Positions 1-64,000 of a stretch of 64,000 nt of DNA are shown here, in pieces; position 1 is the stretch's first letter, and each line of letters opens with the position of its first letter. This stretch comes from Phaeosaccion multiseriatum. Its lineage: Eukaryota; Protista; Ochrophyta, other classes. The DNA lies in assembly GCA_965112735.1 (NCBI GenBank), contig OZ218952.1:248001-312000 (forward strand), written 5' to 3'. The notes below the pieces were generated by a model that was not told where the DNA came from, searched no databases, and saw only the letters and a list, made by a program, of their open reading frames with translations. Made by a program: the position numbers and the translations under genes.

Positions 1-138
1 AGGTGAAGACTGACCGCTGACTCCATAAGAAGTCGGCCATATCTCTAAATTAGAACGGGGGACGTATTTGCAACACAGTATTCGCTTCGCCTAAACCCTG
101 GAAGAGCACGCTGTGAAGAGAAGCAGGGCAAGCAGAGA

Positions 139-1758
139 ATGGCTAGCAACGCCGACCCCTTCGATGTCGCCAAGGAGTAAGTGGGCACTGTGAACTTGAA
201 CTGAGGGGATGGAGGGGCGCAGCGACAACGACACAGAGAGGAGTCGAGGACATACGTGCCTCACACACAGATAGAGCTTCAGATCTCTGCTCTTTTTCAA
301 TGTTGCACAACCTCTGCTACTCCACACCCTTCAGTGTCGCCTTACGTCACGTTCTCTTGAACCTGGTGTGAAAGTTGAATGGACTGGATGGATCAGGAGA
401 GTTGCCATATCGTACACAGTGGCAGTGCCCGAACCTAACCGCTCCCCACTCATTCTCTACCTTCTAACCTTGACGCTCTTTGTTCCTTGCGATGCTCGCT
501 CCTTTGAAAGTGCGTTGGGCCTCAACTTGGACTACTTAAAAGATCGAGCAAGTCAGTACGTTGACTCCGTCGCGAAGGTCAACACCGCAGCAGACAGAGA
601 CTTTCGAGAGCTCAAAGCCACTCTCGCAAGAGATGTTCGGTCCGCAGAGTCGCAACTCAGAGATCTCAAAAGGACTGTAGACCTCGTTGAGAGGGAGCGC
701 GCACAGTTCTCGCACGTTACTGATGCCGAGCTGGCAGACAGGTGAGTGAGGCCAAGAGAAGGGCGCGATTTGGCCTCATTTGAACCGGTTCAGCTTGGTG
801 GGGGGATCTTCTTTCTTCTTCTTCTCCTCCTCCCCCTCCTCCTCCTCCTCCTCCTCCTCCTCCTCCTCCTCCTCCTCCTCCTCCTCCTCCTCCTCCTCCT
901 CCTCCTCCTCCTCCTCCTCCTCCTCCTCCTCCTCCTCCTCCTCCTCCTCCTCATCCTCCTCCTCCTCCTCCTCCTCCTCCCCCTCCTCCTCCTCCTCCTC
1001 CTCCTCCTCCTCCTCCTCCTGCGCTGCTGCTGCTGCCTTGAGTACTCTCTGCCGGCGAGCCACTTTACTGAGTGTACACCCTCACGCCCTTACACACTTC
1101 CGGTGGTGCGTTCATGCTTACACACTCTCAGACGGGCGTTTTGCAAGAGCGCCAAGAAGACTGTGAATAGCATTAAGGCAGATATGGACAGCGACAAGGT
1201 CCTGGAGAAGTTAAAGACGGACGAGGCCATGGAGACGCAAAAGTACAGACCGACGGACACTTACGGTGAGAGGGAGAGAGGGTTGCTGGGCGATGTGTGC
1301 TGGGCTAGTGCGAGCAGTGAAGCGGGGGCAGTTGCGCAGGTGCCGGATAGGCAAGCAAGTTGTCCCCTTCCCCAGCCACCCCCACCCCCTCTGCTTCTCA
1401 TCTTTGCGTGCCTGCCGCTGCCGCTGCTGCTGGTGCCACTGCCTCTCCTTCTGTGTGCCGCTTGTTCTCACGTACAGGAGCGTCTTCGGAAATGGAAATG
1501 AGCAATACAAACTTCATCAACGACAAGGAGGTCCGTGGCTCTCTCTCTCTGTGTGTGTCTGTGTGTGTCTTTTTTGTGTCTCTCCTTTTCCATGTGGAAG
1601 GGAGGGGGTGATGCGAAAGGCGAGGCGCGCCGTGGGAGCGTGCATGTAACACTGTCAAGGCCAAAACACGCTCTTTGCACCCCGACATGAGATGCCAGCT
1701 CTTGTGTGTGCGTATGGATGTGTGTATGGAGTGTCTTGTCCTCCGCCTCCTGCTCCTA

Positions 1759-1790
<32 letters not shown>

Positions 1791-2484
1791 GCTGCTGACA
1801 CCTCCCCTCTTCCTCTTGCATTGCACCACATCACACCGCATTGTTTCTTGCCGGTTGGTCCCTGGCAATGAATGCATGTGACAAATGACAAATGAATAAC
1901 CAACAGGCGCAGGCGCGTATGCAGATGTTGCGACAGGAAGAGGACCTCAGCGAGCTCGGCGTACATGTGGACCGAGTGGGGCAGTTGGGGCAAGTCATCA
2001 ATACGGAGCTGAAGGAGCAAAACGCCATGCTCGAGCTCGTGGAGGAGGACATGGACGACGCCAATGAGAAGATGGGCGTGGTTATGGGCAAGCTCTCCAA
2101 GCTGCTCAAGACCAAAGGTAAGAGAGAGAGACAGCGTAAGAGAGAGCCGAGGTAGAGCCGGGTAAGCAGCGAGTAAGGGCCGAGAGAGAGAGAGAGAGAG
2201 CCGTGTACTGGTGCTGCTGTGCTGCTGCGTGATTGGCGGTGTTTTTTTTTGTTTGTTTTTTTGTCGATCAGCATATGGTGTAACAACAACAACCCCTTCC
2301 CTTCCCTCCCAATTCATCGCTCCTCCCTCCTCCTCTCTGCCCTGCCCGCCCTTCCCGCCCTGCTCGCTTCTTCCCACCACCCCACTCCGTGTCTCTACTA
2401 TCCGCAGACCGCTGTCAAATATTTTCCATCATCATCCTGCTTGTCATCCTCGCCATCCTCTTCTTTCTGGTCATCTACACGTGA
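139..2484 (+). CDS. STX6: Syntaxin-6/Tlg1/SYP61-type Qc-SNARE (6 exons: 139-176, 511-741, 1132-1265, 1478-1530, 1907-2117, 2408-2484)
   Basis: Spliced product starts MASNADPFDVAKD (the DPF motif of the Syntaxin-6 N domain). It has a helical bundle (LRDLKRTVDLVERERAQFSHVTDAELADRR), a SNARE motif (QEEDLSELGVHVDRVGQLGQVINTELKEQNAML, zero-layer Q) and a C-terminal TM anchor (IFSIIILLVILAILFFLVIYT*). All introns are GT-AG and phases are consistent. Confidence 0.9.
823..1020. repeat. (CCT)n trinucleotide microsatellite, ~200 bp, in syntaxin intron 2
   Basis: Near-perfect CCT run seen directly; it generates the spurious poly-L/poly-E/poly-S ORFs. Confidence 0.97.
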
Positions 2485-3085
2485 TGGTCATCTACACGTG
2501 GTGGTCATGTACAAAGCGGTATTGAGGCTTTTGTGTCGGCTGTCCGCTACCTATCGTCTACGCCATGGGGTTTGTGGGGAGTCGCCCCTGATGAACGAGT
2601 GTCTTGCTTCCATGAAGAAAGAGAGCTTTTTTTAATTTAGAAAAATGCCTTCCACCCAGTCCGTAGAGCGCCGTGGCCGCCGCCGTCGGAGTGTCTACTT
2701 TGGAGGGCCTCCGAGTCGGCACTTTGCACTGGAGGCAGGCCAGTTGCGGCAGCCGATAAGGTGCTTGCAGCCAGCTCGATCCCTCCTGAGCCCCTCAGCC
2801 CGCCCCCTGGCGGTGACTGGAGGGATGACCATAGAGACAAGAGCTGCCAGCCGGAGGGTTGGGTGAAGGGACCCCAAGGAGGGGAACGACTTAACCACTG
2901 CTTGTGGGTGAGGAGCGAGGCTGTGAAGCAGGCGCTCCATTGAATTTATTTGATACAAAAGCCGCACCATTGTAGGGCATACAAATAATACCACAGGGGC
3001 TGTCGCTATCAGAAACCCAACCCTGCCTGCCCGCCTGGAAAGAGCCCAAATGTGTGATACTGCACCCTCTCATGTCTGTGACTCG

Positions 3086-5400
<2,315 letters not shown>

Positions 5401-5523
5401 GACTAATACCGCCTTTGGCGCCGTGTGGCTCGGAGCTTTGGCTCACGACTGGACAATCTCTTCCTCGCCCTCCCCTTTATCAAGATGCTCTAGGTACCGA
5501 AGGGTTGATCCACACTGCGCAAG

Positions 5524-5751
5524 CTAGAAGAAGACAACAATGCAAAGGGTTAGGAACAGAGTAGCGTTAAAAAGGGGGGGGGCTGGGGTGGTTGATGGCA
5601 CGAGGCATAGACAGACACTGCATCAAAAGAAGGAAGATAGAATGTGCACGAGCACGGGTTGATGCGGGATGTCAGGGAGTGGGAATGTACGACCGCGAGC
5701 TCCTCCTCCTCTAGCGACAGAATAACCTTCCCTGAAGCTTCACAGACGTAC
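5524..5751 (-). other. Probable 5'-UTR intron of the ArfGAP gene
   Basis: Minus-strand donor CAG|GTACGT at 5751 and acceptor TCTTCTTCTAG at 5524, upstream of the ATG at 5400. No transcript evidence. Confidence 0.4.
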
Positions 5752-6040
5752 CTGAGGAGTCCTTCAACACGCCAGCAGTGAGGCAGCTGCAGAGACCCCC
5801 CCTTCCTCGGCTTAAATTGAGAAGTTTGATTTACGACCGAACATTCATTCCCCTATCTCATGTGCGAAGCAGATACTAGTCCCTACTGCCGCCCCGCCTG
5901 AGACTAGCCAAATCCCCTCCTTGCACTCACTCCTGATACAAAATTTCTGCGCTTTTGCGCTTTGCTCTCTTTATCCCCCTCCAGGTGGTGGCGCTATTGG
6001 TCCGAGTAGGTTGTTAAAAGGCGCCCTGCCCAAAAGTAAA

Positions 6041-6236
6041 ATACGATAGCCTTTGCTCACAGAGAAAAGAAAAAAATTGATTCAGAGGGGGGAGGGGAGG
6101 CGGGGGGAGGGGGAAAGGCTTGCACGCGTGTGACTATACGATACGATAGCCTTTGCTCACAGAGAAAAGAAAAAAATTGATTCAGAGGGGGGAGGGGAGG
6201 CGGGGGGAGGGGGGAAAGGCTTGCACGCGTGTGACT
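6041..6236. repeat. ~95-bp tandem duplication in the ArfGAP/ABHD divergent promoter
   Basis: ATACGATAGCCTTTGCTCACAGAG...GCACGCGTGTGACT occurs at 6041-6135 and 6141-6236, separated by an extra ATACG. The copies differ only by one G in a G-run. Confidence 0.95.
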
Positions 6237-6283
6237 CAGCAGTTGGAGAAAAGCTGGCGCGCCCGCGGGGCTCCTTGGGCGAG

Positions 6284-8971
6284 ATGAACTCGCTGGGAGC
6301 TTCCGTCCTGTCCTGCAGCGTTGTCCTGTCGGGTGTGTGTGCGTACAAGAGCGGCTGGGCCTTGTCGGAACCTCGATTTCCAGCCCCAACCCTGATTTTC
6401 TCGGTGGCGGTCTTGTGGATCCTATTCAGGGTGCTCAGCTTCCTTTTCGACCGCACGGAGCCTGTTGTTGTGCACACACCCAAAGTAGGAGGAAAGCACC
6501 CTGCACTGGGGATCCAGAGGGCCGTAGCTACAGCAGTTGAGAAGGAATCTTTTTCTCCGTGCTGGTGGCTATTAAACTCACACGCCCAGACTGTGTTCGG
6601 GGCCGTGCGGCAGGTGAGCACCGAGGAAAGTAGTTGTAGAGGAAGGAAGGAGGAGAGGAAAAAATTGAGATGAGTCGGTTCGCTGCAGCGAGCCAAGATA
6701 GAAGAAAGCCTTCAAACGCAGTCACTCCCCACCTCTGCTGGCCACGTGCTTATCCTTCGGTGTACTGCCATCCCCCCTCCCCCTTCCGCCCGACACGCAG
6801 CGGTTCACAAAGAGAGTGCATCAGACGCCCTGTGAGAGGGAGGTGGTTGTGCTGCCCGACGGTGGCACGCTCAACCTGGACTGGTACCCGGCGTCTCTCG
6901 CGCTGGCGCCTCAAGCGTCCTCCTCCTCTTCCACGACCAGCAGCAGCAACTCCTCCTCTGTTCCCACTCTCTTCATCATTGCAGGGCTCGGGTCCACCGG
7001 CACGTGTCAATACCTTCAGTCCTTTCTGACCAAGATTTCGGGCGAAGGCTGGAGGGCAGTGGTGATGGTAAGTTTGAGGGGAGTGTGGAACAACCTTGTG
7101 ACTTGCTCGGGACCAGGACACAAAGCCTCCTTCACCTGAGCTTGACAAGGCTCATGTAGAGTCTCGTACATGACTGACGGCATTGCTGCTGATGCCCCCT
7201 ACTCCCTGCTGCCTACGGCCCGCTGCCTGCCACTCCCCAGCTGAATCGGGGTTGTGGATCGCCGATAACCACCCCACGTTTCCACAATGGCGCAGACACG
7301 GAAGACCTGAACTTCTGTGCCAATCTCGTGCGGGATCGGCTCATGGCGCTGGGGAGAGAGAACCGACCTTTGCTGCTTGGGGTGGGCTTCTCGCTGGGAG
7401 CCAACTCTCTGGTGAAGGAGCTCGGCGTGATGTAAGTGAGGGGGGTGGGAAGAGGAGAGTCCCCATCAACACACCTGCTTGGCCCTGCTCTTTAACGACC
7501 TTTGGGCCCTCTCTCTCCTCTGTCCTGCGCTCCCCGCGATCATGCCTCCGTATGCCTCCCTCGCAGAGGCCGATCCGGAGCCCCCAACCCCATCGACGCT
7601 GCCCTGCTTCTGGGCTGCCCCTGGGATCTAGGGAAGGTGAGTGTCGGAAGCACCGGCTGGGAAGGGCCTGCCAAGGGTATACCAAGGAGTTTCGAACGCG
7701 CGGCTGCAATAACATCCCTCCCTCGACGTGTGTCGACGTATTAACATCCCTCTCCTCTGGCGTATGCATGTGCTCTGGTCTGCTCCAACCCCCCTTCGTT
7801 GTGGACGCTGCCCCATAGGTGAGCGAGGCGCTCAGCAGGAGCAAGTACGTGTACAGCCCCTTCTACGCCCGCAAGATGAGCAGGCTCATTGCTACGAGCG
7901 GTAAGCAAGGTGGAGAAGAATGGGAGTAAGCACTGTAAGACTCGCTCACGCAAGCTCCTCCTCCTCCCAGGTTGTGTGGAGCTGTTTGGCCATCGAAAAG
8001 ACGTGGACTTTCCCCGCATTTCCAAGAGCAAGACGCTGAGGTAAGGAAGGAAGGAAGGGAGGCAGTGCCCGCCCTGCAAAGGAAGGAGCAAGACTCTGGA
8101 CGTGCCTCAGCATCCCCCTCATTACTTGCCCCTGGGCTCCCCCCTCACCCTGTCCCCTGCAACTGTTTGATGGCTTCTCTGCGGATGTTTGTTGGCTTAG
8201 GGAGCTCGACGAGCGGTTTGTTTTGCCCCTCTTTGGGTACGAGACAGTGGAGGACTACTATCGGGAAGGCTCCGGAGCAGCCTACCTGGATGGAGTGCGC
8301 ATTCCTCTCTTCGCTCTCGGCGCTCTAGATGACCCCGTGTCTGTCGGTAAGCACCTCTCGCCGTAGCTTTCTTTTGTCGGTGGAGAACCCAAGGCGCGCT
8401 GGGCCAAAGGGCTAACAGCGTCTCTTGCCCTCTCTCGTTTCGTGACATGTACAGAGAGTGCCATCCCCTTTGATGCAGCGCAGTCCAACGGCAATGTGGT
8501 GCTCATGACAACCAAGGTATGCTGCGTGCAGCCAACGACTGCAGACGCGCTTCAGTGTGGCACCCTATATATGTCTCTGTGCTTTTTTCTCTCAGGCAAC
8601 CGTTGGAATGTAAGAACCCCCCCTCTCCCCCCCACTCTCCACCCCCCTCTCTCCCTCCCTCCCTCCCTCCCTCCCTCCCTCCCTCCCTACCCAACTCACT
8701 CAGTCACTCACTCACTCACTCACTCACTCACTCGCTCACTCACTCACTCACTCACTCACCCACTCACTCACTCATTCATTCCGTCTCCCTCCCCGGTCCT
8801 CTTCCCCCTCCCTCTCCCTCTCCCTCTCTCCAGAGGGGGGGTCACGTCGGTTGGTGGGCGCATGAGGGACGGGGTGTGGAGCGCTGGGTCAACGGCTTCA
8901 GCTCCGCCGTGCTCGCTGCTATGAGGGGGGCCTTACTCGTTGCCAGCGAGAGTGAAGACAATGCTCAGTAA
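6284..8971 (+). CDS. Alpha/beta hydrolase, YheT/ABHD1-3 family (paralog 1, multi-exon)
   Basis: N-terminal TM segment; WWLLNSHAQTV; LPDGGTLNLDW; LNRGCG; nucleophile motif GFSLGAN; ALDDP (acid); RGGHVGW (His). The catalytic triad is intact after splicing. Confidence 0.88.
8640..8780. repeat. Compound (CCCT)n + (TCAC)n microsatellite in an ABHD intron
   Basis: Seen directly. Confidence 0.9.
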
Positions 8972-9315
8972 AGCCCTGATGTATGTATTTAATTAGGCTT
9001 TGGGTTACCTCAGGGTCTCAGCCTGCCAGGGGGGGACTTGGCTTTGTTGGCTTTACTCTTCGACTCTGCCCGGGAGGCCGGGTCAAGGGTGGCAATTTTG
9101 TTCTGTTAATACTATGCTGTCATGTATTTGGCTGTCCACCGAACAACGTACGAATGCTTTTTAATGTTGTGTAGGCGCATCACTTGCAAAAAAATGTGTA
9201 CGTGGGAGGAGAAATCAGTATCCCGCCGACGTGGTTGGCCAGCTGTAAGAACGTTTCTGTATCACCAACCGCTTTTGGACACGCCCGAACATTCGCTCAC
9301 CTTCCAGACTCCTCC

Positions 9316-11433
9316 ATGCCCGGCTTGATTCTTCCAGTCTTGGTGCTGCTGGTGTTCGTAGCGCATGGCGCTCTTAGCTGGGTGGTGAACTTTCAGCTGC
9401 CTGGGAAGGTGCTAACATGGGCTAAAGACGGGGAAGGTGCTAACAAGAAGACCGCCGACGTGTCACTGCGGAGCCTCGTGAACGGCTTTCAGGTGGGGGA
9501 GTACGTGCCACCACTCTGGGCTCGTGCTCCCAACCTCCACACGATACTCGGTAAGTACGCGAGCCAGCAGAAGCACTCCCTTTGAAGCGATTTCACCTTG
9601 TGGCCCTACCTTTTCTTTCTTAGGGTCAGGTGATTTTGAACGAAGGGTCTTCGGAGATAGCTTGACTCCACAGCTGGACTACAAGCGAAAGAGGTACTTG
9701 ACAGGAGACGGAGGCTTCGTTGACGTGGTGAGTGGAGCAAGGGGCTTCTTGAAGCGCTTATATCTTCGGCTGCTAAGTCTCTCTTTTCTTGTTTCATTCC
9801 AGGACTTCCTCGAGCCCGACCCTCGTGCCTCCGGGGAGGGCAGAGACGATGCCTTGGTGGTGGTATTGCACGGCCTGGAGAGTAGTTCCACCGCGCCTTT
9901 AACGAAGAAATTCTGCCAGGCTTTTGCGAGACGGGGCTATCGGTGAGTAACCCTAACACATGTGGCACGAAGGAATGGAATCGTAACCGTGAACCAGAAC
10001 CTCGGCACTATAACCTTAAGTTGGTGGGGCGCACAAGGCCCCTAAGATGGTAGGGGTGTACTGGCCCCCCAGGAGAGTATCAATGACAACAATAATGAGT
10101 GTGACTCGCGTTTGGGTCGACTCGGTTTTGGGTCGGCTCGGTTTTGGGTATTTTCTCAGGTGTGCGGCGGTCAACTTCCGTGGCTGTAGCGTCAACCCCG
10201 AAACTGGGGAGGAAGAGGCTGCTGCCTCGCAGATACAGTACCACTTGGGCTGGACCGGGGACTTGCACGCCTTGATGCCGCAGCTCAGGAGGGATGGCTT
10301 GGCGGGAGGCGAACATGGCAGCTGGAATCGCATGTTCCTCTCAGGATTCAGGTAGCCCGCTCCATCCGTACCCATCACCCCCCCCCTGGCTCTTGCTGAC
10401 TCACAATCTCATTCATTCAATTCACCCTCTCCCCTCCAGCTGCGGTGCCAACGTCGTGACCAAGTATCTGGGTGAGAAGGGCGAGACGGCTCTGCTGGAG
10501 GGGGTGGCGGGAGCCGCGGTGGGCTGCGTGCCGTTCGGCCTGCCCGAGCTGGTGGAAAAGATGAGCTCATCGCTGGTGAACAAGAGAGTGTACACACCTG
10601 CTTTCTTGAATGCCATGAAGGCCAAGGCGCTGCGCCACATTGCTCTGCACGGAGACGGGGGACTAGACGTTGACGCCATCATCAATGCGCCAGGCTTCAG
10701 GTGAGGTATTGAGATGCCCGGGGGGAATGTTGTGGGGGGGGGGAGGAGGTTGTGGCTACAACTTGGAGAAGGAGGAAGGCAAGTAAATCTCAGTCTTTTT
10801 GTTGTTGTTGTTGTTGTTGTCGGTTTGTCTCATCTTGGCGTCCTCTTGGCACCGTGCCCGTGCAGGGAGTTCGACGACGCCTACACCGCCCCGGTGTTTG
10901 GCTTCAGGGACAGTTCCGAGTACTACGAGACCGCTTGCGCCAAACAGGATATCGCGAATATTCGAGTCCCCACTCTTATCATGAATGCCTACGACGATCC
11001 TTTCACGGTCATGGAGGTGGCTCCGAGCGAGGAGGATATTGGCGCTGCCCCTGTTATTGTGAATTACCAGCGCTTTGGAGGCCATTGCGCGTTCGTGCCA
11101 GCGAGAGTGAGGGGGAATGGGCGGGACAAGGAGGGGGCGGACGGCAAACAAGGAGAAGAAGACAACAACGAGCTGGCCCTACTCCAGAGCAGCGAACGGT
11201 TCCTACCCAAGGAGCTGGCAAGGTTTGTGGAGTACCTGTGTACGGAGGAGAGTCGACAGGTCATTGACAACGCCGTTCCGCCTACTCAACTCAAGTTGAG
11301 GCAAGTGAGGGAGACGGCGGACGTTTTGGTCTCAAAAGGAAAGGAAGCGACGCTGGGTCTCCAGGCTCGGCTGCTGGAAAGTCTGGGAAGGTTGCAAACC
11401 GGGGACTCTTCTCCGTCGTCATCTATTGGATAA
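9316..11433 (+). CDS. Alpha/beta hydrolase, YheT/ABHD family (paralog 2, multi-exon, N-terminal signal-like segment)
   Basis: YVPPLWARAPNLHTI; DGGFVDVDF; VLHGLESSS; NFRGCS; GFSCGAN (across a splice junction); REFDDAYTAPVFGF; NAYDDPF; GGHCAF. Confidence 0.9.
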
Positions 11434-11694
11434 ATGGCCTACTGGGACGGGACGCGTCTGTAAAGGAAGCTACTTGTATAAAACCACGAGTTGGATATAT
11501 ATAGAGAGATGGGAAAGGGTTTAAGTGTTATTGTGTGCATAGAGAGAAGCGAGCACAGAGGAGGGGGGAAATTATAAATAAAACAGACGTTATTTAAGAT
11601 CTCTCCTCCCTCCCATTTGTGGGTCGTTCCCTAGCAACAGCAGCTGCTGCAACAGCAGTACTGAGACCAGCCCCCTGCATCAGAGGAGGGTAGA

Positions 11695-13597
11695 CTACTT
11701 CCCCCAGTGGAGCGTGGCCTGCTTCTTGCTTCTCTCCTTCCCGAGTCGTTCTGCCTGCAGCATCTTGCCAGACGCGGAGAGCGAGAAGGCACCCTCCTCT
11801 CTGCCCAAGTCGCTCTTGCCGGGCTTCCGTTTTGGCGGTGGAGCGTCTTGCATGTGTACATCAGCACCTGCTTTGGCGGTTTTGCATCCTCCACCCACAT
11901 ACCCAACGTATTCACCGCTGCCCTTGCTGTCCAGCAAGTCGTCGCTGCTGCTGCTGTCGACCGTTGTCATGTCGACAGGCTTTGGACGCCCTCCCCCCTC
12001 CCTCACCCCGGCGGCGGCTGCTGATACACAGACAAGAGCGAGCGCGCAGGATCCACGACAAATCAGCGAGCAGCATGAATCTGGGGATACGGTAAAGGAA
12101 GAAACACAATACTCCGAGGCGGGGCTATACCTTGCTGGTTTTGGGGAGGCCTTCGCAGTCGATGCAAAGGCCCTTCACTGCCTCTCACCTTTAGATCGAC
12201 CCCGCTTGCGAACAGGTTTTGCCGCTTCCACTAGCTCCACGTCGTCGCTGTCGTCGTCAGAGGAGGAGAAGGAGTGCGGAGGCGAGGGGCGCTCCCCCCC
12301 CCCCAAGGGCAAGGGGCGCCTCTCCCAACCCAAGTCCTCCGACTCTTGGTCCTCGTCTTCATCATCCTCGTCGTCGCTACTCAAGTCCAAAGCGATGGTA
12401 GTCTTGCTATCCTTCACACTCGTCGTCGTCGTGCCTGCCTTTCGTGCACCCGAGCCGGGGCTGTGCTTGCTCACACTTCCCACTGGTCGCGCGACAGGTG
12501 TCCTCCGCCGTTTCTTGCTGCTGCTACTGCTACTGCTATCGCTACTGCTGCTACTATCGCTACTGCTACTATCACTGCTGCCGCCCAATTCGAATGCGTT
12601 GTTTTTAGCCCCGTGACTCTCGTCCGCCTTGGCTTGTCGAGAGCTCGCCAGACTCAGCTTATGGGCCTTCTTTCGCGCCTGCGGTGGTTTCCGTCGCACC
12701 TCGTCTGAGCCTAGACTAGTCACTTCACATATGTCATCTTCACTGTCTCTGTCGCCGCCCCCTGCTACCGCCCAGGCCATGGACTCCCCCGTCTCTTCTT
12801 CGTCCTCTCCGCGGCACCTCCCATCGTAGGTCGTCTTCAAGTGATACGCGTCTCGCGCTGGTCAAGACGAGCAAGAGGAAGGCGGAAGTAGGGTTGCTGG
12901 GTTAGATGATGAAGAAAGAGGAGGGCACTGGACAGCCAGCCCTACTTCGAGCGACGCACCACACTCCAAGGCACGCCTGTAGTGAGGCAGGTTCGGCGTG
13001 GCCTTCCTCAGCAGCATACTCAGTTCCGCAGGAGTGCGAGTGCGAGTGGATGGGTCACTCAGGGGAAGCTCCTGAGAAGAACCAACAGGAAACACATGGC
13101 AGTTTAGCAGCGATCGTGAACCAAGTAAAGCGAGGAGAGGGAGGGACGGAAGGGGAGAGGTGTGCTCTGGGCGGGAAAAGGAAGTAATCGCCCGCCTCGG
13201 CTTCTCGACTCCGTCTTTTTCACTTCAAAATCTATCCTGGCGAGAGACAGAAAAACAATACTCTGGCCCCTCTCTCTGTCTCACTCACAACTCTTTCCCG
13301 CGCTCCCTCGCCCACCTCCAATCTGGACATCAAACGTACCAGTTCCTCAAAGTCGCCGCCCCTTTCTCCTTCTGAAGACAGCCCCCTCTTCTGCATAAGC
13401 ACCTCGCGTATTCGCGTCCGCATGCAGGGCGAGGCGTACTTGAAAGGGTGGCTGTCGAGCTTCTCACTGGAGATTGGAACTGGATACTGTGGCTCCCCGT
13501 TAGTGCTAGTTGCCCACGCAGAGTTCCAAAACTGGAAGCGGCCATAGCGCCACCACTGCGCCTTCTGATCACTCGTGATGTTGCCATCGTCCTCCAT
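11695..13597 (-). CDS. Hypothetical protein (4 exons), mostly disordered, with SIM-like and C-terminal PIP-like motifs
   Basis: ORFs 13232-13597, 12862-13095, 12175-12840 and 11695-12006 join through phase-consistent GT-AG introns. No recognisable family. Confidence 0.6.
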
Positions 13598-13747
13598 TCT
13601 GGCGCGTTTTTTCTTTTAGAGGGGCTATGGTGGGTGTCAGCAAACTGTGAGTCTGCAGGTTTGGATGCCCACCATGCGTACTTCTCTCCTCTCTCTTCTT
13701 TCGTCCTCTTTCTTCCTTCCTCCCTCCTGTTCCACTCTTGCTACCTG

Positions 13748-14400
13748 ATGAAGAGAGGCCTGAGTATGAGCACGTCTAGCAGCCGGAGGTCAGTCACTTT
13801 GTTTGCGGTGGTGTGCGGCCTTGGCTTCCTGAGCGCGAATGGTTTTCTGGTGAGCCCTCTCTTCCACCAAGCTCGGAGTATGGGGGGGATGCGAAGCTTA
13901 TCTATGGCAGGTCCCATGGAGAGTACCATTGGAGAGAAGCTGGGCGCCTTGGAGCCTCAGGTTCTTCAGGTCATTAACGAGAGTCACATGCATGCGGGCA
14001 ATGCGCCAGAGACCCACTTTAAGGTGCGAGAGAGAGAAAGAGAGACAAAAGGAATGTTTGTATTCCTACCGGGGGTGCTGCCCCATGTTCGCTCTTCTTA
14101 CACTGTTGCTCATGCAGGTCTTTGTGCTGTCTGCTTCTCGTCAGATGTGCCCCGTGTTTCTAACTCACTCATCCTCCCTTTCAGGTGGTTGTCGTGAGCG
14201 AAAAGTTTGAAGGTATGCGGCTGCTTCAAAGGCATCGCATGGTCAACGAGATCCTGGCAGAGCAGCTCAACTCGGGGCTTCATGCTCTTTCCATAGTAAG
14301 CAAGACGCCAGAACAGTGGGAGGGAGACGGAGGCGCAATCCCCAAATCTCCCGACTGTCTTGGAGGCGGGAAGAACTGGAACCCTCAATCAGAGGATTGA
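13748..14400 (+). CDS. BOLA1: BolA family protein (BolA1-type) with bipartite targeting presequence
   Basis: LQVINESHMHAGNAPETHFK|VVVVSEKFEGMRLLQRHRMVNEILAEQLNSGLHALSIVSKTPEQW...PKSPDCLGG, with one intron. A hydrophobic segment ends SANG|FLVSP. Confidence 0.93.
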
Positions 14401-14716
14401 GGACTGTACATAGGACATTCTTTTGCGTCCCTCATTGAGGACTGAACCCAAAGACATATATTTTTCTTTGTGCCTCCCGTGGCGTGATTCATACGCTTCG
14501 ACCTCCTGCAGTGAGGGGACTCCATCCACCCCACCGGAGGAGGGCGGCGAAGGGGGAAACCGCAGGAGGCAAATGCCTTCGAAGATGAGGTTAATGATGT
14601 TTATTTTAATTAAAATTAAACTGAAGGGAAGATTAAGCATATGCACCCCACAGGCGCAGTGCCTACTTTCTCAGCTATCTGAGCCTCCGACTGCTCGGGG
14701 GGGGGGGGGCGAGGCA

Positions 14717-16327
14717 TTAATACCCGCCCCTCTGATAACCGCCACCCCCCCCTCTCCTGCCGCTGTCGCCCCCGCCCCTGCTCCGCCACGCGCCCCCGCC
14801 TCCTCTGCGATCGTCGTAGCTATTCCGCCCTCCTCCGCCGTAGTACCCCCCCCCGCCTCCTCCTGCCCCCCCCCCCCCCCCAAACGGCCTGTTGTCTCTT
14901 CGCATCCCCCCCATACCCCCCCTGCCACCCCTGTCGCTCTCCCACCGCCGATCGGGCTGTGGCCGCTTCCTCTCCTCGGCGGCCTTCTTCTTGGCCGCAA
15001 CTTGGTCCTCAGTGAGCGGCAGGTAGTATAGAGCGGGCTTTGTCGTCGTCTTACGGAAGAGGTCGTCGAGGGAGAAGGGTGGAGGCTCGTCTTGCTCTGC
15101 AGGGGCTGCCCCCGAGCCCCGCCTCTCCCTCTCCAGCGCCGCTCTCTTGCTTGCAGACACAAAACCCTCCCCGTCATCTGCTCGCAGGCGCTTTCCTGGC
15201 TTCTGCTGTTGCTGTTGTTGCAGCAGGAGCTGTTGCTGCTGCCGTTGCTGGAGGATGGCAGCGTCCCTGCCCCCCGGCTTTGCGGCCGCCGCGCCGCGCA
15301 ACTCTCCCTCCTGCCGATGAAACGCCTCCGAGGCGGTCACCCCCTCCAGCACTACAGCGTCTAGCATCTTGGGGTTGAAGTCCGGCCATTTGAGGCCCTG
15401 CAGCGCCGCCTTTGCCCGCAGGGCCGCTTCCCTGCTGGGAAGCGTTGCGAAGGCGTGTGTCTTAATTTTGTTCATGAAAAATTGCCCCTCCTCACAGCTG
15501 CACCCCGCCTTCTCCTCGATGAATTTCTGTACCGCGGAAAGTGTAATGGGCCGTGAGAAGTTGGACACTTTGATAGTGAGGCTTCCACCTTGACCGCCAC
15601 CGTCGTCCTCATTCGCATCGGCAGCGGTCGTTGTGGCATCCTCGTCCGCCAGTGCCGCTTCCGGGGCTTCTTCTTCTGGCTCTCCTTGTCCCTTCTGTTT
15701 TGACGCTTTGCTACTATCACCCCCACCAGTCCCGCGGCCTGAGTTACTTTTGCCATTCGAAGTAGGGGCTGCTTTGGGTTCTTCCGTGGTCATTAAATCT
15801 GGCGGTGCGGCTTCCTCGTCGTCTTCTCCAATAAGGTCCCCCAAGCTCGCCCCCCCCACTGCTGCTGCCTCTGGAGCAGCAGGGGCTTTCTTTGACTTGC
15901 CCCCCTTCTTTGCGCTTTTCTGTTCCACTGCCGTGCGACTTTTGTCCTTCGTGTCCTTCTTGGCCTCTCCTGCTGCGACCTCCTTTCCCTCAGCCTCAGC
16001 CTCAGCCTCCGCCTTTGTTGATGCTGGCTCAGCCTGCTTTGCTCTCTTCGTCTCTTCAGGCTGCTTTTCACTCTTCGATTTTGCGGGCGTCTCTTTTTCT
16101 ACATCGGGGGCTTGCTCCTCTTTTTCCTCTTTCTCCTCATCTGCTGCCTCCGTCTCCTCCTCCTCTGCACCCCCCCCCCCCCTCTGCTGCTCCTCCAGCA
16201 CCTCGATGAGGCGCTTTGCCAGCTCGGCCTTCTTCATCTTCCCCGTGACGGGCGCGCCTAAGCTGCTGAGCTCGGCCTTGAGCTTTGCCACGGTTAACCC
16301 CCCCACCTCATCGATCCCCACCCCCAT
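14717..16327 (-). CDS. ACIN1: Acinus homolog (SAP + RRM + RSB motif; ASAP/EJC-associated), intronless
   Basis: SAP domain LTVAKLKAELSSLGAPVTGKMKKAELAKRL; Acinus-type RRM (VSNFSRPIT...NKIKTHAF...LQGLKWP); RSB motif LDDLFRKTTTKPALYYLPLT; RGG-rich tail. Confidence 0.92.
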   Translation of the reverse strand: MGVGIDEVGGLTVAKLKAELSSLGAPVTGKMKKAELAKRLIEVLEEQQRGGGGAEEEETEAADEEKEEKEEQAPDVEKETPAKSKSEKQPEETKRAKQAEPASTKAEAEAEAEGKEVAAGEAKKDTKDKSRTAVEQKSAKKGGKSKKAPAAPEAAAVGGASLGDLIGEDDEEAAPPDLMTTEEPKAAPTSNGKSNSGRGTGGGDSSKASKQKGQGEPEEEAPEAALADEDATTTAADANEDDGGGQGGSLTIKVSNFSRPITLSAVQKFIEEKAGCSCEEGQFFMNKIKTHAFATLPSREAALRAKAALQGLKWPDFNPKMLDAVVLEGVTASEAFHRQEGELRGAAAAKPGGRDAAILQQRQQQQLLLQQQQQQKPGKRLRADDGEGFVSASKRAALERERRGSGAAPAEQDEPPPFSLDDLFRKTTTKPALYYLPLTEDQVAAKKKAAEERKRPQPDRRWESDRGGRGGMGGMRRDNRPFGGGGGAGGGGGGYYGGGGRNSYDDRRGGGGAWRSRGGGDSGRRGGGGGYQRGGY

Positions 16328-16609
16328 GATTTGCCCTGTCGAAGAAACCACGCCTGTCCCTTGTTTCCTCTTTCCACCGCAGCTGCTGCTGCAGGGGCGG
16401 CAAGCACTACTGCTCCTGCTCCTTCTCCCGCTCCTGCTCCTCCTGTTCTTGCAGATCTGTTTGTTTTTTGTGTTCTATAATCGCCTGTAAAGATTGTGTA
16501 ATCACGGGAAAGGGGCACGCACCCGCTCAGATGGCACTTCGCGGCGAAAAGCCCCCCCCCCCTTTTTCTTTTTCCCTCGTTCTGCCATCCCCCTCTAGAC
16601 AGGGCTGGG

Positions 16610-19600
16610 ATGGTGACCACTAGCGTGAGACCTCCGTCTTGGGTTGATCATACAGAGAAGCAACAGCGGCGGCAGCAGCAGCAGCAGCAACCAGAGGCGT
16701 CAAAGAGAAGGAGCAGACCAGCGCCAGTGGCAGTTGGGGGAAGACGCGTTTGGGAGGAAGGAGCTTCCTCCTTGAGCCTCAGCGGCGGCAGCTTGGGGCT
16801 GTGGCCTCCAGTCTCCTCACCTGAGAACTCTGCGTCGATTCATGCTCTTCCACAGCCCTTGGGCGTGTACCGCAACTGCGCAGTTGGGACGGGCCAGGGT
16901 GGCAACCCCTGCGCCTTCACCAGTGTGGCCTTTGAGCCAGGAAGAGGCGGCGCTCTGCTAGTCGGGGACGAGGCCGGTAGACTGCTTCGATTGAGCTTGT
17001 CTCAGAATGTATACGCCTTCTTGGGCAAGCGCAGTGGGCCCTCGTCCGAGGGAGCAGTTGTGCGGCACGGGGCCCTGGGCTGTGTGCAGGGGAGGGTGGT
17101 GCGGGGTTCGCAGGACTCCGAGCACTCCTGGGCGAGGAAGTGGAAGACTGATGGGAGGCACAAGGATGAAGGTGGGTCAGCGGCAGCAGCGACAGCAGCA
17201 GCAAGAGCAGCTGTTGTCGGTTATCAGGACGGGTTGGTTCGCACAGTAGTGGCCGGAGCCGATCCTGTGCAAGACAAGACTTTCCCGAACCACCACACCC
17301 AGGGAATCGTTAGCTGTAGTACGGCCGGAGACATGGTGTTGACAAGCTCTGTGGAGGAAGCTGTGTTGTGGAGATGGGCGCCATCTACTCGTCACAAAGG
17401 ACAGTTTTGGCTCCAGAAGAGAAAAGAAGTCCGACCTACACAGCCTGGTGGTATCGTCGATGCCCAGCTCTTGAGCGCGAGGGTCGAGCTCGAACACGAT
17501 AGAAAGGAGTATGAGGTGTGCTCGTATGTGTGCCTCCTGACCAGCGACGGCGCTCTGACCGCGTGGGACGGCCAAACCTTCGAGCTGGGCGCCCGCTTGG
17601 ACAGCACCAGCCTGCAGCGCCCGGCCTTCTTGTCCTCCTTCTCCTCCCCCTCGCACGCCGCCCACGCACCGCCGGAAAGTCTGAGCATCGTGGCGATGGC
17701 CCCATGCACAGCGTCGTCGACGGCCTCCTCCTCCGCAAGGCAGCAGCGGGGCGGTGGCGGTGGTGGTAAGGCCAGCAGCCGCGTGCTCGTGTCCTGCAGA
17801 GGGAGGGCGGACAACTCTCTCCTCATCGTGTGGGACGTAGACAGCGACGTCATCGTGGGGTGGCTGGAGGACCTTCCCGTAGACCTCAGCCGCGTCGTGC
17901 AAATGGCCATGCTGGAGGAGGCGGGGGGCTCTGAGGTGGTGCTGCTCTTGGACGACAGCGGGCTCTTGACCTGCCTGTCTCTGCTCCAAGACGCGTCCGG
18001 CAGATCCTCGTCCTTCTCGCTGGCCTTTCAGCTCCGCTCGGAGGATGCCGCGGCCTGCTTCACGGGCTTTGCGGCCGACCAAGAGGGAAAGTTTGTGGCC
18101 CTGTTGCGCGAGGATGGCATGTTGGTTCTTCACGGCATGCGCACACTACTGGCCAGCGGCGCTTCGGGGCTTGGGCCTGCTCAATCAGGGGGAGGGGGAG
18201 GGGTGAACACTTCCGCGCAGGAGACACGTCAGGGTAAGGGTGAAGGAGCAGCGACAACTGCAGGAGGGGCAAAGGGGGCATATCGACGGGTGAAGGTGAA
18301 GCCATCGTCCCGTGTGGCAAGGCCCGTAGATGCGCACCCCGCGTCTCTGTCTCTCGTGAGCCAGCTACCCCGACAGGAACTGCCGCACCTCTCCCGGAAG
18401 GATCTACGCGCCTTGTTGCGGGCGCACGGGGCGTTCCCTGCTCAGCACCGCCGCCTGGCGTGGAAGTGCTTGCTGAAGTTGCCCGGCAACCACCAGGCCA
18501 TGCAAGCCCTCGTCGCCAAGGGCCCTAACCCTGCCTGCGCCGGGCTGGAGGAGCGCTACCCGCTGCGTAACCAAAGCCACTTTGCCAAGCTTAGCACAGC
18601 GCTCTCTGCGCTGGCTCACTGGTCCCCTGTCTTTGGGGAGGCTGAGTACGTGCCTGCGGTGGTGTTTCCTATGGTGGTGGTGTTCGGCCCGGACGACTTG
18701 GCGGCGTTTGAGGTAGGTGTGGGGTATGGGGGTGTGGGTGTGAAGGGAGCGTTTGCAGGGGGCGTTTGCAGGGCTAGTGGAGGATGGGATTGGGGGCGAG
18801 CGGAGTTGGGAGTGAGTGGCGTAAGGAGAGAGAGAGAGAGAGGGACAGGGAGATAAAAGAGCCGAACCCTATGCTCAGCGTGGGCTGGCCTGTTGTGTGT
18901 GTGTGCTCTCTTGCACTCCCTCGTATGCTTGATGATGCTGGTTGGGGGGAGAGCTCCTCAATCACAAGACCATGCACCCTCCTCATGCGTGCCTCACGCA
19001 CACCCCAACCCCCCTCCCTCCCCCATTAACCCCTCCCCCCTCCCTGCCCAGGCCTCCATGTCTGTGCTGCTCCACTGGGGCCAGCACTGGCTCGTAACCT
19101 TCCCCCAGCCACCCGTGCCTGTGCTGATGATGCTGCAGGCAGTGCTCAAGCGGCGCCACCCCCGCCTCGTGGCGCATCTCGCGAGTCTCTCTGTGGACGC
19201 CTCTCTGTGGGGGTGGGCTCTCCTGCGCACCATCTTCACTGAGGTGCTGGGCCAGCAGGACTGGCTGCAGCTGTGGGACCACCTGTTTGCTGCCGCACCC
19301 ATGCCGGGTCTTCTCAATGCTTCCGTGGTGGCCTTTATGCTTCACAAGGCGGGAGAGTTGCTGACGCTGCGCTCGAGGGCAGAGGTGGAGGTGTTCATTC
19401 ACAGACAGCACGTCGTGCAAATGAAGGTATTTGCGTTTGCCTGGTCTGGCCTTGCCTTCTTACCTTGCCTTGCAAGCAGGACGGGAGTGGCCGCAGGGGG
19501 GGGGAGGGTATGACGTGGATTCTATGCTGCCGTTGATATCTTGTTCGTTGGTGTCCTTCTAAGTCGTCTGCAAGCAGCTCCAGCTCACACACGCATGTAT

Positions 19601-22600
19601 TCGATTTGCCCTGCGCTTGCTGCATGCACTGCACCTCCGTCCCTCCTTCCGTCTGTTCACAGCACTTCCTCAAGCTCATGTACTCCGTGGGGGCGGACGA
19701 GAGGAGCGCGGGCTTCGAGGCACAGCGACAGAAGCGGGCCGCGGCCTTTGACTTTGGCGCAGGAGCAGGAGCAGCAGCAGCCGCAACGGCAAGGGCAGAC
19801 CACTCTGCCGCCGCTGCTGTCGCTGCCGCCGGGCGAGGCGAGGCCATGCTTACAGAATCTACAGCTAACCGCTGCGCCAATCCGGGTGTGATGAGCGAGG
19901 TGGAGGAGAACCTTCGGGGCATGCTCGGAGACGTGGGGGAGAGCGAGTTCCCCCTGCAGAAGGGGGAGTATCCGGACTTTCACGGGTACCCCAAGTTCGT
20001 CGTCAATTATCAGGTGCGTCCTTGTCGGAGCAGAGAGCGTTGGGCTCTTGTTGGGGCTGTTGTTGTTCAGTGAGGGATCGGGGTGTGTATAAACGTACGT
20101 ATGACATGGGGGATGGGGCGTGTTCTGTTCCTTCCCGCCCAGACCTTCCTTGAGCCCCTGCTGGCGCAATGTACATCTCTTGCTGAAATGCACTCGAATG
20201 CACATCCCTCCTTCGCACCCCCCCCCCCCCTCCTCTGCACAGATCCGGGAGCGAATGCGGGTGGTGAAGGAGGAGGAGGAGCTCAGTATGAAGCAGCAAC
20301 TCGTGGGGGACCTGCGGCTCCGAGCAGAGGCCCTTCGGGAGGAGGAGGAGGCGTGGCAAGAGCGCAAGGTGCAGATCGCCAAGGAGGAGGGGCAGCGCCT
20401 GCGTCAGGCGGGGCTAGCGAGGAAGGAGAGGATGGAGCGGGCCGTGGAGCTCGACAAGGAGCTAGTGGACAGGTGAGGGGGAAAGGGAGAAGGATAGGGA
20501 GAGAGGGAGAGGGGGTGGGGGTGTGGGGGGGGGTTGCGAAGGCCGAAGGAAGGAAGAGCAGGAGGGGGAAGTCGGGAGAAACTTGCATGCTCATGCCCCA
20601 TTTGCAGCACGCTGGGGTGAGTCCTCATGTGTGTTGAGAAGTCTAGGCTGCTCTCCCTGTTGCCTCAGCCGCCCTCCACATGGTCTATTTTATTTGTCTC
20701 GACTTTCTACTTCGATACTGATATCGACGTTTATTGTCCACGTCCACAGACGCCTACAAGTGGTGCTGGGGAGGGAGATGGCAGCTCAGCGCAGACTGGA
20801 TTTGGCAGCAGAGCTCCGACAGGAAGAGTCCGCAAGAATGGCAAGGGACATACACGAGGAGGCTCAGAGGGAGGAGAGGGAGGTAAGGACGGAGGGGGGG
20901 GGGGGGGTGGGGTGGCTAATCCGTGAGAGACGACCAGAGAGACGAGCTGCTTCTCTTCTGGCCTGGCATGCGTTGGTGCTGTCTTTTTATGCGTGTAAAA
21001 GTGGGTTTTAGGTAGTGTTTTTTTCCCCCTTCCGTTCTGACCCCTCCCTCCCCTCCCCGCCCCATGCCACGTTCTGCTACAGCTCGCGAGAAGGCTGGCG
21101 GAGGAGGAGACTGTGGATGTGGAGCAGGTGAGTAGGGTTAAGTTCGTGTTAGAGGAGAGTCTTGCAGAGGCCCCTGGCTTATCATGGGAGAGATCCTTTG
21201 CGATTTTACACCCAACCAGTACAGTATCCACAAGGACAGAATTTTAACAAGTCACCTCTCTCGCGGGCACTACTCGGATTCCTCGTCGCTCCTCCTCCTC
21301 CTCCTCCTCCTCCTCCTCCTCCTCCTCGTCGTCGTCGTCGTCGTCATCCTCCTCCTGTTACCTCCTCTCCTCCTCCTCTTCCTCCTCTTCCTCTTCCTCC
21401 TCCTCCTCCTCCTCCTTCTCCTCCTCTTCCTCTTCCTCCTCCTCCTCCTCCTCCTCCTCCTCCTCCCCTCCCTAGCGTGTGCAAGAGAGGCTGATGCACA
21501 TGTACGCTGCAAGACGCGAAGAAGCCCGCTTGAGAGAGCTCCGAGAGGTAAGCAAAAGCAAGCGCACATACCTTCACTGGAGGGGGAAGGCGGAGGGGAG
21601 GGATAGAAGTAGAGCCCCTCTGGAAGGGGAGAGGGAGGGACGGGCCATACACTGCACAGACATCGGAAGAGAAAGGGAGGGGGGTGGGGAGGGGAGGGGA
21701 GGGAGACATCCATCGCCATGCACTCGCTAGAGTAGGGATGCTAGATATGATACTGATGCCCAACCCCCACACGCACGCGCCCACACCAGGTGCTGCTCAA
21801 TAAGTTGCGTGTAGCCCGTATGGAGGAGGAGCAGCAAATCGCCCTGTGGGAGGAGGAGAACAAGCAGCGAAGGAGCGAGTGGGAGGAGGAGCGGGTGCAT
21901 GCGGAAGAGGAGACGGTGAAGGTGGCCAATGACGCTGCTCTGGCGGACTTGGAGAGGGCCGTGCAGACTAAGATACGGGCAGGGGGGCAGAAATTGTCGG
22001 CGTTGGAGAGAAGTAGGGCCATTAGTGCGATGCGAGACGAAATCAGGAGGGAGACGGAGGCGGCAGCAGAAGGAGATGCCAGGCGGAGGGACGAGAGCGT
22101 CAAGAAGGGGCTCAGGGAGGTGGGAAGGAGCACGCAGGCGGCGAGGAAGGAGCGCCGGAAAGGCCTCGAGGCAGAGTTAGGTCGGGTGGAGCGTGCGCTC
22201 AGAGGGGCAGTCGCTGGAGGAGCGGGACAGGGTGAGAAGGGCGGCCGTGAGGCGATAGCGAGAGCAGCGACCGCGGATGCGCGACGGTTGGGTGAGGAAG
22301 CGGCAGCAAGAGCAGCACGACAGACGGGCCGTGGGAAGAGCCGCGAGGGGAAGGGGGACCCACTGAAGGATTGGGACGAGGTGGGCAGCGATGGTCTGGT
22401 TAGAGCTGCGGCGTTGCCCAAGAGGAGGAAGGGAAAGACCCAAGGGGCTAATGCTGCAGTCAAGGTGGCAGCGCCCGCACAGAGGCAAGAGGAGGAGCAG
22501 GCAGAAACGGTCGAGGTCCGTCACAGTAGCAGCAGCAGCAGTGGCAGCAGCGGAAATAGTGTCGACAAGGATGCTGGAGGCATTTTACCGCGACAAGGGT

Positions 22601-22974
22601 CCCTCTTAGACAGCCGGGCTAGCAGCAGCCTCATGCTGAGGAGTAGCGAAGCTGACAGCGAAGAGAGTGACCGCGGGGCCAAGCTTGCCCGAGGCAATAA
22701 GCGAAGCGGCACCGGCAGTAATCGCAGCACTGTTCGGAGCTCCAGTGAGGGCGAGGCCGCAAGCACGAGCGGCACGAGTCAGAAGAGTGGTCGGCGGAGG
22801 GGGGGGAGAGAGGCGGCGGCCGACTCCCTCCCCAGCGGCGCGAGCAGTGAAGCCGAAGCCGAGAGCTTGGCCAGCAGGCACTTGTATGAAGCGGCGTCTG
22901 CACGAGAACGGTCCTTTGGCGCCGCCGAGAGCTCCAGTAGCAGTAGCAACAGCGAACAGAAAGAGGACGACTGA
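16610..22974 (+). CDS. TBC1D31: TBC1D31/WDR67 orthologue (WD40 + TBC + long coiled coil; centriolar/ciliary), multi-exon
   Basis: Degenerate WD40 N-terminus, then LRALLRAHGAFPAQHRRLAWKCLLKLPGN...LSALAHWSPVFGEAEYVPAVVFP...HWGQHWLVTFPQPP...WALLRTIFTEVL...WLQLWDHLF, then YPDFHGYPKFVVNYQ and E/R-rich coiled-coil exons. Confidence 0.88.
21289..21472. repeat. Imperfect (CCT)n/(GTC)n microsatellite in a TBC1D31 intron
   Basis: Seen directly; it abuts the acceptor CCCTAG. Confidence 0.93.
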
Positions 22975-23064
22975 AGCCTCTCACCGCTACCCGCAGCGGC
23001 ACAGCAGGGGGTGCGGCGGGGCGGGCATTCCACTAATGTAATTGAGGCACATTCTCTTTTATTC

Positions 23065-24368
23065 TCACGCATGGAGCAAGTCCAGCAGGGCCGAGGCCGT
23101 GACCTGCACCCCTCCCCCTTCACCAAGCTCGCTGAACACCCCCGCCGAGCCAGTGAAGTCCTGGGCCTCTGTGGAGGAGGTGGTGGTGATGACGCACTTC
23201 ATACCGGCCCCCATCGCCGCCTGCAGCCCAATCACAGAGTCCTCCACCACCATGCAGCGCTGCGGGGAGAGGCCTAGCTTCTCGGCCGCCAGTGAGTAGA
23301 TCATGGGGTGGGGCTTCCTCTCCGGCACGTCGTCGCCAGCCAAGATGAGTTCGAACTTGTCTAGCTCAGTCTGCCCCAGGAGGTTGTCCAGCACAAAGAG
23401 GCACGCGTCTTTGGTGCTCGCTGAGCAGATGGCTAGCTTGGGGGTCGGGCTCAAGCTCAGGGCCTCGTCAATGACGCGCTTGATCCCTGGCAGGCAGGCA
23501 GGCGGGCAAACAGGCATGCAGACAGGCAGACAGGCAGACGGGGCAGACAGTCAGATAGGCCGACAGGCAGACAGATAGACAGACAGGCAGACAAGCAGAC
23601 GGACAGGCGACGGAGTCACGCAGTGCCCCTCTCATTCGGGAGGGATAGCGAGTACCTACCTGGCCGCAGCGTAGCCACCCCATTCCGCACAAAGTCCTTG
23701 TAGATTTCCGTCTTCCGGTCCTGCAGCTCGTCCACGAGCGTGGCCTGTGCCTCCTCCGAGTCCGGGGCGGGGCCGAGCTTCGAAGAAGGCCAGCCGTTCT
23801 CGCCAAAGTAGTATCGCATCTTGGGCTTTCCGCCACCCACTCTGCATGGGGTAGGTAGGTGTTCGGTTGTCTGTCAGTCAGCTCTCAATTCCATGTCTCC
23901 ATTGCACTACTCAACTTGTTTTGCAGCTCGTCATAGTACTCCGGCGACCAATTGTAGGCCACGTCGAACTCTTTGAAGACGGTGTTGTAGGCCTCGCGGT
24001 GCAGGGACTCGGACTGTGCAAGGGCATGAAGCAAAAGGTGCAACACTTACTTGATCATGTATCATCACCCACCATGTGTATCATGGAAATACCTCAAGAA
24101 TGACTCCGTCGCAATCAAAGATAAGAGCCCACTCCTTCGACTCCCCTTCCGCAGCTGCAGCCGATCTCCTGCTGGCCCCGCAGCTACCTTTGCTGTCGAA
24201 CAGGCCCACTGCCTTGCTCTGCTCGGGCGGCCGAGCATTGTTGCCACAACAGGGCGACCTCCTCGCCCCTGGGAGAGGCCCATGTACAAAGCCCGTCACC
24301 AGCAGAAGCTGGAACAGCCAAAGCCCCGCGAAAAGGGCATGGCCGGAGCAGCAAGCTGGAAAGAGCAT
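23065..24368 (-). CDS. cbbY: CbbY-like HAD phosphatase (xylulose-1,5-bisphosphate phosphatase type), plastid-targeted
   Basis: LIFDCDGVILESESLHREAYN...YYDELQNKVGGGKPKMRYYF...LRPG...AGDDVPERKPHPMIY...VVEDSVIGLQAA. The signal peptide ends LLLVTG|FVHGP (ASAFAP-like). Confidence 0.9.
23490..23610. repeat. (CAGA/CAGG)n tetranucleotide repeat in a CbbY intron
   Basis: Seen directly. Confidence 0.85.
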
Positions 24369-24592
24369 CTCTCTGATTGTATCATATCACATTTCGCCTC
24401 ATGGCGATCGATCCGACGACGGCGGTGAGGTGATGGTTTCATCGATTTCATCATTCGGCACAAAGCACTGCGTGTGGGGGGAGGACAGGTGTATAGGGGG
24501 GAAACATGGTGCTGGCATTGACTCAGCTCGACCCGTAAGACACCCTTCGAGAGGCTGGGCGTAGGCTTGAAGGCCAGCAAGCCGGACAGACC

Positions 24593-27500
24593 ATGGAGAG
24601 TCCTTCCCTCCTTCTACTCAGCGGGCCGGCAGCGGCGAGGGTCTACGGCGCGCGTCCCCATGTTTCGGGAATGTTGTACGGGACAGGGAGGGTTCCCGCG
24701 AGGCGACGCGGCAGCACCGCCGGCCAGCGGCGGAGGCCATATTCCGCGAGCCCATCCAGAATAAGCTATGGCACTGGCAGCCGCAAATCAAGCGGACTGG
24801 CAGGAAAAAGGAGGCTTAGCGGTCGAGAGCAGAGGGAAGGCTCCTATGATATGGGTCAGTGGTCCCCTATGGCGCTTGATGGACTGCTACGGCCGTCTGC
24901 GATGGACATGGACGGGAGCGGTGGTAAGAGAGAGGCTGTGTCGCGCCTTGTCTTTCGTCCATCTATTGCCCCTTACGTTTGCTTTTTGTCGCTTTCCTTC
25001 GTGCGTGGTTCTTCCCCCCCCCCCCCCCCAGCAGAATCTATGTTAGATGCACCGCACTGGGGCGGGGGAGGCGCGAAGGAGGGCGAGGCAGACATGCAGA
25101 GGGAAGGAGAGAGTGGCCTGAAGACACCAACACCAACAAGGCACGCATCGCTCGCCAGCGAAAGCCCGTTGATTGCCCAATCGCAGCGGCAAATCGGACG
25201 CGAGACGACCGATGTAAGTACAAGAGGCGATGGTTCCCCTCCTTTGCGATCCTTGTTTTACAAATGGATACACGACAAGCGATTCATTGTAGCTATTCGT
25301 TGTGTCGGTTGGTAACGCAGCGCTACCTCTCTTGTGTTTTGTACGATCGTATGTTAATCATTTCATGTGGCAGGACCCCCAAAATGATACCGCGGAGCTT
25401 ACCCTGCAGCGCCTGCAGCGGGAGCAGGACGCATTGAAGCAGCAACTTGCAGAGGTCGTGGGCGTGTTGCAGAGCAACAACCAGCTCAGCCTACTCGGGC
25501 TGGACGACGAGCTCGACGAAATGCATGACATGGGGGTGGCCACGCGACTCCCTCTAGTGTGTGACGACCAAGGTGGGCGGACGGCAGAGCGTGCTGCTGA
25601 GCAATTTCCCATGCGCGCTCGTCCTCGAACGGCAGGAACCAGGAGGGAGTCTATTGCGCCCTTTGCCCTCTCCTTCGACTGCACCTTTGAAGGCGCCGAG
25701 ATGGGGGCTGAAACAGTCCGAGAGCAGTACTCACGGGGCGGGGCGGCACTGAGACCCCTCGTTCCTGCACGTCCCAACACGGCGCCCTTGAGGAGAGGAG
25801 GGACAGGGCGAGGAGGGAGGGGCCGGCGAAGGATACAGCGGGCAGGCGGGCGCCCTGGGTATGCCCAGAAGCTGCAGAAGACGAGGCTCCTGAAAAGAAG
25901 ACTGAACAAGGCGCGGGAGGAGGAGGAGCAGCAGGAGCAGGAGCAGCAGCAGAAGGAGCAGCAGCAGCAGCAGGAGCAGCAGCAGCAGCAGCAGAGGAGG
26001 GGCTCATCATCAAAGAAAGGGGCAGTGGCAGACGTGGATGGCGGCCACAGCCTGGGTCCTGATCTCGGGTCGGTCGCTTCTGGCGATGAGGGTGGATCCC
26101 GGGAAGTCAAACGTTACAAGAGCATGAAGGATAGAGAAGAAGAGCGAGACCAGCAGGGAAGAAGGCTAAGAGGAGGCTCGAGGGATCACCTCTCGAGTCT
26201 GGAAAGTGCGATTGCAGAAGAAGGACTTGGTGACTTGCAGCAGAGCGGACCCGTCCAATATGGGTCAGTGCAGTATGAGGAGTGGGAGCAGCCAGAATCC
26301 CACACGCACTGCAACTCTTTCTCTCGAGAAGGGTCCGGAGGGACTGCAGAGGCGGTCGGAGAGGGAGAGAGAGAGGGAGAGGCGAGGGCCGACTTCGCCA
26401 TTGGCCCCTACGGAAATTGCCCGGCCCGCACGCACTCTCGAGGGGACCACAGACTCCTGAGTATGTGGTGCAGAGCGTATGACGACGGAGAGAGGGACGG
26501 AGCCTTCGCAATGTTCGCGATTCGAGACGGCCCCGGAGGAGGGGGGCGAGTGAGGGGGGCGATTGTTGCTTCTGCTGCAGCTTCTGCTTCTGCTTCAGGA
26601 GCCTACCCTTCGACTTCAACTTCCCACAGGACGGGAAGCGATGGAGCAGGAGGAGGAGGAGGAGATGGGCGAAGAGCCTCCTCCTTCGCCTTGCCACCAC
26701 GGCGACCCCCCAAGGTAGGGGATCGCGTCAGGGTAAACTACAAGGGTCGCGGCCAGCACCACCGGGCATGTGTAGTGGACAAGCGAGGCGAAGGTCTGTT
26801 CGACGTTCGCTACGACGACGGGGAGGAGGAGCTCCACGTTAAGGCAGCGTACATTCAAGGCATACCAGGGACACTACATCTCGGGGCGGAGGGGGGTGAG
26901 ACAGAGGAGCACGGAGGGTCTGGAGGAGGGGCACCGTGGGAGAAGGGCATGCGAGTCGAGGTGAGCGCGTTGAGAAGTGACGAGAGAGCGTGGGGAAGAG
27001 AGGGGAGGGGAGGGGAGGGAGAGGAAGGCGGGCGGGCGGGCGGTGCCGCCGTGGCACTGCGCCGTTAGTCTTTCCATCGTTCCGGTGGCTTTGTTTTTTG
27101 ACGGAGTCGTGTCCGGAGCTCTGACCTCTCTCTCTCATGTGATACTTGTACTAGTAATTCTTTTTTTGTACTAGTAGTACTAGTACTAGGGAAGATCGTG
27201 CTCCTTCTCTGTGCTGCCGTCCTGACGCAAGATGTCCTTTGCCCTCTGTGCGTGGGTGCTGATGTTACCGCTACTGCTTCTACTACTGCTGCTGGTGGTG
27301 GTCTTGTTGGGGGCAGGCGAACTATCGAGAGGAAGGCCGTCTCAGGCGCGGGACCGTGTCGCGCATCTATGGCGACGGAACCTTCGACGTGGATTACCAA
27401 CACGGCAAGAAGGAGCGCAGGGTGCGAGGGAGCCTCATTCGAGACTGCAGGACAGAGGATGAGCGAGCGGCGGCGTGGGAGCACTGGCGAAAGCAGGAGA

Positions 27501-27961
27501 AGGACCAATCGCGGACAGAGAGGGGTGGGGGTGGAGGGGTGAGGAATCACCACAGCAGTGCGATGTCGTCTGTGTCTTCCCTTGACACGAGCCACATGTG
27601 GGACGAATTCATGGTTGGCGACGACGTGGAGGTGGACTATCAGGGGAAGGGAAGGTGGTATGCGTGCACCATCGTGCAGGGCCTGACAAGGGCTGCTGAG
27701 GACGAGAGGGAGGAGGGTACGTTCGTCGTCCAATACCAAGACACAGAGCGAGAGACGCGCGTGCCAGTGGACCGCATCAGACGCAGAAGAGAGCGCCCGA
27801 CGGCCCTGGGAATGGGGATAGGTGGGCTGGCAGTACAAGGGAGGGGAGGAGGAGGAGGACGTGCAGTAGTAGGACCAGCAGCAGCAGGAAGATCAGTTGG
27901 TGATACATCCGCCGCTCGTGAGGTGGAAACCGAGGAGGAAGAGCTACAGCTGAGCTCTTCT

Positions 27962-28002
<41 letters not shown>

Positions 28003-31000
28003 GACTTTGAAGAGGGGGGCGAAAGTGGAGTGCCGGATCCATTCTCGCTACTATCCTGCCACGATATCTCGCGTCCACAGGGACGGCACCTTCGATGTCC
28101 TTTACACGGACGGAGAGAAGGAGAAGGGCGTCGAGCGAAGGAGGCTCCGAGGGCGGACAAGCCCCCTTGGGGAAGCTCCGAGCCCAAGGGGGCGTGGTGG
28201 GAAAGGGAAAGCGAAAGGGTTCTCCCAAGGCCCTTCCCAAGGCCCGCCCCCCCAAGGGGAAGAGGAGGGCTCTACCTGTTACTCGGACGATGGGCAGTGG
28301 GAGAACGACGAAGCGGAAATCGAGGCAGACAAGGAGGGGCAGGTCAACTTTGATGATGATGATGATGATGATGATATCGATGATGACGACTCTGCTCCGC
28401 TGTCCTCGCTGCTGTCGGTAGGGGACGGGGTGGAGGCGCAGTTTCGAGGCGAGGGCAAGTGGCTGAGAGGGCACGTCCTGTGGGAAAATGGGGACGGCTC
28501 CTACGCGGTGCAGTACTGCGACAAGGAGCGGGAGATGAGCGTGCGCTCCGAGCACATCAGGCCTCCGACCCGGGCCAGTGGAGCCTCTGTGGGGCCGGCT
28601 GGTGCTGCTGCTGCGGCGGCTGCTGCTGCTGCTGCTGCTGGTGGTGGTGGTGGTGGTGGTGGTGGAGCAGGAGGCAAGGGCGTCGTCCTCTTCTCCAAGG
28701 GGATGAAGGTCAAGAGCCGCCTCGCTGGGCACAGTCGCTTCTACCCCGCCGTCGTGTCTCGGGTGCACAGCGACGGCTCGTGTGACGTGACGTACTTTGA
28801 CGGAGAGAAGGAGCGGCGTGTCCCGCCAGCCCTCCTGCAAGCGCGAAGCAGCAACGCCCCACAACAACAGCAAGCACACCAACAACAGCCACAAGGAGAG
28901 GGAGAAGCGCTTGTCAGCGATGAAAGCTCCGCGTCTCTGGTTTCGTCCTTCCAAGACTTTTGGGATACCTTCCGCGTGGGAGAGAGGGTAGAGGCCGACT
29001 ACGAAGGGCAAGGGCGATGGTACTCCGCCAGAGTGGTGAAGCTGTGCCCCAAGACATCGAGATACGTCGTGCAGTACGCTGACACGGAGAGAGAGCGTGA
29101 TGTGCCTGCCGACCGCATCCGATCAGCGTCGGGGAGGAGGCCATCGAGCCAGCTTCAGCCGCCCAGTGCCCGACAAGCAGAAGAGGAAGGCTCAGGCGGT
29201 GCACACGCTGCAGGGCGCGGGGAGGACATGGCGACTTTGGCCCCTGGTACGGCGGTGGAATGCAAGATTCACTCCCGCTACTACCCGGCCACAGTGGCTC
29301 GTGTGCGCAGCGACGGTACCTACGATGTTAGGTACGAGGACGGAGAGAGGGAGGCGGCAGTGCCTGCGGGGAGGATTCGCGCCGCGCCTTGGAGGAGGGC
29401 TGACAGCGGCAAAGACAGCAGGGATGGTCATGGAAGTCGCCGCATCAGCACCAGCAACAGTAACGGCAGCTTCGTCAGCATCAGCAGCAGCGTGAGGGGC
29501 GACACCTTCTCCTCCCCCTTCTCTTCTCGAGACGGACGTTTCGACACCGCCGCAATCATGCTCGACACAGACGCCAAGGAGGACGACTTTGCCGTGGGAG
29601 ACACCGTGTGTGCAGACTACAGAGGAGAGGGGAGATGGTATAGGGGCATAATCAAGAGGGAGAGCGACGATGGCTCCGGCTACCTCGTGCAGTACCTCGA
29701 CTCGGAAAGGGAGTACGTACCACTCGACCGCATCCGGGCCCCGGAGAGAGGAGGCGAGCACGGCGGTGGGCCGAGAACACCGAGCAAGCGAGACGGCACT
29801 GCTACTGCTACAATGGAGGATGAGCCACCGACGAAGATTGTCGAGGTGGGGACGAAGGTGAAGTGCCGCCTCGGTGGACATAGTCGCTTCTACCCTGCCA
29901 CAGTGTCCTGCATTCACGCGGATGGGACGTGCGACGTGACGTACTTTGACGGGGAGAAGGAGAGGGGAGTTGAGCCGGCCCTCCTGCGTTCGAGAGGTAG
30001 TGGAGCGGCCGTCGCTTTGGGTGCCCCGACGGAGGAGGCGATCGAGGAGCAGCCTTCTCGTGCGTCTTCGTTCGATGATATTTGGACGGACTTCCGCGAG
30101 GGGGAGAGGATAGAGGCCAACTACGAAGGGCAGGGGCGATGGTACCCCGCCAGAGTGGTGGAGCTGTGCCCCAAGACCTCGAGCTACGTCGTGCAGTACG
30201 CTGACACGGAGAGAGAGCGTGATGTGCCTGCCGACCGCATTCGATCATCGCCAGCGAGGCGCCAGTCCATCCAGCCGCCTGTCGAGGAGTGCGCCAATGA
30301 GCCGACCGATCTGGTGGAGGTGGACATGGAAGTGAAGGGCAGGCAGGGCGGTCACACACGCTACTACGCCGCTGTGGTCACGCGCATTCATCGCGACGGG
30401 ACGTGCGACGTCACCTACTACGACGGCGAGTGCGAGGCGAGGGTCCCGCTGGAGCTGCTGCGTGCGAGGAATACCGGCAGAAAGCTGCGCTGGAAGGACG
30501 GAGGCAGGGAGGACCAGCGTCAGCTGGCGTCGTCGCCTTCTGTGACCTCGTCCGGATTCGAAGAGGTGTGGGAGGACTTCCGGGTCGGTGACATGGTGGA
30601 GGCGAACTACCGAGGAGAGGGGCGCTGGTACCGAGGCAGGCTTGTGGACAGGAGCGACAACGGCTCCGAGAGGGTCTTCGCAGTGCAGTATGACGACAAA
30701 GAGAGGGAAGTGCGTGTGTCTGAGGACCTCATTCGCCCGGTGGGGAGAGGGAAGGCCAGCGACAGCAGCAGAGCCGAGGCCGGGGAGGGAAGCGAGCGAG
30801 AAGCAGTAGTCTTCGAGCGAGGCATGGAGGTGGAGTGTAGGCTGGGGGGGCACTCCCGCTACCACGCAGCCACCATCTCGCGCGTACACACCGACGGAAC
30901 GTGCGATGTGGTGTATGACGACGGCGATCGCGAGTCGAGGGTCTCACCGCAGCTCATGCGCGACAGGAGAACAGGCAAGGCCTTCGGAGCCACGCGCCCT

Positions 31001-34000
31001 CGACAGAGCGAGGAGACTGAGGGGAACGCCGAGGGGCGCGACGGCCTCTCTGACTCATCACTCGGCGATGAGGAGATGTGGGACGAGTGGAGGGTGGGAG
31101 AGGCGGTGGAGGTGGACTACAGAGGGCAGGGGCGGTGGTACGCCGCCACGCTCATCGGAAAGCAGCCCTGGGACGGCGGGGCGGCCTCTTACGCGGTGCA
31201 GTACGCCGACAGAGAGAGAGAGAACGACGTCTCTGGCGACCGCATCAGACATGCCACTCGCCGCAAGGAGGAGGGCCGGCAGAGGAAGCAGGAAGTGGAG
31301 GATCAGGAGCCCTTCTCGGTGGGTGATGAGGTGGAGTGCCGCCTCGGTGGGCACAGTCGCTTCTACCCCGCCGTCGTGTCTCGGGTGCACAGCGACGGCT
31401 TGTATGACGTGACGTACTTTGACGGAGAGAGGGAGAAGGGAGTCGCGCCAACCCTCCTGCGTTCGAGAGACAGTGGAGCGGCCGCCTTGCTCGGTACCCC
31501 TACCGCCGAGGCGATCGAGGAGCAGCCCTCTCTGACGTCTTCGTTCGATGATTACTGGGATACCTTCCGCGTGGGGGAGAGGGTAGAGGCCGACTACGAA
31601 GGGCAGGGGCGATGGTACCCCGCCAGAGTGGTGGAGCTGTGCCATAAGACCTCGAGCTACGTCGTGCAGTACGCTGACACGGAGAGAGAGCGTGGTGTGC
31701 CTGCCGACCGCATTCGATCATCGCCAGCGAGGCGCCAGTCCATCCAGCCGCCTGTCGAGGAGCGCGCCGATGAGCCGACCGACCTGGTGGAGGTGGACAT
31801 GGAAGTGAAGGGCAGGCAGGGCGGTCACACACGCTATTATGCCGGTGTGGTCACGCACATTCATCGCGACGGGACGTGCGACGTCACCTACTACGACGGC
31901 GAGTGCGAGGCGAGGGTCCCGCTGGAGCTGCTGCGAGCGAGGAACACCGGCAGGAAGCTGCGCTGGAAGGAGGGAGGCAGGGAGGACCAGCGTCAGCTGG
32001 CGTCGTCGCCTTCTGTGACCTCGTCCGGATTCGAAGAGGTGTGGGAGGACTTCCGGGTCGGCGACATGGTGGAGGCGAACTACCGAGGAGAGGGGCGCTG
32101 GTATCGAGGCAGGCTTGTGGACAGGAGCGACAACGGCTCCGAGAGGGTCTTCGCAGTGCAGTATGACGACAAAGAGAGGGAAGTGCGTGTGTCTGAGGAC
32201 CGCATTCGCCCGGTAGGGAGAGGGAAGGCCAGCGACAGCAGCAGAGCCGAGGCCGGGGAGGGAAGCGAGCGAGAAGCAGTAGTCTTCGAGCGAGGAATGG
32301 AGGTGGAGTGTAGGCTGGGGGGGCACTCCCGCTACCACGCAGCCACCATCTCGCGCGTACACACCGACGGAACGTGCGATGTGGTGTGTGACGACGGCGA
32401 TCGCGAGTCGAGGGTCTCACCGCAGCTCATGCGCGACAGGAGAACAGGCAAGGCCTTCGGAGCCACGCGCCCTCGACAGAGCGAGGAGACTGAGGGGAAC
32501 GCCGAGGGGCGCGACGGCCTCTCTGACTCATCACTCGGCGATGAGGAGATGTGGGACGAGTGGAGGGTGGGAGAGGCGGTGGAGGTGGACTACAGAGGGC
32601 AGGGGCGGTGGTACGCCGCCACGCTCATCGGAAAGCAGCCCTGGGACGGCGGGGCGGCCTCTTACGCGGTGCAGTACGCCGACAGAGAGAGAGAGAACGA
32701 CGTCTCTGGCGACCGCATCAGACATGCCACTCGCCGCAAGGAGGAGGGCCGGCAGAGGAAGCAGGAAGTGGAGGATCAGGAGCCCTTCTCGGTGGGTGAT
32801 GAGGTGGAGTGCCGCCTCGGTGGGCACAGTCGCTTCTACCCCGCCGTCGTGTCTCGGGTGCACAGCGACGGCTTGTATGACGTGACGTACTTTGACGGAG
32901 AGAGGGAGAAGGGAGTCGCGCCAACCCTCCTGCGTTCGAGACACAGTGGAGCGGCCACCTTGGTCGGTACCCCTACCGCCGAGGCGATCGAGGAGCAGCC
33001 CTCTCTGACGTCTTCGTTCGATGATTACTGGGATACCTTCCGCGTGGGAGAGAGGGTAGAGGCCGACTACGAAGGGCAGGGGCGATGGTACCCCGCCAGA
33101 GTGGTGGAGCTGTGCCATAAGACCTCGAGCTACGTCGTGCAGTACACTGACACGGAGAGAGAGCGTGGTGTGCCTGCCGACCGCATTCGATCATCGCCAG
33201 CGAGGCGCCAGTCCATCCAGCCGCCTGTCGAGGAGCGCGCCGATGAGCCGACCGACCTGGTAGAGGTGGACATGGAAGTGAAGGGCAGGCAGGGCGGTCA
33301 CACACGCTACTACGCCGGTGTGGTCACGCACATTCATCGCGACGGGACGTGCGACGTCACCTACTACGACGGCGAGTGCGAGGCGAGGGTCCCGCTGGAG
33401 CTGCTGCGAGCGAGGAACACCGGCAGAAAGCTGCGCTGGAAGGAGGGAGGCAGGGAGGACCAGCGTCAGCTGGCGTCGTCGCCTTCTGTGACCTCGTCCG
33501 GATTCGAAGAGGTGTGGGAGGACTTCCGGGTCGGTGACATGGTGGAGGCGAACTACCGAGGAGAGGGGCGCTGGTACCGAGGCAGGCTTGTGGACAGGAG
33601 CGACAACGGCTCCGAGAGGGTCTTCGCAGTGCAGTATGACGACAAAGAGAGGGAAGTGCGTGTGTCTGAGGACCTCATTCGCCCGGTAGGGAGAGGGAAG
33701 GCCAGCGACAGCAGCAGAGCCGAGGCCGGGGAGGGAAGCGAGCGAGAAGCAGTAGTCTTCGAGCGGGGAATGGAGGTGGAGTGTAGGCTGGGGGGGCACT
33801 CCCGCTACCACGCAGCCACCATCTCGCGCGTACACACCGACGGAACGTGCGATGTGGTGTATGACGACGGCGATCGCGAGTCGAGGGTCTCACCGCAGCT
33901 CATGCGCGACAGGAGAACAGGCAAGGCCTTCGGAGCCACGCGCCCTCGACAGAGCGAGGAGACTGAGGGGAACGCCGAGGGGCGCGACGGCCTCTCTGAC

Positions 34001-37000
34001 TCATCACTCGGCGATGAGGAGATGTGGGACGAGTGGAGGGTGGGAGAGGCGGTGGAGGTGGACTACAGAGGGCAGGGGCGGTGGTACGCAGCCACGCTCA
34101 TCGGAAAGCAGCCCTGGGACGGCGGGGCGGCCTCTTACGCGGTGCAGTACGCCGACAGAGAGAGAGAGAACGACGTCTCTGGCGACCGCATCAGACATGC
34201 CACTCGCCGCAAGGAGGAGGGCCGGCAGAGGAAGCAGGAAGTGGAGGATCAGGAGCCCTTCTCGGTGGGTGATGAGGTGGAGTGCCGCCTCGGTGGGCAC
34301 AGTCGCTTCTACCCCGCCGTCGTGTCTCGGGTGCACAGCGACGGCTTGTATGACGTGACGTACTTTGACGGAGAGAGGGAGAAGGGAGTCGCGCCAACCC
34401 TCCTGCGTTCGAGACACAGTGGAGCGGCCACCTTGGTCGGTACCCCTACCGCCGAGGCGATCGAGGAGCAGCCCTCTCTGACGTCTTCGTTCGATGATTA
34501 CTGGGATACCTTCCGCGTGGGAGAGAGGGTAGAGGCCGACTACGAAGGGCAGGGGCGATGGTACCCCGCCAGAGTGGTGGAGCTGTGCCATAAGACCTCG
34601 AGCTACGTCGTGCAGTACACTGACACGGAGAGAGAGCGTGGTGTGCCTGCCGACCGCATTCGATCATCGCCAGCGAGGCGCCAGTCCATCCAGCCGCCTG
34701 TCGAGGAGCGCGCCGATGAGCCGACCGACCTGGTAGAGGTGGACATGGAAGTGAAGGGCAGGCAGGGCGGTCACACACGCTACTACGCCGGTGTGGTCAC
34801 GCACATTCATCGCGACGGGACGTGCGACGTCACCTACTACGACGGCGAGTGCGAGGCGAGGGTCCCGCTGGAGCTGCTGCGAGCGAGGAACACCGGCAGA
34901 AAGCTGCGCTGGAAGGAGGGAGGCAGGGAGGACCAGCGTCAGCTGGCGTCGTCGCCTTCTGTGACCTCGTCCGGATTCGAAGAGGTGTGGGAGGACTTCC
35001 GGGTCGGTGACATGGTGGAGGCGAACTACCGAGGAGAGGGGCGCTGGTACCGAGGCAGGCTTGTGGACAGGAGCGACAACGGCTCCGAGAGGGTCTTCGC
35101 AGTGCAGTATGACGACAAAGAGAGGGAAGTGCGTGTGTCTGAGGACCGCATTCGCCCGGTAGGGAGAGGGAAGGCCAGCGACAGCAGCAGAGCCGAGGCC
35201 GGGGAGGGAAGCGAGCGAGAAGCAGTGGTCTTCGAGCGGGGAATGGAGGTGGAGTGTAGGCTGGGGGGGCACTCCCGCTATCACGCAGCCACCATCTCGC
35301 GCGTACACACCGACGGAACGTGCGATGTGGTGTATGACGACGGCGATCGCGAGTCGAGGGTCTCACCGCAGCTCATGCGCGACAGAAGAACAGGCAAGGC
35401 CTTCGGAGCCACGCGCCCTCGACAGAGCGAGGAGACTGAGGGGAACGCCGAGGGGCGCGACGGCCTCTCTGACTCATCACTCGGCGGTGAGGAGATGTGG
35501 GACGAGTGGAGGGTGGGAGAGGCGGTGGAGGTGGACTACAGAGGGCAGGGGCGGTGGTACGCAGCCACGCTCATCGGAAAGCAGCCCTGGGACGGCGGGG
35601 CGGCCTCTTACGCGGTGCAGTACGCCGACAGAGAGAGAGAGAACGACGTCTCTGGCGACCGCATCAGACACGCCACTCGCCGCAAGGAGGAGGGCCGGCA
35701 GAGGAAGCAGGAAGTGGAGGATCAGGAGCCCTTCTCGGTGGGTGATGAGGTGGAGTGCCGCCTCGGTGGGCACAGTCGCTTCTACCCCGCAGTCATCTCC
35801 TACGCCTATCGAAGCGGTGGGTACGACGTGGTCTACACGGATGGAGAGGAGGAGGACGGAGTGGATGCGAGCCTTGCGCGAGCGAGGACGACTGGTCAGC
35901 GGAGTCGTGCGTATGTCAACAAGAGCGGGAAGGGCACCGACAGAGAGCCTTTAGATGGCTCTGAGGAGGGCATTGAGGCCTTCAAAGTAGCCAAGAAAGC
36001 GGCCAATGCGGCGGTGCGAGGAGCAACGGAGCGGGTGGGAGAGTCGAGACGGAAGCAAGAAGCCCAAGTGTCGAGTGTGGCCAGCACTCCCAAGCCTATA
36101 CCACCCTCCACGCTGGTGAGGACCAGCAGAGAAATTGCCATAGGCAACATCAGAGCCTTCGTGGCGAAAGAGAAGGAGGCAGAGGCAGCAGCAGCAGCAG
36201 CAGCAGAAGCAGTGGACGATGGACCCGCCTCGGCTACATCCCGCTCCCCCTCCGCCCTCTCTTTCGACTATGAAGACAACAGAGACAGCTTCGACTCCAA
36301 GGCTCAGACTCAGACCCACCCACAGGCTCGGCGAGAAAAGAGGGCCGGAGATGACGACCACGGCGATCTCCAAGAAGCATCACTCTTCGCTGAGTATGAT
36401 GAATATGATGATGATGACGACGCGCGGGACGGCAGCTTCTCAGAAAAGGCCTCCCCGAGGCCTCGGCATGCCAAGACGGGCAAGCCTGGCAAGACTGGCA
36501 ATGGTCGACAGGCTCCCCGACGTCTACGCACCGGCGCTCGGGTACAAGTTGACTATCAAGGGACGGGGCAGTGGTACCCTGGCTTTATCGCCTCCAGTGA
36601 GAGACGAGACGGTACGTGGGACATTCGATACGACGACGGAGAGGAGGAGTACGGTGTACACACCAGTGCAGTGCGTAGACTTGAAGAGGAGGGGGAGCTG
36701 GGGGGTGAGGATCAGGAGAAGGAGGGCGAAGCGGTGGAGGAGGTGGAGGAGGGCCGGGGGGAGGAGGACGTGTCCGTTGCTGGCGCTGGCCCCGCGTCCG
36801 TGTCGAGGCGAGGTCGTGGAGCAGGCGGGTTGCGCAAGGGGGACTCGATTCTGGTGGACTACCACTGCACAGGCGACTTGTACCCGGCCACCATTGTCTC
36901 GAGTGAGAGACGCGACGGCACGTGGGATGTGCTGTATGAGGACGGGGAAGAGGAGCGAGGCGTTCGTGCGCGAGACATTCGCAGAGTCGTCGGTGGGGAA

Positions 37001-37777
37001 ACAGCAGCGACCACAACGCAGCAGCAGGAGCAGCAGCAGCAGCAAGAGGAGGAGACGGGGCGACCCGAGCGTCCTTGGAGCTCTCCTCCTCCTCCTTCTA
37101 CCTCTCCTCTGTCGAGCTTGTCTCCCAACAAGCGGAGGCCGCTCACTCGTAGGCCTGAGCGAAGGGCGCCCGAGCCACGAGACTCCCCTTCTCAAGAGGA
37201 CAGCTCCGACGGCGGTGGAGAGGCTCCAGCCGGAAGAGGAGAAGGAGGAGGGGGAGGAGAAGGGGTGGCACGGCACCCTCAGAGGCCTTCAAAGCGGCAG
37301 GCCGGGCTCACCCCGAAGAGGCCTGCCACCGCCCCCCGGGGGAGGGCACAGATGGAGAGGCGACAGCAGGGGAGGCCGGAATCCGCAAGGGAGGAAAGCC
37401 GGAAACGACCGCGCGGTGAGGACGTGGAGAGGTGGGGAGGAGGAGGAAGAGGAAGAGGAGCAGGAGACGAAGGCGTCACCAGCCAAGATGAGGAGGATGC
37501 ACGGATGATTGGAGAGCAGGAAGAGCCTGAGAGGCACAGGCCTGCTGCGGCCAAGAGGCGCTTCGCCGCAGGCACGCCGGTGATGGCCAACTACGGAGGG
37601 CTGGGAGAGTGGTTCCCGGCCGTGGTGGAGCAGCGACGAGAGGTGGCTCCGGCACGAGGGGGCGGCAGACAAGACAAGGGGCACGAGGAGAGGCGGTGGG
37701 TCTATGACGTGCGGTATGAGGATGGGGACTCCGAGTCGAGAGTGCGCGAGAACAGGCTGAGGGCCGTCGGAGCTTGA
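24593..37777 (+). CDS. Giant (~4,185 aa) protein with 37 Tudor/Agenet-like barrels; exons 24593-24923, 25035-25213, 25374-26960, 27317-37777
   Basis: ORFs 24593-25315, 25302-27068 and 27356-37777 join in frame through GT-AG introns. One barrel is split by the last intron (WEKGMRVE|ANYREEGR). The repeated module F.VG..VE..Y.G.GRWY.A.V......Y.V.Y.DGE.E..V....IR matches LBR-type Tudor/Agenet barrels. The N-terminal exons are less certain than the large exon. Confidence 0.85.
29858..35795 (+). repeat. Coding tandem super-repeat: 4 x 1473 bp (491 aa, 6 Tudor-like domains each) plus the start of a 5th copy
   Basis: Unit starts at 29858, 31331, 32804, 34277 and 35750 (spacing exactly 1473). The shadow ORFs recur at the same period. 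Confidence 0.97.
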
Positions 37778-38340
37778 CTTGGGGGCTTGGCTTGCGATGT
37801 GGCTGATGCAAGGGATACATGGTAGGAAAGAGGAAGTAGGATAGGGGATAGAGGACCCGGGACATAGGATAGAAGGCAGAGGATAAGACAGAGGACGGAG
37901 GTTGTTATTCTGCACGCTTCTCCCCGGCGGGCAGCGACAACTCAACACGAGCGACCGTGTATTTTGGGATATATACATATATACATAGCTTAGTTCGACA
38001 TAGCTTAGTTCGGTAGACGTGTAGCTTAGGTATTAGGATGATAATATGTTGACCTTATCAAACATCGAACACCATAAACGGGATCGATAACATGATGATG
38101 ATAGTAAGGGTCAGTAAATATGATTCGGCGACAGTGACAATGTGAGAGACGCCAGCCGTCCTCTTTTGAGCGGCAGCCTCGACTCAATCAAGGCTGTCCG
38201 GTCCAAAGCCAATATCAAATTCGGGCGAGCCAGGACCATGTCTGGCAGGGGAGAAGGGGCACGGGAGTAGGGGGGGACCATTCGGAATGTGAGGAAAACG
38301 CACCACACAAGGCGGCTCTGTACTTTGTAGACACACGTAT

Positions 38341-38613
38341 CTATTCCGACGAGAGTCTGTGGTGAACATCTCGGGTCAGTGCAAGGACCTGGTCCTCCCC
38401 GAGCTCGCTCTTCTTGCACTTGGCCTCGATGAAGGGGAAAATCTCCCCCCTGGGGAAGCCGTACTCGATCATGTTGAAGGCAATGCTCGCCAGCTGAGAC
38501 AATACGCAATTGTGGACGGATAGAACAGCTTCCCGTCTTGCCTGCTGCCCCATGTCGTCCCACCGGCCCTGTTCCGGCGCCACGTTTACGCCAAACTTCA
38601 AAACCTTCTCCAT
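38341..38613 (-). CDS. 90-aa ORF resembling the C-terminal helical region of DENN/SBF2-type proteins; micro-protein or gene fragment
   Basis: RWDDMGQQARREAVLSVHNCVLSQLASIAFNMIEYGFPRGEIFPFIEAKCKKSELGEDQ is protein-like and recalls the 'QL.S.A.NM..FG......F....C....L.EDQ' pattern. The family call is from memory. There is an in-frame TAA 5 codons upstream of the ATG. Confidence 0.5.
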   Translation of the reverse strand: MEKVLKFGVNVAPEQGRWDDMGQQARREAVLSVHNCVLSQLASIAFNMIEYGFPRGEIFPFIEAKCKKSELGEDQVLALTRDVHHRLSSE

Positions 38614-39238
38614 CGATTTCTTGACTTATCCACCTCGATTTCGTTGACTTATCCACTACTTTTCAGGTTTCCTTCCCTCCCTTTGTCTGTCTCTTGTCTC
38701 TTACCCTCTCTCTCCCTCCTATCAGCTGCCTCGACTCGCTCTTAGGCACACACACAGCTCAAGCAAAACGCACTGACATGAAAACAGTGCTGTGCCCTGA
38801 AGAGCAAGGGACAGCTCTTTGCTCATGGGATGGATACATGTCGTTCCTGCGATACATTTATATAATCTATGACTACTTATAAGGTATAGAGTATTGTATA
38901 GCAAGAACGAGAGAGCAGCAAAACTGGATACTGGAACCCCTCCTGTGCCATTCGTAGAGACGAATCTCTCAAGATCTCCACCCTGCACACAAAGTGTACT
39001 TTCTATTGACCATGTACGCTCGTACATCTCCGGCAGTATAACAGTAGACGCCTCCTTTCCTTGGCGGGACTCTTGGGGCCTCCTGTTCCCCTTCGCTCCC
39101 GTCTCCTTTCGTTCCTATTCCCGCCCCTTCGTCTCCCTCGCGCTGGGAGGGTACCGTGAGCACCTCAGGAGGAGGAAGAAAAAGGGCGAGGAGGAGCAGA
39201 GAATACCACACATTACAAACCGAGAGAACGGGGCGTGG

Positions 39239-41255
39239 CTACCCCAGCGCGCGCTGTGCGGCGGTAAATCCTGTGAAGATGGCCGCGTTCACGGGAACTG
39301 CGCGTGCGAGGGAGGGGATGTACCCCTTGAAAAAGGTCTTAAAGCCGCCCTCTGCCATAGTCTTTTTGAAACAGTCCGCCACGCTCGAGAAGGCTCGCTT
39401 GGAGGGCTCGAGATGGTCGCCCTGTGGAGTGGTGCGGAGTGGTGATGTGTGGTGGTGGTGGTGTGTGTTGTGTGTTGTATTGTGTTGTGGTGTGGTGTGG
39501 TGTGGTGTGGTGTGGTGTGGTGTGGTGTGTGGTGGTCATGGGCAGACACGGAAAACGGGAAGAGACACGGGTCGAAAGGGAAATGAGAGGCATCGAGGCG
39601 GGCGGTGGGAAAGGTCAGTCAAGGGGAAATATGGGCGGAGCTACGCGCAGATAGAGAAACACACACACACACACACGGGGAGAGAGGGTAAGGAAGACTT
39701 CCCCGTTTCTGAAAGATCCTGAAAGGAGGCTCTCTCGGCAACGTTCCCATCCCCATCACCTCGTCACCTAAATGCCATTCGCACCCCCAGCCAGTCCATC
39801 GAAGCAGGGACATTACTCCGTCGCTCTTACAGCACGCCACAGGTAGGAAGGACACTTTGCAAACAGAAAGGACCCAAGACTGACTGACTCGCCAAGGGGC
39901 AATGAACACGCCACCGCAACACGTCCTACAACGCACTGCCACAAAAGCTTCAAGCCGGCGAAGAGACCGCTCTCCACAGTACCCAAACAAGCGACACCGC
40001 TTACATGGGAGAGGAGCGGGAGTCTCACAGCACACACTCACTTGCTACACTCACACCACCACACACTCGCTGAGCTCACACCACACGACCGAGACTGGCT
40101 CAGCTCAGCTCTCACCTGCATGCGTGTCTTGATGGTCTCTAATGGGTACCACACCCCCCAAAAGCCAAAGCCTGCCGCCCCTCCGGCCACAAAGCATGCT
40201 CCCAGAGAGGGCTGCTCCCCCTTCTTCGCGAGCGCCTTCTTGGTCCCTTCAAACGCTGCAAAGTACCCCCCAAAGCAGGGGACGTTCCGCAGCATGGTGG
40301 CTGCGAAGCCCTGGTAGATGCCCCTCACGCCCTGCCCCGCCCACACCTGCTTTCCACAGTCCAGCACGCCGGCGTACTGCCCCTTGCCCACCTGGGCCTG
40401 CAACTTGATCTTGAAGAGATCCACGGGCGCCTCCACAATGGTAATGGGGATGGCAGCCAATGACCCCGCGGCGTAGTGCTGCGGTACTGTGAGCTCCCCC
40501 CCCTTGCCCACGATCTTCTTGGCTTCATTGTGGCAGAAGAACACGCCTGCGTTGTGGGCCATGGCTCCCAACAGAGGCGAGGCGGCGCCTGCATACAAGC
40601 CGGCCACCCCTTCCTTAGCCACTGTCTTCCTAAACACATCCGCCATGCCCGTAAACTCGGGGTTGGTGGAGCTTTGCGTCTGAAGGCGCACTTTGATGGT
40701 GTCTAGTGGGTGTCCAGCAGCGACCTGGGGAGATGGGTTGTAGGGGGTAGGGGAAAGGGAAGAGAAGGGACGGACATCATCGGAGGGGTGGTGTGAGGAA
40801 AACCAACCGCAACAGCAGCAGCACCAGGAGGAGAAGGAGGAGGAGGAGGAGGAGGAGGAGAAGGACGATGAAGTCAGCTTGCGGGGGGAGAGAAAGAGGG
40901 GGGTAGAGGTGTGGTATGGCATAGTGGCGCATCGTATGGTGGGCCTTGGGTGTGACACGCTGCTCTCTGTGAGTTGAGAGAGGGGCTCGTCTCCCTTGCA
41001 AATACAAATCAAAGGGTGTGGGAGGAGCGGGTAGACGAAGTGCGTGGAGATGAAGAGGACTCAAAGCAGGAGAAGCACTTGTGGAGATGGGAGGTGTGGA
41101 GAAGGAAAGAAGAGGGGAGTGGAAGGGAGAGGAGGGAAAACGAAAAAAGGAGTGTGGAAGGAGAGAAGACGGGGACCCCTGACACGCACCTGAGCGAAGC
41201 CTGCAACTGTTCCAGATAGAATGGTTTTGACGGGAGATCCATCGCTGCCGCCCAT
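39239..41255 (-). CDS. Mitochondrial carrier (SLC25), carnitine/acylcarnitine / basic amino-acid carrier group (3 exons)
   Basis: Three PX[DE]XX[KR] motifs (HPLDTIKVRLQ, APVDLFKIKLQ, YPLETIKTRMQ) plus LRNVP and LARAVPVNAA. The last exon (39239-39421) reads GDHLEPSKR...AQRALG*. Confidence 0.93.
39440..39535. repeat. (GTGTG)n microsatellite at the 3' end of the last carrier intron (CACAC on the sense strand)
   Basis: Seen directly. Confidence 0.9.
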
Positions 41256-42108
41256 GGTGGCTCAGCTGCACACAACATGGCGAACAGCAGCAGCGCAGAG
41301 AGGGAGGGAGGGAGGGAGGGAGCGTCGAGAGTAAGGGGTACGTTGAGGCCTCGATATGGCGGGAAGGCTGCAATGGTCCAGGCATTTCCTTTGCTATTCC
41401 CTCCCTCCTCAGAAAAGCCCTTTCCGCGAGACACTCTCTTCGAATTACCTCCGCCCAAGGGCCACACACGATGAGCAGCACACCAGCAGATTGTTTGTGG
41501 AGGGTAGCTTTGCGTGTCTCCTCAGAGCAGGAGCCCTCACCGTCAAAGGCCCTGCGTTGAAAATTCGACAGCACTGCCCTCTCTACCCACCTAGTGTCGA
41601 AGAAGAAGGCGATGGAAGACGTTTGTCGTCCGTGGACCTGTGTGTGGTCTCCTCCAAAAATTCCTCTCGAAACGCGCTGACAGGCGAGTACAGGATGCCG
41701 CAGAGAGCCAAGCAGTAGAGTCGAGAAAGATGGGACCGATGCAGAGAAGCCAGGCCAGTGCGAGGGAGCGAAGGCTATTTAATGCTATTTTAATCAAAGG
41801 ATGGCAGGCAGGAGGGAGTGACGAAGCATGGAAAATTATGTCAGTGAATTTCAATTGGCCGCCCCCCAAAACCCGAGGGGGCAGTTTCGAGCGTGCGGGT
41901 CCGCGGGGTTCCGGGTTCGAGGGAACAAAATTCAATCCATAAAATAACATTTTCTTGTGGCCATCCCTCCATGCCAAGCACAAAAGACTGTGCGAAGAAA
42001 GACTTGCGCAGGAGACCAGGACGAGAAGAGTCTACCCCACTCTACGAGCTTCCTCCGCATGCCACCCCTTTCATCAACCCCCCTTCTCTGTCACCCTCTC
42101 TCGTTCCC

Positions 42109-44753
42109 TCATGCGCCCCCCCCCTCCTGCCCCCCAGGGCCCTGCACATCTACTTCAACGTCTACCCCCCCCCCCCTCCCTCCCCCGTCTGCCTCGCCCT
42201 GCGGCGCATCCAGGAACTGCGCCTCCAGCTCGTTGGTATAGTTTCTGGCGAGGGGCATGGGCAGGGGCAACCGAGGCATGTCAGACACCGCCCCCCCCAG
42301 CATACTCAGTATGCTTTCACCCGCCCCACCACCCCCCCCTCCCCCACCCTCTCCTCCTCCTCCTCCTCCTCCTCCTCCTCCTCCTCCTCCTCCTCCTCCT
42401 CCTCCTCCTTCTCCTCCCGCGGGCGACTGTAGATCCATCCCCCGATCGAAGGTCCCTCCGATAGACGAGATTGATCCCATGAGCAAATCCTGTTTGAGCT
42501 GCCGGAGTCCCCCCGCTGTAGTCCTGGTGTACACCTTGTCGATGCTGCTGTCGCCCTCTTCTCCATCTCTTCTCGGCAGCAGGATCTTTTCCAACTCGTC
42601 TTCCAGCTCCGCCACAGACATGGAGAAATCGGGCAGGCTCGCACTCCCCACCGAGTAAAAGGTCGCCGTATTACCGTCCTGCTTCATCTCCTCCCGATAG
42701 TACCCCACCAGCTTTTGCGAAGCGTCAAAGGCTGCGTAGTAAGGAATGTACGAGTCTCCCTCCGCCGCCCCCTCTGTCTTGATCGTAGTGAGCTGCTTGC
42801 CCGATATAAACCACACGGGCTTCTCCTCCTTCTGCTCCTGCGTCTGCAGCCAGAACTGAGAGCTCGGTGCCCTAACGCTAGGTGCGGGCTTGACGGGTAG
42901 GTGGAGGCCAGCTTCATAGGAGGACATTCGCCCCCTCTTGCGGGGCGGCTGCCTGGCCGTGCTACTGAGGGGTTGATGGTGGTGGTGGGGCGGAGGAGAG
43001 GGGGGGGCCCTTCTCATTCTCATGCTGCTCCCGGTTTCGGTCCCGTTCCCCATCCCCACGCCACCACCAGCACCTACGCCGCTGAACCCTCCTTCGCTGA
43101 GATTGGTGAGCAGAGTGGAGAGCACAGGGTGCACCACGGAAGTGTAGGTATTGAGCAGCTGCGCGTGGACGCAGCCTTGTCGGTGCGGGGTGTCGGGAGA
43201 GATGCTGTCCCGGTACTGGCGACAAGACGGACACCGCAGGATCGGGGCCCCCACCATTCCTCCTCCTCTCCGCTCGAGGTGGTCCCCGTAGTCACCCTCC
43301 CTACCCACCATGAGCCATTGGCTGCCATCCAGGTACTGCGCCACCTGCCCCACCCAGCTCATGACCTGGGGCATGGGCTGCATGGCATGTGGCGGGGCTT
43401 GTAAAGACGCGGCTTGAGCAGCTGCCGCCTCAGCAATCACCGAGGTGGGCCCCAATCTCATCCCCGTAGACCCGCTCCCCCCGCCACCTCCTCCTCCTCC
43501 TCCTCCTCCTCCTCCTCCTCCTCCTCCTCCTGATTGTGGCAGGCGTCGCTTGCCCACCCCTGCCCCGTCTCCCCCAGGAGGGGTCGGCAACGCGGCCGTC
43601 GCGTTGCTATGCCCGCTGCCGCTGCTTACACTTCCCATGCTACCCGCTCTAGCTCTGGTGCTTGCTCCAGGCCCACTCCTGCCGCCACCACTGCTACTGG
43701 AGGCGCAGCTCGCAGAGGAGCGCGCCCCCCTCCCTTGCCTCTCCTTGTCCTTCTCCTTGTCCTTGTGCTTGCGCTTGGACAAAATAGTAATGGGGCCTGT
43801 CACAGCGGGGGCGATGAACCCCAACGAAGGGTCCTCAGAGGCGTCTGGAGCGATGCGGAGGGCGAACCTGTTACCGCAGTGGTTCTTTGACACCTCCTCG
43901 ATCCGGAATCGGATTGTAGCATTGCCGGTGGGGTCCGTGCAGAGCCCATTGTCTGCATGGACGGTCAATATGTCCTGCTGGTAGGGTTCTGTGCCATTCT
44001 GTGGTTGTGTGTGGGTGCGTGCGAGGGGGTGGGGGGGAGATATGGGAGAGGGGGCACAGAGAAGAGTATGAGATGCGAAGTCGGAAGGTACATTGGTCGG
44101 GTTGGTAGGTAGGTGCCACACGAATGACATGGGCGCCATAAGAAGGCCCGTGCAACATTAAGTGGGTGTGGTTGGTCACCCACCTCGTAGAGCAGGCTGA
44201 CGGAGAGAGGGACCTCCATGGCCTCTGCCTGGCCCAGGACCTCGTCGTAGACGCTGAGCTGTGCCTCCATGCATTTGGACTTGCCCCCCTCGTCCTTGTA
44301 GAACTGCTCGGGCGGCTGAGAGAGGAGCTGCAGGCGGTGGCGGTACAACACGAAAGGGCTGGACGCACCCTCCACAGCTGGCTCGTAGCCTCCCGACGAG
44401 CGCGAGGACGATGGGGGCGGCGGGCTGGTCACCTTCACCTTCAGACTCGCGCCCTTGATGCTGGTGGCTGCCTCCCGTATGAGAAGGGTAAACTTGCAAA
44501 CCCCGTCCTCCATCTCCACCACCCCGTTGGCCCCCCGCGAGGGGCTCACCACGATCCCGATCTGGCTCGTTGCGCACACGGTGGCCGACTCCTCCTCGTC
44601 CGCGCCATCCACCGCCCACACCTGCAGCGACATACTCTCAGGCTGGATCGTTCCCCCCTTTTCAAGAGTCACCTCCACCGGGAATCGCCTGTCCCGAAGC
44701 ATTTCCTGATCACCCATCTGCACCTTCAAGCTGCATCCTTTAAGCTCTGCCAT
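42109..44753 (-). CDS. Putative transcription factor with a CudA/STAT-like Ig-fold DNA-binding domain and a CxxC...HxxxC zinc-binding motif (exons 44184-44753, 42109-43998; ~819 aa)
   Basis: FYKDEGGKSKC...VPLSVSLLYE|NG...ATIRFRIEEVSKNHCGNRFALRIAP...PAVTGPITILSKRKHK, followed by an NLS-like basic patch. A later segment reads RCPSC...HRQGC. The gene structure is solid; the family call is from motif memory. Confidence 0.7.
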
Positions 44754-45061
44754 GCTTTTTCCTTTACTTTCTCTTCTTTCTGATGCTGCAATCACTAACT
44801 GCTCTGTTGGGCGGGTCAAATGCCTTACTTCGCCTTTACGAGTACGTTTTCTTCCGTCTCCTTGTCTTTTGCCGCCCTCTTTATGGGAGCCCCTTTTGCC
44901 CCGCCCCCCCCCCCCTCTCTCTGTTCCCCCTTGTCGAAATTGATGATCCAATCCCAAATCCCCTTACGACAAGGAGAGTTCTATGGAGACCTTTCACAGG
45001 CTGGCGAAAGTGGATACCCACACACAGCACAAGGCTGAGGCCTCCGAGGGAAGAAGACAAC

Positions 45062-46280
45062 ATGGTTTTGAGTGCTCTTGTGCGAAGTAGCAGAGGGCCT
45101 TTTGGTGCTCTGTGCCGTGCGGGGCAAGGAGCGTGCAGAGGTGAGGCGATTAGCGAAGGAGGTGTGGGGAAGAGGAAGGAGGGAAAAGGTGACACACACA
45201 ATCTCATTCTTCTCTCCCTTTCTGGATCCGCTGCCGCTGAGTCAAGCGAGCCACCACTCGGGTCCCTATTGCTGCCTCAAGCTGCCCCTCACTTTCATCC
45301 CCCCCCATCCCTTACCCCCCCTTTCCTACTGTGCGGACACTAGCTTATGGGCGGCCTCTGACGGCAAGGACGATGATGTCAACGCGAGATGTGAAGCCCG
45401 AGCAGCCCGAACCACCGAGGATGCAGGGGCATGAGGCCCTCATGTACGTCTCGCGCAAGAAGAAGAATCAGAATGCCGCCACCGCTGCCGGCCTCGTCGG
45501 CATCGTGTTGGGGATCTTCTTCTATACCATGTACAGGATGAAGGAGGGGGTAAGTCAGATGTGGCATGGGGAGGAGGGAGGGAGGTACACCTAGGTGTAG
45601 ACACCTGTTTTTCACTTGCTCTGTTATCTCCCATCCCTCTCTTTTCAACACGTGCATGCTTTTTAATCCTCCACCTGTACCAGAGCGAGATGGACGCGAT
45701 GGAGAAGGAGCTGGAGGAAGAGGCGAAGGTCAACCTGCACAAGAGCGGCCTCAAGGTCGGTGCGGCTCGGTGCGGTGTACGTGCATGGGATGGGGTGTGC
45801 AGTGCATCAGCCCCCCTTTCTTGTTGGGCATTGATGCAACACTGGGTAGTCAGGGTTGGGTTCTAGTGGGACCCTTCTCGGACAGCGTGGAGGGCGCTCT
45901 TGTGCTTTATGTATGTCGGCAGATGTACCCTTCCGTAGCCGCGGTGAGGGGATGAGAGGCCTAGGGCTCGCCTGACGGACTCCTGTGGTGGCGGGAAGCA
46001 AGCCTCTCCAAGAGAGGGGGGGGGAAGCGACCGTGGTGGAAGAGGAGATGCTCTGTGGTTTCCTTCTGATTTTTTTTTGAGAGGAGTCAGGCCAGCAACC
46101 TACCCCCTTCATTCGCGCCCCCCCTTGGAGCTTTGGAGGCTGACACTTGCGCATCTCTCCCTCTCGCTCTGTGTTATGTCTTTCTCTTGCTCTCGCTCTC
46201 TCTCTCTCTCTGTGTGTATGTGTGTCCCTGTTTGTCTTTCTCTCTCGTCGATGCAGATATCAGACAACAAGAAGAATTGA
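45062..46280 (+). CDS. COA3: Small mitochondrial inner-membrane protein, COA3/CCDC56-like (4 exons)
   Basis: Arg-rich presequence MVLSALVRSSRGPFGALCR; KKKNQNAATAAGLVGIVLGIFFYTMYRMKEG; short coiled coil SEMDAMEKELEEEAK; final exon ISDNKKN*. Confidence 0.7.
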
Positions 46281-46743
46281 TGGAATGGCTTCTCAAGGGA
46301 AGGAAGGGGCTTTGATGAAGGAGGATGTACATAGAGGCGATTTACTGGGAATTGTCCCACGCCAGAGAAGAAGGGAGACATGATGTGGAGGCGGAGAGGC
46401 GGGGAGACCTCGAGGCCTCGGAGGCTGTGGCGGGAAGCGAACGATGGCTCGCTTACCACCCCCTCCCTCAACTGAAAGTCGCACCTGGCTGTGCAGGAGG
46501 AGAGAGAGAGAGAGAGGCCGCTGTAGCCCGAGAACGGCGGCCGCTGACGAATGGAGGAGCGAGATTGTCATCAGCGTGCCTCCTAGCGTTGGTGGTTTAC
46601 TGCCACCCCTCGCGTTTGCTCGTCTTCTCACTCACTCACTCCTTCGTCTTCCAGAAAGATGAATAAATAAAAGTTCATGTATGATTTTTACACTCGACAC
46701 TCTGTTCCGCCGCCCTGCTTGGTGCCGCAAAAGCTTTTGTCCG

Positions 46744-47129
46744 TCAAGTCCACACGCTCCTCCCGCTGGAGCTGCTTCTTCCCGCCCCCCCGCCACTGCG
46801 CCCCTGCTCCACTGACATACTCAGCAGCCCTAAGCCGTCTGATGGCGAAGCAGCCACCACTGCATGATGAGGGCGTTGATGTGAATGGTCCAGCGCGTCG
46901 GCAGCAGCAGCAGCTCTGGGAGAGGGAGGAGACACAGGCGCCCCCCCGGCCTTGGTGTCCCACACCCTTGTCCTCGGCCACTCAAACACCCTGCGCTGCA
47001 GGTGGTCGTTGAGAAGGTCCTTGCGAGTGATCATCCCCACGACCTGGTGGTGCCCGATGAATGGATGGAGAGAGGGGGAGAGAGGTTGTCACGGCACACA
47101 CGCACACACACGCACACACACACAGACAC

Positions 47130-47168
<39 letters not shown>

Positions 47169-50100
47169 GGGTGTCAGGCCAGAGAGAGCATGTCCGAGGG
47201 GGTGGGTCTCAGGACAGAGGGTGTCAGGACAGAGAGATAGAGAGCATGTCAGGACACACAGAGAGAGAGAGAGAGTGTGTGAGCATGCCCGAGGGTATCA
47301 GGACAGAGGGTGTGAGGACAGAGGTTGTCAGGAGAGAGAGAGAGGGAATCATATAAAAGGAGTGGGTGTCATGACACACCTGGTTGTGGTGATTAACCAC
47401 ACAGAGATGCCGCAATCCCATCGTACGGAAAAGACGGTAAGTGCGGATGACACTTGCTGACTCGTTAATGACATAGGGGGCGGTGTTGACGTAGGGCCGC
47501 AAGTCGATCCAGCACTGACGGTCTTCGTGCGCGATGTCGAGGTCTTGAATGTTGGGGTAGCGTGGGTACATCTGTGCGCAGGAGCAGGGGCATGCAGCAG
47601 CGGCAGGGGCGGCAGTGGGAGGAAGGAAGGAAGGAAGGAAGGAGGGAGTGGGAGGCGGACAGATCGCAAAGCGGTTTGGCGGAGAACGAGGTGGCGCGGG
47701 CGGGGTGAAGAGAGAGGGGGACGAGGAGTTTTACGCCTCGCTCGCTCGCTCCCTCCCTTCCCCTTCTCTTCTCCTTCTCTTACCCATGCATGCCTGAAGG
47801 ACGGGTGGATAGCAAGACCGACACCCGACCCACTCACCTTCTCGAGTGCTCCGTAACTGATGAGCGGGCTCACTCTCCTCTGCGAGTGCGTGTCTGCATT
47901 TGGCGACGCAAAAGCCCTCTTCTGGATGAGTACTGTTATCACCTTACGAAGTACGCTGCCCACGAGCACCCCTCCAGCCTCCATGTCCACCACAGGGAAG
48001 CAACCGTGCTTAAGGGGGGGATGGGGACAGGCAGTGGAGGGGGAGAGGGGGGAGAGGAGGGGAGGGGATGGGACAGAGCGGAGGACAGACAAAAGGGCTT
48101 CGTTGGTAAGCTTCCGAGGAAGGAAGGAAAGAAGGAAGGAAAGAAGGGAGGGAAACATGGGGTAAGACGGGGGCAAGAGAGAGCGAGGGAGGATACAACG
48201 AGAGGCAGGCAGGGAAAGAGAGGATATACGGGAATAGGCAAAGGAAGAAAGAAAGGAAGTGAAAGAGGGAAGGCATTATGTAACCACACGTAAAAGTAAC
48301 GGTACGTACGTCGGTATTCCGGAGCATGTCGTACACAAAGCCCACCCTCTCGATGGGGCGAAGGCACTTGATGTTCCGGCTCATGGCCTGGCTCGCCGTC
48401 ATGTCACAGCGACGAACCAACACGGGCGCGTCCTCCTCCAGGAAAGGAAGTTTCTTGAGGTGTATGTGTATGTCATAAAGGCCCTCGTTGAACACGTTCC
48501 CCACCCAGCGGGCAGTCATGACGGTGAGCATAAGCGGCAGGACATACTGCATGTTGCCAGTCGCTTCGAGGAGGATAACCGTCAGGCTGATGGTCATCCT
48601 ATGCAGGGAAGGGGGAGGCGAAGTGAAGGAGAACGTGTGTGTATGTGAAAGAGAGAGAGAGAGTCCTTGGGACGCGCTTGCTCCGTAAGAGATCTTCCTT
48701 CCCTCCGGATAACAATGTGTGGTGTATATCCTCTCTCACGCCTCTCTCTCTCTCTCTCTCTCACGCCGCTGCGTGCGTACATACCTTGCCATCCCTCCCA
48801 ACGCAGCCGCCGCTCCGATGAGTGCGTAAGTGCCCGAGTCAGCAAAGTGACCGTTAGTGTCATCGAGCTTGTGCAACAAATGACCACACAGACGCCCGAA
48901 GGCCGCCCCGGAGAGCAGGCTCGGCACAAACAGACCCGAGGGCACTGCAATGCCATATGTGAGCATTGCCATAAATGTATAGGGCACGAAGAAGAGGAAG
49001 AGCGCTCCTGAGGAGAAGGTGAGTTCGTCTCGTTCGCCGGACTCGCGGTAGTGGAAGAGCTGGCGGATGGCGGTGTCTGCGTCCGTGAAAAATAGGCTTG
49101 CAACTTCGTTGTACTCCGTCTGGTAGTGTGAGCAGAGGAGGGGGAGGGGAGGAGAGGAGAGAAGGGAGGGGAGAGGAGAAGAGAGAAGGAGAGAAAGGGC
49201 GTGGAGGGGACGGGATGGGAAGGGAGGAGAGAGGAAAGGAGAGAAGGGGAGATGAGAGAGAAAAGGGAGAGGAGAGGAGAGAAGGGGGGGGAGGAAGAGA
49301 GAAGAGGAGACAGGAGCCAGAGAGGAGGTGAGGGGATAGAGAAGGGGACAGGAGAGGAGAGCGGGAGATGAGGATAGAGAAACAGAGTATTGCGCACGGG
49401 GCGGGAGAAGTAGATGACCGATGTCCACTCCTCATATGTCCAATTCCCTTCCCTCTCCCGCTTCAAAGTGAACATACACACCAACCTGATCCAATCAATA
49501 CCAATACACTCAACACACACGGCACCACCGTACCCACCAACCTGAGGATCGCAATTGAAGCTGACAAGCTCGTCCACCAGCGTCTTTTCCTGCTCGCTCC
49601 AGTCCTCCATATTCACAGGCTTGGGTGTGCACTGCCCCCACAACACAGGCATGGCGAAGGACACAAAACTCATGAGAAAGGCCACCCCCAGTGCCTCGAC
49701 GAAGCGCGCCAAGATGCCCCTGGCCCTCCGTTGCCGCCAGCGCGTAAGTCTCTCGTTGAGGAAGTTAAAGCAGGCTCCAATGAGACCCCCCATGCAACCA
49801 AGGAGGATGAACAGCCACAGCTCCCATACGCTGTAGTTACCGTGGCCGGAGTTGTACTCGGTAAACTCCCCGAAAGAAAACATTTTGCTCAGCTCCTGCT
49901 GGCCCCAGAGGTTGGCGCTGTTTTTGACTGCGTACAGCGTAAAGACCGTGGTCATGGCACAAAAGAAAGCCCTCCAAGTGAGCTTGGTGTTCCAGAACGA
50001 AGCGCCCTCCTCAAGTGCAAAGAGCACCCCCCCGATGGGCGCTCCGAAGGCGGCCGCCACCCCCGCTGAGGCACCACACGCCACAAAGTCGCGCTTTTCG

Positions 50101-52073
50101 TGGTCGTTGCGAAAGTCCTGCGTGGGTGCGTGAGTGAGAGTGTGTTTGGGTGGGAGGGATGGATGACTCTTTGGTTGCTGGTGCTACTAGTACCGGTACT
50201 ACTGCCGGCACCGACCACAACTCACCATCACTCCTGCTCTAGAAGTGACCGTAGCTTACGCACCTGAAACTTAGAGAATGACGTGTCAAATCCCCACACA
50301 TTGCTCTTTCCCTGCGAGATGCCCGCCGCCAGCACGGCCCCACTGTGCACCATGGGTCCCTCCTTGCCTGCTGGCAGTCCCCCCGCCACGCTGAACATGA
50401 CACCAAGTACTTTGCACACGAGGGTCTTGACGCGCACCACACGAGGGAGGTTGATGCCGTTTAGGAAACATTTGATCTCCGGGATGCCGGAGCTGCTCTC
50501 GAGGTGGTACGGAAAGGTAAGCAGTGCATACAGTCATACATACACAACAGAAGAGGGAGGCGGAGGAGGAGATCAGAGGCGGAGGCTGAGACGGGGGAGA
50601 AAGAGAGGGGTCGTAGGGCAATCTCGAACTTTGCAATTCACTGGGCATGTTTCGCATTCCTTCTGCCGACAGCCGTGCGAGTTGTCGGCCGGTCCCACCC
50701 TCCCCAATTGTTCCTCATCTTCCACGCTTCGCCTCCAACGTCCTCCCTAATCATTCCGAATCTTCGATTCAATTGCTCTACTTATAAAGCAAAGGACTCA
50801 TGATCCGATTCCCACCACAATGACGCCCTCAGCGGCCTGAAACACAGACAGAGAGCACCCCATCCATCCATCCATCCATCCACTGCCATCCATCCATCCA
50901 CCCATCCATCCATCCATCCATCCACCATCCATCCATCCATCCATCCATCCATCCTTCCACCCATCCATCCATCCATCCTTCCACCCAGCAGTGACCGCTG
51001 ACTTACCCTGCCGCCATGGGCTCGAGCGACACCATGCTATTGGCAATCATCACGTAACCGCAGCTGAAGGCCGCGTATACCACGAAGGCTTGCCAGCACG
51101 GGCCGAGGTCTCGCACCATCCCGTAGCAGACGCTGAACTGAAGTAAGAGGGGCAAATGAGTGCGGCGGGGAGGAGTTGAGAAGGACAAAGAAGGGCGGGC
51201 GGGGAGGGGGATGAAAGGGGTAAAGGAGGGCAGGCGGGGAGGGGGATGAAAGGCACAAAGGAGGGCGGGTGGGGAGGGGGATGAAAGGGAAAAGGAGGGC
51301 GGGCGGGGGGGGGCGATGAGCTGGGCGGGCACGTGTAGTGAACGAGTGGACGGGATATGCGTAGGGCTGGGATGAAGAGTTGGGACAGCTGCCGCTACCG
51401 GCTTCGTGAGCACACTACCCTTGAAGCAGCCTTCCCTCCACTCTCTCTCTTTCTCTCTCCCTCTCTCTCTCTCCATATGTATCTCTCTCTCTTTCAGAGA
51501 GGCGCTTGCCCACCGCACCTTGATGGCCGTGAGACTCGAGGTGCAGAAGGTCACAAAGATGGCGATGAGGCCGGTGAGCACCCCCACAATGAAAGTCATG
51601 ACCCAGCGCTTGGCCGACCTCATCTTGTTGGACGTCCACCACCGGCCCCGGTCCATAAAGTTGCGCTGCTGCTGGTACGTCCTCCAATTCTCGCTCTCAT
51701 TGGGCTCATAGTTGAGCGAGTCCGCCATATTAAGTTCCTGCTCCTGCTGCTGCTGCTGCTGGCGGCGGCGGTGAATGCCGTTCTGGTTGTCGGTCCATGG
51801 GTACTGCACGTCGGCCTCATCACCCCGCCACTCGTCGTCAGAGGCTTCTCCCCCCACCAGGGACTGATACACACCATCCGTACCCTCTCCCCCCGGCACT
51901 GCGCCCCTCTTACTGCTGCCCTTCATGCTTGCACCGTGTACTTGTCCCCGTTCCGCATCTCCTCTCCCCTTCTCTCCTCCTCGCCGTGGCAAAGGCCCAG
52001 CGGCTTCGCTTGGCTCTGCTGGCCCTCCAACTTTCGGCAGGCACAATTGGACACCCCCTTCCTCCTCCTCCAT
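46744..52073 (-). CDS. CLCN7: CLC family Cl-/H+ antiporter, CLC-6/7 type with two CBS domains (multi-exon)
   Basis: [13 protein letters not shown] (across a splice junction), [10 protein letters not shown] (gating Glu), [11 protein letters not shown] (proton Glu), [39 protein letters not shown]. Confidence 0.95.
50859..50985. repeat. (CCAT)n microsatellite in a CLC intron
   Basis: Seen directly. Confidence 0.93.
51185..51320. repeat. ~36-bp G-rich minisatellite x4 (AAGGAGGGCGGG..GGGAGGGGGATGAAAGG) in CLC intron 1
   Basis: Four imperfect copies seen directly. Confidence 0.8.
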
Positions 52074-52288
52074 AGGGAAAGCAGCGGCCTAAGTCATCGC
52101 TGGAGGCGAGCAGGCAGCGATTATCATTGAGAAGAAAGTGAGGGAGAGCGGTGCGAGTAAGTCAGGGGCCCAACCGTAAGCGGACGGTTGGTGCCACTGA
52201 GGGCGGATCCTTCTTGGGATGATTCTTAAAAAGGATACCCCACTCCTCGGTTCGCCGCGCAGCTGTGCGAGAGGAATCTTTCTCAGCA

Positions 52289-55200
52289 ATGGCTTCGGCT
52301 AGAGAAGAGGAGGATGTGGCTTCTTCGACGTCTGCTCCTGCCGCAGTTCTTAGCAAAACAGACATTGGTAAGTCGGATCTTGCGGATGGCCTCTGCGCTT
52401 AGATGCGCACCAGACGCGCGGAAAAGAGCGACCGATCTTACACCATTTCCCATCGGATTGAGCATCCGTTTCGCCACAGCAAAACTTAGCTCCCCGTTCC
52501 CCTCTTTTTTCTCCTTTTTGTTCTTGTGCAGCCAACAACTTGCTCTCTTTCGCTACCTGGACGGAATCGAGGCAGTTGCTGACCTTGAACACCTACTGGG
52601 GGCGCACAGCCGAGCGAGGAGGGCACGGCATAGCCAGCTTGGAGGAGACATGGAAGCTGATGAACGAGCGCATGCACGCATCAGGGTACGACTTCCCGGC
52701 GCTCGGGTCCTCCCCTCACTGGAGTTCTGAGCGCACCATCTTTGTGTCATGTTTCCCCATGCGAGAGCTTTGGAAGCGCCCCGAGGCTGCTGCCCGCGAG
52801 GCCGATGGAGTGAGAGAAGGAGGGGAGGGAGAGGTGGACCAGCAGGAAGAGCAGCAGCAGGAAGAGGAGGAGGAGGAGGAGGAGGAGGAGGAGGAGGAGG
52901 AGGAGGAGGAGGAGGAGGATGAAGAGCAACAGCAACAACAACATCAACAGCAAAGGAGGGCGGGGCGGAGAGAGAGGACGGGGCTCAAGATTGGCGTTTG
53001 CTTGCGTTTCCGCCCTCTTTCGGACGAGCAGATTCTGAACAAGGAGTCCAGCACCGCAGTGGTTATTCCACTGCATCAGCGACTACAGCTCCTGCAGGTC
53101 AGTGGGGCGCTTCATGCTGCAGAGCGTTTCGGGAAGGAGGAAGAGCGAGTGTATGTGGAGGGCCTGAGACTTGTCTATAGCTGCGTACACATTGATGTTG
53201 ACGTGTCTGTGCTCGTACAGCAATGTCTATTACCAGAAAAAAAAGTCCAACAACCCTCCTCCCCTTCCTGGACGATGAAACGACTCCTTTGCTCAACCGC
53301 TCCTCCACCACGCAGGAGGCACACAAGTGCTCCACAAGCCACGCTCTCAAGCGGATTTGGGGAGGGGGGCAGGCGGAGGAGGGGAAGGAAGAGGAGAAAG
53401 GGGGCGGAGAGGAAGGGGGAGGGGATCCCTGGAGTGGAGCGCTCGTTCGGGTGGTCCGCAACAGCAGCGTCGAAGATCTGGACACCCTATATGGCGATAC
53501 AAGGCGCGGAGGAGAGGGAAAGGAGGAAGGCAAGGGCGAGGAGAAGGAAGCGGAGGGGGAGGGAGAGGGGAAGGAGGAGGAGGAGGAGGAGGAGGAGGAG
53601 GAGGAGGACGGCGGAGAGGAGGGGGAGGAAGAGGAGAAGGGTGTGCTGCTGACACGTGGTGTGCTGTCCTGCGGGGGCCAGTGTGTACTGGCTTTGGTCC
53701 CTGGTACGGGGTTGCGGGAGTACCGCTTCGAGCGCTGCCTCAATGAGGGCACCGCCCAGGCGGACGTGTATGGCAGCGGCGCGAGGCGGTTGGTGATGGA
53801 CTTCCTCAATGGCGTTAACGGAAGCATCATCGCCTACGGACAGGTGAGCGAGCAAGCATCCTCCTTCTCCTCTCCTCTTCCGCTTGCCTTTGACGGGGCT
53901 GTGTGGAAGCAGCAACATGTGCCATTGTCGAGAAGCGAATCAAGTTGGAGTTTACGCTTGTGCGGTTTTCGACCTCGCGCCCAATTGTTGCGGTGCCTTT
54001 TGTCGCCCTCTTCTCTTCCATCCGTTCCATGCCACTCACACGGCCGCGGCTCGCACTCTCCTCCTCTTTCTACAGACCGGCTCGGGCAAAACTTACACAA
54101 TGTTCGAGGGGGTGGGCGACGGGGCGATAGGCAGCGAGGGCAACACTAGCAACAAAAGCAGCAGTTGGTCATACAGCAGCAGCGCTGGCGTAGTCCTCAG
54201 AGGCTGCCAGGAGGTGATGGCGGCGGTGCAGCTACGGAGGGGGCTGGGGCTGGAGGTGCAGCTGGAAGTGTCCTATGTGGAGGTGTATGGGGACACCATC
54301 TCCGATCTGCTCTGGGAGGGGGCGGCGGCGGCAGCAGGACGAGGAGGAGGAGCCCTGGGCGGGGTGTGGCACGGAGCGGCAGCGAGGGCGGTTCATGATG
54401 GAGCGGCGGCTGTGGCGGTGCACTCGGCTGCCGATTTGCAGCACCTGCTGGCGTTGGGGCAACGCAACAAGCGAGTCTTCGCCACCAAGATGAATCGGGA
54501 GTCCTCCCGTGCGCACTCGCTGCTGGTGCTCCGGCTAAAGCAGGCCAACCCCCTGACGGGCATTTCGTGCAACAGTCGACTGTGCTTTGCGGACCTTGGG
54601 GGAAGTGAGCAGCTTAAGAAGTCTGGGGCTGTGGGAGAGCGAAAGAAGGAGGCAGTGAGCATCAACCTTGGGCTGCTGGCCCTGAAGCGCTGCATCGACG
54701 CGCTTCGAAGGAGGGAGCCATACGTGGTAAGTGGTTACGTAATATTTGGCAAACGCAGGAAGAAGGCGCACCGCACCGAATCGAATTGCCCACCCTAGAC
54801 CCAGGCTCCCACACGCCCTCTTCTGTACTTTATTCATCCCCATCCTGTCCCCCATTGTCCGTCCCCACCCGATCCCCTGCCACTACTGCTACTGCTGCTG
54901 CTGCGGCTGCCGTCTCTCCCCCAAGCCTTTCTCCGACAGCAAGCTCACACAACTACTCAGCGAGGGCCTCGGGGGGAACAGCCAAACCCTGGTCATGATC
55001 ACCGCCACCAGAGAACAAGAGCACTCCTTGGAGACTTTGGCCTCTCTGCGCTTTGGTGAGGATGTGTCCAGGGTGGTGAGTAGCGCCAAGGCCAACACCA
55101 CGCTGTCGGCGAGGGGCGCAATCGACTCGCTCAATGAGGAGCTGGAGCGGCTGAAAGAGACCATCGCGAGGGAGGAGAGGTGGGAGGGGGGTAGGCCCGT

Positions 55201-55537
55201 AGGAGCAGAGGTGAGCGCCTCTTGGAGTGGAGAGGGAAGGAGACGGGGGAGGAGGCGGGGGGTGTGACGTCGAATACCACACACGCACACACGCACGCAC
55301 ACACACAAAAACACACACGCACGCCACACACACATGCACACACAGAGACACACACACGATAAGATGCATGCACGCGTTTGTGTTTTGAGCACCCCTCAAA
55401 CTTGACGCTAATGTGCACGCCTATGTTTGGTTGTGTGTGCCGCCGTTTTCACGACACAACGTACTTGACTTCCCGCTCAGGGTTTCCGTCACCGCTTTGA
55501 GCAGCTGTGGGAGCAGCGGAGGGCCTTGCTTGCGTGA
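52289..55537 (+). CDS. Divergent kinesin motor protein (~721 aa; exons 52289-52367, 52532-53097, 53316-53843, 54076-54726, 54926-55210, 55481-55537)
   Basis: VCLRFRP; YGQ|TGSGKTYTM (P-loop); NRESSRAHS (switch I); DLGGSE (switch II); INLGLLALKRCI; PFSDSKLTQLLSEGLGGNS; ETLASLRFG. Confidence 0.9.
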
Positions 55538-56629
55538 GCCCGGAGCTCCACAACCCACCCACCCACACACCCACCCACCCACCCACCCGCCCACCATTAT
55601 ATAACCGCAGTTAAACAAACCGACGCTTCTCGCTCCGAGAAGGAGCCTGCCTCACTAGCGGCTCAGGGAGTGCAGAGTGTATAAAAGAGGCGTAAGCCTC
55701 GACCCCTGACGCGACGCCCGGGTATGTGGGCAGGACATTGACTGGTGTATGGGCAGGGGACCTGTGCCCATAGCAATACAACTAGCGGGTTAGAGCCAGA
55801 CCACGCCTCGCTGTGCCCTTGGACGCGAAGACGCGAAGGCTGTACCGGCTATGGATGGGTTTTGAAGATCACCCATAAAAGAGCATATAATATCTCCATC
55901 CGTCCATCCATCCATCCATCCATGCACTGCCATCTAAGCATCTCCCATCTCTCGCCCTGCTGCCCGGAGGGGGGGTGATATGAGTTCAGCCCCATGCATC
56001 GCTCACTGTTCAGTCCTTGGCGGCCTCTAGCTGCCCCCCGCGCCTCTAGCAGCTAGGCAGCCTCCCAGTGACGGTGGGCGCGTGCGTGGTGCCGCCAGCC
56101 AGTGGGTAGCGGCACACCTGTACTAGGCCTCCTCGTAGGGCCAGCGAGGCGGAAAGACACAACACGAAGCAAGTCTATTCCTCACTTCCAATCCCATGTA
56201 ATACATTTGCTTAAAACTGACTACTCTTTGCACTCTGGACTGGGCACTCCAACCGTCCACCTAACCTTCTATGAACATCTCCTCCTCCTCCCCCATTTTG
56301 TTACCGAATTTGCTGAATTCACAAATTTGTTAGTCTCTTTGTTCCCCCTTGCCCCCAACCAGTCACATTTAAAATCTTCTTCGACCAAGTTGTGATTTCT
56401 CACCATATTCGCAACCCCCCACACGCAAACGAGAGGAGTGCAGCGCAGGCTTCACAACCAAGACTGCATACGGCACATAGAAGAAGAGAAGCAATTCTTT
56501 ACTCTTCGCTGTTCAATCCCCGCTCCCCGCCCGTAAAGTAAATCCTCCCTTTACTTAGCTACAAGCAAGCAACACATCGCCTTTTGGAAGAACAACATAC
56601 ACAGCGCGTAAGACAAGGCAGTGGAGAAG

Positions 56630-57992
56630 ATGGACGTGTTGTGGCCCGAATCCGAAGGGAGAAACGCACAGGGGAGGAGTAGCAGCTCCAAGCGGCATGA
56701 GCAGCGGCAGCTAAAGCTAAGGGGCGGGCCAGACGTGACGGGCGGTGCCATGCTCCTCTCGCTGCGCTTTGCCACCATGTGCTCCTTGGCTGCCGTCTTC
56801 TGGTACTTCGGGGTCTACTCCACGCAATGGTACCGCGAGGAGATCTCCGGGGGTCATCGGGGTGACACCTACACACTCAACGAGGGCAAGTTCTCCGTGG
56901 GGAACAGCAGGTACTATGGCTGGATCGGATGAAGAGCACCAGGCAACCAGCCAGTGGCACTTGTTCATTGCCAGAGGTTCGCTTCGGCGAGTTTATGCTG
57001 GGACCGCGGTGGTGGTGTGGAAGTAGCAAGACTCGGCGCTGGCCTCTTTCGCTGTTGCTGGACTGGCTGGCTCGCTCGGTTTTTTTTTGTCCCTCCTCTT
57101 GTTCCTCCAAGACCTCCCTCCTCTCTCTCTTCCATCCGTTACTCGATTTGCTTCTGCTGAGCCAAGCTCCTGCCCCCTTCTATTATTCTATTATTCTTTC
57201 TGCTGCCCATGTCAATGCCCCAACAGCAACCTCATCCTCCTCTTCACCGTGGTGCCTTTGATGGGCGCCACCCTGTTTGGAGCCCTGCATGAGGCCCTCT
57301 GGATCGGCCGCCGGCTTCGAGCCCCAGCTTCCTCCTCGGACTCCGAGTCTACATCACCACCCAAGCCGCCCCTGATGACCTCTGTGACTCGCACCTGCAG
57401 CGCTGTGCTTCACTACAAGCTGGGGCCGCTCCTTCGACTCCGAGCTCCGTAAGTACTAGTCACAATCCGCCAATTCTGGGGACAAGTCTTGGAAGGCCTT
57501 ACGCCACTAGCCACCTGGACTCTCTCCCTCCCATCCGTCGATTCAGTTCATTGCCGTTACTTAGCTACAGACGCAGTGACGGCGGCAATAGTCGCAATTG
57601 GGCCTCTTCTTGGTCGCTCCCTCCCTCGTTCCCTCATTTTCCGTCATGATGCCCGCACCCACATGTTACTTTCACTAACCCACTTGACTTGACCATATGC
57701 TTGACTTGTCGCCGCTCACTCACCCACCAGATGGATCACTGTTGGAGAGGCCCTTGTGGGCCTGGGCTGGGTGGCCGCCAACATTTGCCTGCTCGTCTAT
57801 GGCACCATCCGTAGGGTGGATGGGCAGTTCGATGAGGACAACATTGGCCCATGCGCCGACGCCCCCGCTAAGCAGTGCTGGCAGGGAACACACTTCTATG
57901 GCTTGGAGGTACGCGGGAGCAGCGAGTAGGGGCCCCTGCCTGATGTCTAAATGTCTTCACAATGACTGCCTTGGCTGACCCACTCACCCTTT

Positions 57993-58035
<43 letters not shown>

Positions 58036-60501
58036 TACACGCACACGCACCACTCACCGCCCACCGTCCATCCGACTGGCTGGCTGCACACTTGACTCAA
58101 AACAGGTCTCTTCGCGGAACGAATTCACACTGATGATCGTCGCCTTCCAGTTTGGATACGTTTGTACCGCCAACTTCACTCTGGCGCTGCTGCCTGTGTC
58201 CCGCACGAGCCGCGTACTCACCGGCATGGGCGTGAGCTTCGAGAGGGCTGTGCTGTACCACAAACTCGTGGGGCACATGGCGTTTTGGGCCCTCATCCTC
58301 CATGGAGTGCTCTACGTAATCTACTGGCTCTTGCTGGGAGGTGAGTGGCTGATTTTGTAGCGTGGGTGGGGTGTAGCAAAGCGTGGTGGTGGTGCACAGG
58401 CAGGATGAGAAAGAGGAGAAAGCATCCATGATGGCACTTTTCACTTCGAAGGGAAGAGGGGTTAGGCGCCGTGGGCAAAAGTGTATTCAAACTGTTAATA
58501 GCATACGTAAGTAGCCAAACGCTAACCTACGTCGTCCCCTCTCTTTTCTCTCCCCTCTCCTTCCATCCACAAAAAAAATAAAAACAATAATCATAAAATA
58601 ACAGGCTTCAGCCAGGTGTGGGAAGAGTCCGTCAAGTGGCCCGTCCGCAGAGGCACCAATGTCCCCTTCGGCTGGATGACCATAGTGTTCGGGCTGCCCA
58701 TGTGGATCACCTCCATCGCCACCATCCGCAAGCACTACTACGCGCTCTTCAAGGCCGTGCACTGGTGCGCCATCCCGGTCCTGGTCTTTGCGTGCCTGCA
58801 CAACGACAACGTGGCCTACTTCCTCATCGCCCCCATGCTCATCTACGCGGCTCACATTGCCACCAGACTCGCCTCCTGGCAGGTGTGTGGTGCTGGCAGT
58901 AGTGGTAACAATAGTAGTATTAGTAGTAGTGGCTGGTAGTAGGACAAGTCCCCTTTCTGTCGTTCGCAAGCTGGCCAAGCGTCGTTCCATCTATGGGCTT
59001 TCGCAAAGAAGCGCACGTCGCCCTTCCTCCCCTCCTTCAGTCACTCACTTTCGTCCACTCGGTCCCCTCCCCCCCCCCCTATACCCTCCTTGCTTTCTCC
59101 CCTTCCGTTGTGGCTGACAGCGCTGGCGCATGTGGCAAACATGGCCTTCCGTCCGTGCCCTGACGCTCCTCTTCAGCTTCAAGACCGACAACGGCCAAGT
59201 CTCCTCGAGCTCGACCGACAGCAAGGCCCTCACCGACTCCGGCAGCAACTTCAAGGCCAACGAAGTCGTCTTCGTCGCAGTCCGTGGGGACTACGTCGTT
59301 CTTTCCGTGGCCATGGACTCGAGTAGCACGCTTCGTGGAGGTGCCTTCGCCTACATCTCCTGCCCCGGCGCCCTCCCCGGCCGGGCCAATGAAGCGCACG
59401 CCTTCTCCGTGGCTGTGCGAGGAGTGCCCCCCCACGAAGGCACGGAGTCCCTCTCCTCCTCCTCCCCCTGCTGCACCTTCTACATTAAGCGGCTGGGCCC
59501 CTGGACGGAGGCTCTGCTCAAGCTCTCTGCGGGCGTGGAGCTGGCCGGCGACCCTTCCTCCCTCATTGTCGACATGGACGGTCCTTACAACCAGAGCGGC
59601 GTCGCCTTCACCTCGCACGCGGCCCTTGGAGCAGAGCGTGTGGTGCTCGTCACCGGAGGCAGCGGCCTCGCGTCCTTCCTGGGCTTCCTCCAAGACTGGA
59701 GCCTCGCCGCAGCCGCCACTACGGCAGCGGGCGGCAAGGGGACGCTTCTTCCCGAGGTGCACCTGATATGGTGCACGCGATCGCTCCAAGAGATGGAGCT
59801 TTTGGGGACCGCATTGCCCACCTTGCTCGCGCAAGCGGGTGAGCTGGGCTCGACTAAGTTCAGCCTGACGCTGCACTGCACCGCCAAGGCTGCTACGGAG
59901 GAGGGGAAGCTTCTGGCCCAAGCAGAGGAGGGAGGAGGGGGTGGGTCCGGCTCTTTGATGCTCGTGGAGTGGCCGTCTGCTGCCTCCGCTGCTGCTACTG
60001 CTGCCCTCCGTCGCCACACCACCGACGAGAGCAACAAGGACACCGTCCACCGCACCCGTGGTGTGCCTCAAGCGTCCTATGTGCCTGCCTTTTTGGACGT
60101 GATGCGGACGGCCTCTGCTTTGGCCGGCGGTTACGTCGGGGTAATGTTTGCCAACTACGAAGAGGAGAACCGCGGTGGGCTGAGAGGCTACCACCAAGGA
60201 GGGCTGGTGCTCGCTCTGAGTGCAGCCTGGGCAATCGCCTTCCTCGTGGTTTGGGAGCTCATGTGGGTGGGTCTGCTCAAGCATTGCTGCACCCCCATCC
60301 AGAGGTGGAGCACAGCGGCGGTTGGCGACGAGTCCTACCGCAGCAGTGCGGTTGCCCAAAGCACCGACGGCAGCGCCGGCGACTCGTCCATCGTGCGAAA
60401 GGGAGTTGACGGAGCAGAAGGAGGACGAATGGCCCCCACCAACGCCTCACATCTGCGCCAAGAAGGAGAAGAGACCAAGGCCGGAGAGGACGAGGCCCAA
60501 C

Positions 60502-60534
<33 letters not shown>

Positions 60535-60761
60535 CCTCCCCCTCCTCTCCCTCTGTCCTGTCATCCGCCCCTGTTCAGGTCGGGCGCCCAGACCTTTGGG
60601 AGCTCCTGAGCGCCGAGAAGCGTCGTGCGGAGGAGAAGAAGCGTGGGTGTGTGCGCGTACTGGCCAGCGGTCCTGACGCCATGGTGAAGGAGTGCGTGCG
60701 TGCGGCGAGGGACATCGACTGGAAGCTCTTCGCCGTGGAGGAGTTCTCATTCGAACTGTAG
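56630..60761 (+). CDS. Ferric-chelate reductase (FRE/FRO, ferric reductase/NOX superfamily), multi-exon
   Basis: LLPVSR...GVSFERAVLYHKLVGH; haem His pairs H-x13-H and H-x12-H; FAD motif EAHAFSV; DGPY; LVTGGSG; VHLIWCTR; GRPD; ASGP; C-terminal EEFSFEL. No EF-hands. Two extra TM segments lie inside the NADPH domain, as in plant FROs. Confidence 0.92.
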
Positions 60762-61461
60762 GCATGTAGGCAGATGGAAGAGGCGACTGGTTGTTGTCTT
60801 GTCTGACTGAGTGAGTGACTGACTGACTGACGCACTCGAAGCTGGCCGGCGGGCCCAATTGATATATTTTGCTCCCCTTCGCTGGAAGCAGAAGGCAGAA
60901 GGTCAGGGGCCGAGAATCATCGGCAGATAGACCGGCGACAGACTGACTGACTGACTGACTGGACAGGAACTCATGTGGCATGGTGCAAATATAGAGGCAC
61001 ATGGGCAGTTCGAGGGGCAACTGCCGTCGCGCGGAACACTACGTCGTGTGTATTTTATTTTTTATTATAAGACAGAAATTTTGTGCTGTGAAAGGAGGTG
61101 TCGCGCTTGCCCGATCGTAGTAAAAGGGCAAGCGAGCGCCAGCAGCAAGGGAGAGAGGGAGACGGCACATCTCCTTGCGAACCCGTGTTACGCCACACGC
61201 CTCCCCAGAGAATAGGCAAAGGCAAAGGCAAAGGCGAAGGCGAAGGCGAAGGGAAAGCAAAGGCGAAGGCCCAACGCCCTCTCCCTCAGTCCACCCCTCA
61301 GTCCATCGTGATGACCGTAAGGCAGAGGCCCGAGGCCCGAGGCCCGATGCCGTCCCCCTCTCACTCAGTCTGTGGTAAAGCAAAGGTAAAGCAAAGGCCC
61401 AATCCCCTTCATGTGCCCCTCAGTCCGTAGCAAAGCAAAGCAAAGCAAAGCAGTCAACCCC

Positions 61462-61720
61462 TCAGTCCGTGGTCACCGCCTTGGCCAAATTACGTGGCGT
61501 ATCGGGATTGTGCCCCTTGAGCAGAGCCATCTCGTAAGCAATAAGCTGCAGCGGCAGCACCGCGATGAGCGCCGTCAGGGGTCCGTTGGGAGGAATGACC
61601 ACGGGGTTGTCGTCCAGGCCTTTGGCAAGAGCGGGATTGTCGGTGATGATCATGATGTCCGCGCCTCGGGCCTTCACCTCAGCCGCGGCCGTGAGCATCT
61701 GGGTGTGGGTGTGGGTGTGC

Positions 61721-61756
<36 letters not shown>

Positions 61757-63783
61757 TTGAGTGAGAGAGAGAGAGAGAAACATCTATACATTCGCCTACT
61801 TCTCCGTGACGAGCATCTCTCGGCCTTGCCTTAAGCCGGCCTCTCTCTCTCTCCCCGCCGTCAATCCTCCTCTCGACGCCCTCCACACACCACAGCAAAA
61901 AAGACAAACCTCCCTCCTTCACCCCCTCCCTTCCATCACACCCACCCACCCATCCACCTATCCTCGCCTTTCCACCACCGCACCTGCGGGCTGTGTTCAT
62001 CATCAAGAATGATCATGATGATAGGCGTCGCACCACCCGCATCCGGTCCCTCCGCCCCCTGGATCAGCGCGAAGGGCCCGTGTTTCAGCGCTCCTCCGCT
62101 GTAGCCCTCGGCATGGATGTAGGCCTGGGCGGAGAGAGAGAGAGCGGGCGGGGAGAGGTATGGAACGTCAGCGTGAAGTGGATGGCGGCGGAGGAAGAAG
62201 GGGAAGGTGGGTGGAGACAGAGAGTGAATCAGTCATTCAGTCAGTCCTCCCTCCTTCCTTTCCTTTTGTATCACCAACTCCCTTACCATCTCCTTGAGCT
62301 TCAGCGCCCCCTCCAGGGCCACGGGCTCAGCATATCCCTTGCCCAGCACAAAGCAGTGCTTCTTATTGACAAGGCGGGCGGCGAGGGCCTTGCATTGGGG
62401 CCTCACGCCCATGGCCATGCCGAAGGAGATGGGCAGCCGCTGGAGAGCCTCGAACACAGCGGTGGAGTCGGGTAGCAGCACGTCTAGAGGGGGGGGGTAC
62501 ATGAGGAGGAGGAGGAGGAGGAGGAGGAGGAGGAGGAGGAGGAGGAGGAGGAGGAGGAGGAGGAGGAGGAGGAGGAGGAGGAGGAGGAGGGGAGTGGTGG
62601 CACTGCTGAGCTTGGGTCTGACACACTCACGAACTTTTCTGAAGCTGTCCCTCACTTCCTTGCTCACTCACTTACACACTCACTCACTCACTCACTCACT
62701 CGCTCACTCACCGTAGTCATCTTCTACATCGTTTTTGATTTGCCTGAACCAAAGCGCGAGCAGCGCCAACACAGTCACCTGCAAGAGGGGCCGGGGAGGG
62801 GCAGGGGTATGCGTGGGGCGGGGCGACGCACAGAGCGTGAGGGGGTGGGGGGGGTAGGGAGGGAGAGAGAGAGGGAGGGAGGGGGGGAGGGAGGGGGAGA
62901 AGATCGAATGTCTGCGGCCTTTGCGGGTGTGTGTGTGGATGGAGCGGGCCTGAGTCCACTAGACAGAGCACTCATTTGCTGCCATTTGACGCACGCGCTC
63001 ACCTGAGTGGTGAAGGCCTTGGTGGAAGCCACACCGGTTTCCCGACCGGCGTTAAGGTACACTCCCAGCTGCGTGGAGCGGGCCACTGCGCTGCCCACAG
63101 CATTGACCACACTCATTCGCGTGACCCCGTGCATCTCCGCGTGCTTCAGAGCCTTAAGAAGGGGGAGGGGAGAGGAGGGGGGAGCGCCTTCGTAAACGGC
63201 GGCTGAGAGGGACACTTCTGTTTTTGCCAAAACACCGCTCACGCACGCATACACACATGCACGCACACACGGACACATGCACGCACACAGACCGACACAC
63301 ACATACACACACACTCATACACACATACATATACATATATATATACATATATATATATTATATATATAATACATATATATACATATATATAATGTATATA
63401 TATATATAACAGAGACCTCCCTCCCTACCTTGAGCACATCTCTCGTCTCTCCGCTCTGCGAAACGACGAGCATGCCCCCGTTACGCACGGGCAAGTCCGA
63501 CGCACGCATCTCTGCCGCATCCATGGCCTGCACCGTCTCCATGGACCCCATCTCCCTCATGAGCTTCGCTCCGTACTGGGCCGCATAGAGGGAGGTCCCG
63601 CACGCAGCGAGGACGAGGTGCTTCATCGGGAGGAGCTTGTCGCGGTGTCTATCGGGCCCGCCGAGGATGACTCGGCCGTCGGAGAGGCGGCCTCCGAAGG
63701 CCAGCGAGCGAGCAATGGCTTCGGGCTGCTGCATGGTTTCCTTAATGGTCCAGTGCGGCCATGGGGCGGGGTCGGTCTCAATC
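61462..63783 (-). CDS. glmS: Glutamine--fructose-6-phosphate aminotransferase (GFAT/GlmS), 3' part (SIS domains); 5' end lies beyond the window
   Basis: [14 protein letters not shown]; ACGTSLYA; VSQSGETRD; [17 protein letters not shown]; [11 protein letters not shown]; [15 protein letters not shown]; [11 protein letters not shown]. Confidence 0.96.
62503..62590. repeat. (GGA)n microsatellite (CCT on the sense strand) in a GFAT intron
   Basis: Seen directly. Confidence 0.95.
63240..63408. repeat. Compound (CA)n + (AT)n microsatellite in a GFAT intron
   Basis: Seen directly. Confidence 0.9.
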
Positions 63784-63889
63784 TGGGAAGGGGGTTTCGG
63801 GGGTGGGGGGGATGGGGGGAGGAGGAGGAGGGGGAGTAGGGAGCGTGGTGGAGTGAGCAAGCCGACTCTGACAGCTCCATGACGATAAC

Positions 63890-63953
63890 GAGGAGCAAGA
63901 GGAGGGGGGGAGGGGGAGAAGGAGGAGCAGGAGGAGGAGGAGGAGGAGGAGGA

Positions 63954-63986
<33 letters not shown>

Positions 63987-64000
63987 CAAGAAGAAGAAGA
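63890..64000. repeat. (GGA)n/(GAA)n microsatellite in a GFAT intron at the window edge
   Basis: Seen directly. Confidence 0.9.

Follow-up and report, generated by a model that had tools for sequence, protein, structure and literature searches.

A predicted giant protein of 37 Tudor/Agenet barrels in Phaeosaccion multiseriatum, built by nested duplication and possibly a multivalent methyl-mark scaffold

Introduction

A long array of small repeated domains is encoded in a 64,000-nucleotide stretch of contig OZ218952.1 from the stramenopile alga Phaeosaccion multiseriatum (the window, whose positions are used throughout). The first-pass annotation of this stretch described one spliced gene for 37 Tudor/Agenet-like barrels of two alternating types. 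The locus raises the question of whether such a gene is intact, how its regular pattern arose and what the protein might do. The reading preferred here, to which we give slightly better than even chances, is that of a flexible 37-barrel string that grew by nested duplication and would act as a super-multivalent methyl-mark scaffold.

Gene structure and coding integrity

An open reading frame of 3,473 codons (~10.4 kb) runs on the plus strand from 27356 to 37777 without a stop codon or frameshift, in DNA of ~62% GC. The exon containing it has GC contents of 0.67, 0.52 and 0.73 at codon positions 1, 2 and 3, respectively. The gene predicted from the sequence probably encodes ~4,018 aa in two exons separated by a single GT-AG intron (Table 1), a model that fits better than the one proposed initially. 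The spliced gene of the first-pass annotation was retained, whereas its first exon (24593-25315, plus strand) and its length of ~4,185 aa were not. That candidate exon was rejected because its GC1/GC2/GC3 values are flat (0.59/0.61/0.59), with no frame-specific codon signal and no Pfam match, and the length is therefore counted from 25365, the first ATG in the exon with a coding signal and the predicted 5' end.

In the probable first exon, the frame opens at 25293, and a signal in codon usage extends from ~25350 to ~26950. This exon encodes an N-terminal low-complexity/coiled-coil region of ~440 aa that includes an RGG-like stretch, followed by D01 and strand 1 of D02; Pfam gave no domain there other than the barrel, only sub-threshold noise. 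The intron is AT-rich, stop codons fill each of its frames, and joining 26960 to 27317 yields one intact D02 barrel.

Short-read contigs from four runs of one sample showed no substitutions against 24000-29999; three 1-nt indels, each in a single contig, were confined to one of the four runs. The four runs represent DNA, since their contigs are colinear across the predicted intron. A contig joint from 27294 to 27839 (GT..AA, 21-nt side) was examined as a possible splice and rejected as a graph artefact lying between trinucleotide runs. Taken together, the gene is real, selectively maintained and apparently functional, as judged from its sequence.

Table 1. Features of the barrel-array gene, in window positions
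Feature	Position	Strand	Basis or remark
Probable first coding exon	25365..26960	+	First ATG 25365; donor GAG/GTGAGC after 26960
Barrel D01, canonical type	26691..26867	+	Own HMM E 2e-16
Phase-0 GT..AG intron, 356 nt, splitting barrel D02	26961..27316	+	Predicted
Giant second exon, remainder of D02 and D03-D37	27317..37777	+	Stop codon 37775-37777
Barrels D03-D34, 16 A and 16 B in strict alternation	27587..35890	+	Barrel sequences, tree
Four tandem super-repeats of 1,473 nt (491 aa), each B3-A1-B1-A2-B2-A3	29819..35710	+	Exact 1,473-nt spacing
Canonical barrels D35 and D36, outside types A and B	36503..36991	+	HMM, tree
Barrel D37, C-terminal, 17-residue insertion in strand 2-3 loop	37541..37771	+	HMM, alignment

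Fold, number and types of the barrels

The predicted protein contains 37 Tudor/Agenet barrels of 56-60 aa each, the number originally claimed. Within the open reading frame, a barrel HMM built here identified 35 complete barrels plus the C-terminal half of another, and upstream of the frame one more complete barrel; the half barrel is completed across the 356-nt intron, which brings the total to 37. Searches were run on the exons separately. In Pfam, the open reading frame matched Agenet (PF05641) in 18 stretches (E 3.5e-90, 296.9 bits, cut-off 27), with further matches to Tudor_3, SGF29_Tudor, Tudor_5 and TUDOR. Domain types other than Tudor/Agenet were not found in this search, and no catalytic domain was detected. 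Barrels A1 (29.5 bits) and A2 (27.8 bits) pass the Agenet cut-off singly, whereas individual B barrels fall below it; D35 alone matches Tudor_5 at 2.2e-06.

In the AF2 models each barrel has five strands, at pLDDT values of 72-87. In VIA-align, A and B barrels superposed on PHF1, LBR, TDRD3, PHF20 Tudor2 and SMN over 52-63 residues (Z 8.8-9.7, rmsd 1.1-2.1 Å). The Tudor/Agenet fold suggested earlier is thus borne out by the Pfam profile and by models superposing on solved Tudor domains, and the barrels belong to the Royal family by profile threshold and by their five-stranded SH3-like barrel of ~60 residues.

Barrels D03-D34 follow the order (A B) x16 without exception, and the consensus motifs first given for the two types are correct. 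The barrel tree that had been proposed as a check separates A and B, as expected, into two well-supported clades (96/95 and 97/93, respectively), each with three subclades that match the hexamer positions. The family signature Y-x-D-G-[DE]-x-E is kept by D01, D02, D35-D37 and type B; its Gly is lost in type A.

Super-repeats and duplication history

The four six-barrel super-repeats of 491 aa that had been noticed at the outset start at 29819, 31292, 32765 and 34238. Copy 1 is 93% identical in nucleotides to copies 2-4, which are 98.7-99.6% identical among themselves and each carry their own substitutions (6-19 per pair), with a synonymous bias. The dN/dS ratio between copies is 0.14-0.20, with values, from small counts, of 0.05 for barrels and 0.65 for linkers. 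By these substitution patterns, the super-repeats are young and under purifying selection. Barrel identity is 0.79 at lag 6 versus 0.34 at lag 1.

Tandem duplications nested within one another built the array. A barrel of the canonical type diverged into types A and B, after which the A-B pair was multiplied, the six-barrel unit B3-A1-B1-A2-B2-A3 arose, and this unit was very recently amplified to four copies. Strict alternation and super-repeat look like a by-product of repeated duplication, mainly recording the size of the duplicated unit.

Related arrays

A profile search retrieved 8,728 cluster representatives at E<1e-3, 667 of them also at E<1e-30, which confirms that uncharacterised relatives of the array are present in other stramenopiles. 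In oomycetes and brown algae the arrays reach 35 barrels, and a language-model lookup also indicates ciliates as carriers. A word-indexed search with the whole open reading frame as query gave four matches only, at 25-29% identity. The protein belongs to an unnamed stramenopile family of poly-Tudor arrays with at least 10 barrels and the signature given above. The arrays of relatives have periods of 1, 2, 3, 4, 5, 6 or 7, and 18 of 68 family arrays with at least 10 barrels show a higher-order period (period-2 to period-7).

In the P0003 orthologous group, two barrel types (X and Y) alternate, and short and long linkers take turns as in the present array; each type groups with its counterparts from other proteins, which shows that the alternation is conserved in that group. 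The tree did not tie A/B to X/Y, nor did X/Y HMM scores, the X/Y sets being partly mis-sorted by the sorting rule used. Another relative, P0073, has barrel pairs joined by 9-aa linkers, and RS-rich linkers occur in relatives. An exhaustive profile search found neither the A nor the B motif in the 150 best-scoring family representatives, and no orthologue with a six-barrel period was therefore seen among these. The architecture is not unique; types A and B themselves are known only here in comparison with those 150. The novelty first claimed for the architecture stands in so far as no paper on such arrays was found, a literature search on poly-Tudor/Agenet arrays in stramenopiles yielding nothing beyond a Phytophthora gene noted in passing to have 'multiple Tudor domains'. 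It is overstated for the alternating higher-order pattern, given the 18 arrays with a higher-order period and the two-type alternation of the P0003 group.

Aromatic pocket, linkers and possible function

The consensus of 1,580 family barrels has aromatic residues at HMM positions 18, 25 and 42 in 87, 83 and 98% of the barrels, respectively, and Asp at position 44 in 90%; cage aromatics and acidic residues are the most conserved residues of the family. The complete cage of three aromatics and Asp (Y18, Y25, Y42 and D44) is retained in 21 barrels, namely those of type A and the five canonical ones. Type B has L/I/Q at position 18, and its subtype B2 also has His at position 25, so that one or two cage aromatics are gone. 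For the first cage position, the initial observation of Y/F in type A and L/I/Q in type B was accurate. Losses of family-conserved residues are complementary, affecting Gly45/Asp39 in type A and aromatic 18, mostly also 38, in type B. As 16 barrels are without a full cage, the effective valency may be ~21, or type B may have another role.

The best sequence matches in the PDB are PHF20L1 (2e-06), SGF29, PHF20 and LBR. The pocket spacing W-6/7-Y-17-F-x-D equals that of W97/Y103/F120/D122, the three-aromatic-plus-Asp pocket of H4K20me2 type that is common to PHF20 Tudor2 and LBR and that occurs with an extra Tyr in 53BP1 (PMC13285377). The tandem Tudors of PHF20L1 bind nucleosomal DNA with sub-micromolar affinity irrespective of methylation (PMC13285377), and conservation of the pocket is therefore no proof of methyl reading.

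The barrels follow one another every 70-95 aa and are acidic, with a mean net charge of about -3. Their linkers are predicted to be disordered and are charged, rich in Ser/Gly/Ala and near neutral in net charge. Within the super-repeats, A-to-B linkers measure 15-19 aa and B-to-A linkers 28-36 aa; where the array is older, A-to-B linkers reach 37-69 aa. RG/RGG patches are present in the N-terminal exon and the C-terminal linkers, and one KRPR-type basic patch is the sole hint of a nuclear location.

AF2 models of barrel pairs reached a pTM of 0.39 for A-to-B and B-to-A constructs alike, with linkers at pLDDT <50. The models were judged by pTM and pLDDT on alignments of only 9-10 sequences, so that the absence of an A-B interface is weak negative evidence. 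In Foldseek, solved tandem Tudor/Agenet structures aligned at an rmsd of 12-14 Å and a TM score of about 0.35. A fixed two-barrel interface, as in 53BP1, SGF29, ADCP1 and FMRP, was not found in these shallow-alignment models, and a rigid form of the A-B working unit suggested in the first-pass annotation finds no support in them. The description as beads on a string holds for the models, with confident single barrels and floppy linkers.

The scaffold reading would work through many weak, acidic pockets for methyl-Lys (me1/me2-type) or methyl-Arg along one chain. These pockets may bind repeated methylated ligands, e.g. histone tails on nucleosome arrays or RG-rich proteins, and the resulting high avidity could lead to crosslinking or condensation of the ligands, as ADCP1 and animal Tudor/TDRD6 do on a smaller scale.

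Alternative explanations

The alternation itself may have been selected, with 16 bivalent modules, each a hetero-tandem A-B unit in which a short linker connects a cage-competent barrel and a cage-degenerate one. This is rather unlikely, although the consistently short A-to-B and long B-to-A linkers, the complementary losses in the two types, the conserved alternation and matching linker rhythm in the P0003 group, the closely joined pairs in P0073 and a match of the tandem Pfam model SGF29_Tudor across one A+B pair (residues 549-666) all point to it. Set against these are the missing interface and disordered linker in the AF2 pairs, the poor alignment with solved tandem structures, the long A-to-B linkers of the older array part and the failure of tree and HMM scores to tie A/B to the P0003 types. 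Binding of nucleic acid, nucleosomal DNA or unmodified protein motifs, with the protein coating RNA or DNA or serving as an RNP scaffold, is quite improbable. The methylation-independent DNA binding of PHF20L1 (PMC13285377), PWWP-ssDNA and PHF1-DNA complexes among the structural matches, the RG/RGG patches and the RS-rich linkers of relatives are consistent with such a role, but acidic barrels and near-neutral linkers are poorly suited to backbone binding, and conservation in the family is strongest at the cage aromatics and the acidic residues.

The first-pass annotation also considered a titin-like periodic ruler. Such a ruler or elastic filament, with a 491-aa super-repeat matching a periodic partner, would account for a very long protein with an exact six-barrel period repeated four times. 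It is unsupported, and extremely improbable, because the period results from very recent tandem duplication and is not a conserved design: copies are 98.7-99.6% identical in DNA, no A/B motif occurs among the 150 best-scoring representatives, the periods of relatives vary from 1 to 7 and the linkers are predicted to be disordered. A period of six exists in the array, but conservation of the kind that marks titin-type proteins was not found among those 150 representatives. It is very improbable that the locus is partly an artefact, either through a mis-assembled number of super-repeats or as an unexpressed or recently dead expansion. Three such similar copies over 1.47 kb are hard to assemble, the read comparison covers 24000-29999, and the four runs behave as DNA; on the other side, each copy has private, synonymous-biased substitutions, the 10.4 kb are free of frameshifts and stops, and 19 barrels would still remain with a single super-repeat. 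The flexible, duplication-grown scaffold is the reading retained.

Significance

The 37 barrels exceed more than threefold the 11 domains of Drosophila Tudor, the highest number known in one protein according to a 2025 preprint. The family of this protein includes hundreds of long arrays from oomycetes and brown algae, on which the literature search found no study. Should methyl marks be what the barrels recognise, no other reader found in this analysis would be as multivalent as these proteins, and the effects of valency, degenerate pockets and linker length on avidity and condensation could be tested in a natural system; poly-Tudor arrays would then mark a gap in what is understood about chromatin and RNPs in stramenopiles. 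In addition, the locus offers a clean, datable case of nested duplication of domain units (2 to 6 to 24 barrels) under purifying selection. A broader and unlikely proposition is that poly-Tudor giants are undescribed, stramenopile-wide super-multivalent readers whose two-barrel rhythm is a selected functional module, able to span methyl marks at regular spacing and to organise condensates of chromatin or RNPs, the 16 modules here being the extreme case. The rhythm meant runs from a cage-competent barrel over a short linker to a cage-altered barrel and a long linker.

Comparison with known systems

The Tudor2 domains of PHF20 and PHF20L1, LBR and Tudor1 of 53BP1 are single barrels that read Kme2, e.g. 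H4K20me2. The array barrels resemble them in the pocket of three aromatics and Asp with identical spacing, and superpose on PHF20 Tudor2 with Z 9.6, rmsd 1.2 Å and 27% identity and on LBR with Z 9.7. Proteins of this type have one or two barrels beside other chromatin domains, whereas the array has 37 and nothing else. The fourth aromatic of 53BP1 (Y1523) is replaced by an acidic residue in array barrels, and type B, unlike these readers, is without one or two cage aromatics.

Drosophila Tudor and vertebrate TDRD6 are germ-granule scaffolds made nearly entirely of Tudor domains that form condensates through methylated ligands. Their extended Tudor domains comprise ~180 aa with an SN-like fold and bind sDMA. 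The present protein is likewise long and almost exclusively Tudor-made, and a scaffold role may be shared, but its barrels are minimal, their pocket is of the Asp-containing methyl-lysine type, and their spacing leaves no room for an SN-like part. Extended Tudor domains of the kind present in Drosophila Tudor and TDRD1/4/6 were not found, the Pfam TUDOR model (PF00567) matching in its core only (positions 51-101 of 121).

The plant protein ADCP1/AGDP1 contains three tandem-Agenet pairs and is a multivalent H3K9me reader that drives heterochromatin condensation (PMC6318295). Its tandem Agenets are the top Foldseek matches (E 3e-05) at ~20% sequence identity. Both proteins repeat Agenet-type barrels along one chain, and the principle of multivalency may extend to the array; ADCP1, however, has six barrels in three rigid pairs, and the array has 37 with no fixed pairing predicted.

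Many stramenopile poly-Tudor arrays carry SAM, EF-hand or ankyrin domains, which this protein is without, and identity to the array is 25-29%. Some of these arrays have period-2 to period-7 patterns of their own. The proteins of Pythium insidiosum (GLD98134.1), Lagenidium giganteum (DAZ98959.1), Laminaria digitata (CAM9205087.1) and Ascophyllum nodosum (CAN0234240.1) share with it the barrel signature, the disordered linkers and the organisation as long arrays, theirs being of 20-35 barrels.

Gene structure and neighbouring genes

The + strand carries a single uninterrupted open reading frame (ORF) of 3,473 codons, with no stop and a local GC content of about 60-65%. Its translation matches the Agenet family (PF05641) in Pfam with an E-value of 3.5e-90 and 296.9 bits against a cut-off of 27, over 18 separate stretches. 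The other families matched (Tudor_3 (Crb2), SGF29_Tudor, Tudor_5 (SETDB1), DUF4537 and TUDOR) all belong to the Tudor clan, and no catalytic domain was found in this translation by the Pfam scan. A hidden Markov model (HMM) constructed from the window's own barrels detected 35 complete barrels and, at the very start of the ORF, a C-terminal half barrel. One more complete barrel was detected upstream, in a frame that stays open from 25302 to 27068. A predicted splice supplies the rest of the half barrel (donor GAG/GTGAGC after 26960, acceptor ...GGCAG/ with the exon resuming at 27317). This join, in phase 0, restores a single whole barrel, as checked for frame and junction on the joined exons; the total is therefore 37 barrels (D01-D37), the number counted in the first-pass annotation.

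That annotation also contained a coding first exon at 24593-25315, which coding statistics do not support. In this interval the GC content hardly varies between codon positions (0.59/0.61/0.59 vs 0.67/0.52/0.73 in the ORF), and codon-usage log-odds trained on the gene show no consistent frame there, with a steady exon-frame signal from about 25350 to 26950. Except for this 5' exon, the first-pass observation is confirmed. The most economical model is a predicted two-exon gene encoding 4,018 aa.

Contigs of four public runs from one sample continue colinearly through the predicted intron, which identifies the runs as DNA. Against 24000-29999 these contigs show zero substitutions and three single-contig 1-nt indels, confined to one run. 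A join of 27294 to 27839 in contigs of three of the DNA runs (GT..AA ends, 21 nt on one side) ends in trinucleotide-repeat sequence and is most likely an assembly-graph artefact rather than an intron or a deletion allele. In the N-terminal exon and early linkers, trinucleotide runs (AGC/GCA/GCT/TGG) give rise to tracts of poly-Q/E, poly-A and poly-G. The N-terminal exon also has RGG-like patches, as does the region near D36/D37. The neighbouring ORFs are ordinary multi-exon eukaryotic genes.

Coordinates of features in the window
Feature	Position	Strand	Basis
SAP + RSB motif (Acinus-like) protein	14717-16351	-	domain match
Predicted exon 1	25365-26960	+	gene model
Predicted exon 2	27317-37777	+	gene model
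Uninterrupted ORF	27356-37777	+	
Trinucleotide runs	25916-25994, 27962-28001, 28598-28665		
Super-repeat copies 1-4 (starts)	29819, 31292, 32765, 34238		direct repeat
Barrel D20	32264-32443		
W-x-x-[FW] motif sites	27587-27613, 31067-31093, 31544-31570, 32030-32056		
Mitochondrial carrier	40038-41012	-	domain match
CLC chloride channel	48594-50084	-	domain match
Ferric-reductase NAD-binding domain (ferric reductase)	59130-60761	+	domain match

Barrel types and the super-repeat

Along D03-D34 the order A,B is repeated sixteen times with zero exceptions, so the strict alternation described in the first pass holds. The expected separation of the types was also recovered in a maximum-likelihood tree of the barrels, with 16/16 type A beyond one branch (UFBoot/SH-aLRT 96/95), 16/16 type B beyond another (97/93), and D01 and D35-D37 outside both groups. 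Three subclades within each type match the positions in the six-barrel unit B3-A1-B1-A2-B2-A3. This unit is a 1,473-nt direct repeat, and the four super-repeats previously proposed are present in the assembly; four is the assembly's count, the reads having been compared with 24000-29999 only. Copy 1 shows 93% DNA identity with the others, whereas copies 2-4 share 98.7-99.6% and differ mostly by synonymous substitutions. The dN/dS among copies 2-4 is 0.14-0.20 (Nei-Gojobori; barrels about 0.05, linkers 0.65), all from small counts. Judged by this identity and the mostly synonymous differences, the super-repeat is real and very young, its copies having been under purifying selection since their origin. 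Such selection argues for a translated, functional gene rather than assembly duplicates.

Binding pocket

The best matches of the barrel profile among solved structures were PHF20L1 (E 2e-06), SGF29, PHF20 and LBR. The W, Y, F and D of PHF20L1 align at positions 18, 25, 42 and 44 of the barrel HMM, with the spacing of W97/Y103/F120/D122. These residues form a three-aromatic-plus-Asp pocket common to PHF20L1 Tudor2, PHF20 Tudor2 and LBR; 53BP1 has the same pocket with an extra Tyr, and these pockets prefer H4K20me2 (PMC13285377). Among 1,580 barrels of 154 family proteins, positions 18, 25 and 42 are aromatic in 87%, 83% and 98%, respectively, and position 44 is Asp in 90%; conservation extends to Gly45 (97%) and Glu48 (92%). 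Type A retains Y18, W24-Y25, Y42 and D44, with Gly45 and Asp39 replaced. Type B keeps the D-G-E-x-E turn and has L/I/Q at position 18 and mostly Cys at position 38; subtype B2 has His at position 25. Because the cage residues are kept in type A and the canonical barrels (D01, D02 and D35-D37) and not in type B, the pocket is complete by residues in 21 barrels (16 A and 5 canonical) and incomplete in 16. The mean net charge of the barrels is about -3, and such acidic barrels would suit basic ligands and count against direct binding of the nucleic-acid backbone. Single A1 and A2 barrels exceed the Pfam Agenet threshold, whereas single B barrels fall below it.

D20 is the sole copy with Cys at position 42, which is Tyr/Phe in every other window barrel and in 98% of the family barrels. 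Few differences among the young super-repeat copies are non-synonymous, and this Cys is one of them.

Fold and flexibility

An A->B pair (D17-D18) and a B->A pair (D16-D17) were folded with AlphaFold from alignments of paralogous pairs. Each barrel has five strands (pLDDT about 72-87), and in both models linker pLDDT is <50 and pTM 0.39. The confident barrels and low-scoring linkers support the proposed 'beads on a string' and speak weakly against a rigid A-B unit, the alignment being shallow and PAE lacking. The top Foldseek PDB matches were tandem Agenet/Tudor proteins (ADCP1, AGDP1, SGF29, SETDB1, 53BP1, UHRF1 and FMRP; E 3e-05 to 1e-03), aligned with an rmsd of 12-14 A over both barrels; the barrels match and their mutual arrangement does not. 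Single barrels realigned by VIA-align gave Z 8.8-9.7 and rmsd 1.1-2.1 A over 52-63 residues (B with PHF1, TDRD3, PHF20 Tudor2 and SMN; A with LBR, SGF29 and PHF19), and the Tudor fold assigned in the first pass therefore stands. An acidic W-x-x-[FW] motif (DDYWDTF, EEVWEDF, EEMWDEW) lies just before strand 1 in most A barrels and is absent from B; it is not confidently structured in AF2.

Relatives and origin of the array

Word-indexed searching with the whole ORF retrieved four giants of 2,077-3,337 aa (25-29% identity). A profile search, exhaustive over 1.84 billion cluster representatives, yielded 8,728 proteins with E<1e-3, of which 2,922 fell below 1e-10 and 667 below 1e-30; the largest arrays have 35, 29 and 29 matched barrels. 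The named relatives carry no annotation beyond hypothetical, unnamed or 'EF-hand' protein; they come from Pythium insidiosum (GLD98134.1), Lagenidium giganteum (DAZ98959.1), Laminaria digitata (CAM9205087.1) and Ascophyllum nodosum (CAN0234240.1). In an ESM-Atlas look-up, Oomycota and Ciliophora came up, which is no more than a lead. The best 150 representatives of the profile search included neither the window's own protein nor proteins with the A or B motif. Relatives scored with A- and B-specific HMMs were almost uniformly 'B-like/canonical', which points to type A as a derived, lineage-specific form and type B as a canonical barrel with a degraded cage. The relative P0001 (3,326 aa, ENA contig ctg33301) has SAM (Pfam) ahead of about 30 barrels; inspection by eye also showed a cytidine-deaminase-like N-terminus, RS-rich linkers and regions resembling EF-hands.

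A higher-order period (a lag >1 with barrel identity >=0.08 above lag 1) was found in 18 of 68 family arrays with >=10 barrels, with periods of 2, 3, 4, 5, 6 and 7. Six orthologous proteins of 22-23 barrels (P0003, P0011, P0012, P0013, P0024 and P0025) have two alternating types that cluster across proteins (SH-aLRT 90 and 94), so this alternation predates the split of those proteins. Neither the tree nor HMM scoring showed a correspondence of these types (X/Y) to A/B of the window. In P0073, barrels are paired through 9-aa linkers; in P0010, a period of 4 is superimposed on one of 2.

Nested tandem duplication, in which two-barrel and then six-barrel units would have been multiplied, best accounts for both the alternation and the super-repeat. 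The main rival, a selected functional two-barrel module, is kept because of a recurrent short/long linker rhythm, its best argument: linkers are 15-19 aa (A->B) and 28-36 aa (B->A) in the window super-repeat, and 16-22 aa and 28-39 aa in the P0003 group. Such a module is considered unlikely, and nested duplication is preferred.

The literature search found no paper describing such poly-Tudor/Agenet arrays; an expression study refers in passing to a Phytophthora infestans gene 'with multiple Tudor domains'. Within an unstudied stramenopile family of poly-Tudor/Agenet arrays, the protein is a new member, both extreme and internally differentiated. It extends the known multi-Tudor scaffold idea and is not a new kind of system. 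The protein would most likely serve as a flexible scaffold or reader of very high valency for methylated ligands.
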